64,000 nt of DNA, taken from assembly GCA_019058245.1 (NCBI GenBank), contig JAHPZJ010000013.1, forward strand, positions 406,289 through 470,288, in the 5' to 3' direction. Source of the DNA: Promethearchaeota archaeon. GTDB lineage: Archaea; Asgardarchaeota; Lokiarchaeia; Sigyniarchaeales; SOKP01. The notes beneath the pieces were generated by a model. That model searched no databases. It worked only from the letters and a program-made list of their open reading frames with translations, and was not told where the DNA came from. Position numbers and translations under genes: made by a program. Positions 1 through 64,000 of the stretch are shown one piece after another (within the stretch, counting starts at the first letter, position 1; the number at the start of each line of letters is the position of its first letter).

Positions 1-1
1 T

Positions 2-1270
2 TTATTAAACACTTTATCAATTAGGATTTCTTCCAAAACACCCCATGAGTTTGTAAAAAGATCGATTGAAGCTATTAAATTTACTGGTGGTATGGGTATT
101 CATAATGATGATGTTTTAGTACCACAGCTCAATAATACAGGATATTCATTAGAAGATGCCCGAGATTATTCACTTGTAGGGTGTGTAGAACCACATGGTA
201 CTGGAAATGATTTTTCATATACGGCAGGTAATGTCGTTCAGATTTCAATCCTTTTAAACATGGCATTAAATGAGGGACGTACTCTATTTTCAGGAAATAA
301 AACTGTCGGCGCGAAAACACCCCCAGCCAGTGATTTTGAATCTTTTGAAGATGTGAAAAAATCCTTCGTCGACCAACTAAAGTTTGCCATAGATCTTACT
401 GTAAAAAAAGCGGAATTAAAGGATAAAGCGTTTGCTGATTATTTACCTTCCCCATTGCTCTCATCTTCAATAGAAGGATGTTTAGAGAGCGGAATGGATG
501 TTACTCGAAATGGGGCTCGCTATAATAACAATCCTATGGGTTCACAAGGATTAGCAACAGTGACTGATTCCTTAGCTGCAATACGCTGGGCTGTATTTGA
601 AGAAAAAATAGTAACAATGGAAGAATTGGTTAATCACATGAATAATAATTTTAAAGGAGCAGAAACCCTACGAGAAAAACTACGAAATAAGGCACCTAAA
701 TATGGTAATGGTGATGAAAGAACAGATGAACTTGCCAAATGGGTAGCAACTACCCTCTGTGAACTTACAAGGACTTATAAAGCAAGGGGTGGTGATGGTA
801 TATATCATAATTGCCTCGTATCTTCTGGAACTCAGATTATGGAGGGTAAAGTACTAGGAGCAACTGCAGATGGAAGATTAATGGGTCAACCCGTAGCAAA
901 CGGTATTTCTCCTGCAAATGGTACAGAAAAAAATGGCCTTACTATGGCCCTCCGATCAATAGCTTATGCAACAGCTGAACCTCATCTCACTAATGGAGCC
1001 TCAATGAATGTTAGAATCAATCCCACCTTATTAGAAACAGATGAAGGAATTGAAAAATTTACTTCTATTGTAGAGGCTTATTTAGAGTTGGGAGGACGAG
1101 AACTTCAAGTAAATCCGATAAGTTCAGAAACACTTAGAGATGCACAAGCTCATCCAGAAAAATATCCTGATCTTTCAGTTAAAGTTTCAGGCTACTCTGC
1201 TCGATTCATAGATTTAGCAAAGGATCTTCAGAACGATATTATCGACAGAACTGTTTTCAATGAAATATAA
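2..1270 (+). CDS. Glycyl radical enzyme (PFL2/diol-dehydratase-like), 5'-truncated by window edge
   Basis: Frame is open from position 2 (LLNTLSIRISSK..., matching the paralog). Cys loop GCVEP and C-terminal glycyl loop SVKVSGYSARF are present. Confidence 0.92.
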   Translation, partial: LLNTLSIRISSKTPHEFVKRSIEAIKFTGGMGIHNDDVLVPQLNNTGYSLEDARDYSLVGCVEPHGTGNDFSYTAGNVVQISILLNMALNEGRTLFSGNKTVGAKTPPASDFESFEDVKKSFVDQLKFAIDLTVKKAELKDKAFADYLPSPLLSSSIEGCLESGMDVTRNGARYNNNPMGSQGLATVTDSLAAIRWAVFEEKIVTMEELVNHMNNNFKGAETLREKLRNKAPKYGNGDERTDELAKWVATTLCELTRTYKARGGDGIYHNCLVSSGTQIMEGKVLGATADGRLMGQPVANGISPANGTEKNGLTMALRSIAYATAEPHLTNGASMNVRINPTLLETDEGIEKFTSIVEAYLELGGRELQVNPISSETLRDAQAHPEKYPDLSVKVSGYSARFIDLAKDLQNDIIDRTVFNEI

Positions 1271-1507
1271 ACAGTACTATCGAATTAATATAATTAATAT
1301 TAAAAATTTTTATTTTCTTTTACTATATTATCGTATTTATGATAAAACTTCGAAATTAATTATTAATTAAAAATCTTTTAGCTAGAGAAATAATAATTCA
1401 GATCTATTTTCAATTCAAAAGCTTTCGAAATCTAAAAGAAAAAAAAGTCAAATATTTATTATTCTATTATAAAAACATTTATAAATATATATTGTCTATT
1501 AAAAATC

Positions 1508-3949
1508 ATGGTAGTTCAAGATTTTAAGTTGAGTCCTCTCCAAGGAATACCTTCTGAGAGGGTTCGTAAAATAAGAGATAAGATGTTATCAAATCCTTTT
1601 GAATATGATCTTGAGCGAGCACGATGCTATACAAGAATTTACAAACAATTTGAGAATTCTCCTCCTTGTATGAAAAAAGCTAAAGCACTAGAGGAATTCT
1701 TACATTGTCTTCCTATAAGAATTGATGAAGATGAGCTTCTTATAGGCGTAAAATCAAGTAAACCAAGAGCAGATCCTATTGAAATAGAACAAGGGCGACA
1801 GGTTAAATTATATGATTTTCTCTTAGACGATACAATTGAAGAAAAAGCTAAAAATACTCTCCGTAGATATCACCCCACTATTAGACGTTATGTTCCTTTT
1901 ACAGAAGAAGAACTTAAGGAGTGGAAAAATGACATTATACCTGTCTGGAAGGGAAAAACAATGATGGATAGGAGGAATGAACTTTTCAGGGAAGCAGGTT
2001 TGATTGAAGAGAACGTGGGACACGTCCCTCCATCAATGTCAATGTTACCAGGAAATTCATATGTATATTCTGTAATGCAGGGTCATACCATTCCGGGTTA
2101 TCGACGAGTTCTTAAAATGGGATTTAGAGGAATTGAAAAAATGGCGACAGAAGGGCTTAAAAATCTTAAAGAGACCGATGAGAATTATGATCAACGAAAA
2201 GATTTTTATGAATCGGTACAAGTAACTTCAAAAGCAGTTTGTAATTATTCCAAGCGCTATGCTGATCTAGCAATGGAAATGGCCCAAAATGCATCAGAAA
2301 CAAGAAGGGCTGAACTTGCAGAAATTGCTGAGCGTGTAAGACAAGTACCAGCAAACCCTCCAAGATCATTCATGGAAGCACTTCAATCAATTTGGATGAC
2401 GAACGTTGTTATGGAAATGAGTTATGGTGAAGGAAACATTTTTTCTCAAGGAAGAGTAGACCAGTATCTCTATCCTTATTATGCAGCGGATTTAGCGGAT
2501 GGTCGTATTACTTATGAAGAAGCTTTAGAAACAATTGAAGAATATTTAGTGAAACTTGCTTCTGTTGTTATAGCAGGACAGAATAATGTTACTATTGGAG
2601 GATTAGATAAGGATGGAAATGATGCAACTAATGAGATATCATATATGTTTCTTGAAGCTATTGCAAATGTCAAAAGTTTATTAAACACCTTATCAATTAG
2701 GATCTCTTCTAAGAGCCCTCGAAATTTCGTAAAAAGAACTATTGAAACTTTTCGACATACGACAGGGATGGGTATTCATAATGATGAAATCTTAGTACCA
2801 CAACTTCAAGAAGATGGTTATTCACTTGAGGATGCCCGAGATTACTCACTCGTAGGTTGTGTTGAACCTCATGGTACAGGTTTTGATTTTTCATACACTG
2901 CAGGTAATGGTGTTAGGTTTACACTAGTGCTTGGTATGGCATTAAATGGAGGACGAATGCTTTATTCAGAAGATCGAGTTGTTGGAACAAAAACACCTGA
3001 ACCTAGTACTTTTAAAACTTTTGAAGACGTAAAGCAAGCTTTTGTTGATCAACTTGTTTTTGCTATAGATAAATGTGTACAAATGTCTGAATTAAAAGAT
3101 AGAGCGTTTGCTGAATATTTTCCATCTCCATTACTTTCCTCTACAATAGAAGGATGTCTTGAGAGTGGAATGGATGCAACTCGAAATGGAGCTCGCTATA
3201 ATAACAATCCTATTGGTTCACAAGGCTTAGCAACTGTTGTAAATTCATTAGCAGCTGTTCGTTGGGCTGTATTCGAGAAAAAACTAGTGACTATGGGAGA
3301 ATTGGTTGAACATATGAACAATAATTTTAAAGGAGCAGAATTGCTTAGAGAAAAACTTAGAAATAAGGCTCCTAAATATGGTAATGGTGATGATAAAACA
3401 GATGAATTAGCACGTTGGGTTGCAAATACTTTTTGTGATATCGTGAGAAAACATTCTGCCAGAGGTGGTGTTGGTATATATCGTCCTTGCCTTGTCTCTG
3501 CGGGAGGCCAACTAGCAGAGGGAAGAATGTTAGGAGCAACTCCAGACGGAAGACTCTCTGGTGAACCTGTATCAAATGGTATTTCTCCAGCAAATGGAAC
3601 CGAGAAAAATGGTCTCACCATGGCACTCCGATCTGTTGCGGTATCAACCCGGGAAGCTCTCCTAACTGATGGTGTAACAATGAATATCAGAATCACTCCT
3701 AGTATGATAGAAACAGATGAAGGCATAGAAGAAATGACTTCTATTTTAGAGGCTTATTTTGAATTGGGAGGAAAAGAACTTCAGATTAATGCTATAGGAT
3801 CAGAAACCCTTAAAGATGCGCAAGAGCATCCTGAAAAATATACTGACTTATCAGTCAAGGTTACTGGCTACTCTGCTCGCTTTATAGACATCAGTAGAGG
3901 TCTACAGAATGATATTATTAATCGTACAGAATTTAATGAATTTGATTAA
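1508..3949 (+). CDS. Glycyl radical enzyme (PFL2/diol-dehydratase-like), 813 aa
   Basis: Typical GRE length; GRVDQYLYPY, GCVEP Cys loop, GATPDGR, glycyl loop SVKVTGYSARF. Confidence 0.93.
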   Translation: MVVQDFKLSPLQGIPSERVRKIRDKMLSNPFEYDLERARCYTRIYKQFENSPPCMKKAKALEEFLHCLPIRIDEDELLIGVKSSKPRADPIEIEQGRQVKLYDFLLDDTIEEKAKNTLRRYHPTIRRYVPFTEEELKEWKNDIIPVWKGKTMMDRRNELFREAGLIEENVGHVPPSMSMLPGNSYVYSVMQGHTIPGYRRVLKMGFRGIEKMATEGLKNLKETDENYDQRKDFYESVQVTSKAVCNYSKRYADLAMEMAQNASETRRAELAEIAERVRQVPANPPRSFMEALQSIWMTNVVMEMSYGEGNIFSQGRVDQYLYPYYAADLADGRITYEEALETIEEYLVKLASVVIAGQNNVTIGGLDKDGNDATNEISYMFLEAIANVKSLLNTLSIRISSKSPRNFVKRTIETFRHTTGMGIHNDEILVPQLQEDGYSLEDARDYSLVGCVEPHGTGFDFSYTAGNGVRFTLVLGMALNGGRMLYSEDRVVGTKTPEPSTFKTFEDVKQAFVDQLVFAIDKCVQMSELKDRAFAEYFPSPLLSSTIEGCLESGMDATRNGARYNNNPIGSQGLATVVNSLAAVRWAVFEKKLVTMGELVEHMNNNFKGAELLREKLRNKAPKYGNGDDKTDELARWVANTFCDIVRKHSARGGVGIYRPCLVSAGGQLAEGRMLGATPDGRLSGEPVSNGISPANGTEKNGLTMALRSVAVSTREALLTDGVTMNIRITPSMIETDEGIEEMTSILEAYFELGGKELQINAIGSETLKDAQEHPEKYTDLSVKVTGYSARFIDISRGLQNDIINRTEFNEFD

Positions 3950-4174
3950 ACCTTTTTGGTTAATCTTTTTTTTTTAATTTGAAAATAAGATCAACTTTAT
4001 TATTTTTAATATGCATATTATAAAGGACATTTATTTTAAGAATCTTTATTGATAAATATTGGATATATTTATCTCATTATCGAGATATATATCTAAAGTT
4101 AATATTTATGTGCAAAAATTAAGAAAAATGGAGCTACGTTATTTATGTCTATATTGATAAACTATTTTTTCTAC

Positions 4175-5122
4175 TTAGCGAGTTAACCCAGACCACTTTA
4201 CATTTTTAGCTCCAGTACTTTTAGCAATTTCAAGATAATTTTCCATTTCCTCTTTTGTCATTAATGGTTCATCTCTTAAAGACCATGGCTTGCCTAATCT
4301 TGTATATTTAATTTCACAGAGTTTGTTAAAGGCTAATATATCCCATTGTTCAGGAATATTATCTAATTCTTTTACAATGAATTCTCCAATACCTCTAATA
4401 TTCTCTTCCGTGGCAGTATAGTGTGGTATTATTGGTGTTCTTATCCACATCAATTTTCCATTATCTTTGGTATAAGTTGAAATCCATTTAGCATTTTCTA
4501 AAATTGTTTTATTTGAAACACCTGTATATTCTTCATGTTGTTTAGGATCAATAACCTTTATATCAAAAAGGACAATATCAACGTAAGGTAATAAATCTTG
4601 ATAAACTTTTTTACTTGAATATCCACATGTATCTAAAGCAGTAGAAATATCATTTTCCTTACATAATTTTAAAAATTTTAAGAGAAAATCTGATTGTAAT
4701 GTGGGTTCACCACCAGAAACCGTTATTCCTCCTTTTGTTTTAGTAAAAAAGATTTTTTCTTTTTCAACATCATGAATAAGATCTTCTAAATTCCACCACT
4801 GTCCCCACATGCTTAATGCAGTAGTAGGACAAGCTTCTACACAATCTCCACAACTGGTACATCGCTCTCTATTAATATGTAAGCCATCTTCTTCAAAAAA
4901 TAGAACACCTTCTTCTTGACAGGCCTCTATGCAACTATTACACCCGATACATTTACGATCCATCCAATAGAGCTGAGGTTGTCTTGGAATTGATTCTGGA
5001 TTATGACACCATGCACAATTTAAGAGACATTTATTAAAAAAAATTGTTGTGCGAATACCAGGCCCATCATCAGTAGACATTCTCTCAATTTTAAAAATTA
5101 ATCCCTTAGATTTTGACTCCAT
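4175..5122 (-). CDS. Glycyl-radical enzyme activating protein (radical SAM with 2x[4Fe-4S] insert)
   Basis: DGPGIRTTIF, CLLNCAWCHNPES, two CxxCxxCxxxC motifs, SGGEP, DTCG; adjacent to the GREs. Confidence 0.94.
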   Translation of the reverse strand: MESKSKGLIFKIERMSTDDGPGIRTTIFFNKCLLNCAWCHNPESIPRQPQLYWMDRKCIGCNSCIEACQEEGVLFFEEDGLHINRERCTSCGDCVEACPTTALSMWGQWWNLEDLIHDVEKEKIFFTKTKGGITVSGGEPTLQSDFLLKFLKLCKENDISTALDTCGYSSKKVYQDLLPYVDIVLFDIKVIDPKQHEEYTGVSNKTILENAKWISTYTKDNGKLMWIRTPIIPHYTATEENIRGIGEFIVKELDNIPEQWDILAFNKLCEIKYTRLGKPWSLRDEPLMTKEEMENYLEIAKSTGAKNVKWSGLTR

Positions 5123-5417
5123 AACGCACCTGCATATTAATTTCTAATATATTTTTTGGAATAAAAAGAAATTTAATTTATTCTTAAAATTATTTATTTC
5201 TTAAAATTTTTATGAATTATATACCTACTCGATGTAAAATAAATAATAGTCTTCGAAATGAAAGATTAAAATCTTATAATAGAAATTTTTTACTAGACTT
5301 TTTTAAAAAATACAACTATGATTGATATCACGAGGTTTGACCTTATATCTAACGAAAACTTTATACCTAAATCGAATATTTCTCTTATTATCAAAAAAAA
5401 TAAAGTTTTGAACAAAG

Positions 5418-6776
5418 ATGTATAAATATAAGGTCTCAATTTTAGGTACAGGATTTATAGGATTATGCTCTGCTGCCTGTTTTGCTCAAAAGGATATTAA
5501 AGTATTAGCTTCTACACATAATGAAAAAAAGGCAAAAATAATAAACGAGTATAAATCACCTTTTTTCGAGGAAGGATTAGAGGAAATGCTTATTGACATT
5601 AAGCAGAAAAACCCAGAACTTCTCAAATGTTTAACTGATCCTGTTCAAGCAGTATTAAATACAGATATTATAATGATTACTCAAGGAACTCCAATGCGAA
5701 TAGATGATTCAATTGATTTAAGTTATATTGAAAGTACTGCTAAAGAAATTGGGGAAGCTTTAAAACAAGATGATAAATATCGTTTGATTGTCGTTCGATC
5801 TACTGTTGTTCCGGGAACCTCAATGAATCTTGTAGGAAAGATAATTACAGAAATTTCTGGAAAAGTTCCAGGAAAAGATTTTGGGTTATGTATGCAGCCA
5901 GAGTTTTTAGCTGAAGGGAGATCAATTGAAGATACGCTCAAACCAGATAGAATCATTATTGGATCAATAGATAATAAAAGCGGAGATATGCTTCAAGAGT
6001 TCTATGAGTATTTTTATGGTGATCACTTGAAAAATTGTCCGATAAAGAGAATGAATTTAGAAAGTGCAGAATTCGTTAAATATGGAAATAATTGCTTATT
6101 ATCAACAAAAATATCTTATGCCAATGAATTCGCTAACTTAGCCGAATTAGTTCCAAATGTTGATATCGTCCAAGTAATGGAAGGTGTAGGATTGGATTAT
6201 AGGATTAATCATAGATTTCTTCGTGCAGGTGTAGGATTCGGGGGTGCTTGTTTTCATAAAGATGTTAACGCTATAACGAAATGGGCAAGATCTAAAGGAT
6301 ATGTTTCAAAATTACTAGAGGCTGTTTTGGAACGTAATGATCTCAGAGCAATTCGAATTGTTGATATTGCGGAGGGTTTGGTTGGAAAATTAGAGGGTAA
6401 AAAGGTAACTTTACTGGGTTTATCTTTTAAACCAGGTACTGATGATATGAGAGAGGCTCCAAGTATTAGAGTTATTAATGAATTGATCAAAAGAAAAGTA
6501 ACTGATATTGTTGGATACGATCCTAAAGCTAAAGAATCTGCTGAAGAAGCAATCGGAGATAAGATAAAATATGCTAGTAGTATTGAGGAAGCACTGAAAG
6601 ATTCTGAGTGTACTTTACTGATAACAGATTGGGATGAATTTAAAAAACTTAATCCTGATGATTTCAAAAAACATATGAAATCTCCAAATCTCGTTGATGG
6701 CAGAAGGATTTATAATTATGATGAATTTAACAATTCTTTAAATTTTCGAGCAATGGGTCGTATAAATTTAAAGTAA
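5418..6776 (+). CDS. UDP-glucose/GDP-mannose dehydrogenase family protein
   Basis: GTGFIG Rossmann motif, RSTVVPG, PEFLAEG, GFGGACFHKD, FKPGTDDMRE. Confidence 0.93.
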   Translation: MYKYKVSILGTGFIGLCSAACFAQKDIKVLASTHNEKKAKIINEYKSPFFEEGLEEMLIDIKQKNPELLKCLTDPVQAVLNTDIIMITQGTPMRIDDSIDLSYIESTAKEIGEALKQDDKYRLIVVRSTVVPGTSMNLVGKIITEISGKVPGKDFGLCMQPEFLAEGRSIEDTLKPDRIIIGSIDNKSGDMLQEFYEYFYGDHLKNCPIKRMNLESAEFVKYGNNCLLSTKISYANEFANLAELVPNVDIVQVMEGVGLDYRINHRFLRAGVGFGGACFHKDVNAITKWARSKGYVSKLLEAVLERNDLRAIRIVDIAEGLVGKLEGKKVTLLGLSFKPGTDDMREAPSIRVINELIKRKVTDIVGYDPKAKESAEEAIGDKIKYASSIEEALKDSECTLLITDWDEFKKLNPDDFKKHMKSPNLVDGRRIYNYDEFNNSLNFRAMGRINLK

Positions 6777-6872
6777 TAATTATTGCTTGAAATAAAATTA
6801 TAATAAGTCTTTCAAGAATCTTTTTATATCTTATAAATTATTTGTAAAGCATTAAGTAAAAAATTATTTTAT

Positions 6873-8129
6873 TTATAAAATTGTTTTCCTTATTAATTCT
6901 GAGAGGTCAAATGCTTGAATCTCATTATTTTCAATATTATTTTTGAATTGATTTAGACAGAAAGGACAACAAGATACGATCGCTTCTGCTGTTGTTTCTT
7001 TTGCTTCCTTTATTCTTTCTTTCGCTGCAAAGGCAGAAAATTCTTTAAATGATGACCTTACACCCCCTCCCGAACCGCAACACCATGCATTATGTCTATT
7101 TCTCACCATTTCTATTAATTCAATACCAGGGATTTTTTCTAATACTTCTCTCGGTGCTTTATAAATTCCCATATGGCGCCCTATATGACAAGGATCGTGG
7201 TATGTAACTTTCATTTTCAATTCTTTGTCAAATATTAATTCTCCATTTTTTAATTTACTTCTCAAAAATTCAGGTAGATGTTTAACATCTATTCCATGAT
7301 CAAAACCAAACTTATTAGGATAAATATCTTTCCAAGTTCGGTAACACCCAGCACAAGATGTTATAATATTTTCGATTCCAGCGTTTTTAAAATAATTAAT
7401 ATTCTTTTCGGCTAAATTTTTAGCTTTTTCTACTTGACCTGTCATATAGACAGGAGATCCACAACATCCTTCATCATTAAGAATTCTAAAATCAATATTT
7501 AAGGTATTTAAAATTTCTGCTGTAGCAATGGCAACAGTTTTTTCTCTATAGCTTGAAGTACAACCGACGAAATATGCTAAATTTGCATCAGGAGTCTGTT
7601 TTATATGAGAAGGTAGCCATTTAAGCCGATCTTCATGTTTTTCCATATAGGGATTTTTTTCTTCCATAATATTTTTTGTATATAGTTGTTGTTCAGGCAT
7701 AGGTCCATAACCCAGTTTAACTGCTTCTTCTCTCATTGCCATTAACCATTCACCAGCAAAACTATGGATTTCTGGTATCTGGCATTGTTCAATACAAGCC
7801 ATACAAACTGAACATTGATAAAAAATCTTAGCAACTTTCTTTGTCCAATTTAATTTATTAGAGGTTAATGCCCATACTAGAAGATTTTTCCCCCCAAGAT
7901 AATATGATTCAAACTTTCCAAATTCCCCTGATGGACAAACACAAGACCAATAAGCATCTTTATATACAGTTCTGCAAGTACCACACTTTCCACACTGGTA
8001 AAATACATCTTTGTAATGTTCTAAATTCTGATATCTTTTAAGATTGTGAATTTCATATGATAATCTTGCTTGAGATATTCCATGCCCTCTAATATATTTA
8101 ACTTTTTTCTCTCTCTTTTTCTTCGCCAT
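6873..8129 (-). CDS. (Fe-S)-binding CCG-domain oxidoreductase subunit (GlcF/GlpC/HdrD-like)
   Basis: CGKCGTC and CSVCMAC ferredoxin motifs; CCG domains (GCCGSP, YHDPCH, CCGSGGG, CPFC). Confidence 0.88.
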   Translation of the reverse strand: MAKKKREKKVKYIRGHGISQARLSYEIHNLKRYQNLEHYKDVFYQCGKCGTCRTVYKDAYWSCVCPSGEFGKFESYYLGGKNLLVWALTSNKLNWTKKVAKIFYQCSVCMACIEQCQIPEIHSFAGEWLMAMREEAVKLGYGPMPEQQLYTKNIMEEKNPYMEKHEDRLKWLPSHIKQTPDANLAYFVGCTSSYREKTVAIATAEILNTLNIDFRILNDEGCCGSPVYMTGQVEKAKNLAEKNINYFKNAGIENIITSCAGCYRTWKDIYPNKFGFDHGIDVKHLPEFLRSKLKNGELIFDKELKMKVTYHDPCHIGRHMGIYKAPREVLEKIPGIELIEMVRNRHNAWCCGSGGGVRSSFKEFSAFAAKERIKEAKETTAEAIVSCCPFCLNQFKNNIENNEIQAFDLSELIRKTIL

Positions 8130-8130
8130 A

Positions 8131-9558
8131 TTAATCCTCTCCGATTCCTTGTCCTGGATTCATAATATTATTTGGATCAAGAACTTTTTTAATTTTATTT
8201 ATAAGTCTGGTAGTGGAAGGAAGTGTTTTATCTTTATAGTACTTCACCGCCCAGAGAGGGGGTTTATACATGACAACACCATCTAATTTTTGAACGGCTT
8301 CATGAATTTCTTGTAAAATCTTTCTTGTAGTTTTTATATCCTCAGGATCATTTTTATTGAAATTAACATTACTTCTCGCTACTACATAATGACCACCAAA
8401 CATTAATCTACTATAAAACTGAGGAGGTTTTCCATATTTAAGACAAATTTCTCTAGATATGTTATAATATTTTACAACATCTCGCGTGGAGCAATAACTT
8501 CCTATCCATTGTCCTCCACCTCCCCTAGTAAAGTTCCAAAAATTCCAATATTGGACTGGAGGTGGTTTTACTCCTTCTACACCATCTGAAGCAGATAATA
8601 ATCTCATTTTACCTTCATTACATATATCGATGATAGCTTCGCATTGGGCAATATGTTGTTTTTCTGTATAAGCCTGTGTGGTAATTAGTGAAATACAATC
8701 TGGTTTTTTATCTTTAACAGCATCAATAACAACATTTTTTTCATACAATTCTTGGATTGATTGACTCCATCCAAAATTCACAAGAAGAAGATCGCATATT
8801 CCTAGACCTGCTTTAGAAAGTTTAAGTAGGACTGGAAACCCTTGATCAACTGTACGAGCAAATCCTGTATAATCTTCCCTAAATGGTAATTTTGGCCACA
8901 ATTTTATCGAAGCTTTTGTTACTATACCTGTTGAACCTTCCCACCCTATAAATAATCCCGCTAAATCAGGTAAAGGCTGTCTACCATACCAATAGTTTGA
9001 AAGACTACATGAACCGACTTTAATTAAATCACCAGACCCAAGTACGACCTCTAAACCATTTATAAACTCAGCACCTGAACCCCCAATCATCCCAAGATCA
9101 AACATTCCATAACATAAGCATGATGGAATAACTCCTGTCCCAGGAGGAGACCAAGTTATCCCTGCTCTTAAATTCGGATGATATTTCTCGAGAAAACCTT
9201 GTAAACCTGCCCATGTAATTCCTCCCTCAATTACAGCATACATATCATCTTCATTCACTTCAAGTACTCGATTTAATCGCCTTAAATCAACAACAATCCC
9301 TCCTTTTCGAGGAGTTGCAATAGAACCAAAATTAATTCCAGTGACCCATGGAACTATTGGAATTTTATATTTATTAGCAATCTTGACAATTTCTTGTACT
9401 TCTTCAGCAGAACCAGGAATAATCACAATATCACATCTGCCCTCTGGTTCAGCAGTAATAAAATCATAATGATAAAGATAGGTTAGTTCAGGTTGATCGG
9501 AAACATATCTTTCTCCAACTACAATTTCCAATTCCGAAATAATTTCATTATTGCTCAA
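8131..9558 (-). CDS. FAD-binding oxidoreductase (GlcD/VAO-PCMH family)
   Basis: PGSAEEVQEIV, GLEVVLGSG, EGSTGIVTK, C-terminal LDPNNIMNPG; TTG start; 1-nt gap to the Fe-S partner. Confidence 0.88.
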   Translation of the reverse strand: MSNNEIISELEIVVGERYVSDQPELTYLYHYDFITAEPEGRCDIVIIPGSAEEVQEIVKIANKYKIPIVPWVTGINFGSIATPRKGGIVVDLRRLNRVLEVNEDDMYAVIEGGITWAGLQGFLEKYHPNLRAGITWSPPGTGVIPSCLCYGMFDLGMIGGSGAEFINGLEVVLGSGDLIKVGSCSLSNYWYGRQPLPDLAGLFIGWEGSTGIVTKASIKLWPKLPFREDYTGFARTVDQGFPVLLKLSKAGLGICDLLLVNFGWSQSIQELYEKNVVIDAVKDKKPDCISLITTQAYTEKQHIAQCEAIIDICNEGKMRLLSASDGVEGVKPPPVQYWNFWNFTRGGGGQWIGSYCSTRDVVKYYNISREICLKYGKPPQFYSRLMFGGHYVVARSNVNFNKNDPEDIKTTRKILQEIHEAVQKLDGVVMYKPPLWAVKYYKDKTLPSTTRLINKIKKVLDPNNIMNPGQGIGED

Positions 9559-9817
9559 TTTTATATCACCTATAGTGAGATAGATATTGATTTTTTGATA
9601 AATAATGGATATTATATTAACAAAAAATAAAATAACATTAAGTATTACAATTATGACTTATATTTTCCAATGATATAAATATTCATTATTTGAATTCAAA
9701 AATTTTATCAAATTTTGATCTCTAAATCATTATTATTCATCAAAACAATATTATACAAAAATAGAACAAATATTTAAAATTTAATTTAAAAAAAAATGGT
9801 TTATTTAAATAATCCCA

Positions 9818-10387
9818 TTATTTTATTTCGATTTTCTTCTTTTCTGGTTGTACAGGTTCAACTTTGGGGATAGTAACTGTTAAAATTCCTTTATCCAATG
9901 ATGCATCGATTTTGTCTTTATCAATATTTTCAGGCATACTAAAGCATCGATAATAACTTGAAGAATGATATTCTCTCCTAACTAATTCTCCTTCTTTCTC
10001 TTCCTTTTTCTCTTCTTTTATTTCTCCTTTAATTTCTAAATTACCATCTTGGATTGAAATCTCAATATCACCTTTTTCAAGCCCAGGTAATTCAGCACTA
10101 ATTTTGAAAGAATCTTCAGTTTCTGTTATATTTGATAACGGAGTTCTAAAAATTGGTTCCTCATCTCTTATAATCAAGGAAAAAGGTCTACGACGTCTTC
10201 TTCCAAATGGCCAATTCCAATCATCAAAAAAATTTCGTTGCATATCATTGAATAAGCGATCCATTTCTTGAAATAAAGAAAATGGACTTTCCCTTCTTAC
10301 AGTAATCTCTCTTGATTTTTGATCTTCTTTTTTCTCTTCCTCACTTTTTTCCTTTTTCTTAATATCAATTTTATCTTTTTCAGCCAT
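9818..10387 (-). CDS. Hsp20/alpha-crystallin small heat shock protein
   Basis: AELPGLEKGDIEI, ASLDKGILTVTIPK, C-terminal IEI motif; ATG at 10387 follows a GAGGTG Shine-Dalgarno (SD). Confidence 0.93.
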   Translation of the reverse strand: MAEKDKIDIKKKEKSEEEKKEDQKSREITVRRESPFSLFQEMDRLFNDMQRNFFDDWNWPFGRRRRRPFSLIIRDEEPIFRTPLSNITETEDSFKISAELPGLEKGDIEISIQDGNLEIKGEIKEEKKEEKEGELVRREYHSSSYYRCFSMPENIDKDKIDASLDKGILTVTIPKVEPVQPEKKKIEIK

Positions 10388-10438
10388 TAAATCCACCTCT
10401 TATTTCAGTTTTTAATAATAATATATTATATGATTTTA

Positions 10439-10457
10439 TGTCAATCAATGATTGACA
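10439..10457. promoter_or_regulatory. Perfect inverted repeat TGTCAATCA-A-TGATTGACA, candidate operator of hsp20
   Basis: 9-bp arms with a 1-nt spacer, between a minus-strand TATA-like TTTATATATG (about 10484-10493) and the hsp20 start. Confidence 0.55.
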
Positions 10458-10770
10458 ATACTTGATTACATAATATCAATTGACATATATAAATCTTTCG
10501 TTTTTTTCATCTAAATGAGATTTTACCTGTTATTACTCTTCAATATTATGGAGGATATATAACGAAGTATATATCATCAAAAATATTTTGTAAAGTTAAT
10601 TTATTTTGTCAATTCAGAAATTGATATTACTAATCTAAAGGACTATTTAATTAAAGATAACTTTATCGGATTTAATAAGATCCTATTACTATCTAAATAT
10701 AAAAATAAAAATCTTTAATATAGAAAAAAATATTATAAAGAATGCTTGAAAATTAATGATGTAGATAAAA

Positions 10771-11562
10771 ATGGAATATAAATTCATAAAAGTAGAAAAA
10801 AAAGAACATATAACAATTGTTACATTAAATAGACCAGAGGTATTGAATGCAATTCACCCTTATATATCACTAGAACTAGGTCATGTGATTAATGAATTTG
10901 AGGTTGAAACTAATGCATGGGTTGCAATTATAACAGGCGCAGGGGAAAAAGCGTTTTCTGCTGGTTTTGATTTAAAATGGGCTGCAGCAACTAGTGTTGA
11001 AGAACAGAGAACAGCTTATGAAGAGGTAAGAAAGCAGAATGCTTCTTTAATAAGAAATTTTAAAATTACCAAACCCTTAATCGCTGCAATAAATGGTCTT
11101 GCCTATGGAGCAGGTTTTGAGCTTGCTTTAAGTTGTGACCTTATTATTGCCGCTAATCACGTTACTTTTTGCTTACCAGAACCTGTAGTAGGGAGAATTC
11201 CTTCAGGAGGCGGAATTCATCGATTAGTCAGATACCTTCCTTACCATCTAGCAATGGAAATTCTCCTTACACGTAAAAGAATCACTGCTCAAGAAGGTCT
11301 ACAATATGGTTTTGTAAACCAAGTAGTTCCTTTCAATCAATTAATAGATGAAGCAGAAAAAATCGCAAATCTCATAATGGAAGGTTCTCCTCTGGCAATC
11401 CGAACAATCAAACAAATGGCTATTGAAGGGCTCCAAATGTCTTTAAAAGAAGCTCTTTTTGCAAGTTTTCCACTTTACACGAAATTTCTTCAGTCTTATG
11501 ATTTTAGAGAAGGCCCAAAAGCCTTTAGTGAAAAAAGAAAACCTGTTTGGAAGGGAGAATAA
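10771..11562 (+). CDS. Enoyl-CoA hydratase/crotonase family (CaiD-like)
   Basis: LNRPEVLNA, AFSAGFDLK, KPLIAAINGLAYGAGFEL, LPEP, EKRKPVWKG. Confidence 0.92.
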   Translation: MEYKFIKVEKKEHITIVTLNRPEVLNAIHPYISLELGHVINEFEVETNAWVAIITGAGEKAFSAGFDLKWAAATSVEEQRTAYEEVRKQNASLIRNFKITKPLIAAINGLAYGAGFELALSCDLIIAANHVTFCLPEPVVGRIPSGGGIHRLVRYLPYHLAMEILLTRKRITAQEGLQYGFVNQVVPFNQLIDEAEKIANLIMEGSPLAIRTIKQMAIEGLQMSLKEALFASFPLYTKFLQSYDFREGPKAFSEKRKPVWKGE

Positions 11563-11753
11563 TTTTAAACTAATTTGAAGTAAATCTTCTCTTTTCTTTT
11601 TATCTGTTTTATAAATAGTCAAGTTACTATTTTCTAAATAAATTTATTTTAAATTAAAGTTAATAACAGAAGAATTCTTCAATAACTTTAATAAAGCTAT
11701 AAATTTTCAAATAACAGAATTATTAATAAAAAAATTAAGTTATCAAAAATCTA

Positions 11754-14081
11754 TTGGTAGATAGTATGGTAAGTCAAGATGAAAATGTAGAGGAAGAAGG
11801 AATTAAAATAGTAAGATCTAGTTCTGCATTTGATTGTGGAGGTCGATGCCCTTTAAGATTTCATGTTAAAGATGGAAAGGTGATACGAGTAGAAGGTGAT
11901 GATTTTCCAGATCCAGACAAACAACTTAGAACATGTTTAAGATGTAGAGCAATTAGACAGTATATCTATCATCCAGAGAGATTAAGATATCCATTAAGAA
12001 GAGCTGGTCCTAAGGGTTCTGGGAAATTTGAAAGAATTTCATGGGATGAAGCTTATGATATTATCGCAGAAAAACTAAAAGAAACTATAGAAAAATATGG
12101 AAATCAAAGTATATTATTGGTTACTGGAGGAGGTTATCTTGCAGCACTACATACTCCAGGAGCGGCTTATTCTAGATTATTAAACCAATTAGGTGGATTT
12201 TCATCATTTTATGGTAATATTTCTTCCCAAGGAGCAATTTTTGGAACTCAGGCATCATATGGTTTTGGACAGATCTTTGTTGGTAACAGTCGGGAGGATT
12301 GGATGAATACAAAATTAATTATATGCTGGGGTTGGGATCCTGCACGTCAGATTTCAGGAACAAATACATTGTGGTGGTTAATTAAAGCAAGAGAAAATGG
12401 CGTAAAAGTGATTGTTATTGATCCACGCTATTCGGATACTGCCTTAGTAGCTGCTGATCAATGGATCCCAATAATTCCCGGAACGGATACAGCTATGATG
12501 GCTGCTGTCGCACATGTAATTCTTAGAGAAAATCTGCAAGATCAAGAATTTCTCGACAAATATACTCATGGTTTTGATAAATATAAAGCATATGTAATGG
12601 GAGATGAGGATGGAATTCCTAAAACACCAGAGTGGGCTGAAAAGATATGTGGAGTGAAAGCATCTGTCATAGAAGATTTAGCAATTGAATATGCTACAAC
12701 CAAGCCTGCTGCGTTAGAAGATTGTCAAGGTCCTGCCCGTTCAGCTATGGGAGGGCAATATAATCGAGGTGCTATAACACTCTCTGCAATGACGGGAAAT
12801 ATTGGAAAACATGGTGGTAGTGCCTGTGGTGGTCTTCACGGGATTCCATATGGCCATATGTTTAGAGGAATAATAATTCCATCTGGTACAAATAAAGCTT
12901 ATCCAAAAGGTAAGTCTTTAAGAGGCAATATTAATCCTAGAGATCGTTTAGACACTAGAATGCATGTAAATAAAATCTTTGATGCAATTCTAAACGGAAA
13001 ATCAGGAGGTTATCCTTCAGATATAAAGTTTGCCTGGTTCTGTCAATGCGATTTCCTCAATCAGATAGGAAATACTAATAAATCAGCAAAAGCTATGAGC
13101 CGAGAGGATTTGTTTACCGTAGTTCCAGAACTATGGTTAACACCCACTGCTCAATATGCCGACATCGTCCTTCCTGTGACGGGATTTCCTGCAAGGAGTG
13201 ACCTTTCAAGACCTTGGCCCTCAGGACCTTATTTTGGTTACATGAATAAAGCAATCGAACCCATAGGTGAATGTAAGGATGATATACAAATAGCAGAAGA
13301 ATTAGCTGAAAGACTGGGGATTAAAAATTTCAAAAGAGAAGAACTTCTTGATCAGTTTTTAAACAATCCTCAATTAGCTCCAGCAAAACCTCTTATAGAT
13401 AAATACGATGATATTAATGATAAATGGCTTCGTTTATTAGCTGTTATGGCTCAAGATCTACGAACGAATATAAAAGATTATGAGAAGTATAAAAGAGAAG
13501 GGATCCATAGAGTTGAGCTTAAAGAACCTTATGTTGCATTCAAAAAGAATATAGATGATTTGGAAAACAATCCTTTCCCAACACCTTCGGGAAAGATAGA
13601 AATATATTCTGATCAGATTGCGAGTTGGAATAGACCTCTATGTCCTCCAATTGCAAAATATATACCAACATGGGAAAATCGTGATGATCCATTAGTAGAA
13701 AAATATCCCCTTCAATTAATTTCACCTCATCCAAGGCAACGGGTGCATTCAGAATTATATAAGATCGAATGGTTAATGGAAGCAATTCCACACAGAATGT
13801 GGATAAATCCAGTTGACGCTGAACTTCGAGGTGTTAGAAATGGTGATATGTGTTTAGTCTTTAATGATAGAGGAACTGTAGCAATTGAAGCTTTTGTAAC
13901 GAAAAGAATTATACCTAGAGTAGTATGCATTTATGAAGGTGCATGGTATAACCCAGATGAGAACGGAATTGATAGGGGTGGATGTCCAAATACCCTAACT
14001 AAGGATGCCATGGCCGAGGGAGGTGCCGCTGCATTAAAAACCTGTTTAGTTCAAGTTAAATTGGAAAAAGGAGATGATTAA
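11754..14081 (+). CDS. DmsA-family molybdopterin oxidoreductase catalytic subunit, no Tat signal (start may be ATG 11766)
   Basis: DCGGRC, CLRC, HPERLRYPL, ERISWDEA, PGTDTAM, TPSGKIEIYS, DRGGCPNTLT. Confidence 0.9.
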   Translation: MVDSMVSQDENVEEEGIKIVRSSSAFDCGGRCPLRFHVKDGKVIRVEGDDFPDPDKQLRTCLRCRAIRQYIYHPERLRYPLRRAGPKGSGKFERISWDEAYDIIAEKLKETIEKYGNQSILLVTGGGYLAALHTPGAAYSRLLNQLGGFSSFYGNISSQGAIFGTQASYGFGQIFVGNSREDWMNTKLIICWGWDPARQISGTNTLWWLIKARENGVKVIVIDPRYSDTALVAADQWIPIIPGTDTAMMAAVAHVILRENLQDQEFLDKYTHGFDKYKAYVMGDEDGIPKTPEWAEKICGVKASVIEDLAIEYATTKPAALEDCQGPARSAMGGQYNRGAITLSAMTGNIGKHGGSACGGLHGIPYGHMFRGIIIPSGTNKAYPKGKSLRGNINPRDRLDTRMHVNKIFDAILNGKSGGYPSDIKFAWFCQCDFLNQIGNTNKSAKAMSREDLFTVVPELWLTPTAQYADIVLPVTGFPARSDLSRPWPSGPYFGYMNKAIEPIGECKDDIQIAEELAERLGIKNFKREELLDQFLNNPQLAPAKPLIDKYDDINDKWLRLLAVMAQDLRTNIKDYEKYKREGIHRVELKEPYVAFKKNIDDLENNPFPTPSGKIEIYSDQIASWNRPLCPPIAKYIPTWENRDDPLVEKYPLQLISPHPRQRVHSELYKIEWLMEAIPHRMWINPVDAELRGVRNGDMCLVFNDRGTVAIEAFVTKRIIPRVVCIYEGAWYNPDENGIDRGGCPNTLTKDAMAEGGAAALKTCLVQVKLEKGDD

Positions 14082-14083
14082 AG

Positions 14084-16090
14084 TTGCAAGTTGGATTTTA
14101 TTTTGACCAAACGAGATGTACAGGTTGTAACGCATGCAGAATAGCTTGTAAGGATTGGCATGACCAGCCTTCAGGTCTAGCATCTTGGATGAGAATTAAT
14201 TACCATGAAGAAGGTCCCTTTCCTAATATCTTAGCTAGTTATCTTATCTCAAACTGTTATCATTGTGAAGAACCAGTATGTTCATACATTTGTCCTAATG
14301 AAGCAATTACTAAACGCGAGAAAGATGGTATTGTAATTGTTGATAAAGAAAAATGCCGCGAGGAACATTCTTGTGGTATAATATCAAAAGAAGCCATGGG
14401 TCCTAATTACCTTTATGGTGAATCTGAAGCACCCTGTCAAATAGCTTGTCCTGTTCACCTTCATATCCCTGCTTATACTGCATTAATCGCAAAAGGAAGA
14501 TTTAAAGAATCACTAAATTTAATTAGGCGTAGGATGCCGCTACCTTCCGTTTGCGGTCGTGTATGCTTGCATCCGTGTGAAGAAGTCTGTAGTCGAAAAG
14601 AAGTGGATCAAGCTATTGCTATTGAAGCTCTTAAAGGTTTTGTGTCCGATAATGTTCCTATCGAACTTCCAAAACGTCTTCCACAAACACAATCAGATAA
14701 GGTAGCTATTATTGGCTCTGGTCCTGCTGGTTTAGGTGCAGCTTATGATTTAATAAGATTAGGATATGGTGTAACCATTTTTGAAGCATTTTCCAAGGTT
14801 GGAGGGATGCTAACATTGGGGATCCCAGAACACCGTTTACCTCGTGATATTCTCAATCGTGATATTGATTACATTAAGGCTCTTGGTGTTGAAATTAAAA
14901 CTAATAGCCCTGTTGATTTAAATTCTGGGTTAGATGACCTTTTGAATCAAGGTTTTGGTGCTGTACTAATAGCAATTGGTGCTCATAAAGGAAAGAGACT
15001 CGATATTCCTGGTGCAGATTTGGAGGGAAATCTAGTAGGAACTTCATTCATGCGAGATGTCAATCTTGGTAAAGAAGTAAAATTGGGTAATAAAGTTCTT
15101 GTAATCGGAGGTGGTAATGTTGCCATGGATTGTGCTCGTACTGCTCGTCGACTTGGAGTTTCTGAAGTAGGCGTTTCGTGTCTTGAATGTTGTGATGATA
15201 TGCCTGCAGATGTTTCTGAAGTTGAACAAGCTCGTGAGGAGGGAATTGAGATCTATGATTCACGCACTTTTACAAAAATTCTAAGTAATAAAGGAAGAAT
15301 AACTGGAGTAAGTTGTCTTGAAATTACAGGATGTACCTTTGATGAAAATGGAAAAGCACATTTTGATGTTGTTGGTGAAGAAGAACAAATACTTGAAGCT
15401 GATACCATTATTTTCGCAATTGGTCAAACTCCTGATATTGAGAACAACGAGAAAATAAAGCTTAGTGCAATGGGAACAATTGAAGCAGATTTGGAAACTA
15501 TGATGCTTGATAACAAGGGAATCTTTGTAGCTGGAGACTGCTTTAGTGGTATAGCAAGTATAATAGATGCAATAGCTAGTGGACAAAAAGCAGCTTCAAC
15601 AATAAGTCGTTTTCTTCAAGGTGATGTGCTTCGAGTCAGACCTCAACCAATTATCAAGGCAAGTGATATAAAATTAGAGATCCCTCCAGAAACTCAAAAA
15701 CAGGATCGCCAACCAATGCCTTTATTATCCCCCTCCGAAAGAGTTTCTAATTTTAAAGAAGTTACTCTAGGTTTTACAGAAGAAGCTGCGATTGCTGAAG
15801 CTGAACGATGCCTCAATTGCGCTGGACATCTATGTAAAGATGTTTGTCCATACTCTGCACCTCAGTTTGTTGAAGAAGGGAAAGCTAGAATGCAAAAGTG
15901 TAATTATTGTGTTGATCGATTTGATATTGGGAAATTACCTATATGTGTTGAAGCTTGTTATGCACGAGCTCTTGATTCAGATACTTTAGAAGAATTAAAA
16001 GCGAAATATGGAGATGTCCAAATAGCTCATGGATTTAAATATTCTGATGGAATAAAACCTGCAATAATATTCAAGTCAAAACAGAAATAA
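14084..16090 (+). CDS. DmsB-like 4Fe-4S protein with inserted GltD/NfnL-like FAD/NAD(P) oxidoreductase module
   Basis: N-terminal GFYFDQTRCTGCNAC and C-terminal KCNYC...CVEAC (DmsB) flank APCQIACP...CGRVC, GSGPAG, IGGGNVAMD, AGD and EAERCLNC (GltD-like). Confidence 0.88.
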   Translation: MQVGFYFDQTRCTGCNACRIACKDWHDQPSGLASWMRINYHEEGPFPNILASYLISNCYHCEEPVCSYICPNEAITKREKDGIVIVDKEKCREEHSCGIISKEAMGPNYLYGESEAPCQIACPVHLHIPAYTALIAKGRFKESLNLIRRRMPLPSVCGRVCLHPCEEVCSRKEVDQAIAIEALKGFVSDNVPIELPKRLPQTQSDKVAIIGSGPAGLGAAYDLIRLGYGVTIFEAFSKVGGMLTLGIPEHRLPRDILNRDIDYIKALGVEIKTNSPVDLNSGLDDLLNQGFGAVLIAIGAHKGKRLDIPGADLEGNLVGTSFMRDVNLGKEVKLGNKVLVIGGGNVAMDCARTARRLGVSEVGVSCLECCDDMPADVSEVEQAREEGIEIYDSRTFTKILSNKGRITGVSCLEITGCTFDENGKAHFDVVGEEEQILEADTIIFAIGQTPDIENNEKIKLSAMGTIEADLETMMLDNKGIFVAGDCFSGIASIIDAIASGQKAASTISRFLQGDVLRVRPQPIIKASDIKLEIPPETQKQDRQPMPLLSPSERVSNFKEVTLGFTEEAAIAEAERCLNCAGHLCKDVCPYSAPQFVEEGKARMQKCNYCVDRFDIGKLPICVEACYARALDSDTLEELKAKYGDVQIAHGFKYSDGIKPAIIFKSKQK

Positions 16091-16223
16091 TCAAATACAG
16101 AATAATTTTATAAATAAAAAAAGAATTGTGTAGTCTTTCAACTCTCTTCGTTTATAAAATCATTCTACTGGCTTTTTTTTATCATTTAATTTTAATTAAT
16201 AAATATCCAATATTTATTGCACA

Positions 16224-16442
16224 AATCGGGAACGTGATAAAATCCCGTTTGAATCCAAGCAGTCCCAACCATAATTGGGTGAGATTTTACGATTTTTTAA
16301 CTATAGCGGGATAATTTCTTTCAAGACTTCTAAAGTAATTCAAAAGGCATTACTCATGAAGTATGTCTTGAACTCGATGACGAGAGACCAATCTGATAAC
16401 CTTAAGGATGATCTTTCCTCTTAAGGAAAGATTGATGATTGG
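16224..16442 (+). ncRNA. Candidate structured ncRNA (five consecutive stems, C/D-type K-turn)
   Basis: Stems cggga/tcccg, cccaa/ttggg, ttcaagac/gtcttgaa, ctcg/cgag and ccaatc/gattgg, the last enclosing CTGA...TGATGA; lies between convergent genes. Confidence 0.4.
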
Positions 16443-16733
16443 CATAAATAATGGAATTTTCGAGAAATTATTAATTGTTTATAAATAATTCGAAAGTTGT
16501 TTATAAAATTTACCAATATTAGAACTAAAAATGGGTTAATGGGATTATCACTTGAACATTCACTTGGTAGAGTAATATAGATAAATTTTAAATTCGCAAG
16601 GATCGAAGAATAGATAGTTATAAAAAAAATTTATTGAATAAATATTTCATAGAATTGATTTACGACTTACATATTAATACTTAAATCAAAAAATCAACTA
16701 GATAAATTAATTTACATGAAAATCTAACATACT

Positions 16734-17498
16734 TTATAAAAGATCTAGAATATTCTGCACATCAAAGCCATAGGTTAATAATTGGATTAATAAACCAATT
16801 AAACCAGCAGCAATTGCTGCAGCTAATGCCCAAAAACTCCAAGTAGGCCAAGGTTTGTTTTGAAAATTATATCCCATTTTAAATTGTTCATATAGAACTA
16901 AAACACCCCATACAATTAGAGCTATATCAAAAGCCCATGTGGAAATTTCATGTAATTCAGGGGGGTAATTTTTTAACCAGCCAGCACGTGAACCAATCAT
17001 CAAAAGATCTATCTCCTGGGGTGCACGCACGACTAAAAATAAAAATCCTATATGGATAATAAATAACCACGCAAACACCAATAAATGCATATTAAGCCAT
17101 GTCCATGTACGTTTTTGCAACTTGTCTTGGAGCAGAAATTTACCTCGTTTTCGTTCAAAAGTAACAACAATTCCAAACAAAACTAAGAGAATAAATACGA
17201 TGATTACAATTACAAACGGATTTACCGATCCTGATGCTAGAATAGGAAGTAGAAAAGACTGAACTAATGCGATTGAGCGAGGGATAGGGCTTTTTTGATA
17301 CCATGCTAATCCTACAGTAAGAAAAATCAAACTATACGCCCAATTATGGATGTATAAAGGTTTTCCTTGAAGAAAATCAAGACTGAATGGCATAATATAC
17401 CAAATGAAATAGATTAATCCTAATGCAATTAACCCTAGACCAGGTCCAACAAGTTTATTATGTTTAATTTCTTCAAGTTTTTCTTTTTCTTCTTTCAT
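16734..17498 (-). CDS. Multi-pass membrane protein of unknown function
   Basis: 254 aa with about 6-7 hydrophobic segments. Confidence 0.8.
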   Translation of the reverse strand: MKEEKEKLEEIKHNKLVGPGLGLIALGLIYFIWYIMPFSLDFLQGKPLYIHNWAYSLIFLTVGLAWYQKSPIPRSIALVQSFLLPILASGSVNPFVIVIIVFILLVLFGIVVTFERKRGKFLLQDKLQKRTWTWLNMHLLVFAWLFIIHIGFLFLVVRAPQEIDLLMIGSRAGWLKNYPPELHEISTWAFDIALIVWGVLVLYEQFKMGYNFQNKPWPTWSFWALAAAIAAGLIGLLIQLLTYGFDVQNILDLL

Positions 17499-17620
17499 TT
17501 TAATTCACAATTTTAATTTTTTAATCATTACTTAGTTGATAAATCATAATTAGATTACAAGATATTTAGTAATTTAGTTTTTAAAATAAAAATCAAGCTT
17601 CATATAATCACTCATACTAT

Positions 17621-18436
17621 TTAATATCGTGGATTTTCTTTATATCTATTAAATAAAACTTTTAATCGATCTTGAGGCATTCCAAGACGCCATAGTAACG
17701 ACATTAGTATCCATTTCCAAATAGTTCTGAAGATTCCATATTTTTCAAATCGACGAGTGGAATTATATATCCCGATGCGGTAGATACATGCAATCCCTTT
17801 ACCTCCACGCCAATTACTTATACTTTTAGGCAATACTCTTTTTGCAAACTTCATTAGACGTCGACCAAAATCGAAACCTTCACAAATCCACATTGGTGCG
17901 AATCCATTTAGAGCTTCAAAAACCCATTTCCTTACAAATATAGCATTATCTGCGGGATATGCTTTAAAAGTTTGAAATAGTATGTTTCCAACCCAACCAA
18001 ATGTGTAAACTGCCGTTCGCATAAAGCTATTTGGATTTGAATTATTATCCCATTTCCATTTCTTTGTAAAAGCTCCACCAAGTATTAAAGGATTTCTAAG
18101 ACGGCCAAAGAGCAAAAATAACGTACCAGGTCGAAGTTTTATATCTGCATGAAGAAATAAGAGAATATCAGATTTTGCAATCTCACCACCAAGATTTGAT
18201 TGTAGTACTCTTCCTCGAGGAGACTCAATTACGATATCTGCTAACTTTCTCGCGATTTCTTTTGTATTATCAGTAGATCCCCCATCACTTACAATAATTT
18301 CAATAGGAATGGAAAGACCAGAAGGAAATAGAGCAGCTCTTTTAACTGAAGCAATTGTATCAGCTATATAATTAGCTTCATTAAGAGTAATAATTATTAT
18401 ACTAATCTTTGGTGAAGTCTTGAACTGAATAGTTAT
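17621..18436 (-). CDS. GT2 glycosyltransferase (TIGR04283-like); start extended to a probable ATA codon
   Basis: Frame is open for 107 codons upstream of the listed ORF and encodes KISIIIITLNEA, IIVSDGGSTD, SPRGR and LLFLHAD. GGAGG SD lies 6 nt before ATA at 18436. Confidence 0.85.
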   Translation of the reverse strand: MTIQFKTSPKISIIIITLNEANYIADTIASVKRAALFPSGLSIPIEIIVSDGGSTDNTKEIARKLADIVIESPRGRVLQSNLGGEIAKSDILLFLHADIKLRPGTLFLLFGRLRNPLILGGAFTKKWKWDNNSNPNSFMRTAVYTFGWVGNILFQTFKAYPADNAIFVRKWVFEALNGFAPMWICEGFDFGRRLMKFAKRVLPKSISNWRGGKGIACIYRIGIYNSTRRFEKYGIFRTIWKWILMSLLWRLGMPQDRLKVLFNRYKENPRY

Positions 18437-18447
18437 AAAGATCCTCC

Positions 18448-19071
18448 CTAATCTGGTAATTCGAAACTAATTTTATTTGATAATTTAGAATTCTTAAGGT
18501 CATCGAGTACATCAATATCGGAAAGAGTTGGTAATAGAAAATATTTTATACCAAGCTTATTAATATCTGCTATAGTATCAGAAAATACGGAGGATGTACT
18601 CCACTTTTTATTTATAAACAATTCTTGATGTATTTCTTTAAGTCCCATCAAATAGTATCCTCCATCTTTTGCTGGTCCCAGTACAACATCATAATTTAGT
18701 AGTTGGTCAAATGCTTCATTAATAATCCTAGCAGTTAATTCCAAACAATCGCTTCCTATTATTACAGCTTTACGGTATCGTTGTAGCGTGATCCTAAAGG
18801 CTTGCAGCATCTTTTCTCCAAAATCAGAACCTTTTTGTAAAAATTTTATAAAGAATTCTTTTTCCCAAAGATCATTCTCATCGATATAATCCGAATAAAA
18901 TAATAAACGCGCACATGGAACTTCAAGTGAAATAGATCGTGTGTGTTCAATTAATACTTTATAAACAGTTAAAGCACTCTCTTCTCCAATATCTGCAGCT
19001 AAACGTGTTTTTACACATCCTATATTAGGATTTCTTACAAGGATTATTAAGCCTTTATCATTCATTTTCAT
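18448..19071 (-). CDS. TIGR04282/DUF2064-like nucleotidyl/glycosyltransferase
   Basis: VKTRLA, QKGSDFGEKM, IIGSDC, VLGPAKDGGYYLMG, LSDID; ATGA overlap with the radical SAM stop suggests start 19071. Confidence 0.9.
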   Translation of the reverse strand: MKMNDKGLIILVRNPNIGCVKTRLAADIGEESALTVYKVLIEHTRSISLEVPCARLLFYSDYIDENDLWEKEFFIKFLQKGSDFGEKMLQAFRITLQRYRKAVIIGSDCLELTARIINEAFDQLLNYDVVLGPAKDGGYYLMGLKEIHQELFINKKWSTSSVFSDTIADINKLGIKYFLLPTLSDIDVLDDLKNSKLSNKISFELPD

Positions 19072-20066
19072 ATAACTATTGTTGTGCAATTATTATTTAC
19101 TCTAACTAGATCTTTTGAGTTTGCTTTTTGCCACTCAAGGTTTATTTCTTCCCCACGACACCAAGGGCAATATTCATCATGATTATTTAATTTTCCTCTT
19201 ATTGCTCGCCTACTAGCGCAACCTCCTTGACATAAACAATCTGCGGCAACTGGAGGGATGGCTTGAGCCATTATAAATTGTTGAGTTTCAAAGATTTTTT
19301 CACCAAGCTCTAATAGGTCATTGATATCGGGAATGGGTTCAATAGCTTTATTATTTCCCCAATATACACAAGGGATTACTTGTCCTTTAGGATTAATTCG
19401 TATGCTTTTACGACCACAAGGAGAAAAAATCTCCCCCAGTCCTAGCGCGGCTCTTACAACAGGTTCAAAACAAGAGATGACCTTACCTTTGCTAAATAAT
19501 AGTCGAAATCCCTCCCAGAATTCCTTATAATTAAGCTGATAATCGTCTGTATTTACAGATTGAAAAACACTAACACGCAAGTTAACTCCATATGAACGGG
19601 CAAGATCTACCATCTGGTCCATCTTGTCGTAATTAACAGACATCATTGTAGTAAGTATAGTCAATTCAATACCTGCGTTATCGCATCGTTTAATAGCCCT
19701 ATTTACTAATTCCCAATTTCCTTTACCACGAAATTTATCTTGTTCTTGACTCGTAGGGAAATCAATGGAAACTTCAATATCATTGAAAAGTTCTAAATAT
19801 TTATCGGAAAGTCTACTTATAGTCAAACCGTTGGAGGCTAAACTGAGTCGCACATCTCGACAAGCTAAAAAGTTAAGAATTTCAAGGAATTCTGGATTTA
19901 ATATATTTTCTCCAGTACCCATCCCTATCGAACTAATAGGTATCGCTTTGCATAGCTTTTGAATTTGTTTTAAAGTAATATTAGAGATCTGCGTTTTATC
20001 ACGATAACAATGTGTACAATTTAAATCACAATTATTGGTTAAACCAATTCCAATTGAATATTTCAT
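19068..20066 (-). CDS. Radical SAM protein with C-terminal SPASM/twitch-like Cys cluster
   Basis: CDLNCTHC; C-terminal PCGRKS...PC...CLCQGGC...YC. Confidence 0.9.
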   Translation of the reverse strand: MKYSIGIGLTNNCDLNCTHCYRDKTQISNITLKQIQKLCKAIPISSIGMGTGENILNPEFLEILNFLACRDVRLSLASNGLTISRLSDKYLELFNDIEVSIDFPTSQEQDKFRGKGNWELVNRAIKRCDNAGIELTILTTMMSVNYDKMDQMVDLARSYGVNLRVSVFQSVNTDDYQLNYKEFWEGFRLLFSKGKVISCFEPVVRAALGLGEIFSPCGRKSIRINPKGQVIPCVYWGNNKAIEPIPDINDLLELGEKIFETQQFIMAQAIPPVAADCLCQGGCASRRAIRGKLNNHDEYCPWCRGEEINLEWQKANSKDLVRVNNNCTTIVI

Positions 20067-20106
20067 TTATTCCATCTCCATATATTTAAGATTAAATTAC
20101 CTCACT

Positions 20107-20928
20107 TTATTGACTAATACCTATTGCGATGAAATATACGATACTCGAGAAGAAATGGTTAAGTTGAAGTCGATTTTCTAGTTCCAACATCCAAGCATTA
20201 TACTCTTCTTCTGTGATTATTTTCTGATCTAATGCACCAGATGCAGCGTGTCTAATGGATTGAGTCAACGAGCTATTTTCATCTGTTGCAATTGAAACTA
20301 AAGGACAAATGTTAATATCCTTCAAGCCATTAGCATTGAGCAAACTAAATAATTGTCTACCACTCCAATTGTTCCCATCCTTATGATCAGTTCTCCAATG
20401 GAGTATTTTGCGCGTTACCTTGCGGTTTGGATGATCAACAGTTAGTGTCTCAAAATCCCAATCCATCAAGGCAATTTTTCCTCCGGATTTAACAGTGCGA
20501 ATTAATTCCTCTACAACTCTTAGAGGATCATTTACATGAAGCAATAATCTTGTAGCGAAAACACTATCGAAATTATTATCCTGACAAGGAAGATCTTCCG
20601 CATCTCCAACCTTAAATTGAATTAAATTAACTAAATTATCTTTACTTGCTTGTTCAAGAGCGAATGATATAATGCCTGGAGAATTATCGATCCCAGTTAT
20701 ACTTCCTCCCGGTTCAAGAAATGGTGCTATCAACCGAGATAATACTCCACTACCACATCCAACATCTAATAAATGTTCTCCAGGTTTTGGATTGAGTATA
20801 TCTCTGAATCTTAAATTGATTTGGACCTGATCTGGATATTTTGAGCGTTTTTCAATATATTCAGCCATTTTTTTTGCTGTTTCTGGCTTTTTATTTGATT
20901 CCTTAGACCATAAGCTTGTTGGAACCAT
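20107..20928 (-). CDS. Class I SAM-dependent methyltransferase (UbiE/PRK08317-like)
   Basis: LLDVGCGSG, GDAEDLP, FDSV, LLHVNDP, KSGG. Confidence 0.9.
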   Translation of the reverse strand: MVPTSLWSKESNKKPETAKKMAEYIEKRSKYPDQVQINLRFRDILNPKPGEHLLDVGCGSGVLSRLIAPFLEPGGSITGIDNSPGIISFALEQASKDNLVNLIQFKVGDAEDLPCQDNNFDSVFATRLLLHVNDPLRVVEELIRTVKSGGKIALMDWDFETLTVDHPNRKVTRKILHWRTDHKDGNNWSGRQLFSLLNANGLKDINICPLVSIATDENSSLTQSIRHAASGALDQKIITEEEYNAWMLELENRLQLNHFFSSIVYFIAIGISQ

Positions 20929-21167
20929 TTTGGATCATGCGTTTGAAAGTAATTTATCCAATTTTTTAATCTTATTTTTATTCTAATTCGATTAAATTAT
21001 AAAATAAATTGATTAGTCAATTACTATCTTAATTTTAATTTAAACTTACCTCAATTAAATTATAATGAAGATGTGATTATCTTTTTTAATAACCAGAGCA
21101 TAAGTATTCCATTGTTATTGCAGGATTATATAGGCAGTTTTCATTTCAAAAAAGTATAACTTATATA

Positions 21168-22007
21168 TTATTTTGATTCAAAGATTTTGCGAATTTTGTC
21201 AAACCTTTCATTTCTCGATAATCTATTGGCTATCGGGTTATGATCTCCATATAATCCCTTATGATATACTTGTCTGTGAGTTTGATAAAAAAGTCCTATA
21301 GTGAACCTATGTAAATTCCTAGCAGCAGTTAAAGCTTCTTCCATTGTTTTCGGTTCTTTACCAATGTATTCAATCTTATCCTTGAATTCCTCCCATTTGT
21401 GGTAGGGCATCGCAGGTTGCAAAATTTCGATAAAGGAAAATCCTTCATGCTCTATAGCTTTCACAAGAGTTTCCGTTAAATGTTTAATTTCACCAGAATA
21501 GCATCTTGCTACAAATGTTGCTCCTGCTTCAATAAGTAAAGAAATGGGATTAAAAGGAATCTCAAAACTTCCCATTGGGGTTGATGGTCCTTTCCAACCC
21601 TCCTGAGTTAAGGGAGAAAATTGACCTGTCGTGAGAGCATAAACTCCATTATTATGCAAGATCATAGTGATATCCATGTTACGTTTTGCTGCAAAGAGAG
21701 TATGAGCTAAACCTTCTCCTAAACCACTCCCATCACCAGAAAAAGTTATCACTTTTAAATTAGGATTAGAAATTTTGATCCCAGAAGCAGTGGTTATTTC
21801 TCTTCCATGTAATGAATAAATCCCGCTTAAATTAAAATAATCAAAAATTTTTGCATGACATCCAATTCCAGCGGTCATAATCATATTCTCTCGTTTAATA
21901 CCTTTTTGCTCTAGTATGGGAAGTGCATTTCTAATTGCTGTAAAAATCCCGAAATTACCGCATCCAGGACACCATGTAATTTCAGCATATGTTTTAAGAT
22001 CTTCCAT
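21168..22007 (-). CDS. korB: 2-oxoacid:ferredoxin oxidoreductase beta subunit
   Basis: WCPGCG, GIGC, HGR, GDG TPP motif, NNGVYALTTGQ. Confidence 0.9.
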   Translation of the reverse strand: MEDLKTYAEITWCPGCGNFGIFTAIRNALPILEQKGIKRENMIMTAGIGCHAKIFDYFNLSGIYSLHGREITTASGIKISNPNLKVITFSGDGSGLGEGLAHTLFAAKRNMDITMILHNNGVYALTTGQFSPLTQEGWKGPSTPMGSFEIPFNPISLLIEAGATFVARCYSGEIKHLTETLVKAIEHEGFSFIEILQPAMPYHKWEEFKDKIEYIGKEPKTMEEALTAARNLHRFTIGLFYQTHRQVYHKGLYGDHNPIANRLSRNERFDKIRKIFESK

Positions 22008-22008
22008 A

Positions 22009-23670
22009 TTATTTGAGCACCTCCTTTATTTGATTTGATAAATCTATAGGATCAAATGGACGACCATCATATTGTTTTATTGTATTTCTTATCTTTAATC
22101 CAGCTCTTTCGTTTAAAAGCTTAGTAAATTGACCAGTAGAACTTTGTTCAATAACAATATTATCATGATCTTTAAACTCTTCTATTTCCCATATAGGTAA
22201 AGGACTCAAATATATTGGGGCAATAGTAGTAGGATTTAATCTTCCATATTTAAGAGCCTCTAATACACTCATATAAGTAGAACCATAAGTGAATATGTTA
22301 GTAGGATTTTCACCTCGAATTATTTTAACAGTTTTTTGCCCTTTTAAATAATCTATAAGTGAATCTAACTTTTTATTTCTTTTATCATGCATAAATGAAA
22401 TCATCTTTGCATTTTCTGTAGTAATTCCTAATTCATCATGCTCATAACTGTTCCATTTTATTATCTTTTTAGATGGTGGAAATAACATGGGGGAAATTCC
22501 ATCATCAGTATCCAAATATCGTTTATATTCGCCCTCTTTATGTATTTTTGGCTCGGCCCACTTAGATTTTTCTAATTCAGCTTCTATTGTCATACTACTC
22601 TCTGAAAGATGTTTTTCAGTTAATAATATTCCTGGTGTCTGAAATTTCCATACTAGATCTAACATTTCGGCAGTAAGATAATATGCCTCTCTAATTGTAG
22701 TAGGAGAAGCAACTATTCTTAGAAAATCTCCATGAGCTGCAGTTAAAGCGAAAGCTAAATCTGCCTGTTCTGTATAAGTAGGCACCCCTGTTGCAGGACC
22801 TGGTCGCTGAGATAAAACAACTAATACAGGTGCTTCTGTCATACCTGCTAAAGAGAATCCTTCTACCATAAGAGCAAATCCCCCTCCACTCGTACCAACC
22901 ATGGCTCTTGCTCCTGTAAAACTTGAACCAATTGCCATATTAATGACTGCTATTTCACTTTCAGCATGAACTACTGCTAAACCAAAATTTTCAGCTTCCC
23001 TAGCGAGTGTGTGTAAGATTGAGGATGCGGGAGTCATAGGATAACCAAAATATACATCCAATCCTCCAGCTACAGCACCAAAACTAATTGCCTCATTTCC
23101 TGTAAGAATTGATCTTTTTTTATCTCCTCTTTCTAAGTAAAATTTCTTTCCACAAGCAGGATAAACAATATCATATATTGTATTTGCAAAGCTAATATTA
23201 TCTTCTATTCCTCTTGGATATTCCTCTTCAATCATTTGTTTCATTTCTTCTTTTTCGAATCCGATTGTTGCTGCTAATATTGCTATTGCCCCAACTCCAA
23301 ACATTAACTCTTTCATTGGATACTTTTCTGCTTCTGTTGTTAATGATATTCCTATGCCGTTATCAATTTCCTGTTCATCTAAATTAAAAATCATAATCCC
23401 ATTTTCAGCAATATCATTTTTGTGTATTTTATAACTTCGTTGATCAAAATTTACAACCAGATTAGCATTCATATATTGACTACTGATCCATCTAGGGCTT
23501 GTACTTACAACAGAAAAGTTATGTCCACCTCTTATTAAACTCATATAATCATCCATTTGAAACACATGCTGACCTATACTGGAGAATATATGTGCTGCCA
23601 CAGAACCCGCTTTCTTTACACCTTCACCAGCTTTGCCTCCAACTAAAAATGTAAAAACATCTGAATCCAT
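22009..23670 (-). CDS. korA: 2-oxoacid:ferredoxin oxidoreductase alpha subunit (gamma-alpha fusion)
   Basis: GGKAGEG, IRGGHN, YPMTPAS, ESEIA, TSGGG, QRPGPATGVPT. Confidence 0.9.
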   Translation of the reverse strand: MDSDVFTFLVGGKAGEGVKKAGSVAAHIFSSIGQHVFQMDDYMSLIRGGHNFSVVSTSPRWISSQYMNANLVVNFDQRSYKIHKNDIAENGIMIFNLDEQEIDNGIGISLTTEAEKYPMKELMFGVGAIAILAATIGFEKEEMKQMIEEEYPRGIEDNISFANTIYDIVYPACGKKFYLERGDKKRSILTGNEAISFGAVAGGLDVYFGYPMTPASSILHTLAREAENFGLAVVHAESEIAVINMAIGSSFTGARAMVGTSGGGFALMVEGFSLAGMTEAPVLVVLSQRPGPATGVPTYTEQADLAFALTAAHGDFLRIVASPTTIREAYYLTAEMLDLVWKFQTPGILLTEKHLSESSMTIEAELEKSKWAEPKIHKEGEYKRYLDTDDGISPMLFPPSKKIIKWNSYEHDELGITTENAKMISFMHDKRNKKLDSLIDYLKGQKTVKIIRGENPTNIFTYGSTYMSVLEALKYGRLNPTTIAPIYLSPLPIWEIEEFKDHDNIVIEQSSTGQFTKLLNERAGLKIRNTIKQYDGRPFDPIDLSNQIKEVLK

Positions 23671-23834
23671 TTATTTCTTAACCTCTAATTATTAAATTTT
23701 AGGGTCATAACTGATTAAATATATTTTTGATTTAGCTATAAATTATTTAAATATATGGATTATAATATCTTAATCTTAGAATTATTAGATTATATAGCTA
23801 TTAAAACAAGGGAATTTTGAACTTTAAATTCTAA

Positions 23835-24854
23835 TTAATCTATTATCTTTCTAATTTTTTTATATCTTTTGATATTTCTTCTAATTATTATAGGAAAATA
23901 ACATAACTCAAGAAAGAATAATAGTAAAAAAAATTGAATATATACTGAATAGACTATCCAGGAAAATATTAAAAGAAGAGACAATCCTTCAATAAATATA
24001 AGAATCCATATTAGGATTATTAATCTATGATAATATAACCCTCTGATTAGAACATCATTTGTAATTGTATTTTCACATGATCGACAGAGTCTATTATCGA
24101 ATCGTATTTTATTGCCACACTTTGGGCAAAAATATAAATCTTTTTTAATAAAATATAACGTTCCAATTAACGTAGAAAAGACTAAAATTGAAGAAATAAT
24201 TGTGGTATAAGATATAATGAATTTATTATAAGTATAGAGAAGTCTGATATTCCCAATCATAATATAATAATCCAATTCTGGATTATTTTCTGTAATATTA
24301 ATACAAAAGGCAATTTCACTTAGTTGTTTCTCTTCAAAAATTTCGGTTAAATCAATAGTTTGTTCAAGATCATATTCTTCCCAAGGGTGTTGTGTAATCT
24401 CAGACATGTTGAAGTTATCGATTATTTCTTCGTGGTTAGGTTTATTATTCCAAGTTATCTCAGAATAATTCAAATTTGATTCAATCAATATTAAATTTAA
24501 TTCAACATCTTCTACATCAGGACCATTAATATTATGTAAACTGTAAGAAGCAACAACAAGGTGAAGTGCTTCTGTTTCTTTTGGCAATATTGCAAGGTTA
24601 TAATGGATAAATACTTCACAGGAATTTCCAAATTCTGTGTTTTTGCTTGAAGGAAAAAAATAATTCACATCAGGATTGCTTTGGTCCACATGTGTTAAAC
24701 GGTCTACTTCTAATTCTCTGAGATATTTAGTAGTTATACCAATATTCCCACCAAATAAAGGAATAAAATTAATAATTAATAGAAAGAAAGATAGGATTGC
24801 TAAACTAATAAAAATTACTTTAGTTCTCAAATTCTTAATATATTGTGTTTTCAT
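23835..24854 (-). CDS. Membrane protein with extracellular domain (DNRLRE-like) and zinc ribbon; paralog of 24879-25907
   Basis: N-terminal TM, VDQSNPDVNY and ITWNNKP, second TM, CPKC...CRSC, two C-terminal TMs. Confidence 0.8.
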   Translation of the reverse strand: MKTQYIKNLRTKVIFISLAILSFFLLIINFIPLFGGNIGITTKYLRELEVDRLTHVDQSNPDVNYFFPSSKNTEFGNSCEVFIHYNLAILPKETEALHLVVASYSLHNINGPDVEDVELNLILIESNLNYSEITWNNKPNHEEIIDNFNMSEITQHPWEEYDLEQTIDLTEIFEEKQLSEIAFCINITENNPELDYYIMIGNIRLLYTYNKFIISYTTIISSILVFSTLIGTLYFIKKDLYFCPKCGNKIRFDNRLCRSCENTITNDVLIRGLYYHRLIILIWILIFIEGLSLLLIFSWIVYSVYIQFFLLLFFLELCYFPIIIRRNIKRYKKIRKIID

Positions 24855-24878
24855 TTTAATTCGATTTTACTTAGTATC

Positions 24879-25907
24879 TTAGTTTTTATAGTTTCTTACT
24901 TTTTTACGTATTTTTATCGAAAAGAAAATTATAGAGAAAATTAGTAAAGCTCCAACGATACAACCAATCTCCATAGCTCCAAAAAAAGGAAGGATGGAAT
25001 AAAAAATGTTAAAGGATGTGGTTATAAGAAGAAAAATTACCTCAAAAAAAGCAAATATCCATAATAAAATTATTAATATTTGATAGTACAAACTAGTTCT
25101 TAGCATTTCATGTTCAAAAGGTTTCTGGCATGATGAACACCATAATTCAGTAAAATTCCTCTTTGTTTTACAATTTGGACAATAATATATACCTTTTCTC
25201 AGATAAACTATTGTTCCAATTAACATAATAAAAATTATAATTGAAGAAATAATTGCTGTATAAGATATAAGAAATTGTTCATAACTATATAGAAGCTTGA
25301 TTCCGGATAGATAAACAATATCCTTCAATTCTTCATTATTTTCCGTAATATTAATACAAAAACTAATCTCTGTTTGTTGTCTTTCTTCAAAAATTTCTGT
25401 TAAATCAACGGTTTTTTCAAGATCATAATATTCTACAGTAAAATGATTCCTAATTGCAGAAGCATTTACAGTTTCGATTATTTCTTCATGCTTAGGTTTA
25501 TTATTCCAATTAATTTCGGAAGAATTCCAATTTGAGTCAACCAAAATTAAATTTATTTCAAAATCTTTAATATAAAACATATAAGAATAGGATTGAAAAC
25601 CATTAATCGTAAAATATAACTTTTTTGTTTCTTTTGGTAATGATTGAAGATTAAAATGGACAAAAAATTGACAAGAATTTCCAACAATAGTATTATACAT
25701 TAAATAATTATAATAGTTCATATCTGGATTACTTTGATTTACATATGCTACACGATCCCAGCCTAAATCTCTGGTATATTTAGTAGTTATACCTACATTC
25801 CCACTAAAGAAAGGAATAAAATTAATAATCAATAGAAAAGAAGATATGATCGCTAAACTAATAAAAATTACTTTGGTCCTCAAATTATTGATATTTTGTT
25901 TTTTCAT
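24879..25907 (-). CDS. Membrane protein with extracellular domain (DNRLRE-like) and zinc ribbon; paralog of 23835-24854
   Basis: Same architecture: YVNQSNPDMNY, INWNNKP, CPNC...CSSC. Confidence 0.8.
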   Translation of the reverse strand: MKKQNINNLRTKVIFISLAIISSFLLIINFIPFFSGNVGITTKYTRDLGWDRVAYVNQSNPDMNYYNYLMYNTIVGNSCQFFVHFNLQSLPKETKKLYFTINGFQSYSYMFYIKDFEINLILVDSNWNSSEINWNNKPKHEEIIETVNASAIRNHFTVEYYDLEKTVDLTEIFEERQQTEISFCINITENNEELKDIVYLSGIKLLYSYEQFLISYTAIISSIIIFIMLIGTIVYLRKGIYYCPNCKTKRNFTELWCSSCQKPFEHEMLRTSLYYQILIILLWIFAFFEVIFLLITTSFNIFYSILPFFGAMEIGCIVGALLIFSIIFFSIKIRKKVRNYKN

Positions 25908-25918
25908 CTTTATCCCTT

Positions 25919-27268
25919 TTAAATTAATTTATTTGTTTGATATTTATCAATAGAAATGATTGGTTCTAATTCAGGTAATTTTTTTTTTGGATTTTTTAAT
26001 GACTTTAATTCTGATTTAACATCATTTTTAATTTGGGATTTATTCTGGACTTTTGTTATATTTAATAGTTTCAATGTTCTTTTATAATACCTAATTGCTT
26101 TTTGCTTTAAATTTAAATTAACAAAGACTCTTGCCAAATTCCAATAATAGAGAAAATTATCTCTGTATAACTTTATTGCAGTTAAGAATTTATTTAATGC
26201 ATTTTTATAATCTTGTTTATAAAAACTTTTAATACCTTGATAGAATATATCTAAAGAATATCTTCTTATAATATTAGGAGAAAATAGCTTGAGATGATGT
26301 TTTTGAATATCTTGAGATAATTGCTCAATCTTTTTTACCATCTTATCTTTCTCAGTTTTAGAAGAAAGTAGTGTTTCAATCATACCCAAACCATATGATT
26401 CAATAGAAGCAAATATTATTTTCTGACTTCCTGGTATTAAAGGGGCTTTTATTAAAGCGTTTAGTAAAATTTCATGAAATTTATATCTAATTAGAATTTC
26501 TGGTAATTCTAAAATTTGAGAGCCATCAAAATCAGCGAAAAATTTAAAATTCTTCATTTCGTCTATAAAGATTTTAACAATTAGGGGAGAAATTATTAAT
26601 GAATCTTTAATCAATTTAAAATTTATTTTTCTATTATCATTTTTTATAAATTTAATTGTCTTTATAAGTAAATTATTTAAAAGATCTTCTTGTTCTTTTG
26701 TAATAAATAAATCTTTAAAATCTATTATCTTATTTATCAATAATTTTTTACGAATACACGTAAAACCTTGAAATATTTCAACGATATTACTCATTTCTGG
26801 CTTATTACACACAAATTCTACAGAAGGGATTGATTCTTTATTATAAAAACTTGTTTGAACTATATTTTCAAATCCAATTTTTTCTAAAATTTCCTGCAAC
26901 AATTGAGGAGGAAAGCAAAATTTATGTTCTAAACCTTCATGAGGAAGACCATATATCCAACTTAAAATATCCTTTTTTTTTTCATAATCTGAATTTAAAT
27001 ATGTGCGAAAAGCTTTTTCTAAATCAGGAGTCTCTAAGATCAATTTACCCTTGGGTTCTAAAACTCTAAAATATTCACTTATAGCATAAATGGATTGGTA
27101 TAATCCTAAATGCTCAATTAAATGAATTGCCTTTACTTCTTGGCAGGAAAAATCTTCAAACTCAAGATTTACTGCTGACATCTTTTTGTCAGCAATTAGA
27201 TCCTCATAAAGATCTATATTAATGTATTCCGGTTCAAATTGCTTCCCACAACCAATATTCAATTTCAT
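25919..27268 (-). CDS. Class I SAM methyltransferase domain fused to C-terminal TPR repeats
   Basis: KLNIGCG, HLIEHL, RVLEPKG, ETPDL; TPR-like YKNALNKFLTAIKL...YYWNLARVF...AIRYYKRTL. Confidence 0.82.
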   Translation of the reverse strand: MKLNIGCGKQFEPEYINIDLYEDLIADKKMSAVNLEFEDFSCQEVKAIHLIEHLGLYQSIYAISEYFRVLEPKGKLILETPDLEKAFRTYLNSDYEKKKDILSWIYGLPHEGLEHKFCFPPQLLQEILEKIGFENIVQTSFYNKESIPSVEFVCNKPEMSNIVEIFQGFTCIRKKLLINKIIDFKDLFITKEQEDLLNNLLIKTIKFIKNDNRKINFKLIKDSLIISPLIVKIFIDEMKNFKFFADFDGSQILELPEILIRYKFHEILLNALIKAPLIPGSQKIIFASIESYGLGMIETLLSSKTEKDKMVKKIEQLSQDIQKHHLKLFSPNIIRRYSLDIFYQGIKSFYKQDYKNALNKFLTAIKLYRDNFLYYWNLARVFVNLNLKQKAIRYYKRTLKLLNITKVQNKSQIKNDVKSELKSLKNPKKKLPELEPIISIDKYQTNKLI

Positions 27269-27525
27269 TTTTTATCCTTAAAATCTTTTATACTTATACT
27301 AGAATATTTTGTTCCGCGAGCGTATATGGGATCTGTGGTTTTTGAATATAAAATTAAAGTTACATTCCAAAAGAAAAATACAAAAATCGTGAGAATTACA
27401 ATCAACATTAAAGCAAGGATTAATGGATATCGATTTTTAAAAAAAAGAGTATTAGTAATTTCTTTACGTGATAAACCCAATTCTTTTCCAATCTTGTAAA
27501 GTTGTATAATATTTTTATGGATCAA
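27265..27525 (-). CDS. Small single-TM protein, candidate radical SAM substrate (copy 3)
   Basis: 86 aa, TTG start; KIGKELGLS, TM, PIYARGTKYSSI; stop overlaps the next start (ATGA). Confidence 0.82.
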   Translation of the reverse strand: MIHKNIIQLYKIGKELGLSRKEITNTLFFKNRYPLILALMLIVILTIFVFFFWNVTLILYSKTTDPIYARGTKYSSISIKDFKDKK

Positions 27526-27551
27526 ATTTAATCATCCATTTTTATCACTCA

Positions 27552-27821
27552 TCATTTAATTTTCTTTTTATCTTTAAAATCTTTCATACTAATACTAGAA
27601 TATAAAGTTCCACGAGCGTATATGGGATCTGTGGTTTTTGAATATAAAATTAAAGCTACATTCCAAAAGAAAAATGCAAAAATCGTGAGAATTACAATCA
27701 GCATTAAAGCAAGGATTAATGGATATCGATTTTTAAAAAAAAGAGTATTAGTAATTTCTTTACGTGATAAACCCAATTCTTTTCCAATCTTGCAAAGTTG
27801 TATAATATTTTTATATATCAA
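27552..27821 (-). CDS. Small single-TM protein, candidate radical SAM substrate (copy 2)
   Basis: 89 aa, TTG start; 80/86 aa identical to copy 3; PIYARGTLYSSI. Confidence 0.82.
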   Translation of the reverse strand: MIYKNIIQLCKIGKELGLSRKEITNTLFFKNRYPLILALMLIVILTIFAFFFWNVALILYSKTTDPIYARGTLYSSISMKDFKDKKKIK

Positions 27822-27823
27822 AT

Positions 27824-28114
27824 TTAAACGCCCCCTTTTGTATAATATATTAGTTTATTTTTATTTTTAAAATCTTTTATACCAATACTGGAATAATAAG
27901 TTCCTTGAGCATATACTGGTTCTTGAGATTTTGCATAAAAGATTAACATTATATTCCAAAAAACAAGTGCAAAAACCGAGAGAATTACAATCATTATTAA
28001 AACAATTACCAATGAATGTCGATTTTTAAAAAAAAGAGTTCTATTGATTTCTTTGTGTGATAATCCTAATTCTTTTCCAATCTTATACAATTGAACAATA
28101 TCTTTCAAAACCAA
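27824..28114 (-). CDS. Small single-TM protein, candidate radical SAM substrate (copy 1)
   Basis: 96 aa, TTG start; KIGKELGLS, TM, PVYAQGTYYSSI. Confidence 0.82.
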   Translation of the reverse strand: MVLKDIVQLYKIGKELGLSHKEINRTLFFKNRHSLVIVLIMIVILSVFALVFWNIMLIFYAKSQEPVYAQGTYYSSIGIKDFKNKNKLIYYTKGGV

Positions 28115-28133
28115 ATTATTCCCTCTAATTATT

Positions 28134-29258
28134 TCATTTCAATAAAAGTTTTTGATATAGGTATTTATAATTTGAAATTTTAGAATCAATCTTCCACCTA
28201 AATGGGAAAGATTTATTTTTAAATAATTCATTCTCAATTGCTCTTAAACAATATGGATTATCAGAACTATTTAAAGCTAACCTTGTACCTAAACATCCAG
28301 CTTTACATTTTTTAAACATCTTACATGTAGCACAATAATTTTTTAAGTCTATTTTTTCAGAATATTGAGCATATTTCAAATCAAATCTATAATTTATGAT
28401 ATTTGAAAGTGTAGTGGTTCTAATATTACCTTCAATAAAATCATCAGGTAAAGTTAAACACCCCTTAATATTACCATTGCTTTGAATTCCTAAAACAGAT
28501 TTACCTGCTTGACAACCAATCCATGGTTCCAATCCTAATTCTGGTAAAAAATTTGAAAAATATCCAAAACAATGAGCACCTATTAGGGGCAATTCTTTTA
28601 TTGAATACTTTTGAAGGCTTGATGCGATAAACATAGCTACTCCATAAAATTCTTTTCGAGAAATCACCAAATCTCTTGGAAATCTTCCAATCGGTATGGC
28701 TATTTGGATTTGCCAGGCAATTTTTCTATTAATTAATAAAGCACGAATTAGTTTCAATTCCTTAAAGTTGAGTTTACTAACTGTAGTTATAACACTAACC
28801 GGGATGTTTTCTTTTTGGAGTAGTTTTATTGATTCTAATACCTTATAATATGCTCCTTTAATCCCCCTTATATAGTCATGTGTTTCAGGAATTGCGCCAT
28901 CTAAACTCAAAGAAACACATTCTGGTTGTAATTCTTTTAGCTTAGTAAGGTGATTTTTTATCACTAAACCATTAGAAACAATAGTAAGTTTCATTTTTTG
29001 TTTTTTAATTTCTTGTGCGACTTCATACCAATCATCTCTTAAGAATGGTTCACCACCCATTAATGCAATCCCATCATATCCACAAGATCTTAAATCATTG
29101 ACTAATAATAATGCTTCTTCTGTACTGAGTTCATTAGAGCGAATTTTGCCGGCTGATGAGCCACAATGAATACATTTACTATTGCATTTTAATGTAAATT
29201 CCCATACAGCACATTTATGTTTGAAGAAATTGGATAATTGATAATGTAAATTTGACAT
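28134..29258 (-). CDS. Radical SAM/SPASM domain protein (peptide-maturase-like)
   Basis: AVWEFTLKCNSKCIHCGSSAG, GGEP, SLDG; SPASM GCQAG...IKGC...CATCKMFKKCKAGC...YC. Confidence 0.92.
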   Translation of the reverse strand: MSNLHYQLSNFFKHKCAVWEFTLKCNSKCIHCGSSAGKIRSNELSTEEALLLVNDLRSCGYDGIALMGGEPFLRDDWYEVAQEIKKQKMKLTIVSNGLVIKNHLTKLKELQPECVSLSLDGAIPETHDYIRGIKGAYYKVLESIKLLQKENIPVSVITTVSKLNFKELKLIRALLINRKIAWQIQIAIPIGRFPRDLVISRKEFYGVAMFIASSLQKYSIKELPLIGAHCFGYFSNFLPELGLEPWIGCQAGKSVLGIQSNGNIKGCLTLPDDFIEGNIRTTTLSNIINYRFDLKYAQYSEKIDLKNYCATCKMFKKCKAGCLGTRLALNSSDNPYCLRAIENELFKNKSFPFRWKIDSKISNYKYLYQKLLLK

Positions 29259-29439
29259 GAGTTTTTGGATTCCGTATTCATGCTATTTTTTATCTTATAT
29301 TAGTAAATAATCCAAATTGTAGTTTTATATTTTTTTATTAATTTTATTCTAATTTAAATCCTATTAAGTTGATTTTAGTAACGATTATTCTATTAAAAAA
29401 ACTTTAAGGTCCACTTATCGAACATTTCATTTCTTTTTT

Positions 29440-30561
29440 TTAAAATAAGATAAAATCACAAGAGGGACATTTCTTTCTATCTCCTTTTATAATTTTACTA
29501 CAATTTGGACAAATTTTTATTGAAGGTTTTTTGTTATTTTGTTCACTTTCGATTTGTGCTCTAATTGATAATGCCATTGGATCAACAGCTTGAATAATCT
29601 TAGGTTTTGTCCTTGCTTCTAACTCATGTAAATAATCTACAATATTTTTCTTTTGAACTTGAGTCTTTTTTGCAATAGAAGGAATTTTTCCTGCTTGTAC
29701 GTCATTCACATAACCACTATCAAGTTTTAGAATGTTAAAGCAATTGTGGCATCTGAACACGTTAGAGATTCCTATATTAGATGTTTTAGCCCATTGAGAC
29801 CAACATACCTTATGAGCAACGGTTTCACAGGAAGGACACCTCACTATACCTTCATTACCTTGCTGAAAGCAAATTGAACAAGTAACTGTTTCGTTTACTA
29901 TTTCAGGTTCATCTGCTAAATTAGTATAAAATGGTTGATTATCAGGTAAGATCATTCTTAATCGTTGCTTGATAAATGAAGGTTCTGATACATATTTTTT
30001 CTCTGAAAGATTAGTTAAAATGGGATTTAACTCTTTAAGTTTAGAAATTTCATGCAAACTCCCATTGCATAATTTTACTAGTCTGATTAATTTAGAATGC
30101 AATTCTGGATTAGGGTCTCCAACTCTTACGATATCAATAAAAAGAGGCATATCTTTTACAACTTTAATTAGTTCTTCTATTGGTGGAAGATATTCTGGAG
30201 GGATATTATAGGCTCCTTTATCTATTAAAATTATTAATCGAAATATTTTTTCTGAAATTTTTTTATATACCTCAATAATAAATGTTATTGCTAAGAATAT
30301 CCCCCCCGCAATATTTGCATTAGTAATGTGTCCAGCCAATGATTTTAATGTATCAAGAATAATATCTGGATTAAATGTAAAATGTTCCAAATAATTTGGT
30401 CCTTCATTTTTAAATACAATAAGATTAAATCGATCAGATGGATCAATACTTTGTTTATTTTTCATAAATTCTGATATTGAATTATAGACCTGACGTAATT
30501 TAATTATATTTGGAGTGAAACCATAAAAAATGAGACAATCTTCGCTTTTTGTGGATTCCAT
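29440..30561 (-). CDS. vWA-like domain + C4HC3 (PHD/RING-like) finger + C-terminal zinc ribbon
   Basis: DRFNLIVF, IAGGIFLA, RLIILID, IDIVRVG, LCNG; CSIC...CPSC-x4-H-x2-C...CHNC; CPNC...CPSC. Confidence 0.75.
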   Translation of the reverse strand: MESTKSEDCLIFYGFTPNIIKLRQVYNSISEFMKNKQSIDPSDRFNLIVFKNEGPNYLEHFTFNPDIILDTLKSLAGHITNANIAGGIFLAITFIIEVYKKISEKIFRLIILIDKGAYNIPPEYLPPIEELIKVVKDMPLFIDIVRVGDPNPELHSKLIRLVKLCNGSLHEISKLKELNPILTNLSEKKYVSEPSFIKQRLRMILPDNQPFYTNLADEPEIVNETVTCSICFQQGNEGIVRCPSCETVAHKVCWSQWAKTSNIGISNVFRCHNCFNILKLDSGYVNDVQAGKIPSIAKKTQVQKKNIVDYLHELEARTKPKIIQAVDPMALSIRAQIESEQNNKKPSIKICPNCSKIIKGDRKKCPSCDFILF

Positions 30562-30789
30562 TTTAGAATTAAAGATTTAAATAACAAATAAATATTGAAA
30601 TACTTAATACAAAAATCGTACAGGAATAATAAGTATATTATTGTTAATAACATTAAAGATTTAGGCAAAAATAATAAAAACTTTTAAAACAGCACTAACT
30701 AATAATATCTTTTAAATAATTGAAAAAAAAATTTGGAGTATTTCCATTTTCCTCCCATTTAAATATAACTATAATCAAATAAACAATAA

Positions 30790-31866
30790 TTAACGTTTTT
30801 TTTTCTTACTTTTCTTTTTTGAACTTTCAGGCTCTTCTTTCTTCGTTTCAATCATTGCCCTTACATCAGATGCGAATGGATCTTCAGTTTGTATGACTTG
30901 TGGTGTGCTCTGAGCTTCAATTTCTCGTAAATAATCAACTATATCTTTCTTTTTCATCTTATTTAATTCAGCAATTGTGGGAATTTTACCTGCTTGTACA
31001 TCATTAATATAATTCTTATCTAATTTTAAGATATTAAAACAATTGTGACAACGATATACATGTGGAATTCCAATATGAGAGGTTTGTGCCCATTGTGCCC
31101 AACATACTTCATGGGCAACTGTTTGACATGATGGACATCTTATGAGCCCTTCATTACCCTGTTGAAAGCAAATTGAACAAGTTGAAATATCAGTAACTCT
31201 CTCAGGTTCATCAGCTAAATTTATATAAAACATTTGATTTTCCTCTGGTATCCTACGAATTTCTTGCTTGCTAAACGCGGGTTGTATAATTTTTTTTTTA
31301 TATGAAAGTTCCATTAGTAGAGGATCTAACTCATCAATACTACTAATCTCATAGAATTCTCCTTTAGTTAAATTCACTAATTTATTCAACCTATTACGCT
31401 CTTCATAATCTGGTTGCCCTATATATATAACATCAATAAAAAACGGCATATCTTTAACTTTATTAATTAATTCTTCTAAAGCAGGAAGGTATTGGGATGG
31501 AATTGCATATGCACCATCATCTACTATGATTAAAAGACGAAAGATCTTCTCTGAGATTTTTTTATATACTTCTATTATAAATGTAGTTGCTACGAATACA
31601 CCACCAGCGATACTTGCTCTGGAAATATTTTTTTCTACTGATTTTAGCATTGATAAAACTAGGTTTGTGTCAAAAGCAAAATGATCCAAATAATTTGGAC
31701 CATCAGGAAGAAATAAAATCAAATTAAACCTGTCTGAAGGATCATTAGCTTGCTTTATTTTCATAAACTCTGAAATTGAATTATAAAGGTCTTTGAATTT
31801 TGTTAATTCTGGAGTTAATCCATAAAAAATCAAGCAATCTTCACTCTTGGAGACTTTAAGAGTCAT
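30790..31866 (-). CDS. vWA-like domain + C4HC3 finger, paralog of 29440-30561
   Basis: Collinear and highly similar to its neighbour; ends in a Lys-rich tail with no zinc ribbon. Confidence 0.75.
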   Translation of the reverse strand: MTLKVSKSEDCLIFYGLTPELTKFKDLYNSISEFMKIKQANDPSDRFNLILFLPDGPNYLDHFAFDTNLVLSMLKSVEKNISRASIAGGVFVATTFIIEVYKKISEKIFRLLIIVDDGAYAIPSQYLPALEELINKVKDMPFFIDVIYIGQPDYEERNRLNKLVNLTKGEFYEISSIDELDPLLMELSYKKKIIQPAFSKQEIRRIPEENQMFYINLADEPERVTDISTCSICFQQGNEGLIRCPSCQTVAHEVCWAQWAQTSHIGIPHVYRCHNCFNILKLDKNYINDVQAGKIPTIAELNKMKKKDIVDYLREIEAQSTPQVIQTEDPFASDVRAMIETKKEEPESSKKKSKKKKR

Positions 31867-32183
31867 AAATAAAAAATTATAAATTTGATTATTTTTGAAA
31901 TAAAATCCTTAGTTAATATAAATTTCGTGGGAAAATTAATAAGTTTAAGGAAAATAATACTCTATTCTAGAAAGCGTTAATCTATTTTATATCTTAATTC
32001 CTTTACATCATTTTAACTTTACATTTCATACAACAAATTTTTTATAAAAAAATACTTTTTACCTATTAAGTTAATTATAAAACTTAAAATAAAGACGGAT
32101 ATTTTTAAACCATTACTAATCTACAATTATCATACGCTAATGTAAGTGTTATTATCTGTCTCATTGCTAAATGAGGTAAAAAT

Positions 32184-32441
32184 ATGCAAATATACCGTTT
32201 AAAAATAAACAAGAATATCTGTATTGGATGTAATGACTGTGTCGTAAGCTGTCCCTTAAATTTCCAACAGTTAAAGGATAAAGGGTATTTAAATCCAGAA
32301 AATGCAGTGCTTTTAGTAAGAAATGGAGTGGCTTATGATATTTACGATGAAAGCAGAGATATAAATTGTGATGGATGTGGTGTATGTCTTAAAAACTGTC
32401 CTGTTTCTGCTATTGAATTACAATTAATTGAAGTTAAATGA
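32184..32441 (+). CDS. fwdG: 4Fe-4S ferredoxin, formylmethanofuran dehydrogenase subunit G-like
   Basis: Two CxxCxxCxxxCP motifs; first gene of the fwd cluster. Confidence 0.72.
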   Translation: MQIYRLKINKNICIGCNDCVVSCPLNFQQLKDKGYLNPENAVLLVRNGVAYDIYDESRDINCDGCGVCLKNCPVSAIELQLIEVK

Positions 32442-32451
32442 GGTATGAAAA

Positions 32452-33189
32452 ATGTCATTTCCTAAAATTTCAAGATCAATTAGTAAAGAACTTGAACATG
32501 TGAAAGTTCAATTTCTTACTGAAAGTATAGAACTTCTTTTGGATCGAACTAAATGTGTTGGGTGTGGTACTTGTGCTAGAGTTTGTCCAAAAGAGGCAAT
32601 TTCACGTGGTCCAGTAGCTGCTGCTCGTCGATTTCCTAATATGGAAGATATTATTCCAGAAATCTATGACCCGAAAAAGTGTGTTTTTTGTGGTACATGT
32701 GTTGTAATGTGCCCTTTTAGTGCTTTAAAGCTAAAAAAAGATGGGGAACTAATAGAATTAAACGATATACAAATTGTTAAAGAAAAAGTTGTCCCAAAAT
32801 TAGAATTTGAAGCTAAAAAGATAAAGGATATTGCAGGAATAGAAAGAATAGTCAAACCCTATGCTGACGGTGAAATAAGCATTGTTGATGAGGAATGTGC
32901 TGGTGGATGTGAAGCTTGTGCAGATGTATGCCCCAGTGGAGCTATAACTGTTCCTGAAAAATCGGATAAAGGATGGGAGACTGTTCCTAATGTTGTTGTT
33001 GATCCTGAAAAATGCATATTTTGTGGATCTTGTGATAATGCTTGTCCAACTGGAGCTATCAAATTAAAAATAACTGATATTAAAACTTCAGGTGAATTTA
33101 GTGAAATGTTTTGGGTACCACTTTTAGAAAGAATAAAAACACTAAGGTGGAGTGAAAAAAAGGAGGAAAAAACTGATGAGAATAAATAA
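32452..33189 (+). CDS. fwdF: Polyferredoxin, formylmethanofuran dehydrogenase subunit F-like
   Basis: Four ferredoxin motifs; fwd context. Confidence 0.78.
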   Translation: MSFPKISRSISKELEHVKVQFLTESIELLLDRTKCVGCGTCARVCPKEAISRGPVAAARRFPNMEDIIPEIYDPKKCVFCGTCVVMCPFSALKLKKDGELIELNDIQIVKEKVVPKLEFEAKKIKDIAGIERIVKPYADGEISIVDEECAGGCEACADVCPSGAITVPEKSDKGWETVPNVVVDPEKCIFCGSCDNACPTGAIKLKITDIKTSGEFSEMFWVPLLERIKTLRWSEKKEEKTDENK

Positions 33190-33571
33190 TTTAATTTTAA
33201 TAACTTGCCGGACAATTAATCAAGGCGTAGCACTTGAAGGAGGAAAAAATACAATTGAGAATGTTAGAGCTGCTGGTATTTGTGCCTTTGATAAAGAGGA
33301 TTTCAAAAAATTAGACTGTCCTGTTGGAACACCTGTTAAAGTAATTACAGAACACGGAGAAGTTGTAGTATATTCAACAATTTCAGAAGAAGGTCCCCAT
33401 CCAGGAATTATTTTCATACCGATGGGACCATGGGCAAATCAAGTTGTAAATCCGGATTCTCAATCATGTGGTACACCTACGTATAAAGGGATGAAAGCAA
33501 GCGTAGAACCTTTACCAAATGGAAAAGTGTTAAATGCCGTAAATTTAATCAAACTCTTAAAGGTGGCATAA
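33176..33571 (+). CDS. fwdD: Formylmethanofuran dehydrogenase subunit D
   Basis: LITCRTINQG, IFIPMGPWAN, GTPTYKG; ATG at 33176 follows GGAGG. Confidence 0.9.
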   Translation: MRINNLILITCRTINQGVALEGGKNTIENVRAAGICAFDKEDFKKLDCPVGTPVKVITEHGEVVVYSTISEEGPHPGIIFIPMGPWANQVVNPDSQSCGTPTYKGMKASVEPLPNGKVLNAVNLIKLLKVA

Positions 33572-33573
33572 AT

Positions 33574-34902
33574 ATGGCCGATAAGAATATAAGAACTGTA
33601 ACAGATGTAATTTGTCCTTTTTGTGGGACTCTCTGTGATGATTTGGAAGTAGATATTGATAATAAAGAAGAAAAAATAGTAGAAGTAAGAAATGGTTGTC
33701 AAATCGGAACTAAAAAATATTTTTCTTCTAATCCAAGTGTACATCGGTATGATAAACCACTTATTAAAGATAATGGATCTTATAAAGCAATATCATGGGA
33801 TGAAGCCATAGATAAGGCAGCAGATATATTAATAAAAGCTAAAAGACCCTTACTATATGGATTCTCAAGTACAGAATGTGACGCTCAAGGAAAAGGAGTA
33901 GAATTAGCTGAACTATTAGGGGGAATTTTAGACAATACAGCATCAGTTTGTCATGGTCCCTCCTTACTTGCGATTCAAGATGTTGGAGCTCCAACTTCTA
34001 CTTTAGGGGAATACAAAAATCGAGCGGATTTAGTAGTCTTTTGGGGAAGTAATCCTGTTCATGCTCATCCAAGACATCTTGGAAGATATAGTGATTTTAT
34101 ACGTGGATATTTTAGAAAAGACGGCTCAAATGACAGGTTTATTGTAGTTGTAGATCCAAGAAATACTCATACAGCTCAACTTGCAGATATGTATATACAA
34201 TTAAATCCTAGTGAAGACTATGAACTGATAAATGCAATTAGGGCAATGTTAAGAGGGGTTGAATTAGAGGGGGATGAAATCTCAGGAGTTCCAAAAAAGA
34301 TAATTATAGAATTAGTAAATGCTTTAAAATCTTGTAATTATGGTGTAATCTTTTTCGGTATGGGTTTAACTCAAACTTTATCTCATCATAGAAATATAGA
34401 TGCTGCTATTTGTTTAGTGAGGGAATTGAATGATCATACTAAATTTTTATTAACTCCTATGCGTGGACATTATAATGTTGCGGGGGCAAATCAAGTGTTT
34501 ACATGGCAAACGGGATATTCCTATTCAATAGATTTTTCTAGAGGCTATCCTCGGTATAATCCTGGAGAATTTTCTTCTGTTGATTTATTAATGAGGGATG
34601 AGATTGATGCTTCTTTGATTGTAGCTTCTGATCCTGCCAGTAATTTTCCAGCGGCAGCCGTGAAAAATATGTTTAAATACCCTTTGATTTCTATCGAGCC
34701 CCATCATACGCCCACTTCAGTTAATGCGGATATCATACTTCCTCCGGCTATAGCAGGAATAGAATGTGAAGGAACGGCGTATCGTATGGATAGTGTTCCT
34801 TTAAGATTACGAAAAGTTAAGGATGCTCCTGGAGATTGTTTAACAGATAAAGAAATTTTAGAACGATTAGTAGAAGCTGTAAAAAAGAAAAAAGGGGAAT
34901 AA
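33574..34902 (+). CDS. fwdB: Formylmethanofuran dehydrogenase subunit B
   Basis: CPFCGTLCDD, ASVCHGPS, KNRADL, HPRH, MRGHYNV, YRMD. Confidence 0.95.
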   Translation: MADKNIRTVTDVICPFCGTLCDDLEVDIDNKEEKIVEVRNGCQIGTKKYFSSNPSVHRYDKPLIKDNGSYKAISWDEAIDKAADILIKAKRPLLYGFSSTECDAQGKGVELAELLGGILDNTASVCHGPSLLAIQDVGAPTSTLGEYKNRADLVVFWGSNPVHAHPRHLGRYSDFIRGYFRKDGSNDRFIVVVDPRNTHTAQLADMYIQLNPSEDYELINAIRAMLRGVELEGDEISGVPKKIIIELVNALKSCNYGVIFFGMGLTQTLSHHRNIDAAICLVRELNDHTKFLLTPMRGHYNVAGANQVFTWQTGYSYSIDFSRGYPRYNPGEFSSVDLLMRDEIDASLIVASDPASNFPAAAVKNMFKYPLISIEPHHTPTSVNADIILPPAIAGIECEGTAYRMDSVPLRLRKVKDAPGDCLTDKEILERLVEAVKKKKGE

Positions 34903-34906
34903 AATA

Positions 34907-35758
34907 ATGGTAGATATCAAATTAAAATTGAAAAAAGCACCAGAATTTCCTTTAGAAGCTGATGTTATAACACCAGATCAATTTGCTGGAAAGTCAGCAG
35001 CACAAATTAAAAAATTAATAGTGTATCATGGGAATGAAGAAAAAACTTTAGGAGAATTCTTTGATGTCACTGGAAATGGAAGTGAAGTTAATGATATTAA
35101 AATTATAATCGATGGAGATCTCTCAAATGTAAAACGTATTGGAGAAAAAATGACTGGTGGCGAAATTATTGTAAATGGGAATGTTGGAATGCATGTAGGG
35201 AGTAAAATGTCGGGAGGAAAAATATTAGTAAATGGAAATGCTGATGATTGGGCTGGTGCTATGTTAAATGGTGGAGAATTAGAAATAACTGGGAATGCTG
35301 GTAATTATGTGGGGGCTGCATACAGAGGATATTGGAAAGGAATGCAAAATGGAGTAATAAAAGTGAAAGGGAAAATCGGAAATGAAGCTTTATCATGGGT
35401 TACTGGATCAAAACCCGGAAATAGATTTCCAACTCTTTTATGTGGCAGTGCTGGTTCATTTTTAGGTGTTCATAGTCACGGAGGCACAATTATAGTAGAA
35501 GGTGATTGTGATAGATGCATTGGAGCAGATCAAGTAAGGGGGACAATTGTTGTCAAAGGTAAGATAAATAGAATTCTTCCTTCCTTTAAAAAAATCGGTG
35601 AAGTAAAAGAAATTGAATTAATGAATGGAGAAAAAATAAAGGGTAATTTTATTGAATATAGCGGAGATCACTCTGTAGAAAAAAATCATTCTAAAATTGA
35701 TAAAAAAACTGGAAATATTTCTAATAGCTCAAACGGTAGATTATATGTAGCCGCTTAA
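34907..35758 (+). CDS. fwdC: Formylmethanofuran dehydrogenase subunit C
   Basis: PLEADVITPD, GXGXG beta-helix repeats, AYRG. Confidence 0.93.
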   Translation: MVDIKLKLKKAPEFPLEADVITPDQFAGKSAAQIKKLIVYHGNEEKTLGEFFDVTGNGSEVNDIKIIIDGDLSNVKRIGEKMTGGEIIVNGNVGMHVGSKMSGGKILVNGNADDWAGAMLNGGELEITGNAGNYVGAAYRGYWKGMQNGVIKVKGKIGNEALSWVTGSKPGNRFPTLLCGSAGSFLGVHSHGGTIIVEGDCDRCIGADQVRGTIVVKGKINRILPSFKKIGEVKEIELMNGEKIKGNFIEYSGDHSVEKNHSKIDKKTGNISNSSNGRLYVAA

Positions 35759-35908
35759 TTTATCTTTTTATCTTATATATCAAACTTTTTTGACTTATCT
35801 ATCTTTTAATTTTAGGAGAATTATTTTCTTACTTCATTTTATTTATAGAAAACATTAAATATTATTTAAAAAAATAAAATTCAATTTAATTAGTTTATAT
35901 TTTTAACT

Positions 35909-36724
35909 GTGTTCAAAAGAAAAGTAAAAATTTTTAGACTAAAAAGAGATAAGAAAGAAGAAATTGATGATATTGTTTTATATGAAACCCCAATTGATAT
36001 ATATGTTAACTCTGAAAAAATTGTAAATATCATCTGTTTAGCTAATAATTTAAAAGAACTTTCAGTAGGATTTTTATTTTCGGTCGGTATTATTAATTCT
36101 ATTAATGATATAAAAAATATCAGGCTTAATGAATTAGAAAACACGGTAAAAATCAATCTAAATGATAATATTAAATTTAGTATTGATCAACTCGAAATTA
36201 ATCCTATTAGTCGGGTTGTAGATACCACATGTGGAATTTCAACACCATGGCGTGATACAATTAAAAGAAGTTTGGAAGAAGCTAAAGTTAAAGAAGAGTT
36301 AAAATCAAAATCCAATATAAAAATAAAACCAATTACAATTTTTTCAGCAATAAAGGAAATGCAAATATCTACTCCTTTATATAGAGAAACAGGTGGATGC
36401 CATGGTGCTGCTATTTTTGACTTTAACGGAAAACCTTTAAGTGTTAAAGAAGATATTGGACGACACAATGCAATTGATAAAGTTATTGGAGATTTACTTA
36501 TAAAAGAACATGATTTTGAAAATATATTTTTAACTTCCACTGGACGATTAACGGGAGATTCTGTTTTAAAAGCAATTCGAGCAAAAATTCCCATAGTGGC
36601 TTCTATTTCAGCTGCAATTGAATCTGGGATTAAATTAGCTTTTGCTTATGGAATTACATTGATAGGTTTTGCACGAGGTTCCAGAATGAACATTTATACT
36701 CATCCTTATAGAATTGATTTTTAA
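35909..36724 (+). CDS. fdhD: Formate dehydrogenase accessory sulfurtransferase
   Basis: TTCG, TGGCHGAA, EDIGRHNAIDKVIG, TGR, TLIGFARG. Confidence 0.93.
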   Translation: MFKRKVKIFRLKRDKKEEIDDIVLYETPIDIYVNSEKIVNIICLANNLKELSVGFLFSVGIINSINDIKNIRLNELENTVKINLNDNIKFSIDQLEINPISRVVDTTCGISTPWRDTIKRSLEEAKVKEELKSKSNIKIKPITIFSAIKEMQISTPLYRETGGCHGAAIFDFNGKPLSVKEDIGRHNAIDKVIGDLLIKEHDFENIFLTSTGRLTGDSVLKAIRAKIPIVASISAAIESGIKLAFAYGITLIGFARGSRMNIYTHPYRIDF

Positions 36725-36856
36725 TCTTTAATCTTCCAATTTTTGGAAAAATAATTCAAATTTTATATTGATACCAATATTTTTTTTAAAAAGATATCAT
36801 TTAATTTCAATTATCATTTTTAAAAGGTTATCTCATAAAAGAAAAAATATAGAAAG

Positions 36857-38302
36857 ATGTTGTTAAGTGAAATTATAATACTTTCATGCTTTATTGGAGT
36901 AATTTTTTTTATAATAACCGAAAAGATGAATAGGGCAATTGTGTCATTATTAGGTGCTATAATAACATACTTTGTCCTAATATTTCTTGAAAAGCTAAAT
37001 TTTTCAGTAATAGTTGATCTACTATTTAGTTCTGAGAAAGAAGGTTTTGTAAATTTACATTCTTTAATTTTGATTATAGGGATGATGATGATTGTACAAA
37101 TCTCACATGAGGCGGGAACTTTTCAATTTATTGCAGGAAAACTTATTAAATTGTCAAGAGGAAAGCCTATTCATCTAATGATTATATTTTGTTGTGTAAC
37201 CGTACTTATATCAGCTATTTTGAATAATATTTTAACAGTTATTATCATAATACCTTTAACTATTACAGTTTCAAGAATTTTAAACATAAATCCTTCCCCC
37301 TATATTCTTACTCAAGCAATATTAGTAAATATCGGGGGCACAGTTTTTTCAATTTCCTCAATTCCAAACATTTTAATCACAACTTATGCAAAAATAGAAT
37401 TTATAGAATTTTTTGTTAATATAGGTTTAATTTCCTTTATAATTTTTATATTTACTCTAGCATTTTTCATTCTAATTTATAAAAACGAGTTAAAAATACC
37501 AGAGGAAGGAGTAAAAGCATTGAAGGAGTTTGATGTTTGGAATGTTGTTCAAAATAAAAGGTTATTATATCAATCATTAATCTCTTTAATTGTTCTATTA
37601 ACATTACTCACAGTCGTTCCTTCTTCAATTCTTTCTCCTGATATCATTGCTTTATCAATTGCTTTAATTTTAATCATAATAACAAGATTTGAACCAAAGG
37701 AAATTATAAGCAAAATAGATTTTGAATTGATTTTCTATTTATTAGGTATTTTTATCATTGTTGGAGGATTAGAAATAACCGGAGCTACGGAAGTTTTAGG
37801 CTCTTTTATATTAAATATAGGAGGAAATAATCTTTTTTTTCAACTCCTATTGATTCTTTGGTTTTCAGCTTATCTAAGTAGTTGTATTGATAATATCCCA
37901 ATTACTAAGGTATTGATCCCAGTGGCAAATACTATGACAGAAACAGCCTCGTTATTTAATCGAAAACAAATTTTTTATAGTCTTGCACTAGGAGCAAATT
38001 GGGGAGACAATTTGACTCCCTTAGGTGATAATATTCTTGTAATGAATATTGCAGAGCAAAATAAACGTCCTATCACTTTCAAATCCTTTTTCAAATTGGG
38101 GTTTATTACAACAAATTACCAATTATTAATTATTTCAATCTATTATTGCTTACTTTTTTATCTTCAAATTGGGATTATAATTATAGGTTTTGTAAGTATA
38201 ATTATAATAGTAATCTATAGTTTGAATAAATTTGGTTCGCAAAAAATCAGATTTCAAATCCATTCTTTTAGTAATAAGTTAAGAGAAATTATAACAAGGT
38301 GA
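36857..38302 (+). CDS. ArsB/NhaD/SLC13 (P-protein-like) ion transporter
   Basis: SAILNN, NIGG...PN, IDNIP, LGANWGDNLTPLG; more than 10 TMs. Confidence 0.85.
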   Translation: MLLSEIIILSCFIGVIFFIITEKMNRAIVSLLGAIITYFVLIFLEKLNFSVIVDLLFSSEKEGFVNLHSLILIIGMMMIVQISHEAGTFQFIAGKLIKLSRGKPIHLMIIFCCVTVLISAILNNILTVIIIIPLTITVSRILNINPSPYILTQAILVNIGGTVFSISSIPNILITTYAKIEFIEFFVNIGLISFIIFIFTLAFFILIYKNELKIPEEGVKALKEFDVWNVVQNKRLLYQSLISLIVLLTLLTVVPSSILSPDIIALSIALILIIITRFEPKEIISKIDFELIFYLLGIFIIVGGLEITGATEVLGSFILNIGGNNLFFQLLLILWFSAYLSSCIDNIPITKVLIPVANTMTETASLFNRKQIFYSLALGANWGDNLTPLGDNILVMNIAEQNKRPITFKSFFKLGFITTNYQLLIISIYYCLLFYLQIGIIIIGFVSIIIIVIYSLNKFGSQKIRFQIHSFSNKLREIITR

Positions 38303-38309
38303 AAGTAAA

Positions 38310-38942
38310 ATGGTATTTAAAAATATTCAAAGAATAAAGGCTGCTTTGCCAGAAGTCAAATATGTTGCTATGTTCTATAATAATGGTACTATTTTTCAAA
38401 CCACATTTGAACAAGAGATTAATATTCCAAAATTGGGTGAAAATTTAGCTGAAATATTAAATCATATAAAAAAACTTTATGAAATTTGTAATTATAATTT
38501 TGAAGATTATAAAAAAGTTATTTTTGAAACTGATGATATTTCGATTATTATTTTAAAACTTGGTGAAGATAGTAATATTGCTCTTTTTTTCAAGAAAGAG
38601 GAAGAAAAAGAATTAAAATTAACTGCAATAAAAAGATATATGAATCGAATCGAAGAATTAATCGATATGGATGAAAAGGAACTGATAATTCAAGAGATAA
38701 TAGCAAAAGAAGAAGAAATCAAACATTTAAAAGAAGATCTTTCCATAAAAAAAGAAGAAATTAAAAAATTAAATGTAAATTTAGAAGAGTTGGAAGAAGC
38801 TATAATCGAGGGTGATAAAAAGAAAATATCTAAAGAAATAAATAATCTAGAAAATGATTGTATAAACTTAAGTAATGATATTGAAAAAATTAATATTTTA
38901 ATTGACCAATTAAAAGAAAAAATAGAAAAAGGCAATAAATAA
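38310..38942 (+). CDS. Roadblock/LC7-like domain fused to coiled coil
   Basis: N-terminal alpha-beta-beta-alpha-beta-beta-beta-alpha pattern (VKYVAMFYNNGTIF...KKVIFETDDISIIILKLGE..IALFF); Glu/Lys heptads at the C-terminus. Confidence 0.6.
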   Translation: MVFKNIQRIKAALPEVKYVAMFYNNGTIFQTTFEQEINIPKLGENLAEILNHIKKLYEICNYNFEDYKKVIFETDDISIIILKLGEDSNIALFFKKEEEKELKLTAIKRYMNRIEELIDMDEKELIIQEIIAKEEEIKHLKEDLSIKKEEIKKLNVNLEELEEAIIEGDKKKISKEINNLENDCINLSNDIEKINILIDQLKEKIEKGNK

Positions 38943-38966
38943 GGGTAAAATGGTTAATAATTTATC

Positions 38967-39161
38967 CTAAATTATTTCTTGGATAGTTCCTAAAATTAAA
39001 GGTATTAAAAGAATTAGTATTATCCCTATTATCGCTAGAAAAATAAACAAACCATTGGTTTTTTTTTTCCTTTCTTCAATAAATACCTTTATCAATATTA
39101 TTAGAGATATTACTAAAAGTCCAAATAAAAGCACTAATAGAATTATTGATTGATCTATCAT
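38967..39161 (-). CDS. Small two-TM membrane protein
   Basis: Two hydrophobic helices joined by EERKKK; GAGGA SD. Confidence 0.65.
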   Translation of the reverse strand: MIDQSIILLVLLFGLLVISLIILIKVFIEERKKKTNGLFIFLAIIGIILILLIPLILGTIQEII

Positions 39162-39255
39162 TATTTTTATCCTCTAATTACTACTATTGATCATTTGTTC
39201 CTTTTTTTAATCATATCAATTAATTTCTCAATTCGATTAATCGCATTTAATAATA

Positions 39256-40830
39256 TTAACTTACTTTTAACTTAATTAATCCATATTTTTTCAATTTTTC
39301 ACTTTGTGCAAATTGTCTAATCATATCTTCTTTCAAATCTACTTTTTGTTTTATATGACGTCGAGCGCGATGAATTGATAATCCATAAACATCTTCTGCA
39401 GCTTCTAAAACCATTTCTGATAAAGTAGGATGACTATGGACAGTATTTGTTATGTCATAAATTGTTAACCCATTCTTCATAGCAAGAGCAATTTCTGCAA
39501 TTAATTCTGATGCAGAAACTCCAATACAAGAAGCCCCCAGAATGACATCAGTTTCTTCATCAGTAATAATCATTAAAAAGCCCTCATCTTCACCCATGCA
39601 TTTAGCTTTCCCTAAAGATGCATATCCAAATTTTCCAGTTCTTATTTTTATGCCTCTATCTTCAAGAAATTTTGATTTATACCCAACAGATCCAATTTCA
39701 AATGCAGTAAAAATCGAAGCAGGAATCACGGAATAATCTGCTACTACGGAAAATGTATCAAAATTTCCAATACTACTAAGAGCATTAAACACTGCGATAT
39801 CGCCCTCATAAGTTGCAACATGCGCTAACATAACACCTCCAGTTACATCTCCAATAGCATAAATTCCTTTCTGTGTTGTCTCTAATGTAGATGGATTCAC
39901 TTGAATTTTGCCTTGATTAATTTCTATATTCATATTTTCTAATCCAAGATCTTCAATATTAGCTGTACGTCCTACGGAAATAAAACAAACATCTGCCTCA
40001 TAAGTAAACTTTTCAATTTTATCAAGTTCTACCTGTGGATTTTTCGAAGTACATGTTATTACTTTAACTTTTGTATCATCAGATTCAATTCTTAGAATAT
40101 TTTGATTCTCAATAATTTCTACTCCCATGATATTAAACTTCTTTTTAAGTTCACGAATAATTAAAGGTTCTTCAATAGCGAGAATTGAAGGCAAGTATTC
40201 CAAAATTGTAACTTTAGAACCAAATCTATTAAATATATTCGCAAATTCACAGCCTATGACTCCACCACCAATAATTAGAATCTCTTTTGGAGCTAGATTA
40301 AAGTCAGGAGCAAGGATATCATCGCTTGTTAAAATCTGTTTATGATCAATATTAAAAGAAGGTATTAACTTAGGTCTTGATCCAGTTGCAATAATAATAC
40401 GTTTACCTTTTATTGTTTTTGTATCTTTTCTTTTTATCTCAACAATGAAACCATCCTCAAAATTACCCTCTGTAATACAACCAACTCCATAAAATAAAGC
40501 AATCTTTCTCTGTTTAATTAAGGCTTCAATACCTGAAATCAGTTCCTTTACTATTGAATTCTTCCGAACAACAGCATTTTTGAAATTTGGAGAAATTTCG
40601 CCCTTAATATCAACTCCAAAATCCTTAGAATGACGTTCAATATTTTCAATTAGTTTTGCTGAGCTAAAAAGAGCTTTGGTTGGAATACATCCTCGATTTA
40701 AACAAGTACCACCTACACTTTCTTTTTCAATTAAAGCAACTTTAGCATCATATTGTGCTGCGCGAATTGCAGCATGATAACCACCTGGACCAGCGCCAAT
40801 TATTATAATATCATATAATATCTCTTCCAA
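39256..40830 (-). CDS. lpdA: Dihydrolipoyl dehydrogenase
   Basis: GAGPGG, GGTCLNRGCIPTK, GGGVIG, GDV, HSHPTLSE. Confidence 0.92.
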   Translation of the reverse strand: MEEILYDIIIIGAGPGGYHAAIRAAQYDAKVALIEKESVGGTCLNRGCIPTKALFSSAKLIENIERHSKDFGVDIKGEISPNFKNAVVRKNSIVKELISGIEALIKQRKIALFYGVGCITEGNFEDGFIVEIKRKDTKTIKGKRIIIATGSRPKLIPSFNIDHKQILTSDDILAPDFNLAPKEILIIGGGVIGCEFANIFNRFGSKVTILEYLPSILAIEEPLIIRELKKKFNIMGVEIIENQNILRIESDDTKVKVITCTSKNPQVELDKIEKFTYEADVCFISVGRTANIEDLGLENMNIEINQGKIQVNPSTLETTQKGIYAIGDVTGGVMLAHVATYEGDIAVFNALSSIGNFDTFSVVADYSVIPASIFTAFEIGSVGYKSKFLEDRGIKIRTGKFGYASLGKAKCMGEDEGFLMIITDEETDVILGASCIGVSASELIAEIALAMKNGLTIYDITNTVHSHPTLSEMVLEAAEDVYGLSIHRARRHIKQKVDLKEDMIRQFAQSEKLKKYGLIKLKVS

Positions 40831-40902
40831 ATTTAATCAATTTACATTTTAATTGAATTCTAAATATATAAAATAAAAAAAATTTAGTAATTAAATAATT
40901 GA

Positions 40903-41556
40903 TTATGCAGGTCTGATTTTTTCACGTTCGGCTAATTTCTCTGAGAGTTCTTTCTTAAGGTCTGCTAATTTATTTTGTTTTGTTGTCAAGTTTTTATTTA
41001 TTTCCAATGCTTCAGTTTCAAATTTAGTTAAACCTTTCTGAATTTTAAGATATGCTTCCTCTGCTTTAGAAATTTTCTCTTCAATGGCATGGTTATTTAC
41101 TAATTTTACATAATCAAGTTGTTTTTTTCCTAATAACTCGCGTTCCTTAGCTTCTTCAATTTTTTTATTTGCAAGTTTAACAGTTACTTCAGCAATTTCT
41201 GTCTCGATTCCTGCAATCTTTCGTTGAGTTTCAGCTATCTTTATTTGAATCCCAGCAACTCTTTCATTGTAAACCGATTGATTTTTTTCCGCTTTTAAAA
41301 TATCTTCACCAATTTTCAAAACATTTTTTACTTTTTCTTTTTTTTCAATTACTTTCCTACTTCTCTCTGCTAAATTCTCGCGTATTTTTGCTAATTCAAT
41401 TTCATTTTTAACAAGCATTTCCCTAGCTTTAGCTCTTTTTACGTTTTGGTTAGCTAAAGCTTTCATGTTATTAGCTGTTTCCTTTTCTCCTTTTGCCATA
41501 TTTAGATGCTCATTAGCCAAATTTTCAATTTTTTTAACATCTTCCAATATTTCCAT
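40903..41556 (-). CDS. All-coiled-coil protein, paralog of 44455-45123
   Basis: Heptad E/K/A pattern; shares KAREx, YNE and LKKELSxKxAEREKIR with the paralog. Confidence 0.78.
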   Translation of the reverse strand: MEILEDVKKIENLANEHLNMAKGEKETANNMKALANQNVKRAKAREMLVKNEIELAKIRENLAERSRKVIEKKEKVKNVLKIGEDILKAEKNQSVYNERVAGIQIKIAETQRKIAGIETEIAEVTVKLANKKIEEAKERELLGKKQLDYVKLVNNHAIEEKISKAEEAYLKIQKGLTKFETEALEINKNLTTKQNKLADLKKELSEKLAEREKIRPA

Positions 41557-41592
41557 TGTTTACACCTCTTAGTATTTATTTTTAAAAAATTG

Positions 41593-42150
41593 TTAACTTA
41601 TTATTATTTCCTTTTTTTCCCTTTTTTCAATTTCTTTCTTAGGAATTCTTATTTTCAAAACACCTTTATCTATATTTGCTTCAATCCTATCTTCGTCTGA
41701 ATTTTCAGGTAAATTAAAGCATCTGTAATATCTAGAGCTTCGAAACTCTTTTCTTATTAATTCACCTTCTTTTTCCTCTTTTTTTTCTTCTTTAGTTTCT
41801 CCTTTAATCTCTAAATTACCTTCTTGAATTGTAATTTCGATATCTTTTTTTTGAAGTCCAGGTATCTCTGCTTCAATGTTAAAACTACTTTCATCTTCAG
41901 TAATATTTGTTAACGGTGTTCTGAATAGTGGTTCATTTTCCATCAATCTCAGACTTAATGGATGTGTTCTTTTGGATGAAAAAGGCCAATACCAATCATC
42001 AAAAAATCCTCTTGTCAAATCATCAAAATATCGATCCATTCGTTGAAATAATGAGAATGGGCTTTCTCTCCTTATTGCTAATTCTTTTGACTGTTGTTCC
42101 TTTTTCTCATCTTTTCCTTTTTTACTTTTTTTAATCTCAACTACTTCTAT
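41593..42150 (-). CDS. Hsp20/alpha-crystallin protein (second copy); probable ATA start
   Basis: AEIPGL, DKGVLKIRIPK. The 37-codon in-frame extension (..RRESPFSLFQRMDR) matches the first Hsp20. GAGGTG SD lies 6 nt before ATA at 42150, with an in-frame TAA directly upstream. Confidence 0.88.
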   Translation of the reverse strand: MEVVEIKKSKKGKDEKKEQQSKELAIRRESPFSLFQRMDRYFDDLTRGFFDDWYWPFSSKRTHPLSLRLMENEPLFRTPLTNITEDESSFNIEAEIPGLQKKDIEITIQEGNLEIKGETKEEKKEEKEGELIRKEFRSSRYYRCFNLPENSDEDRIEANIDKGVLKIRIPKKEIEKREKKEIIIS

Positions 42151-42238
42151 TTATAACACCTCATTTTTATTTTTAGTCTTTTTAAATTTTATAAAATGAA
42201 TTTTTAAGAATAATATATTTTAGTTGTAATATTTCCGA

Positions 42239-42442
42239 TTAACTATATATATCGTCAAAATTTTCTGAATCTTCTTCATTATCTTCATCTTCATCATCCT
42301 CATCTTCATCATCATCCTCATCCTCATCCTCATCTTCATCATCATCCTCATCCTCATCCTCATCTTCATCGTAATACCCATCATTTTCATAATCATATAA
42401 TTTCTTCTTTTTCTTTTCCTTTTCTTTGGTTTTTCCTCTCAT
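42239..42442 (-). CDS. Small intrinsically disordered protein: basic N-terminus plus poly-Asp/Glu tract
   Basis: 67 aa; GAGG SD; the repeat maintains the D/E frame. Confidence 0.7.
   Translation of the reverse strand: MRGKTKEKEKKKKKLYDYENDGYYDEDEDEDEDDDEDEDEDEDDDEDEDDEDEDNEEDSENFDDIYS
42301..42370. repeat. 30-nt exact tandem repeat (about 2.3 copies) inside the acidic gene
   Basis: catcttcatcatcatcctcatcctcatcct at 42301 and 42331, partial copy at 42361. Confidence 0.9.
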
Positions 42443-42617
42443 TATAAGTTAATTTCCTCTTTCTTTTTCTAGTTTAATTATTATTACTCTTAATGATTAC
42501 ATAGTATTTAAATGTTCTCAAATGAAAACATATATAAGGATCGATAGCTATATATACTTTGATATCGTTTCCTTATATAGAAACTGAAAATCAAAATAAG
42601 AATTCTTATTATATTTT

Positions 42618-43190
42618 ATGATGTCTAAAAAAATTCCTAAAAAAAAAAGTAATTTTCTTGGGTTTAGGCTTTCTGAAGAAGTACTTGATAAATTAGAATT
42701 GATTGCAAAACAAGAAAATAAGACGCGTGGATTAATTGCTAAAGATGCTATTGAACAATGGCTTAACTTAGAACTATTCAATCAAACTAATCAAATGATG
42801 ATGATATCAAAGTCTATTTTCTCCAAGATTCTTTCTAAATTAGATGAGCAATCTTTGGAGATTATAGCTAAAGATTTTGCTAATTTATTTTCAGATATAA
42901 TGAAATTTTCAACAGCAAAACCAATGAATGAAGATAATTTGAAATTATATACAACTTTTTTGATTAATTTTTTTGGAAAAAGTGGATTAAAATGGTTTAA
43001 TACACTTGATATTCAAAAGAGGGATAATATCTTCATCTTTAGAGGTTTACATGATATGGATGAGGTTTATTCAAAATTCTTCACACAATTTTATAAATAT
43101 CTCTTATCTGAATATTTTAACTTAGAATTTACTACAAAAATTGAAGATACAACCTCTAACTTAATTCATCTCGAGTTTAAAATGAAATAG
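42618..43190 (+). CDS. Ribbon-helix-helix (CopG-like) transcriptional regulator with C-terminal domain
   Basis: FLGFRLSEEVLDKLELIAKQENKTRGLIAKDAIEQWL. Confidence 0.75.
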   Translation: MMSKKIPKKKSNFLGFRLSEEVLDKLELIAKQENKTRGLIAKDAIEQWLNLELFNQTNQMMMISKSIFSKILSKLDEQSLEIIAKDFANLFSDIMKFSTAKPMNEDNLKLYTTFLINFFGKSGLKWFNTLDIQKRDNIFIFRGLHDMDEVYSKFFTQFYKYLLSEYFNLEFTTKIEDTTSNLIHLEFKMK

Positions 43191-43208
43191 AGGTTACTTT
43201 GATAAAAT

Positions 43209-43865
43209 ATGAATAATAAAATTGATAAAAAAGGAAAGTTAAGAAAATATTTCTTAACCTTAGAAAAAAATTCTAAGAATTTAGAGAAATTAGAAAATGT
43301 AAAAGAAAGTTTTGATATTGGAATGAACTATATCCAAATGGTTTTACCAGTAAAAAAAATAACAAAAGAAGCAGAAAATATTCTAAAAGAAAATGTAGAT
43401 CATAATATTCTTCGAGCACAAATAAGGGAAGTTAAAGAAAAAGATCTTGAAATTTTTGTGAATCTCTATAATAAAGCTTGGTTAACTTCTCATGAACCTT
43501 TTAGAGCTTTAACTATACATGATTTGGGAAGTTTATATCCTGTCCCCAATTTGATAATGTTCATTGCTAGCGTTTATGGAATTGATGCTGGCTTTATGAT
43601 ACTTGATTTTGAAGGTTCAGAAAAAGAATTTGGAATTATTGTAGCAATGGGAGTAATACCACGTTTTCAGAGAAGAGGTCTTGGAAAAATCATGGCTCTT
43701 TCGGCATGGGAATTTTTTAAAAATAGAAATGTCGTTGAATTGAGAAGTGAGGTTTATATTAATAATAATGTATCTTATAATTTTTTAAAATCGTTAGGAT
43801 TTGAAGATAATGGTGTAAATCTTTATAAATCCGAGGATTATAATCTTACAATTTCTAATACTTAA
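43209..43865 (+). CDS. GNAT family N-acetyltransferase
   Basis: GVIPRFQRRGLG, NNVSYNFLKSLGF. Confidence 0.88.
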   Translation: MNNKIDKKGKLRKYFLTLEKNSKNLEKLENVKESFDIGMNYIQMVLPVKKITKEAENILKENVDHNILRAQIREVKEKDLEIFVNLYNKAWLTSHEPFRALTIHDLGSLYPVPNLIMFIASVYGIDAGFMILDFEGSEKEFGIIVAMGVIPRFQRRGLGKIMALSAWEFFKNRNVVELRSEVYINNNVSYNFLKSLGFEDNGVNLYKSEDYNLTISNT

Positions 43866-44050
43866 GACAATCTAGATTTAAAAAATAAAAATAAAACAAA
43901 AATTTTATAGAAAGTTATAAAAAGCATATATCATGAGTGCACAGAAATTAAAACAAGCAAAAACATCCAAAAAACTTGAATATCTTAACAAGTTTTGAAA
44001 AAAAAATTATATATTAAAATCAAAATTTAAAATTAAAAAAAAAATTAAAA

Positions 44051-44242
44051 ATGATAGCAAGAAAAATTATTGAGGGTTTAGTTGATACGTTTGTATATGT
44101 CTACATAAAAAATATCGGTAAAGAATTTGGAGGAATCTTAAAATCTATAAATGAATTTGATAACGTGATTATAGAAGATAAGAATGAAAATCTTATCTAT
44201 ATACCACTTTCAGAAATAAGCGTAATTACAGAGAGAAGATAA
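44051..44242 (+). CDS. Minimal Sm/Lsm/Hfq-like protein
   Basis: Sm1-like VYVYIK..KEFGGILKSINEFDNVIIED; short loop; Sm2-like LIYIPLSEISVI. Confidence 0.6.
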   Translation: MIARKIIEGLVDTFVYVYIKNIGKEFGGILKSINEFDNVIIEDKNENLIYIPLSEISVITERR

Positions 44243-44454
44243 TGCATTCTAAATTCGAGATAGAATTAATTAAATATAGACATAGAATATATAAATAAAC
44301 AAGATGATCTAATAAAGAGAAATTATTTTTTTTTATTATTAATTATTTTAAAATGAAACTGATAATTATAAACTACTAAGATTTAAAGACAAATAAAACT
44401 AAGTTAATTCTAGTATTTAATCCATTTAATAAAAATTTTGAAAGGTAACAAGAG

Positions 44455-45123
44455 ATGGAAAATATAAAAAAACTTGAAAAAGAGACTCAACATAATTTTA
44501 AAATAGCACAATATGAGAAAGAACTTGCCCAAAAACAAAAAACTAATGCTCTAATTGAAATTAAAAAAGCCAAAGCCCGGGAAAATTTGCTAAAAATAGA
44601 ATTTGAACTCGCTGAAATAAAAAAGGATTTGGCAGAAAAAAGAAAAATTTTAGCAGTGGAAAAAACTGAAATTAAAAAGAAGCAAATTTTAGATTTTTCA
44701 GATGAAGAACTAAAAATAGAAAATAATTATGCAATTTATAATGAACAGATCTCAAAGAATCAAAAAGAAGTGGCTGGAATCCAAAAAAAGATTGCCAATA
44801 TTGAAATAGAAATTGCTGAACAAAAATTAAAACTGGCTAAAGAAAAATTGGATGTGGCAAATGCACGAGAAAAATTAGCTAATTTGCAAAATAGATATAT
44901 AAAAGCTGCCGAGACACAAATATCTGAAAATAAAATTTCAAAGCTTAAAACTGACGTAGAAAATCAAAAACATAAACTTTTACAACAAAAAAATGATGTA
45001 ATAAAGAAGGAAAAAGACGTAAGAAAAAAAGAAAATAAAATATCTGATTTAAAGAAGGAACTTTCTTTGAAATTCGCTGAAAGAGAAAAAATTAGACATC
45101 CTGGAGTTATAATTGCTGGATAA
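44455..45123 (+). CDS. All-coiled-coil protein, paralog of 40903-41556
   Basis: Heptad pattern; ends LKKELSLKFAEREKIR. Confidence 0.78.
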   Translation: MENIKKLEKETQHNFKIAQYEKELAQKQKTNALIEIKKAKARENLLKIEFELAEIKKDLAEKRKILAVEKTEIKKKQILDFSDEELKIENNYAIYNEQISKNQKEVAGIQKKIANIEIEIAEQKLKLAKEKLDVANAREKLANLQNRYIKAAETQISENKISKLKTDVENQKHKLLQQKNDVIKKEKDVRKKENKISDLKKELSLKFAEREKIRHPGVIIAG

Positions 45124-45225
45124 TTTCTAAGTTCAGATATTACAATCTTTTTATATTTCTTTTTCAAATCTATTTTTTCTATAATTTAATTAAGTTACAA
45201 AAATAAAATTAAATACTAATAAAAA

Positions 45226-46062
45226 TTGAAGAATCAATTTGGTGATTTATTGATATTTCAAAACTTTTTCGAAATTTTTTTAGATTGGATTAATATATAT
45301 TTATTTCCTATTATAGTTTCTATTTTAGCTATTATAATTGGATATATTATTTATTTCATTCTTAAAAGAGAAATATTGAGACTTAGTAAACGTAATAAGT
45401 TAGAATTAACTACAGCAAATAATATCACCAAAGTTATTAAATATCTCATTGGTTTAATCATTATAACAGCTATTCTCATACAATTCGCAGAAAGTCTAGG
45501 CTTTATAACTGCATTATTTACTCTTGTAGGGGGTACCATAATTGGTTTTGCTGCTATGAATACTTTAGGTAATATGATTGCAGGCATTATTATAATGGTA
45601 AGTAGACCTTTTGCTGTTGGAGATAGAATCTTATATGCTGGTAAAATTGCAGATATTACTGAAATTAAATTAATATATACAAGTATGGTTGATCTTGATA
45701 ATCTTAAAATTTCGGTTCCTAATCAGATGTTAATATCAAAGGAGATTTTTAATTTTGGAAAAAATAATATCATCAGAAGGCATGTGGCTATAACCCCTGG
45801 ATTTGATGAAGATAGGGAAAAGGTTGAAACTGTTTTAATCGAAACAGCTGGAAAATTCTCTCAAATATTAAAAGATCCTGAACCTTATGTTTGGATAAAT
45901 AGTTTTCAGAATTATGCTGTTGAATACAGATTATATGTATTCATAAATGATATTAAGAATTTACCTTTAATTGAATCTGAATTACATAAAGCTGTATTGG
46001 ACGCTTGCAAAGAAAATAATATAGATATTAGGACTCCTCTTTTACATAAAGAAGTTAATTAG
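45226..46062 (+). CDS. mscS: Small-conductance mechanosensitive channel
   Basis: IGFAAMNTLGNMIAG, RPFAVGDRI, VPN, DPEPYV. Confidence 0.9.
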   Translation: MKNQFGDLLIFQNFFEIFLDWINIYLFPIIVSILAIIIGYIIYFILKREILRLSKRNKLELTTANNITKVIKYLIGLIIITAILIQFAESLGFITALFTLVGGTIIGFAAMNTLGNMIAGIIIMVSRPFAVGDRILYAGKIADITEIKLIYTSMVDLDNLKISVPNQMLISKEIFNFGKNNIIRRHVAITPGFDEDREKVETVLIETAGKFSQILKDPEPYVWINSFQNYAVEYRLYVFINDIKNLPLIESELHKAVLDACKENNIDIRTPLLHKEVN

Positions 46063-46084
46063 AAAAAAATAATTTATAGGTATT

Positions 46085-47176
46085 TTAAATCCATTTTTTC
46101 CTTCGAAAAAATAATATCATAGCTATTGCTAGAATTAACATTACCAAAATTAACATTGGATAGGCAATTGGATTTGAAAGCTCTGGCATGTTTATGAAAT
46201 TCATCCCATAAAATCCTGCCAAAAATGATAAAGGGATAAACACAGTAGAAATTATTGTCAATACTTTCATAATATCATTCATTTTATTACTGACACTTGA
46301 TAGATACATATCTAACATTCCAAAAATTATATCTCTATAATTTTCCAACTGATCGCTAATTCTATAAATATGGTCAGAAATATCTTTCAAATAAATATGC
46401 AGTTCATCACTAATAAGGTTTGTTTGCTCTCTTTGCAAATTATTTATAACTTGTCTTAAAGGCCAAATTGATTTTCTTATATCAATACTAAATCTTTTTA
46501 ATCGATATATTGATTGCATGACCTCAGGTTCGGGATTTTTAATAACTTTATCCTCTAAGTTATCAATAAGTTCACCAATAGTTTCTAAAATTAAAAAGTA
46601 ATTATCTATTATAACATCAATCAAAGCATATGCTAAATAGTCTGCTTTCATTGATCTAATTTTGCCCCTTGCTGCTCTAATTCTCTCAAATATAGGTTTA
46701 AAAGTATCACTTTCTAATTCTGAGAAACTTATTACATAATTTTCTCCTAATATTAAGCTTATTTGTTCGCTTTCAAAAATTTCTTTTGATTCATCCCATA
46801 AAAGTTTATTTAATACTATAAAGATATAATTTCCATAATCTTCGAATTTTGGACGCTGATCAGGATTTAATATATCTTCTAACACAAGAGGATGAATTTT
46901 AAACTGATTTCCAATTTCTTCAATTTTTTCAATTTCAGTTAAACCTGCAATTTCAACCCATCTGATATAATTTTTCTCTATCTCTTGTAAATTTTTTTTT
47001 GAGGGGAATTCTTCTATAAATGAATAATTTTCTTCATTATAGTCAATAATTTTTATTTTAGTTGGTATTTTTGGTTTTTCTCCAGTATATATTAATGTTC
47101 CTGGAGGGAGTCCAATTTTTTTCTTCTTTTTGCTTAAAAGATTTGTCTTTTTTAGAGTTTTATGAAATCTCCTCAA
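46085..47176 (-). CDS. corA: Magnesium/cobalt transporter CorA
   Basis: GLPPGTL, HPLVLEDI, QRPK, YGMNF, MPEL. Confidence 0.95.
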   Translation of the reverse strand: MRRFHKTLKKTNLLSKKKKKIGLPPGTLIYTGEKPKIPTKIKIIDYNEENYSFIEEFPSKKNLQEIEKNYIRWVEIAGLTEIEKIEEIGNQFKIHPLVLEDILNPDQRPKFEDYGNYIFIVLNKLLWDESKEIFESEQISLILGENYVISFSELESDTFKPIFERIRAARGKIRSMKADYLAYALIDVIIDNYFLILETIGELIDNLEDKVIKNPEPEVMQSIYRLKRFSIDIRKSIWPLRQVINNLQREQTNLISDELHIYLKDISDHIYRISDQLENYRDIIFGMLDMYLSSVSNKMNDIMKVLTIISTVFIPLSFLAGFYGMNFINMPELSNPIAYPMLILVMLILAIAMILFFRRKKWI

Positions 47177-47314
47177 ATAGTATCACTTTAATATTATAAA
47201 GTTAATTGTAGCCAATTATTTATTAAACCAACTTTTAAAATAAAAGTTTTCTTATTATTTTTATAAAAAAATTATACTATAGAATAATAAGAGCCTAATA
47301 GATTAGTTTTTAGT

Positions 47315-48181
47315 ATGAAAAGAATTTACAAAATAATTTTATGGATATCATTTATAGGAGTTTTTATTTTACTTTATATTTACTTTGGATTTGAGTATCT
47401 AATAGTGAATTTAGTATTATTAAATTTAATTGTCTACGTTGTAAGATCAATATTGATTGATATATTTCATAGTTTAATTAAAAATATATTAATCAGGTAT
47501 ATTTTCCTGTTAATTGTAAATATAGTTTGGTTAATATTTCCATTTTGGTTGATTGCTGTTATTAATATTGATTTTTTTGTTGCTATTATTTCTTTTTTAG
47601 TTGTAGCAATTTCTTTAACATTTCAAAATACTATAAACAATATCGTAAGTGGAATAATATTATTATTTTCAGGAGGATTTGAAGTGGGAGATTTAGTTCA
47701 AATTAATAATATTGATGGAATCATAAAAGAGATTACATTAAATCATATAAAAATAGTAGATTTTGATGGAAGTATCACATATATCCCAAACCGAGTTGTA
47801 TTTAATTCATCAGTAACTAAATACACACATGTAGAATTAAAGAAATTTGATAAATTAGATTTTAGAACTGTTATCAAGAAAATGAAGAAAAAATTTATTG
47901 GAAAAGAAAAATTAACGCGATATATTAAAGTTGTAGAATTATTGGGAACAGTTAATGGAGAAAGATTGGATGAAATTTTGGAGCCTATTCTTAAAAAATA
48001 TGAACCTCTTTTTGGAATTAAACCTTATTTTTATGTGAATAATACAATCGCTGATCGTTTAAGTATTACCTTTCAAATATTATCAAGAGTGCCAAATTCA
48101 ATTTTTGAATATTTGGATTCTTTTCTTAAAGATGCTCTTTTTCAAATATATCAGAGTGAGATTAATTTTGATTTGAATTAA
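47315..48181 (+). CDS. MscS-family mechanosensitive channel (divergent)
   Basis: FQNTINNIVSG, FEVGDLVQI, YIPN. Confidence 0.8.
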   Translation: MKRIYKIILWISFIGVFILLYIYFGFEYLIVNLVLLNLIVYVVRSILIDIFHSLIKNILIRYIFLLIVNIVWLIFPFWLIAVINIDFFVAIISFLVVAISLTFQNTINNIVSGIILLFSGGFEVGDLVQINNIDGIIKEITLNHIKIVDFDGSITYIPNRVVFNSSVTKYTHVELKKFDKLDFRTVIKKMKKKFIGKEKLTRYIKVVELLGTVNGERLDEILEPILKKYEPLFGIKPYFYVNNTIADRLSITFQILSRVPNSIFEYLDSFLKDALFQIYQSEINFDLN

Positions 48182-48214
48182 AAAAACTGGATAAAAAAAT
48201 GTGGTGATATAGAG

Positions 48215-49114
48215 TTGGCGTTATTTAATAATGATTTTACAGCTTTAATTTATATAATTATTATAACAATCGCAATATTTCTACTAAATAAAATTATATC
48301 ATCTATAACAGTACGTATAAAAGCAATTCCATTAAGAGAAAAAATCATTATAAAATTTCTATCAAAAATTATTTCTATTTTTATAATTATATACTTTTTA
48401 ATCAGTAGTTTTCCTAGTTTTGAGAAAATACCACCAGAATATGTAGCTATTTTAACAAGTTCAATAAGTATTGCAATTGCTTTTGCATCCAGTGGAATTT
48501 TCGCCAATTTAATTTCTGGAATTGTTTTAATGGTTATACGTCCTTTTGATGTTGGAGATCTAGTTAAGATTCAAACTGACAAAGGTATAGTAAGATCAAT
48601 AGGGTTAACCAAAACTGTACTAGAAACTTTTGATAACATTCTAATTGAGAAATCAAATTCTCAAATAATTTCTGCTACTATTGTGAATTATACCGTGAAA
48701 CTTGGAAGAAGAAAAAGTTTTGAGGATTTCAAAAAAAAAATTTTAGCACCTCAAGATAAAGGGATTCTAAAAATTGAAGAAAGCCTTGGGGATAAAGACT
48801 TAGAACGCGATTTAAGAGAAGCATATGATAAGCTTCCATCTAAATTTTATCCAAACCTCTATAACTATTCATTTAAAATGACGTTCCCCTATAAAAGATT
48901 TCGATTGATAATCGACGAGATAGAGCAATTATGTTTGAAATATAAAGAGAATGGTATTTTTCGTCTTAAACCTCGATTTGATATAATTGATTTTTGGTGG
49001 AAAATAACGATAAAATTTCGCATTTTAACATTTAGTCCACAAAAAATTTTTGAGTATCAACCATTATTCGCTAAAGAAGCATATAATATAATTTATAAGT
49101 ATAGTGATAAATAA
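48215..49114 (+). CDS. MscS-family mechanosensitive channel (divergent)
   Basis: FANLISG, RPFDVGDLVKI, GIVRSIGL. Confidence 0.8.
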   Translation: MALFNNDFTALIYIIIITIAIFLLNKIISSITVRIKAIPLREKIIIKFLSKIISIFIIIYFLISSFPSFEKIPPEYVAILTSSISIAIAFASSGIFANLISGIVLMVIRPFDVGDLVKIQTDKGIVRSIGLTKTVLETFDNILIEKSNSQIISATIVNYTVKLGRRKSFEDFKKKILAPQDKGILKIEESLGDKDLERDLREAYDKLPSKFYPNLYNYSFKMTFPYKRFRLIIDEIEQLCLKYKENGIFRLKPRFDIIDFWWKITIKFRILTFSPQKIFEYQPLFAKEAYNIIYKYSDK

Positions 49115-49251
49115 AAAGAAATGGAGATGCTTGATAAGTTTTTCATATTTAATAGGTAAGATTACTCATATGGAGATATTCTATAGTTAATATAAATTAA
49201 AAGAACATAATTTTCATAACTAAATCCTATAGAGAGATATAAATCTGTATT

Positions 49252-49881
49252 TTATCGGATTCTCCTTAAATATTTTCTTCTTGGGGGTATTAAAGGTTTT
49301 TTATAGCCCAATAATTCTTCAAACAATACTTTTTGCTTCAATTGGGGACGAAATATAAACTTATAATACTTTTTTTTCCAATAGAAGCGTAAACTATTAA
49401 GATAAATCAATATTTCTTTTATTTGTTGAGGTTTAATTTCTATAAATGAGGTTATTATATTTTCTTCGGTATTAGTTTCAATATTTCTTTTTAAAAGTGT
49501 ACCATCAGTTTTTAAAATATAAATTGTTCCATTTAAATAAGAAGTATTTTCTTTATTGTACGTTATTCCTAAATAACGAGCATAAAATTTAAAATTTTGA
49601 TTAATTTTAGCATTTAGATAATTTTTTTGAATTATATCTCGATTTTTATTTTTGATTAATACTTTTAATTCTTGTTCTTCCATTTTTTCTTTATTTGTTT
49701 GGAGAATTTCATAATATTTCACTTGGAGATTGGTAAATATTAGCATTTCTAAATCATTATAAAAATCTTGAACTTCATGAGCTAAAATCCTATCATCTTT
49801 GATATGATCCCAGATTATGAAGAAAAGTACAGCAATTGATACTCCTAAACTCACATATACGAGAATATCTTCTGGTGCCAT
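49252..49881 (-). CDS. Hypothetical protein with N-terminal TM
   Basis: 209-aa ORF with a single hydrophobic segment. Confidence 0.7.
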   Translation of the reverse strand: MAPEDILVYVSLGVSIAVLFFIIWDHIKDDRILAHEVQDFYNDLEMLIFTNLQVKYYEILQTNKEKMEEQELKVLIKNKNRDIIQKNYLNAKINQNFKFYARYLGITYNKENTSYLNGTIYILKTDGTLLKRNIETNTEENIITSFIEIKPQQIKEILIYLNSLRFYWKKKYYKFIFRPQLKQKVLFEELLGYKKPLIPPRRKYLRRIR

Positions 49882-50201
49882 TATATTTGTAAAAATCTTT
49901 AACTTAATCCTTTGTTTTTGTTAATATTATTTTTATTTTTAATATGTATGTTTCTATAAAAATATATAATAGTATCAGACAAAATTTAATATATAATTTT
50001 TTATAAGGATAAATCCTTGGATTAAATTTTAGTAATTAGTGAATAATAAGAATTATAAATTCGTATTAAACAAAAATTGTTGAATATTTATACTTATCTA
50101 TTAAGAATTGACGTTTAAGCAGAATTTAAATAAAAAAATTATATTATAATAGTACAATTGAAATTTTAACAAAATAACTATTTCTTTTGAGGTCAGAAAC
50201 A

Positions 50202-50630
50202 ATGAAAAATAAAAAATGGATACTTTTAGGTATAATTGGTGGAGCTTTAATGATTATTAGCTCTGTAGTTGGAAGGGTAGGAATTATTGGTAGATTACTA
50301 GAATTACTTGCTGGAGTTGTCAATGAAGAGGCACAGAGAGTTATAGGAATTATACTAACTATATTTACTTATATTGCAGCAGGAGGGGGTATAACAGTAA
50401 TTGTAGGTGCCTTAATAACAGGATTCAGTTCAAATTTTGTAGGACGTTATGTTATGGGAATTGGTATTGGTGCAAGTTTAATCAGTTTAATAATTCTACT
50501 CATAACAAGTATATATGGAGGATCAACGGTTGAGGATTTACCTCAGATATTGCTAAACACATTTAATGGGATATATGGTTTAGCAGGAGCGTTTATTGCT
50601 ATTTTTGCTCGGCTAAAATTAAAGGATTAA
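50202..50630 (+). CDS. Gly-rich four-TM membrane protein
   Basis: Hydrophobic segments; ATG at 50202 follows GAGGT. Confidence 0.75.
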   Translation: MKNKKWILLGIIGGALMIISSVVGRVGIIGRLLELLAGVVNEEAQRVIGIILTIFTYIAAGGGITVIVGALITGFSSNFVGRYVMGIGIGASLISLIILLITSIYGGSTVEDLPQILLNTFNGIYGLAGAFIAIFARLKLKD

Positions 50631-50779
50631 AATGCAATTATAAGTTTTTTAAATTTATTTCCTTTTTTTTTCTGAATATTCTTATACAACTTAAAATAAG
50701 AAGAGAGAAAATTTTTAAGAAGAATTACATTTTAAAATACAAATTATTATTATTGATAAATAAAATATGTTGATATATT

Positions 50780-51664
50780 ATGGCAAAAGCAGAAGAATAT
50801 AAAATGTTTCAAGGATGTGTTATTGGCAACAGAATTCCATTTATTGAAGCTTCTGCAAGAAAGGTATTTGATATACTTGGAATAAAAACTTCTGACGCTG
50901 CATTTGCATGTTGTCCCGATCCAGTTGGATTTAATAGTACTGATCATTTAAGTTGGATGGCAATGGGTGCAAATAACCTTACTATCGCTGAAGCAGAAGG
51001 AAAAGATATAATTTCTTTATGCAATGGATGTTTTCAAACGCTAAAACTTGTTAATGAAGAATTAAAGCAGAGCGATCATGAAAAAGAAACCATAAATAAA
51101 ATTCTTAAGACCGTTGGCAAAGAATTCAAAGGGACAATTAATGTAAAACATTTTGTAGAAGTCTTGCATGAACATTTAGATTTAATAAAAAAAAATATCA
51201 AGAAAGAGTTAAGTGGTTTGAAAGTTGCCTGCCATACTGGATGTCATTATAATAGACCCTCTGAAAAAATGCAAACAGATGATCCTATGAAACCATTGAA
51301 ATTAAGAGAAATAGTTGCGGCAACTGGAGCAACCCCAGTCGACTATGAGGAAGAAATGCTTTGCTGCGGTTCTGGAGTTGGAAATACTGAAGAAGAACCA
51401 GCAATGCAAGTATTAGCAAATAAACTGACAAGTGCAACGAATGCTGGTGCAGAAGCTATGATAGTTAATTGTCCTGCATGTTTTCAACAATTTGATAATA
51501 ATCAGAAAAAGGCAGGAGAGGTTGGAGGTCAAGATTTTTCGATTCCTGTTTTATATGTAACTGAATTATTAGCTATGGCATTTGGAGAAAATCCAGATGA
51601 TCTAGGTTTAAAATTCCATCGAACCAGGTTAACAAAATTTTTAGAAGAAAAGGGTTTAAAATAA
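50780..51664 (+). CDS. hdrB: Heterodisulfide reductase subunit B (CCG domains)
   Basis: FQGC, ACCPDP, LCNGC, HTGCH, CCGSG, CPACFQQFD. Confidence 0.9.
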   Translation: MAKAEEYKMFQGCVIGNRIPFIEASARKVFDILGIKTSDAAFACCPDPVGFNSTDHLSWMAMGANNLTIAEAEGKDIISLCNGCFQTLKLVNEELKQSDHEKETINKILKTVGKEFKGTINVKHFVEVLHEHLDLIKKNIKKELSGLKVACHTGCHYNRPSEKMQTDDPMKPLKLREIVAATGATPVDYEEEMLCCGSGVGNTEEEPAMQVLANKLTSATNAGAEAMIVNCPACFQQFDNNQKKAGEVGGQDFSIPVLYVTELLAMAFGENPDDLGLKFHRTRLTKFLEEKGLK

Positions 51665-51731
51665 TCCCGAAAAACTATTATTATTAAATTTATTTACTTC
51701 TACTTTTTAGTCATTCGATATTTTGGATAAT

Positions 51732-52895
51732 TTAACTAAGCAGTAATTCTATTTCAGATAAAAGGTTTTCAGGCATTTTTTTCAAAAATCCTTGAGCAGA
51801 TTTAGAATTTCCTCCGCCTTTACCATTAAATTTTCGAATTAATTCTTGCATTAGTTTGTTGGAATCTATCATCTCATTTAGAGAGAGTAATCTTATTTTG
51901 TTACCTTCAAATTGAACAATAATAAGTGAATTTGGTGGAAAATTTTCTAAAGATTTATTTAAAATCTTTATATCAACGTCAAAACCAATATAAAACAACG
52001 AAATATCATCAATTAATTTTACTGGTAATTTAGAAATCGAACTTAAGAGCTTATAGGAGAGTTCTTTATGTTTTTCCTGTAAATTTTCAAAGAATTTTAA
52101 ACGTTTTTTAAGTAATTCTTTAAATTTATTCAAAGGAGTATTGATCTCATTAGCTAATTCGATTAAATCTGAATTTGTTTTAGAATACATCTCCAAAGCT
52201 TTATTTCCTATAACATATCTAATATCAGTCCCCTTTTTAAAATCATAAATAAAAATTGGTCCAATTTCAGTAGAATTTTTCACGTGAGTTCCTCCACAGC
52301 ATACCAAATCCAAACCTTTAATCTCTATTAATCTTACTTGAGATTCATTAGCGATTGCACTTCTTATTTTTTTTGATATTTCTTCAGCTTCTTTATATGA
52401 AATTATCTTTGCATTTACTTTTAGATTATTAGTGGTATAAATTTTATTAACTTCAGTTAAGATCTCACTTAATTGATCATAATCTATTTCTTGAGAAATT
52501 TGAAGAAAAACATCTTCATAATTAATAATAGCACGATTAGTTCCAATATTATATTTATTTTTGATAACTGCTGAAAAGATATGTTGTGAGGTGTGTGCTT
52601 TCATTATACCATTTCTATTATCCCAATCGATCTCTCCTTCAACAACATCTCCAATATTTATCTTATTTTTAAATTCAGAAGAAATATGATGTATTATATA
52701 ATCTGCGTTTTTTGTTACTTTAATTACATTAAATTCTTCATCTTTAATTTTTAAATTTCCAACATCACTAGCTTGATTTCCACTTTCGGGATAAAACAAA
52801 GTTTTATCTAATATTACACCTTTTTCATAAATTAATTTTACTTTTGCTGTAAACTTGGTTCTATAAGCATTATCCCAATATAATTTTTCTGTCAT
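51732..52895 (-). CDS. alaX: Alanyl-tRNA editing protein AlaX with C-terminal DHHA1 domain
   Basis: TEKLYW, TLFYPESG, HTSQH, CGGTH, GKGGG..SAQG. Confidence 0.88.
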   Translation of the reverse strand: MTEKLYWDNAYRTKFTAKVKLIYEKGVILDKTLFYPESGNQASDVGNLKIKDEEFNVIKVTKNADYIIHHISSEFKNKINIGDVVEGEIDWDNRNGIMKAHTSQHIFSAVIKNKYNIGTNRAIINYEDVFLQISQEIDYDQLSEILTEVNKIYTTNNLKVNAKIISYKEAEEISKKIRSAIANESQVRLIEIKGLDLVCCGGTHVKNSTEIGPIFIYDFKKGTDIRYVIGNKALEMYSKTNSDLIELANEINTPLNKFKELLKKRLKFFENLQEKHKELSYKLLSSISKLPVKLIDDISLFYIGFDVDIKILNKSLENFPPNSLIIVQFEGNKIRLLSLNEMIDSNKLMQELIRKFNGKGGGNSKSAQGFLKKMPENLLSEIELLLS

Positions 52896-53164
52896 ATTTT
52901 ATCATATCTTTATTGATTTTCCTTCTCTTCTAATCGTCATTTAAATTTATATCAAATAATCATCTAATATATTTCAAATTTGAGTCTGTTAAACACAAGA
53001 ATTAGAAAATTTTTTAATAGTTGAATTTTTAATAACACCACTCTTTGAAAATAGTAAAGATTCTCTCAAATCTTTATTTAAATATGATTTTTATTCAAAA
53101 TTGTAATTTTTCATTAAAATTAAGGAGAATCCAAAATAAAAAATTGGAAACTCTTTGAAAAATA

Positions 53165-56100
53165 TTATAAATTAGCGCGAATGATTAATCCCTTTTCTTT
53201 TAAAGATAAAATTGCATTTATTATTTCATCTCTACATTCTTTTCTACCAGCTGAAGCGAAACTTATTAGTCTTGATACAAAAAAAAAATTCTTATCTTCT
53301 TGAATTTCTTCAGCAATCTTGATAAGAGCCTTTTCTAAACCTTTTACCTTAATTACTTTACTTAATTCTCCTAATCTTAATGGAAAAACTAAGTTAATAT
53401 TAAAAATTTCTTCAAGTAATTTATCTGCGCTTTTAAAGGGAGTGGTTTCCCCCTCAAATTTCATAAGTTCCGGTTTAAATCTATTTTCAAATTTCTCCGT
53501 AAATAATTTTTGGTTTTCTTTTAATTTTTCTGTTGACAGACCATGTATAATTAACGCTACTCTGATGTATTCACCATCTGTTATCACAATTTTAAAATCA
53601 TAATAATCCATCTCAAATCCTTGATCTTTAACAATACCCTCATTTACCATTTTTATTTCGCTTCTAAATGCAGAGATCGCATGTAAAAATCCTGAGATTA
53701 AACTAGGATTAATATCTACTAGAGAAATTTGCTTATTAAAAATTGGAACACCAACATCTTTATGAATGATCATAATATATGCGGTTCTGGTTAAATCATC
53801 TAATATGGTTGCATTTTCAGCCCAAAATCGTTTTAATTTGATTTTTTTATATTTCAGTCCCACTACGGTAGCTAGAGCAATTCCTAAAATAACTCCTATA
53901 TATGGTAAAATTTTAAGAAAATGCTTAATAAATTGTTCTGATTGAGAAATTAGATTTATTTCAAGAGGTTCTACGCTTTTTCCAGCAGAATAATATGTAC
54001 CTGATGCATTATACACTAATTCAATAGAGATGTAACGATGATCCCTTGGCAAAGAATATTCAATTTGGATTTTTCCTTCGTTATGTGTAATATCATATCT
54101 AGAATCATCTATCAAATTTTGATCTTTATCATAAACCTTAACTATAATCATTTCCCCATCAATACCCACCCCTGTTTCATTATTAGTTAATCTTCCTTCA
54201 ATTGGGATATTGCTTCCAAAAGTGTGGGTTCCAGATAATTCTTCAATATTCAGTATTTCTAAAATAACATCATATTTAGATACTACAATTTCTGTTGTAT
54301 TTATTGCTAGAAACGCATGAGTTTTATTATATAAAATCCAATACGCTTTTACATAATAAGTTCCTTCTGATTTTGTTGTCGAAAAAATATCCCAACAATA
54401 TAAAACTGAATGTTCTAAGCTGCTTTCATTTAGTGTAGTAGTTTGACTAAAAATAAGGTCCGAGCTAGAGTTATAAATTTTTAAATATACATCCCCTCCG
54501 TAATTTTCTTGAATATTGATATCTGTTTTTATCATTTTATCTATAAATGTATTAGTTGAATTTGTATTAAGTGTGAGTTTGTTTTTTGATGAATTCATAC
54601 ATATTATCCAAATTCCATCCGAAATATTAGAGATCGTTACTGTTTTGAATTGATTATTTGATAAAATTGTTGGATACCATTCTCCAATAAAAGTAGGAGG
54701 TAGAGCTGAGTCATTATAAATTTCCATGAGTTGCCAATCCGAAGGGATATCGAACTGAAGACTCATGCTTTCTTTTATATTATTATAATTATCATATGAA
54801 TAATAACTAAGATCAGTACTTACATTCCATAAAATTTTTGTACTATTACTCATAACGTAATAATTCCAATCAAAATCTTGATATTTTTCAATGGAATATA
54901 TTCCACTCACATCAAATCGAACTTCAGGCCAAATAGATGTTATATTAAAAGAATAAACAAATTGTATTGGAACCCCGTTATCAATATCCATGTCCCATAC
55001 TCCTTCATCTGATATTGGTGTCCCCCAATTTTCTAAATGAATATCTAAAGGTTTTAATGAGTTGCTATTAAGTCCAAATCCAATTTTCGAAGCAATATCT
55101 GAAGAAATTGCATTTTGAACATGAAAATTTAAGCTAAATTCATCGATAGAGACATTTATCGCTTTTAAGCCACCATTTCCAATAAAGCGAAGTCTTATTC
55201 GAAGGGAATTATTATCACTTTCGTTAATTAAATGCATTATATACCATGTATAGGAAGAATCAAGTTGTAGGACTTTGGTATTTTCATCCTTATCTGCAAA
55301 AGTTTTATTATCTAAAAATTGGCGCCAATCAATTCCAGCAAATTGAGAAAAATTTCCACCATTATATATTTCTAATGCCGCAAGTGCAAGATCTGAGGAA
55401 TCTTGAATACTCACATTTGAACTAATGTGAAAATCAATTTGAGGTATTATTGGATTCGGCAGATTTAGTATCCAATCTTTTGGATCATCCACATCCCACA
55501 ATGAACTATCTAAATTTGTTAATATACTAAATTCAAACTCTATAGATGTAGTATTTGAATTAGAATCTCCAACAATAGACAAAAAATTATCATCATTTGC
55601 TTTAATTGAATCAAGAATTTCATCATTAGGTGTAAAAATGCTGCTGTTTGATGAAGTAATGTTATTAGAATAATAGAGTTTATGAATTATTGGATCATAT
55701 TTTTGAATGGCATCGATGGTGTTTATCTTTTCAATCTGCATATTAAATAAATTTATTGACAACTCATAATCATAATAATAAAGAAGATTATCATAATAAA
55801 ATCTAAATATTAGTGAATTATTCCCGTTTAAAGATGTGTTAATATGCTGAATGATAAAGAGTTTTTCTTCTGGTATTATTACAGTATAATTTTGCAAATA
55901 TTCTGTCTCTGAATTTAAAATCATATCATGAGTCATAGTATCATATCCTCCACTATCTGGATTATAGAGATCTAATTGTATATTTCTTAGCCCAGCACTG
56001 TTATTAACATTTAGTACTAAAGATATATTAAAATAGTAATTATTTAATATATTCTTCCATTCTGTGGGTTCATCAATATCAATAGTTTTTAATTCCTCCC

Positions 56101-57181
56101 ACGTATATTCAGAATTTGTTAGATTATCTAGTTCTAATCTAACTGTTACACTGATGTAGTCTCGATAATTACTTTCGTTATAAAAAGATTTGGTTATAAA
56201 TATATTTTCATCAAAACTTGTAAAGGAGGAGATATTTCCTTTAATATTCTCCCCTAGAATAGTTTTGTTTTCTATAACGTTTTCATTAAAAAAACTATGA
56301 TTTAAAAATTGGGGAGATATTGCAAATGTTTCTCCTTCTCCAATTTCATCAGGGTCAGTACCATCTGGATTTAAATAAAGAAATTTTAGGCCCCCCCCAG
56401 ATTTGTTATCATTTGGAGGAATTTTAATTTTAAGCGCATACCAATATTTGTAAATCCCATCCAAAAAAGTTGAATTTGTTTTTGATGTATCTAGAAATAT
56501 TGGACCTCTATTTGAATTTTTAAAATCAAAAACGTCCCAATGAGTTTCTTCAGTTTTAGGGTGAGGCTTTGTTAAGGTTCCTAATATTTCATTTGAGTTA
56601 GGAGTACCAAGTGGATCATTTGAGCAATTTACTATAGAAACTTCCCATTCATTTTCATCTGTATAATTATCTTTATCAATTCTATCTTGAATTAAAATAC
56701 TTACATTATTAATATATTGATCTGTTTTCACCGAAAATTTCTGATATACATAAATTGGATCAGTCTCAGAATAACTCTTAATAGATTCTGCCTGCTCAGT
56801 TTCAATATCTCTAGTGTAATTTATGGCATATATATTCTCGAAAAGCATATTTGCATGAGTTAAGTTCCAACCTTGAAGGAATAAAACTGGTTGATTATCG
56901 AGATCTGGTTCATCTCTATTAATATAACAATGTAAATTAGGAACTGAGATATTGCTAAATATTTTTCCAGATCTGTCAGGAATTATTCCAATTTCTTCAT
57001 AAGGACGATCAGATGCTGCTAGAGCCAGTTTAGAACTTTCTTCCTTGAGAGCTCCATTATACTTAGAATTATCTAATAGTATATTCTTAATATTTTTATT
57101 AAAATTTGGATAAAATCCAAAAAAAATTATTACTAACACAATAATAAAGACTTTTCTACTTCTAAAAATTCTTATTTTCAC
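53165..57181 (-). CDS. Large single-pass surface protein with cytoplasmic longin-like domain
   Basis: N-terminal signal/anchor, about 1050-aa Asn/Ser-rich region, TM (PYIGVILGIALATVVGL), then YIMIIHKDVGVPIF...LISGFLHAISAF...FEG. Confidence 0.78.
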   Translation of the reverse strand: MKIRIFRSRKVFIIVLVIIFFGFYPNFNKNIKNILLDNSKYNGALKEESSKLALAASDRPYEEIGIIPDRSGKIFSNISVPNLHCYINRDEPDLDNQPVLFLQGWNLTHANMLFENIYAINYTRDIETEQAESIKSYSETDPIYVYQKFSVKTDQYINNVSILIQDRIDKDNYTDENEWEVSIVNCSNDPLGTPNSNEILGTLTKPHPKTEETHWDVFDFKNSNRGPIFLDTSKTNSTFLDGIYKYWYALKIKIPPNDNKSGGGLKFLYLNPDGTDPDEIGEGETFAISPQFLNHSFFNENVIENKTILGENIKGNISSFTSFDENIFITKSFYNESNYRDYISVTVRLELDNLTNSEYTWEELKTIDIDEPTEWKNILNNYYFNISLVLNVNNSAGLRNIQLDLYNPDSGGYDTMTHDMILNSETEYLQNYTVIIPEEKLFIIQHINTSLNGNNSLIFRFYYDNLLYYYDYELSINLFNMQIEKINTIDAIQKYDPIIHKLYYSNNITSSNSSIFTPNDEILDSIKANDDNFLSIVGDSNSNTTSIEFEFSILTNLDSSLWDVDDPKDWILNLPNPIIPQIDFHISSNVSIQDSSDLALAALEIYNGGNFSQFAGIDWRQFLDNKTFADKDENTKVLQLDSSYTWYIMHLINESDNNSLRIRLRFIGNGGLKAINVSIDEFSLNFHVQNAISSDIASKIGFGLNSNSLKPLDIHLENWGTPISDEGVWDMDIDNGVPIQFVYSFNITSIWPEVRFDVSGIYSIEKYQDFDWNYYVMSNSTKILWNVSTDLSYYSYDNYNNIKESMSLQFDIPSDWQLMEIYNDSALPPTFIGEWYPTILSNNQFKTVTISNISDGIWIICMNSSKNKLTLNTNSTNTFIDKMIKTDINIQENYGGDVYLKIYNSSSDLIFSQTTTLNESSLEHSVLYCWDIFSTTKSEGTYYVKAYWILYNKTHAFLAINTTEIVVSKYDVILEILNIEELSGTHTFGSNIPIEGRLTNNETGVGIDGEMIIVKVYDKDQNLIDDSRYDITHNEGKIQIEYSLPRDHRYISIELVYNASGTYYSAGKSVEPLEINLISQSEQFIKHFLKILPYIGVILGIALATVVGLKYKKIKLKRFWAENATILDDLTRTAYIMIIHKDVGVPIFNKQISLVDINPSLISGFLHAISAFRSEIKMVNEGIVKDQGFEMDYYDFKIVITDGEYIRVALIIHGLSTEKLKENQKLFTEKFENRFKPELMKFEGETTPFKSADKLLEEIFNINLVFPLRLGELSKVIKVKGLEKALIKIAEEIQEDKNFFFVSRLISFASAGRKECRDEIINAILSLKEKGLIIRANL

Positions 57182-57431
57182 CCTCTAATCACAGTTTAAT
57201 TGAAAATTAATACATATTATTTCCTTTTTTTGATACTATATACTAAGGTCTAATATGTTATACCACTTATATATAAATATAGAATTTCTTCTTTGTCAGA
57301 TGAAAAAAAAGAGAAGAAGATTTCAAAAAAGTTAGTTATAGATATCCTCTTATAATTATAGTATTTCTTGAGAGCAAATGAAGATAAAAATCGTCTAAAA
57401 TATTTTTAATTTAGGATGAAATTTTTTTATT

Positions 57432-58745
57432 TCAAATCACTTTCCCAAATAAATTGAATCCATCAATTTTATAAATTTTAGCATCAATAAATTCTCCGTA
57501 TTTTCCCTCGTAATTATCAATAAAGACATTTTTATAGGCAAAATTCCTACCAAAAGCTTGAGCTGATTCGATTCCTTTATGCAGAACTAATACTTTTCCA
57601 CTCCAATCTTCCCACTTTTTATTCATATCGCTCAGGCTATTACGGTATATTTTTGATAGTCTTTTTGATCTTTCTTTTATTAATCTATTATCTAACTGTT
57701 CCATATTTTTTGCTTTAGTTCCAGGTCTAGCAGTAAATTTTGAGATATTTAAAATTTCAGGTTTTAGCCATTTAATAAAATTGATAGTTCTATTAAAATC
57801 ATATTCGGTTTCACCAGGAAATCCACAGATTATATCAGTAGATATTGTCAAGTCCTTAAATTCTTTTCTTATAGTGTCAATGTCATCTATAATCTCGGAC
57901 ATCAAATATTTCCTTTTCATTCGTTTGAGGATCTCATTACTTCCAGATTGAATAGGAATATGTAGGAACTGATAAACTTTTTTCTGCTTGAAGATCGATA
58001 TTAATTGTGACGTATTAGTAATAAAAAAGCTTGGATTTATCATTCCTATTCTTAAAAAAAACTCATAATCTAGATGAACAATATTACTTACTAGCTTTTC
58101 TAAAGTCACCCCATTATTTTGATAAATGCTACAATCCTGTGAGGTTAGATATATTTGTTTTATTCCTTGCTCTAATTGACATTTAGCATTTTCAACAATT
58201 ATATCTGGATCATAGCAATTTAATTTACCTCTCGCATTTTTTACGCAACAGTAAGTGCAAGAACCTAAGCATCCTTCTGAAATCGGAGTTATTCCCGTTA
58301 TTTTTCCAGGAGTGTGATCTATTTTATATATAGCTTTATCAATTTGCTTATTTGATCTGATTATTAAATTTTTTTTTCTATTCTTAATCTCTTGTAATAA
58401 TTCAGGAAGATCTATAATATTATTTAGACCAATTATAGCAGAAAATGATGGAATAATTTCTTTAATTACTTTAATGTAGTTTGGAGCTATATGAGGTAGA
58501 CACCCTGCAATTATTATATGTTTATTAGGATCTTCATTATATCTTCTATGCAAGTTTTTTAAACGGGTTTTCATTTTATTTTCTGTCTGTTCCTTGACTG
58601 CACATGTATTAATAATTATAAATTGGGCTGTATTCAATGATGTTTCAATATAATTCGCATTTTTCAATGCATTTGAAATGATATATGAATCTGCTTTATT
58701 AGATGTACATCCATATGTCTCTATATAAAATGAATTTTCTTGCAT
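57432..58745 (-). CDS. mtaB: tRNA t6A37 methylthiotransferase (archaeal MtaB/MiaB family)
   Basis: ETYGCTSN, NTCAVK, GCLGSCTYC, HIPIQSGS, GFPGET, C-terminal TRAM-like region. Confidence 0.87.
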   Translation of the reverse strand: MQENSFYIETYGCTSNKADSYIISNALKNANYIETSLNTAQFIIINTCAVKEQTENKMKTRLKNLHRRYNEDPNKHIIIAGCLPHIAPNYIKVIKEIIPSFSAIIGLNNIIDLPELLQEIKNRKKNLIIRSNKQIDKAIYKIDHTPGKITGITPISEGCLGSCTYCCVKNARGKLNCYDPDIIVENAKCQLEQGIKQIYLTSQDCSIYQNNGVTLEKLVSNIVHLDYEFFLRIGMINPSFFITNTSQLISIFKQKKVYQFLHIPIQSGSNEILKRMKRKYLMSEIIDDIDTIRKEFKDLTISTDIICGFPGETEYDFNRTINFIKWLKPEILNISKFTARPGTKAKNMEQLDNRLIKERSKRLSKIYRNSLSDMNKKWEDWSGKVLVLHKGIESAQAFGRNFAYKNVFIDNYEGKYGEFIDAKIYKIDGFNLFGKVI

Positions 58746-58872
58746 ATTACGCTGTTTTTAAACAATATAATAATTTATAAAAAGACCTTGATTATTAGGT
58801 ATTAAAAACGTTTTTTAATTAAAATTATCTATTATAAAAGAAATACAAGTTAATTATTTGATGTGTATCATC

Positions 58873-59326
58873 ATGACAAAAAAAATTAAATATGCTTATT
58901 GTAAAGTCTGTAAACAAGAAGTAGAAAAGTCAAGCAGAAAACCATTGGACACATCTCAAAAATTAAAATGGGTTATTATATGTATTGCTACTATAGGATT
59001 AGGATTAATAGCATATGCGATTTATTTATCTAACCGTCCCAAATCTTATTGCCCTGAATGTTTCACAAAGTTAGAATATTCAGATAAACCATTTGTAAAA
59101 CCAAAAAAGAAGAAAGAAAAATTATCTCCTAGAGAGAAAATACTAGATAAGGCAGGATTATTAGAAGATACAGAGGAAGTAGAAACTGTAGAAGAGAAAC
59201 CAGAACCAAAGAAAAAAGAAAAAGAAAAAAAAAAAAAAAGGGAAGTATTTTTGTAGCTATTGTGGTGCAGAATTAGAGGAAGATTATGTGACTTGTCCTT
59301 TCTGTCAAGCAACTCTAAAACCTTAA
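58873..59326 (+). CDS. LITAF-like zinc-ribbon membrane protein; C-terminal zinc ribbon frameshifted at an A15 tract
   Basis: CKVC-hydrophobic-CPEC; in-frame stop at 59256; the +1 frame after the A run reads GKYFCSYCGAELEEDYVTCPFCQATLKP, ending at 59326. Confidence 0.7.
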
Positions 59327-59466
59327 TTCCCTATTAAAACTCAAAAAAAATCATTTTCTTAACAATTTAATAATAAAAATAAATAATAGGAAAACTAATT
59401 ATTAAAATATAGATTTTTGAAAACCTAATCTAAATTTAATTTAAAATTTTACGAGATGAATTAATT

Positions 59467-60246
59467 ATGCCACGTGCAGGAAGAAAAGAAATAGCGAGAG
59501 CGCCTGATCCCCTTGATGTGTATAGTGCATGGGATCTTCGTTATGCAAAATTCATATATTATGGATTTATAGTTGCTACTGTCATTGTTGTATTAGGAAT
59601 ATGGGGAGTGATTATTGATTTATTATTTCGTGGTGGTGCTTGGGAAACTTTCTTAAACCTTGATCTTGGATTTCAGTTTGCTATCATTGCTGGTGCAATA
59701 ACAGGTCATTTATTCTTATTAGTTCTCTTTTATACACTTTTTCGTGGAGGAATGGTACGATTATGTCAAATTTTATTTAAAGACCGCCTTGTAGCGAGTA
59801 AATGGGAAGACTTTTATGGTTTACGTATGCTTATTGGCGTTGCTCTTTTAGGTCTTTACATTACATTAATCAGTGTTATCATTGGATTGCTTCCATCATC
59901 ATTTAAAGATCTTGTACAAAAAGTGTGGAATTGGCAAGTTGAAACATTTAATAGGTATTTCGGATTATGGATAGTGTGGGTAGGACTAATAGTATTTATT
60001 GTTGTGGGGATTATTTTTATTGGAATCATGCTTTGGAATAAAGGAGTGTTCTGGGTATTACGTCATGTCAAGGAAATTGAAGAAGAAATTGAAATAGAAG
60101 AAAATATTAAGAAAGAAGCTATTAAGAATTCTGATGAAAGAACACTTAGAGATATTTATAAAAAAGAGACGGGTCAAAAACCCATACATAGAGGACGAGA
60201 GACTCGTGGATATAAGGAGTGGAAGAACAAACTAGGAATAAAATAA
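59467..60246 (+). CDS. Four-TM membrane protein of unknown function
   Basis: Four hydrophobic helices; charged C-terminal tail YKKETGQKPIHRGRET. Confidence 0.8.
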   Translation: MPRAGRKEIARAPDPLDVYSAWDLRYAKFIYYGFIVATVIVVLGIWGVIIDLLFRGGAWETFLNLDLGFQFAIIAGAITGHLFLLVLFYTLFRGGMVRLCQILFKDRLVASKWEDFYGLRMLIGVALLGLYITLISVIIGLLPSSFKDLVQKVWNWQVETFNRYFGLWIVWVGLIVFIVVGIIFIGIMLWNKGVFWVLRHVKEIEEEIEIEENIKKEAIKNSDERTLRDIYKKETGQKPIHRGRETRGYKEWKNKLGIK

Positions 60247-60292
60247 TCAAATCTTAAAAAATAAAAAAGTAATTTATAATTTTTTTTATATC

Positions 60293-61231
60293 TTATCTTC
60301 TCATCATACGTGGATTTCTAAACAAATCTAATTCTTGTTTTGGCATTTTATATTCTGTTGTTGCTGACTTTTTCATCTTCTTATAATATCTCTTTACTAA
60401 TTTTTCAGCGTCCCTCATGAAATTGCAAATACATCCAAATAATATCATATATAGTACAAAACTCTTATCTTTTGCGTATTCATCATACAAAATCTGAATT
60501 TCAAAATTTTTTTGCACTCTTTGACCGTCTACTCGTGCCACCTTTTGATCTCCTATATACATCCAATAATTTCTTCCAGGACCTACTACCCCTCTAGCTG
60601 TAACTATCTGTAATTTATCATCTTTTTGTTCTGGTAGAAGCGGGAAAGTCCAACGCGTTCCCATTAATCTCCAACCTCTTACTACTCGAGCTAAATGAGT
60701 CATTCTTGGATTTTGCATGAAAAATACAGGAGCAGGATGTTTTATTTCATAACTTTGGATTAATGAGTGGGAAACACTCAATTCAAAACCACCTTTAAAA
60801 GTACCCCCTTTAGGTTGTGCATCCATCGATTCTTCCATTATAGTAAAAATACGACATGTCAATTTCTTTTCCTCCAGTGGTTTTTCTTCCCATTGATCTT
60901 TACTAAATGCAATAATATACTTTTTCTCTCCATCTTCTTCAACTACACCTTCAATATCGAAATTTTTACTGAACCAGCGTGTTTTTGCCTGATATTTGAG
61001 TTGTTGATGAACACCCAACTCTTCATCATGTAATCGAGTTCTCCAAAAATTAACTTTTAGCTTTTTATACACTGCTTTTTTTGGTGGAACTGGTGTTTCT
61101 GGGGTAGCTGGCTTTTTGGATGGTTTAGAAACTTTCTTTTTTGCTGGTTTTACTCTTGATGTTGCTCTAGGTTTTTTTGCCGCTTTCTCAGCAGTTTTTT
61201 CGATTTCTTCAACAGGATCCTCTTCTGACAT
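60293..61231 (-). CDS. Hypothetical protein, possibly Tubby/LURP-one-like fold, with Lys/Pro-rich N-terminus
   Basis: Beta-rich body ending YWMYIGDQKVARVD...FEIQI followed by the hydrophobic helix FVLYMILFG. Confidence 0.55.
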   Translation of the reverse strand: MSEEDPVEEIEKTAEKAAKKPRATSRVKPAKKKVSKPSKKPATPETPVPPKKAVYKKLKVNFWRTRLHDEELGVHQQLKYQAKTRWFSKNFDIEGVVEEDGEKKYIIAFSKDQWEEKPLEEKKLTCRIFTIMEESMDAQPKGGTFKGGFELSVSHSLIQSYEIKHPAPVFFMQNPRMTHLARVVRGWRLMGTRWTFPLLPEQKDDKLQIVTARGVVGPGRNYWMYIGDQKVARVDGQRVQKNFEIQILYDEYAKDKSFVLYMILFGCICNFMRDAEKLVKRYYKKMKKSATTEYKMPKQELDLFRNPRMMRR

Positions 61232-61442
61232 TTAAAAAATCACATCTGTAAATTATTTTTTAAAATATTTTTTTGTTAAATTTATTTTCATTTGGATTAT
61301 TAATATTTTTTTCCGTTAAACTATTTTTTTATAACATCATATAAAATTTCTTATTTAAAAGATTATTGAATATGAATTGGAATATTAAACAATAAAAAAA
61401 GATTAAATAGATAAAAATATTTCAAAAAATTTGTTATAGATA

Positions 61443-63689
61443 TTAAAATCGTATTTCACAGCGATCGCTGTCACAGAATTTTTCTCCTATAGCTCTGTCT
61501 TTTGTTTCATCCAAATTGAATGGTTTAAGATGAGTTACCATTTCTTCATATTGTTCCTTAGTAATTTCCTCGTAAGGTGCTTGTTTATAGCCGTGCTCTT
61601 TTATAGGTAAAAAACTCACACTCTTTAGTTTATCTTCATAACATTCAAGAACGTGTTTAATTTGGTCTGCTTCTTCTTCTTTAAACGTAATTGTTATCGA
61701 CACTTGATTATCTGACCAATACCGTTGGTATGCTGCGGCATTTTCTGCTTGTTCCCAAATAGATACTTCATTTTTAGAACGATCAAAATATTTTTCATGG
61801 ATAGGAAATTCTGCTACAACTGTATTAGGAGAATATAGATCATCCTCGATTTTGTATCCCGCTTTTGTAATATGCTTAATAAGATCTGAATTATTGGAAA
61901 GGCGAATTCTTCTAATGTAATATTCTGAATGTGGATAGTGAATTCCTGGTGGTACACCTGGGAGTAAACTCACTGTACCACTTGGTTTTACTGTTGTTAT
62001 CTTTATTGAACGTGGTATGCAAAGCCAACCAGAATATTGTTCATCTAACTCTTGTAAATAGTTATAACCTCTACTACACCACTCTAACATTTTTCTTCTT
62101 CCATGTCTTACAAAAGCTTCAATAATTCCTGTTTGTGAAATCCCCATTCTTCTATTTTTTAACATTACGGCATTAGTTTCTTGCCAATGAGTATTAACTA
62201 AGGTAACCGATTTTGAATATAAATAGGCATATTTCAATGTCTCCTGAAATTCTTCATATGATTCATGTCTAGAAGGAAAAGTCTCCACAAGACAGCAGAG
62301 TTCAAAGCTTTCAAGTGTTTGCTCACCACATGGGTTAACTCCCGCTGCTTTGTTGTCCTTGAAATCTGGTGTATCTCCCATCCTTGAATATGCTTTAGCA
62401 TTTTCCAACCAAAATACTCCTGGTTCCCCATTAACCGCAATTTGATTTGCAATAAATGAATAATCCAAACCTCTAACAGCAAAAACGGAGTTATTGCTTG
62501 CCCATCTATGAGAATATAATGCTTGTTCATCTTGTTTACATAGTACAAAATCCATGTCTGTAGGATCACCTAAAGCGATTTCTGCGCTACGTCTAACATT
62601 TCCTGCCACAACACATTTACCAATATAATTCATAATATCTACAATATCAATAGAAGTAATGCTTTTGCCAATACGGGATTTTAAAATTTTTTGAATATTT
62701 TCTAGCATTTCTTCTAAAGGTTCAGGTCCAGAAGCAACTCCACCAAAACCTCTTATAGGTTTACCAGATGGCCTAATTAGACTGAAATCATATTGAGGAA
62801 CTTGTTTACCTAAGAAATAAGCTTCTAACATTAATTTTAGTGACTCAACCCATCCTTCTCTACTATCAGGAATTCGAAAATCAAAATGACCTTCTTTAGG
62901 TTGCTTAATCATTATCTTTCCAGCCCCTTTTGTATCAAATCCTACACCGACTCCAAGCATGAGAGCATCCATAACAAATTCAAATGCCTTAGAATATTTT
63001 AAATTAATATCTTCAGTGGATGCAAACCCACAGTTATTTAAAGACATTGAGCCGTGGCGTGAGATGAATTCTGTACCCATCATCCATAACCCTCGCCCTG
63101 GTGGGAGAAATTTAAAATTCCATATTTTTTTAAACATTATTTGAGCCGATTTTTGAGCTTTTTCATCACTCCAAGGTAAACTTAACTTGATACAATGTTC
63201 TTTCTGAATGGAATAACATCCTTCGATGACTCTTCTAATAGTTTCCCAAAATTCTTCTTTTCTATTCTCATTTTCAATGAGTCTTGCATAAGTTCGTTTG
63301 TAAGTAATATAACCTAAGGGTCCCCAGTCAGGTTGTTTACCCTTATAATCGTTTAAAAATTCCTCATCAAGTTTAAATGAGATATTTTCTAAATTAATGG
63401 CTCTTGCAAAGAGATTTCTATATTTATTTAATCCTCTCTGAGTTAACTCAACACAAACTAATTCTCTAATATAATTAGTAGTAATCTCATCCATTCCAAG
63501 ACCTATAATTTTTCGAATGACATCTTCAGCGACTTTTTCAGCTATATGCATATCCAGTCCAGTCTCTTTGTTTAAAATCTTAGCAATATTACTTTCATCA
63601 AATTTTTGCTTTTCTCCTTTAGAATTAATTACATACTTAGGATACAAATCTATTAACGAAAACGAGTTATTGGTCATCTTGTTCATCAA
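61443..63689 (-). CDS. nrdJ: Class II (adenosylcobalamin) ribonucleoside-triphosphate reductase with N-terminal ATP cone
   Basis: ATP-cone VINSKGEKQKFD; YKRTYAR, PPGRGLW, NNC, NPCGEQ, TTVKPSGT, C-terminal FCDSDRC. Confidence 0.93.
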   Translation of the reverse strand: MMNKMTNNSFSLIDLYPKYVINSKGEKQKFDESNIAKILNKETGLDMHIAEKVAEDVIRKIIGLGMDEITTNYIRELVCVELTQRGLNKYRNLFARAINLENISFKLDEEFLNDYKGKQPDWGPLGYITYKRTYARLIENENRKEEFWETIRRVIEGCYSIQKEHCIKLSLPWSDEKAQKSAQIMFKKIWNFKFLPPGRGLWMMGTEFISRHGSMSLNNCGFASTEDINLKYSKAFEFVMDALMLGVGVGFDTKGAGKIMIKQPKEGHFDFRIPDSREGWVESLKLMLEAYFLGKQVPQYDFSLIRPSGKPIRGFGGVASGPEPLEEMLENIQKILKSRIGKSITSIDIVDIMNYIGKCVVAGNVRRSAEIALGDPTDMDFVLCKQDEQALYSHRWASNNSVFAVRGLDYSFIANQIAVNGEPGVFWLENAKAYSRMGDTPDFKDNKAAGVNPCGEQTLESFELCCLVETFPSRHESYEEFQETLKYAYLYSKSVTLVNTHWQETNAVMLKNRRMGISQTGIIEAFVRHGRRKMLEWCSRGYNYLQELDEQYSGWLCIPRSIKITTVKPSGTVSLLPGVPPGIHYPHSEYYIRRIRLSNNSDLIKHITKAGYKIEDDLYSPNTVVAEFPIHEKYFDRSKNEVSIWEQAENAAAYQRYWSDNQVSITITFKEEEADQIKHVLECYEDKLKSVSFLPIKEHGYKQAPYEEITKEQYEEMVTHLKPFNLDETKDRAIGEKFCDSDRCEIRF

Positions 63690-64000
63690 TATTTACATTA
63701 AAAACTATTTTTATAATTTCATCGGCTAAATTAATTATTAACTATTTTATAAAGCCTTAACCGTCCTATAAACTTATGATTTCTTTTAATTTAAAATTAA
63801 TGTTGACTTTATATTAAGCTATTGATTAATCTTTTCAATGGATATTTACTTATGTTTTGATAAATCTATTGTAGATACACAAATTTGTAAATATATTTGT
63901 ATTGGTTTTGTTTAATAACTGTTTGTTAGTATTTTGTCGATATAATGTCGTTACTTATTCATTATTTAAAATAATCATTAATATTTAAAGAAAAATTCAT

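Follow-up and report, generated by a model that had tools for sequence, protein, structure and literature searches.

What might a radical SAM/SPASM enzyme do beside three small membrane-anchored proteins in an Asgard archaeon? The question arises from a cluster of seven minus-strand genes in the window, the whole 64,000-nt stretch of DNA analyzed here. The radical SAM/SPASM enzyme (28134-29258, 374 aa) is followed by precursors A (27824-28114, 96 aa), B (27552-27821, 89 aa), and C (27265-27525, 86 aa), a methyltransferase-TPR protein (MTase-TPR; 25919-27268, 449 aa), and two membrane proteins. Re-derived coordinates reproduce the gene count, strand, and gaps of a sequence-only reading (19, 2, 26, -4, 11, and 24 nt); the -4 nt gap marks the overlap of the precursor C stop with the methyltransferase start. 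Flanking gaps are 181 and 164 nt, and this spacing alone suggests that the seven genes are co-transcribed. A promoter/terminator scan with a sigma-70 model, which is ill-suited to archaea, gave a chance-level result. The closest homologs come from Promethearchaeota (Lokiarchaeia), bearing out an Asgard host, and base composition (24-29% GC in cluster genes, 28.7% in the contig) does not indicate recent transfer.

Co-occurrence of peptide and enzyme had been proposed as a check, and it showed no exception in the genus: among 36 genomes, 18 carry both and 18 carry neither. The two genes are adjacent on the contig, and their linkage survives rearrangements. Across 80 loci from Promethearchaeota, Thorarchaeota, and Thermoplasmatota, a precursor adjoins the enzyme in 79; in the single exception, the sequence ends at the enzyme. 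MTase-TPR is present in 63 of the 80 loci, supporting the earlier view that a methyltransferase belongs with the peptides and enzyme. These three gene types are co-inherited; enzyme and precursors form the core of the cassette, with MTase-TPR as its near-core third part. As first claimed, the cluster holds no RRE, protease, or exporter, the last two being the dedicated genes of classical exported RiPPs. Neighbors within 4 kb of the 80 loci include no recurring protease or exporter family, and no further small conserved ORF family that might supply a Y protein.

Membrane proteins 1 (24879-25907, 342 aa) and 2 (23835-24854, 339 aa) are paralogs of about 52% identity, each with a DNRLRE/CBM96 domain and a zinc ribbon that had gone unnamed. 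Membrane protein 1, which exceeds both cut-offs (NF033679, PF24517), runs from a signal anchor through a DNRLRE/CBM96 ectodomain and a helix to a CxxC-CxxC zinc ribbon and two further helices. The ectodomain of both proteins, assigned from sequence, resembles the DNRLRE/CBM96 surface domain (NF033679, PF24517; PMC9971899, PMC2447325) but here is built into a membrane protein that has four helices and also carries a zinc ribbon. The pair occurs in 10 of the 36 genus genomes, all ten with the cassette, and was not found in 8 of the 18 cassette-bearing genus genomes or outside the genus. Its proposed place in the core did not hold up, and the pair appears to be an accessory of one subclade, a lineage-specific add-on.

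Affiliation of the radical SAM enzyme

The enzyme exceeds the Pfam cut-offs for both Radical_SAM and SPASM, and its Fe-S cysteines are complete, with CxxxCxxC at C25/29/32 and seven SPASM cysteines. Its top NCBIfam scores all lie below cut-off: 198 bits (198.3) for TIGR04103, the NCBIfam counterpart of IPR026482, against 725 bits; 161 (161.2) for TIGR03913, against 591.75 bits (~592); and 155 for TIGR04133. A true TIGR04103 member scores 853 bits for comparison, and the enzyme is about 34% identical to one member of that family. Radical SAM enzymes at such sequence distance often switch chemistry.

In a tree built without a RhaX sequence and with 11 outgroup rows, the enzyme shares a single clade (100/100, stem 0.99) with sequences scoring above the cut-offs of TIGR04103 and TIGR03913, separate from MftC, NirJ, and TIGR04053. 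The archaeal enzymes form their own sister subclade inside this splicease-related (PlpX-related) clade; no characterized member of the subclade was found. A W-Q-x-Q signature on strand 6, common to the clade, appears here as W182-Q183-x-Q185, and its two Gln are missing from 10 of 10 outgroups. Nine plasmid matches reach E<=1e-30, all well clear of those that follow, and the ones with names belong to the TIGR04103/TIGR03913 families. The nearest solved folds are the crosslinking maturases SkfB, SuiB, and PqqE, at 15-24% identity; no solved splicease was found in the PDB. Pfam and NCBIfam searches gave no PqqD/RRE match in any cluster gene, and the enzyme is best described as a predicted maturase of the splicease-related clade without an RRE domain.

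Binary spliceotides (RhaX/RhaA, RcsX/RcsA, RasX/RasA; Rheinheimera) likewise pair a radical SAM/SPASM enzyme that has neither an RRE nor a Y protein with a precursor bearing a helical leader and a conserved core Tyr site (PMC11414181, PMC11626197). Such enzymes need no RRE and use a leader helix (PMC11414181). The present candidate system differs in its X-Y-S rather than X-Y-G site, in the membrane helix between leader and core, in the co-inherited methyltransferase-TPR, and in its archaeal host. The type I spliceotides PlpX/PlpY/PlpA (IPR026482; PMC11002830) share the best-scoring NCBIfam model, the clade, and the W-Q-x-Q signature, but apart from the gap in score (198 vs. 725 bits), cluster genes and peptides show no match to PlpY or to a Nif11 or NHLP leader. 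TIGR03913 GDL maturases with DUF1843 peptides belong to the same clade and have several tandem short paralogous precursors; in Aureibacter the gene after the enzyme encodes a class I methyltransferase, although this protein lacks the TPR part found here. The GDL precursors are bacterial and soluble, with Tyr near the N-terminus and Y-G or Y-A at the site. The window enzyme scores 161 bits against 592, and no cluster gene matches DUF1843. Scott is said to have presented GDL-motif TIGR03913 systems as spliceases in 2022.

The statement that the precursors match no RiPP class was overstated, because the enzyme groups with the splicease clade, RRE-free binary spliceases exist (PMC11414181), and soluble X-Y-G homologs occur in Thermoplasmatota. 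According to PMC11626197, spliceotide clusters from archaea are among those listed in the survey by Scott et al. (2022; Chem 8:2659), and these may include the present cassette; no description of it was found in the papers examined.

Precursors and their tyrosine site

The three precursors are paralogs (61-91% identical) that start with TTG and have one hydrophobic stretch apiece. Precursors B and C are 91% identical over 79 aa (dN/dS 0.24), and B is a recent duplicate of C; dN/dS values of 0.14-0.53 for the precursors against each other and orthologs indicate purifying selection. The expectation that they fit no known membrane subunit family was confirmed (Pfam E at least 0.03, no NCBIfam match, no usable Atlas match). 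Precursor A comprises a helical leader (~10-23), one membrane helix (~33-61), and a tail with Y68 and Y74. From Y68 to F82, the tails follow Y-x-x-G-x-x-Y-S-[ST]-[IV]-x-x-x-D-F, on the minus strand at 27869-27913 in precursor A (Y74 codon 27893-27895), 27576-27620 in B (27600-27602), and 27280-27324 in C (27304-27306). The motif occurs exactly 3 times in the 11,413 ORFs of the genome, compared with 0-1 per shuffle.

Y68, Y74, and S75 are kept in 38 of 38 genus peptides, and Y74 is retained in every lineage compared, which points to Y74 as the modified residue. Lineages differ in the residue that follows this invariant Tyr, forming a natural series at a single homologous position: Gly in all 24 soluble Thermoplasmatota peptides, Gly or Ala in Thorarchaeota (15 and 6), and Ser in 95/97 peptides of this lineage. 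Y-G, the hallmark of spliceotide X-Y-G sites, is wholly absent from the window's three peptides, and the Tyr-Ser form appears to be what this locus adds to splicease-like cassettes. No enzyme change clearly tracks the Gly-to-Ser shift, a single event; a dozen positions are lineage-specific, none attributable to it.

The same family spans soluble, single-pass, and multi-pass substrates. Representative homolog matches measure 56-174 aa in 75 of 76 cases, copy number varies from 1 to 4, and precursors of all lineages have the conserved helical leader motif. Since soluble X-Y-G precursors of this family occur in Thermoplasmatota, the membrane helix seems to be a variant rather than a defining trait. 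In some soluble homologs a single leader precedes as many as seven copies of the core, the usual RiPP precursor layout; in one of them, Y-G and Y-A copies occur together.

The topology of the precursors is uncertain. In 94 of 102 precursors, Lys/Arg residues are commoner before the helix than after it, but the tail itself is rich in Lys, and this lineage shows no enrichment of glycosylation sequons (11 observed, 26 expected). Sequons number 10 against 4.5 expected in Thorarchaeota; their deficit here left an outside tail unsupported by this measure.

Candidate chemistry and its alternatives

The small proteins are probably the substrates of the enzyme. Their leader helix would dock on or activate it, in the manner of the RhaA leader and RhaX (PMC11414181), and Y74 would be the residue attacked. 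A predicted complex of enzyme and peptide scored much like a control (0.44 and 0.40). Whether the cassette as a whole is a dedicated modification system akin to a binary, Y-protein-free spliceotide with membrane-anchored substrates is an evenly balanced proposition. The reaction itself might be excision of tyramine (-135.07 Da, C8H9NO) to leave an α-keto-β-amide at X-Y-S instead of X-Y-G, a prospect somewhat short of even. All splice sites described in the literature examined are X-Y-G, and the lack of Y-G here argues against splicing, as do the TIGR04103 score and the ~34% identity to a family member. There is a roughly even chance that modification takes place in the cytoplasm, before the protein enters the membrane N-in/C-out and stays there uncleaved with its edited tail on the cell surface; an outside-facing tail requires modification before insertion. 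A modified membrane protein as the lasting product is plausible, and a surface ketoamide could, by analogy, inhibit proteases. The full combination of X-Y-S backbone splicing, a methyltransferase acting on the second Tyr, and a surface ketoamide, which would amount to a tethered spliceotide obeying a new site rule, is unlikely.

The same enzyme-substrate pair might perform another tyrosine chemistry, such as a crosslink (-2 Da) from Y68 to Y74 or from Tyr to the backbone, or cleavage of the side chain with no rejoining of the backbone. Two conserved Tyr at a distance of 5-6 residues, present in 97 of 99 peptides from this lineage, all 19 from Thorarchaeota, and all 24 soluble ones from Thermoplasmatota, favor it, as do the missing Y-G and the crosslinking activity of the enzymes with the closest solved folds. 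The spacing is not fixed, however: it reaches ~20-30 residues in one set of short soluble peptides, and in multi-pass forms, where it spans two helices, it amounts to tens of residues; one Thermoplasmatota clade lacks the upstream Tyr yet retains the enzyme, and the nearest named families are splicease-type. This chemistry is rather unlikely. A loss of activity is far less credible: the canonical Gly is gone and half of the genus has no cassette, as if the peptides persisted unmodified as plain membrane proteins after the Gly-to-Ser shift, but Fe-S cysteines and clade residues are intact in 51 of 51 enzymes, Y74 and S75 scarcely vary, dN/dS stays clearly below 1, and enzyme linkage outlasts rearrangement.

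Release of a short modified tail, with the helix as a cleavable signal and the protease encoded elsewhere, would suit the existence of soluble and tandem-core homologs, the typical core size of the 25-35 aa tails, and the capacity of housekeeping peptidases to act in trans. It is nonetheless improbable, given that no protease or exporter family recurs near the 80 loci, that inspection by eye revealed no consistent A-x-A-type site after the helix, and that multi-pass forms in other families hold the same tail. The small proteins might instead be activators or membrane tethers in the manner of PlpY, a small helical protein that serves as an activator and whose gene adjoins that of PlpX (PMC11414181), with the DNRLRE pair or something else as substrate. 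That arrangement is also seen in locus L143. The well-conserved leader-like helix accords with such a role, but most cassettes lack the membrane pair, whose sequences show no conserved Y-G/A/S site, the tail motif lies in no other ORF of the genome, and variable copy number and repeated cores suit substrates, leaving an activator role highly improbable.

Characterized tyramine splicing is bacterial, X-Y-G-dependent, and directed at soluble peptides. If the window enzyme splices X-Y-S, a reaction already used in protein labeling would gain a wider site rule, and the finding would point to chemical editing of surface proteins among Asgard archaea; if it does otherwise at that Tyr, the result would be new radical SAM chemistry beside the spliceases. 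Under either outcome, Y74 is already pinpointed as the residue of interest.

The methyltransferase-TPR protein

Pfam matches of MTase-TPR lie below cut-off. Its predicted structure (pLDDT 89.5) resembles class I methyltransferases, with no specific match in the fold search, and ends in C-terminal helical repeats; the protein is predicted to fuse a class I SAM-dependent methyltransferase fold (~1-156) to a helical/TPR region. Conserved residues include the SAM-binding motif, E52-H53, and H115. A role for the TPR region as a membrane-helix chaperone was rejected because MTase-TPR also occurs alongside soluble precursors and did not turn up with the membrane-type ones of Thermoplasmatota. The protein might act at or read the upstream Tyr, Y68, but this assignment is weak and doubtful. 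Y68 is absent where the methyltransferase was not found, in a single clade only, and this pattern offers a lead to the methyltransferase target.

A radical SAM enzyme inherited with its small proteins

Seven minus-strand genes form the cassette, with the lengths and six gaps described in the sequence-only reading, which match exactly; gaps of 181 nt on the upstream side and 164 nt on the downstream side separate the block from its neighbours. The host had been taken for an Asgard archaeon, and its nearest homologs place it in Promethearchaeota (Lokiarchaeia). The three small ORFs, precursors A, B and C, are real genes, since they are paralogs (61-91% identity) with dN/dS of 0.14-0.53 and share a tail motif that has three occurrences genome-wide, all at the cassette (shuffles give 0-1). 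Because some peptide genes begin with ATA or another non-standard codon (L026:9364-9624, L027:3926-4186) and are shortened by ordinary ORF callers, the precursor family is likely under-annotated.

The SAM cluster motif of the radical SAM/SPASM enzyme (28134-29258) and its seven SPASM cysteines are kept in 51/51 lineage sequences. Its top NCBIfam models are TIGR04103, TIGR03913 and TIGR04133, and a plasmid search yields nine matches at E<=1e-30, the named ones annotated to the same three families. We take TIGR04103 to be equivalent to IPR026482. The latter is the PlpX family (PMC11002830). The enzyme tree unites 32 archaeal and six bacterial enzymes in one clade (100/100, stem 0.99), within which the archaeal enzymes form their own subclade (92/81), and leaves MftC, NirJ, TIGR04053 and the genome's other SPASM enzymes outside. 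Two bacterial members exceed the TIGR04103 and TIGR03913 cut-offs. A W-Q-x-Q motif on strand 6 is common to the clade, and both Gln are missing in the outgroups. Given this clade and motif, yet NCBIfam scores that all lie far under cut-off, the enzyme is a sister of the spliceases, bacterial enzymes that excise tyramine, and belongs to no defined family. It has no RRE, as expected because binary spliceases work without a Y protein and rely on a leader helix as activator (PMC11414181). In Thermoplasmatota, loci such as L051, L052, L105, L106, L108, L116, L126 and L131, among others, encode two or three paralogs of the clade enzyme, and nine also have a conserved PaaK/F390-like AMP-dependent ligase gene. 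A long-branch relative (L046 in G057; 38% identity) has no precursor or methyltransferase-TPR gene visible nearby.

Peptide and enzyme were proposed to belong together, and neither occurs mostly without the other. The peptide is present in 18 of 36 other genus genomes and an enzyme ortholog (57-88% identity) in the same 18, while searches with the window queries find neither in the remaining 18; the genomes are related to one another and in part incomplete, so the co-occurrence is one pattern rather than 36 independent tests. Among 80 enzyme-clade loci from Promethearchaeota, Thorarchaeota and Thermoplasmatota, a precursor adjoins the enzyme in 79, distant precursors having weak scores and being confirmed by eye, and the remaining locus stops at the enzyme. 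Gene order varies between loci, as does peptide number (1-4). The methyltransferase-TPR gene (25919-27268) accompanies 17/18 cassette-bearing genus genomes and 63/80 loci; the two genus mismatches, G034 without it and G016 with it alone, both lie at contig ends.

Precursor tails and candidate chemistry

Every precursor pairs a helical leader, G-x-x-L-G-L-x-x-x-[ED]-I, with the tail Y-x(4,5)-Y-[GAS]-[ST]-[IV]-x-x-x-D-F. Leader and tail are joined by one helix in the window lineage and Thorarchaeota, by a short polar linker in most Thermoplasmatota, and by several helices in other Promethearchaeota families, where the tail ends Y-[GNS]-V-Y. Four such loci (L043, L044, L045, L047) encode tandem 143-183 aa multi-pass precursors with a Y-P loop, and L045:8666-9112 bridges both forms through its window-type tail. 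The smallest form lies between the methyltransferase-TPR and enzyme genes of G060 (L041:8521-9034, minus strand): three soluble 46-65 aa peptides that show G-Y-P and P-P-x-Y-G-V-Y motifs and lack a recognisable leader. Some soluble precursors carry as many as seven copies of the core after a single leader; P0306 (174 aa) has three tandem leader-plus-core units and L120:3246-3632 has two.

The downstream tyrosine (Y74 in precursor A) is the one core residue that every lineage retains. The residue after it is Gly in 24/24 soluble Thermoplasmatota precursors, in Thorarchaeota either Gly (15) or Ala (6), and Ser in 95/97 of the window lineage. The repeat precursor P0321 mixes Y-G and Y-A, and Y-A is present too in bacterial GDL precursors. 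All characterised spliceases in the literature examined splice at X-Y-G.

Very probably, the enzyme pairs with the small proteins; most likely the leader recruits or activates it and Y74 is edited before the precursor inserts into the membrane. The enzyme's clade, and a homologous site that reads X-Y-G in most other lineages, make tyramine excision the likeliest chemistry, at somewhat less than an even chance given the Ser after Tyr and the distance from characterised enzymes. The main rival is a crosslink between the two tail tyrosines, but their spacing is variable and the first is lost in one clade. On this reading, the cassette would work like a binary spliceotide system; the window peptides are not classed as spliceotides because they have X-Y-S rather than X-Y-G. 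Flanking charge favours N-in/C-out in 94/102 precursors, and the edited tail might be displayed on the cell surface, an evenly balanced proposition because the Lys-rich tail offsets that bias. Protease inhibition is a property of synthetic spliceotides (PMC11626197) and could be extended to the window's precursors by analogy only.

No description of this archaeal family was found in the literature searched, the Scott 2022 survey lying outside that search; PMC11626197 credits Scott 2022 with detecting archaeal spliceotide clusters. The window locus adds a lineage-wide X-Y-S site, an accessory DNRLRE pair and a lead on the upstream tyrosine, Y68.

The methyltransferase and Y68

The methyltransferase-TPR model is confident (pLDDT 89.5) and returns only generic fold matches to class I methyltransferases; the protein's SAM-binding residues, along with E52-H53 and H115, do not vary. 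In lineages bearing the gene, 97/99, 19/19 and 24/24 precursors have the upstream Tyr (Y68). A prediction set beforehand held that genomes whose precursors lack this Tyr should lack the gene. One Thermoplasmatota group comprises six genomes; the gene was found in none of them, and five of their precursors have no upstream Tyr. It was found elsewhere in 4/4 genomes tested whose precursors retain that Tyr. Y68 as methyltransferase target is only a lead, because the six genomes, small and probably incomplete, form one clade and represent a single event, and because L119 is an exception.

Membrane pair and neighbouring genes

The membrane pair (23835-25907) is accessory, not core. It was found in 10/36 genus genomes, all cassette-bearing (one a weak match on a different contig), and in 0/24 genomes outside the genus, and it maps to one subclade of the enzyme tree. 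Its link to the cassette is tight there: at one locus (L030) peptide and membrane gene stand together without the enzyme. Both proteins combine a signal anchor, a sequon-bearing DNRLRE/CBM96 ectodomain, a helix, a zinc ribbon with four invariant Cys and two further helices. This architecture resembles that of a sensor or surface protein, and the proposed roles in display, sensing or immunity are putative. In a close relative (G014, L023), the oxidoreductase gene directly follows the methyltransferase. In other genus subclades, the gene after the cassette encodes an unannotated multi-pass membrane protein of 208 aa, distinct from the pair (L087:7297-7923, plus strand, and 10 other loci), perhaps in place of the DNRLRE pair.

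Across the neighbours of the 80 loci, no protease or exporter recurs. Upstream lie two minus-strand VWA-like/RING-finger paralogs (29440-30561, 30790-31866; 61% identical); one such gene is a constant upstream neighbour across the window's subclade, and further paralogs occur on contigs C13, C24 and C28. The flanking 2-oxoacid:acceptor oxidoreductase genes (21168-23670, minus strand) and formylmethanofuran dehydrogenase-like block (32184-35758, plus strand) are housekeeping context. Separate from the cassette, a minus-strand four-gene block of about 35% GC (17621-20928) encodes a methyltransferase whose ArsM-like matches fall short of cut-off, another radical SAM enzyme unrelated to that of the cassette, a TIGR04282 glycosyltransferase above cut-off and a TIGR04283-like glycosyltransferase, whose open frame (17621-18466) has no ATG, GTG or TTG near its start. 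This block resembles an arsenosugar biosynthesis cluster.

Follow-up and report, generated by a model that had tools for sequence, protein, structure and literature searches.

Three tandem genes in a Lokiarchaeia genome encode short peptides in which a core X-Tyr-Ser site is homologous to an X-Tyr-Gly site of related archaeal peptides, the form of motif that is known from spliceotide precursors. By sequence comparison, four features of the system were established: the linkage of the genes to a radical SAM/SPASM enzyme and a methyltransferase–TPR protein, the conservation of the peptide motifs, the X-Y-S/X-Y-G homology and the divergence of paralogues at residue X. The chances that the peptides are a membrane-anchored panel of Ser-variant spliceotides, and are spliced, were judged to be about even; a protease-inhibitor role for the spliced cores, suggested by analogy, was held to be possible but doubtful. 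The relevant features of the window (the whole stretch of 64,000 nucleotides that was analysed) were as follows.

28134-29258, minus strand: radical SAM/SPASM enzyme, 374 aa; Pfam PF04055 and PF13186
27824-28114, minus strand: precursor copy 1, 96 aa, TTG start; X73 = Tyr (27896-27898), site Y-Y-S
27552-27821, minus strand: precursor copy 2, 89 aa, TTG start; X73 = Leu (27603-27605), site L-Y-S
27265-27525, minus strand: precursor copy 3, 86 aa, TTG start; X73 = Lys (27307-27309), site K-Y-S
28025-28093 (copy 1), 27732-27800 (copy 2), 27436-27504 (copy 3), minus strand: leader, residues 8-30, helix-turn-helix with G-x-x-L-G-L
27935-28015 (copy 1), 27642-27722 (copy 2), 27346-27426 (copy 3), minus strand: single predicted TM helix, approximately residues 34-60 (hydropathy and model)
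27869-27913 (copy 1), 27576-27620 (copy 2), 27280-27324 (copy 3), minus strand: conserved core, residues 68-82, Y68-x-x-G-x-X73-Y74-S75-[ST]-[IV]-x-x-K-D-F
25919-27268, minus strand: class I methyltransferase with a helical/TPR fusion, 449 aa; core cassette member
23835-25907, minus strand: two DNRLRE/CBM96-like, Zn-ribbon membrane proteins, co-oriented; accessory

Precursor genes

ORF calls and alignment confirmed the layout given in the original prediction: three minus-strand ORFs with TTG starts, each with a leader, a hydrophobic stretch containing FWN and a Tyr core, which align without gaps. The TTG starts coincide with residue 1 of ATG-started homologues of 86 aa. The precursors lie between the radical SAM/SPASM gene and the methyltransferase–TPR gene, the stop codon of copy 3 overlapping the start of the latter, and the C-terminus of copy 1 is ten residues longer than in most homologues. 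Synonymous changes predominate at invariant sites among close homologues, and the precursors were therefore accepted as real genes. Plus-strand ORFs at 27239-27499 and 27622-27870, which overlap them, were rejected as antisense shadows. The family occurs once in the host genome, as this three-copy array.

The topology prediction that had been proposed as a check gave a single TM helix by both hydropathy and modelling. One segment passed the Kyte–Doolittle analysis, with a 19-residue mean of 3.0-3.3 at about residues 34-53, and the AlphaFold peptide model (pLDDT 83) had a pair of helices in the leader, one long helix spanning residues 32-63 and an unstructured core. Hydrophobicity is maintained along the TM helix and its sequence is variable; Lys/Arg residues number 5 before it versus 2-4 after. 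An archaeal class III (pilin) signal peptide was rejected on inspection, no [KR][GA] site being present ahead of the hydrophobic stretch. The leader is also found in soluble multicore homologues that have no TM helix.

No Pfam or NCBIfam family matched the precursors or their multicore homologues. Foldseek gave no match to the precursor model, and the ESM Atlas returned only low-score FtsX-like matches below the lead threshold. A promoter and terminator scan, of bacterial type, stayed at chance level and was uninformative.

Conservation of the core and the Tyr-Ser site

118 close homologues were found, and the precursors occur in 55 of 161 Lokiarchaeia genomes with 1-4 copies each, all belonging to one family. 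Across 111 Lokiarchaeia copies the leader and the core are the most conserved parts, and the TM helix and the linker the most variable. The conserved leader proposed earlier was thereby borne out, as was the conservation of both tyrosines: Y68 is kept in 110 and Y74 in 111 of the 111 copies, and the loss of Tyr in homologues, which had been named as the outcome that would speak against the prediction, was not seen. The corresponding counts are 110 for G71, 109 for S75, 105 for D81 and 108 for F82 (per-site values of 0.07 bits for Y68, 0.07 for G71, 0.0 for Y74, 0.13 for S75, 0.35 for D81 and 0.2 for F82). The proposal of one special position within a diversifying core held for the position, at which paralogues of the same array differ, but not for the core, which is among the most conserved parts because Y68 and Y74 are essentially invariant. 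X73 has a value of 2.4 bits family-wide, and many TM and linker sites are equally variable, up to 3.5 bits.

The three window copies, with the sites Y-Y-S, L-Y-S and K-Y-S, lack the X-Tyr-Gly site that is used as a criterion for spliceotides. An exhaustive profile search retrieved homologues with the same leader but with x-Y-G at the Y74 position, some of them without a TM helix and with up to six tandem core copies. Since x-Y-G aligns at Y74 in these homologues, the variable residue X73 corresponds by position to the X of splicease substrates, and X73-Y74-S75 is the predicted modification site. Tyr74 is invariant in 164 of 164 copies from Lokiarchaeia and other Asgard archaea. The residue that follows it is G in 38, A in 14 and N in 1 of the 53 other-Asgard copies, versus S in 109 and G in 2 of the 111 Lokiarchaeia copies. 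Single operons mix YG with YS (L021, L022) or YG with YA (L137-L146), and in L021 and L022 the YG and YS copies are served by one enzyme. All 109 of 109 Ser75 codons are TCN, a usage compatible with a Gly-Ala-Ser path. That homologues have their X-Y-G splice motif where x-Y74-S stands had escaped the original prediction.

The main rival to splicing is another chemistry of the same substrate and enzyme, in which a ring or cross-link would use both tyrosines (Tyr68-Tyr74, or Tyr to backbone near G71), the methyltransferase would finish the product and an exposed X would tune target binding. Such a product would suit the finding that, over distant homologues, no column other than those of Y68 and Y74 is invariant, that the two lie at nearly fixed spacing with a Gly between them, and that the multicore repeats retain both. 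At some sister loci the enzyme is also present as two paralogues, together with a B12-dependent radical SAM protein, and radical SAM clades frequently switch chemistry. Two-tyrosine chemistry nevertheless leaves without explanation the restriction to G, A or S after Tyr74 and the position of the diversified residue exactly before it, and the named families nearest to the enzyme are the XYG-associated ones. We regard it as improbable, although by no means remotely so.

Cassette linkage

With the window locus left out of the counts, the radical SAM (rSAM) gene was present at 37 of 42 Lokiarchaeia loci and the methyltransferase gene at 38 of 42. All but one of the absences fall at contig ends, and at least four gene orders occur, including rSAM-P-MT, P-MT-rSAM-P and rSAM-MT-X-P. 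A wider profile search located precursors in further Asgard families as well, where the rSAM gene was found at 20 of 20 loci and the methyltransferase gene at 18 of 20, both gaps being contig ends. The hallmarks of a RiPP system were thus found together, namely a short precursor, a conserved leader and core, and co-localized modifying enzymes across genomes. No conserved peptidase or transporter/exporter for leader removal or export was found in the cassette at the 42 Lokiarchaeia loci; the product could remain anchored or rely on host proteases. The model of the methyltransferase–TPR protein (pLDDT 90) matched only generic class I methyltransferase structures, which gave no clue to its substrate. 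The DNRLRE-like family occurs at 12 of the 42 Lokiarchaeia loci and in the window, and neither the second peptide clade nor the other Asgard loci have it; being restricted to the window's sub-clade of loci, these proteins were rejected as core cassette members.

Alternatively, the peptides might act as small regulators in the membrane or as surface tags. The Ser variant would then go unspliced, or the enzyme would have other proteins as substrates and be activated by the leader, and X would tune a protein–protein contact. The lack of Gly at +1 and of a protease or exporter would agree with such a role, as would the capacity of leader helices to serve as activators (PMC11414181). At one locus (L045) the peptide is retained beside a DNRLRE protein without either enzyme, but the same genome has a full cassette elsewhere (L076). 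The tight three-gene linkage, which survives rearrangements and spans Asgard families, the invariance of Tyr74 and the sharing of one enzyme by YG and YS copies all speak against a regulator, and this explanation was considered unlikely.

The radical SAM/SPASM enzyme

The enzyme contains CxxxCxxC at positions 25/29/32 and seven further invariant Cys at 249-337. No RRE was seen in the enzyme and no RRE gene in the cassette; alignment and model give a conserved helical leader on the precursors. The best NCBIfam matches were TIGR04103 (198 bits; cut-off 725), TIGR03913 (161; 592) and TIGR04133 (155; 425), all below the cut-off. Identity to annotated bacterial members of the clade is 28-34%, and these members have XYG-bearing neighbours, as in Nostoc (LYG), Azospirillum (LYG/PYG) and Parabacteroides (a lipoprotein with EYG).

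Quick trees with SH-aLRT support only, which included no characterized splicease sequence, placed the archaeal enzymes in one clade (95-99). This clade joined TIGR04103/03913/04133 to the exclusion of MftC and TIGR04053 (97-99) and was nested in no single family. The shared residues include a W-Q-I-Q strand and W246. The InterPro entry of TIGR04103 is presumably IPR026482. PlpX is a member of IPR026482 (PMC11002830). By sequence, the enzyme appears to side with the splicease (PlpX-type) clade and not with the cyclophane synthases. The closest enzymes outside the Lokiarchaeia, one of them named Thermoplasmatales, adjoin leader-sharing multicore peptides with repeated x-YG. Residues fixed in YS-clade versus YG-clade enzymes were limited to V94, I199 and a C-terminal extension, none of them interpretable. 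A search of solved structures with the enzyme returned distant radical SAM proteins only and no splicease structure. Prediction of the enzyme–peptide complex gave scores of 0.68, 0.00 and 0.01 and was weighed neither for nor against.

The original prediction had pointed to radical Tyr chemistry, for example three-residue cyclophanes. Radical chemistry on Tyr is likely in general, but cyclophanes of this kind (triceptides) at Y-A-R/Q and Y-S-S are very improbable. Radical SAM/SPASM enzymes with short precursors containing aromatic residues are common to the present system and to triceptides (FxsB, GrrM, XyeB), aromatic-x-x motifs are present and Y-S-[ST] is conserved; the Trp-Pro-Arg cross-linker WprB works on a similar-looking triplet (PMC11851443). 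The enzyme, however, scored only 19.6 bits on TIGR04269 and 23.9 bits on TIGR04261, with no match to TIGR04496, and only 121 bits on the WgkB type. We take these three TIGR families to be the triceptide maturases (FxsB/GrrM/XyeB families), and with at most 24 bits on any of them the enzyme belongs to a different subfamily. The third residue after Y68 is highly variable (S/A/R/T/Q/E/P), leaving no conserved aromatic-x-x register there, and X73 would fall outside both rings.

Divergence of paralogues at residue X

Of 86 residues, 6 distinguish copy 2 from copy 3 (positions 3, 10, 49, 56, 73 and 79) and X is Y, L and K in the three copies, exactly as had been reported from the sequence. Codons 72-73 also read as described, ACT TTA in copy 2 versus ACA AAA in copy 3, but the claimed clustering of nucleotide changes at X is marginal in this pair alone: 3 of the 14 changes (in 258 nt) fall within 3 nt (P ~0.03, window chosen post hoc), and wider windows give P values of 0.06-0.34. 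The special status of X was derived from family data only. In a peptide tree based on 71 columns only, copies 2 and 3 are sisters and lie beside single-copy Leu relatives; the Leu of copy 2 is the state found at single-copy loci, where X is L in 11 of 16 cases.

Across the 111 Lokiarchaeia copies X73 is L in 53, K in 16, R in 13, F in 11, Y in 8 and another residue in 10. In same-array pairs with at least 55% identity X differs in 21 of 21. Four of the pairs, from separate lineages and 90-94% identical, read L/K (the window), Y/K (L037), L/Y (L058) and L/F (L160), and position 70, which is as variable as X family-wide, differs in none of the four. Between genomes, X differs in 14 of 42 pairs above 85% identity. 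Pairs with X of the same class number 11 of 86 within arrays versus 27 expected, and none of 36 arrays has two basic residues at X. Among the 19 arrays with at least three copies, 12 contain the set of aliphatic (L), aromatic and basic X, which recurs in separate lineages; the other Asgard arrays behave similarly (5 of 52 same-class pairs versus 16 expected, no double basic). Permutation P values for the arrays overstate the significance because the genomes compared include related, non-independent ones.

On a tree computed with the X column left out, the basic state and the aromatic state each call for at least 12 changes. Codon changes among close homologues were 32 non-synonymous versus 6 synonymous at X, and 0 versus 6 at the adjacent Tyr74. 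Gene conversion sparing X would yield the same pattern as new mutation; either would imply selection that keeps X different. By these comparisons it is the divergence of paralogues, and not variability across the family, that marks X as special. The marginal clustering within the window and the variation of X between genomes would fit X differences that are neutral noise since a recent duplication, or the work of a mutagenic system, for instance a diversity-generating retroelement. Both can be dismissed almost entirely given the 21 of 21 differing pairs, the restricted X alphabet and the codon changes at X beside those at Tyr74. A retroelement in particular was rejected: the X codon changes are not adenine-specific, and the host genome (76% complete) gave no match to the reverse transcriptase family PF00078.

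Comparison with known systems

The known spliceotides and tyramine spliceases comprise the type I PlpX-PlpY-PlpA and PcpXYA systems (Pleurocapsa) and the binary systems RhaX/RhaA, RcsX and RasX (Rheinheimera) (PMC11414181, PMC11626197, PMC11002830). The present cassette resembles them in having a radical SAM/SPASM enzyme of the same broad clade without a separate RRE (binary type), a helical leader, a C-terminal core with X-Tyr-small and several paralogous precursors per cluster with varying X. It differs from them in its X-Y-S site, in the TM helix that separates leader and core, in the second invariant Tyr six residues upstream, in its obligatory methyltransferase–TPR partner, in its archaeal host and in the low identity and sub-cut-off scores of its enzyme.

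The TIGR04133 rSAM/lipoprotein system (Bacteroidales), whose membrane-anchored partner has an EYG motif, and the TIGR03913 GDL-motif/DUF1843 systems use enzymes of the same clade. DUF1843 arrays consist of tandem paralogues, some with a non-Gly residue at +1 (YA, YM), and one adjoins a class I methyltransferase. The precursors of both systems are unrelated to those described here and have the Tyr site at the N-terminus instead of after a TM helix. The archaeal YG-type cassettes (other Asgard and Thermoplasmatales-like multicore) have a homologous leader, core and enzyme, in Asgard archaea also the methyltransferase, and the same choice of L, aromatic or basic at X; they differ in having Gly or Ala at +1 and longer N-termini, or no TM helix and tandem core repeats.

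Proposed pathway

The steps that we infer (splicing, methylation, membrane topology and protease inhibition) would be as follows. The products of the three genes would be precursors that are anchored in the membrane and feed a spliceotide-like pathway. Their helical leader, at the N-terminus, would bind or activate the radical SAM/SPASM enzyme encoded next to them; in binary spliceases a leader helix has this part (PMC11414181). Tyr74 would be excised, with loss of a tyramine equivalent, and X73 turned into a ketoamide, the alpha-keto-beta-amide of spliceotides. The methyltransferase–TPR protein might add a second modification, speculatively at the invariant Tyr68. The TM helix would tether the product, most likely N-in/C-out as the weak charge bias suggests, and with the core facing outward modification would have to precede insertion and occur in the cytoplasm.

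X would supply the side chain that neighbours the electrophilic ketone, so that the X classes would give inhibitors of different specificity. Aliphatic, aromatic and basic side chains beside a ketone would address elastase/chymotrypsin-like and trypsin-like proteases, and copies with Leu, Tyr/Phe or Lys/Arg at X would inhibit these. We propose that duplicated copies were driven apart at X because X would set protease specificity. Inhibition of elastase, chymotrypsin and cathepsin B has been found for Leu/Met spliceotides in the spliced form, but not for their unspliced counterparts (PMC11626197).

Several observations count against splicing. The splice sites reported as characterized are all X-Y-G (PMC9811515, PMC11414181), and the window has none. 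The enzyme, at 28-34% identity and far below the three cut-offs, lies in a clade that is not nested in a characterized family. A second invariant Tyr and an obligatory methyltransferase are foreign to known splicing, the cassette has no conserved peptidase or exporter, and an outward core requires an oxygen-sensitive cytoplasmic enzyme to act before insertion. With X-Y-G lacking and the scores below the family cut-offs, the system was described as resembling the binary spliceotides and was not classed among them.

Novelty and implications

A splicease survey by Scott et al. 2022 (Chem) is said to report archaeal clusters. A passage of PMC11626197 cites archaeal spliceotide clusters predicted bioinformatically. 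The published splicease survey was restricted to enzymes with a YG motif nearby (PMC10849128) and would have passed over a Tyr-Ser family. Literature searches found no Asgard RiPP pathway with this layout, and no paper when made by the TIGR numbers of the enzyme families. New here are the Tyr-Ser variant of the Lokiarchaeia, the recognition that the variable residue corresponds to the splice X, and the test by paralogue divergence.

If the peptides are not spliced, an undescribed two-tyrosine radical chemistry is conserved across Asgard archaea. Splicing predicts a mass change of -135 Da at residue 74, and protease selectivity that depends on X. It would bring to light a splice site without Gly for the first time, which could help to place beta-amino acids in proteins, and a class of substrates that are anchored in the membrane. 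It would also be one of the few instances in which a functional residue is indicated by nothing but sequence evolution. In the fullest form of the proposal, which is tentative, Lokiarchaeia would display methylated, backbone-spliced ketoamide peptides made at X-Tyr-Ser, in an aliphatic/aromatic/basic panel arrived at repeatedly by duplication, and the enzyme would extend splicing beyond Tyr-Gly. The peptides would then form a cell-surface or secreted protease shield in archaeal relatives of eukaryotes.

Genomic context

Membrane-protein, metabolic and other genes surround the cassette (radical SAM/SPASM enzyme, membrane-anchored peptide precursors and methyltransferase-TPR protein) in the window:

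17621-20928, methyltransferase, distant radical SAM protein and TIGR04282 glycosyltransferase
21168-23670 and 32184-36724, 2-oxoacid:ferredoxin oxidoreductase pair and formylmethanofuran dehydrogenase operon
23835-25907, two paralogous membrane proteins (TM / CBM96-like DNRLRE / TM / Zn-ribbon)
29440-31866, on the upstream side of the enzyme gene, paralogues in tandem that carry a Prok-RING-like finger

The oxidoreductase pair and the dehydrogenase operon flank the cassette in the peptide sub-clade that includes the window, and the DNRLRE paralogues are found 3' of it in this sub-clade only. The Prok-RING-like paralogues are kept as a neighbour in 12 loci and are missing from other loci. Distribution of the cassette in the genus is patchy, with 29 of 53 genomes carrying it, and in the second peptide clade it occupies other sites. 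The glycosyltransferase scored above the TIGR04282 cut-off; 17621-20928 is an arsenosugar-type cassette unrelated to the peptide system.

Related loci

Enzyme-peptide loci were also found in other archaea and in bacteria:

L078:3236-7371, L083:1432-6803 and L082:2747-5867, Thermoplasmatales-like archaeal loci
L089:1650-4420 and L090:1525-3922, bacterial DUF1843 precursor triplets adjoining TIGR03913-like enzymes

Each archaeal locus encodes two paralogous enzymes of the window enzyme's clade, with B12-dependent radical SAM genes close by; the precursors are soluble, lack a TM helix and carry tandem x-YG/x-YA cores (up to six). The DUF1843 triplets contain YG copies alongside YA or YM copies, and in the Aureibacter DUF1843 cluster a class I methyltransferase adjoins the enzyme.

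Peptide genes

A solitary peptide gene (L045:3040-3273) lies immediately 5' of a DNRLRE membrane gene, both enzymes being absent; the isolate carrying it has a complete cassette elsewhere (L076). Homologues P0153, P0171, P0183 and L067:11442-11640 lack the core, retaining the leader or the leader and TM helix, and are either broken copies or free-standing activator helices resembling the Y proteins. Where the leader finishes, all three window copies have an in-frame T8-A5 run on the minus strand (window 27436-27447, and the same codons in copies 1 and 2), possibly a slippage or termination signal or just AT bias.

The Ser following the invariant core Tyr74 (window 27301-27303 and homologues) is encoded by TCN in all 109 copies and by AGY in none. 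This codon usage suggests that Ser arose from Gly in two steps, through Ala, instead of in one.
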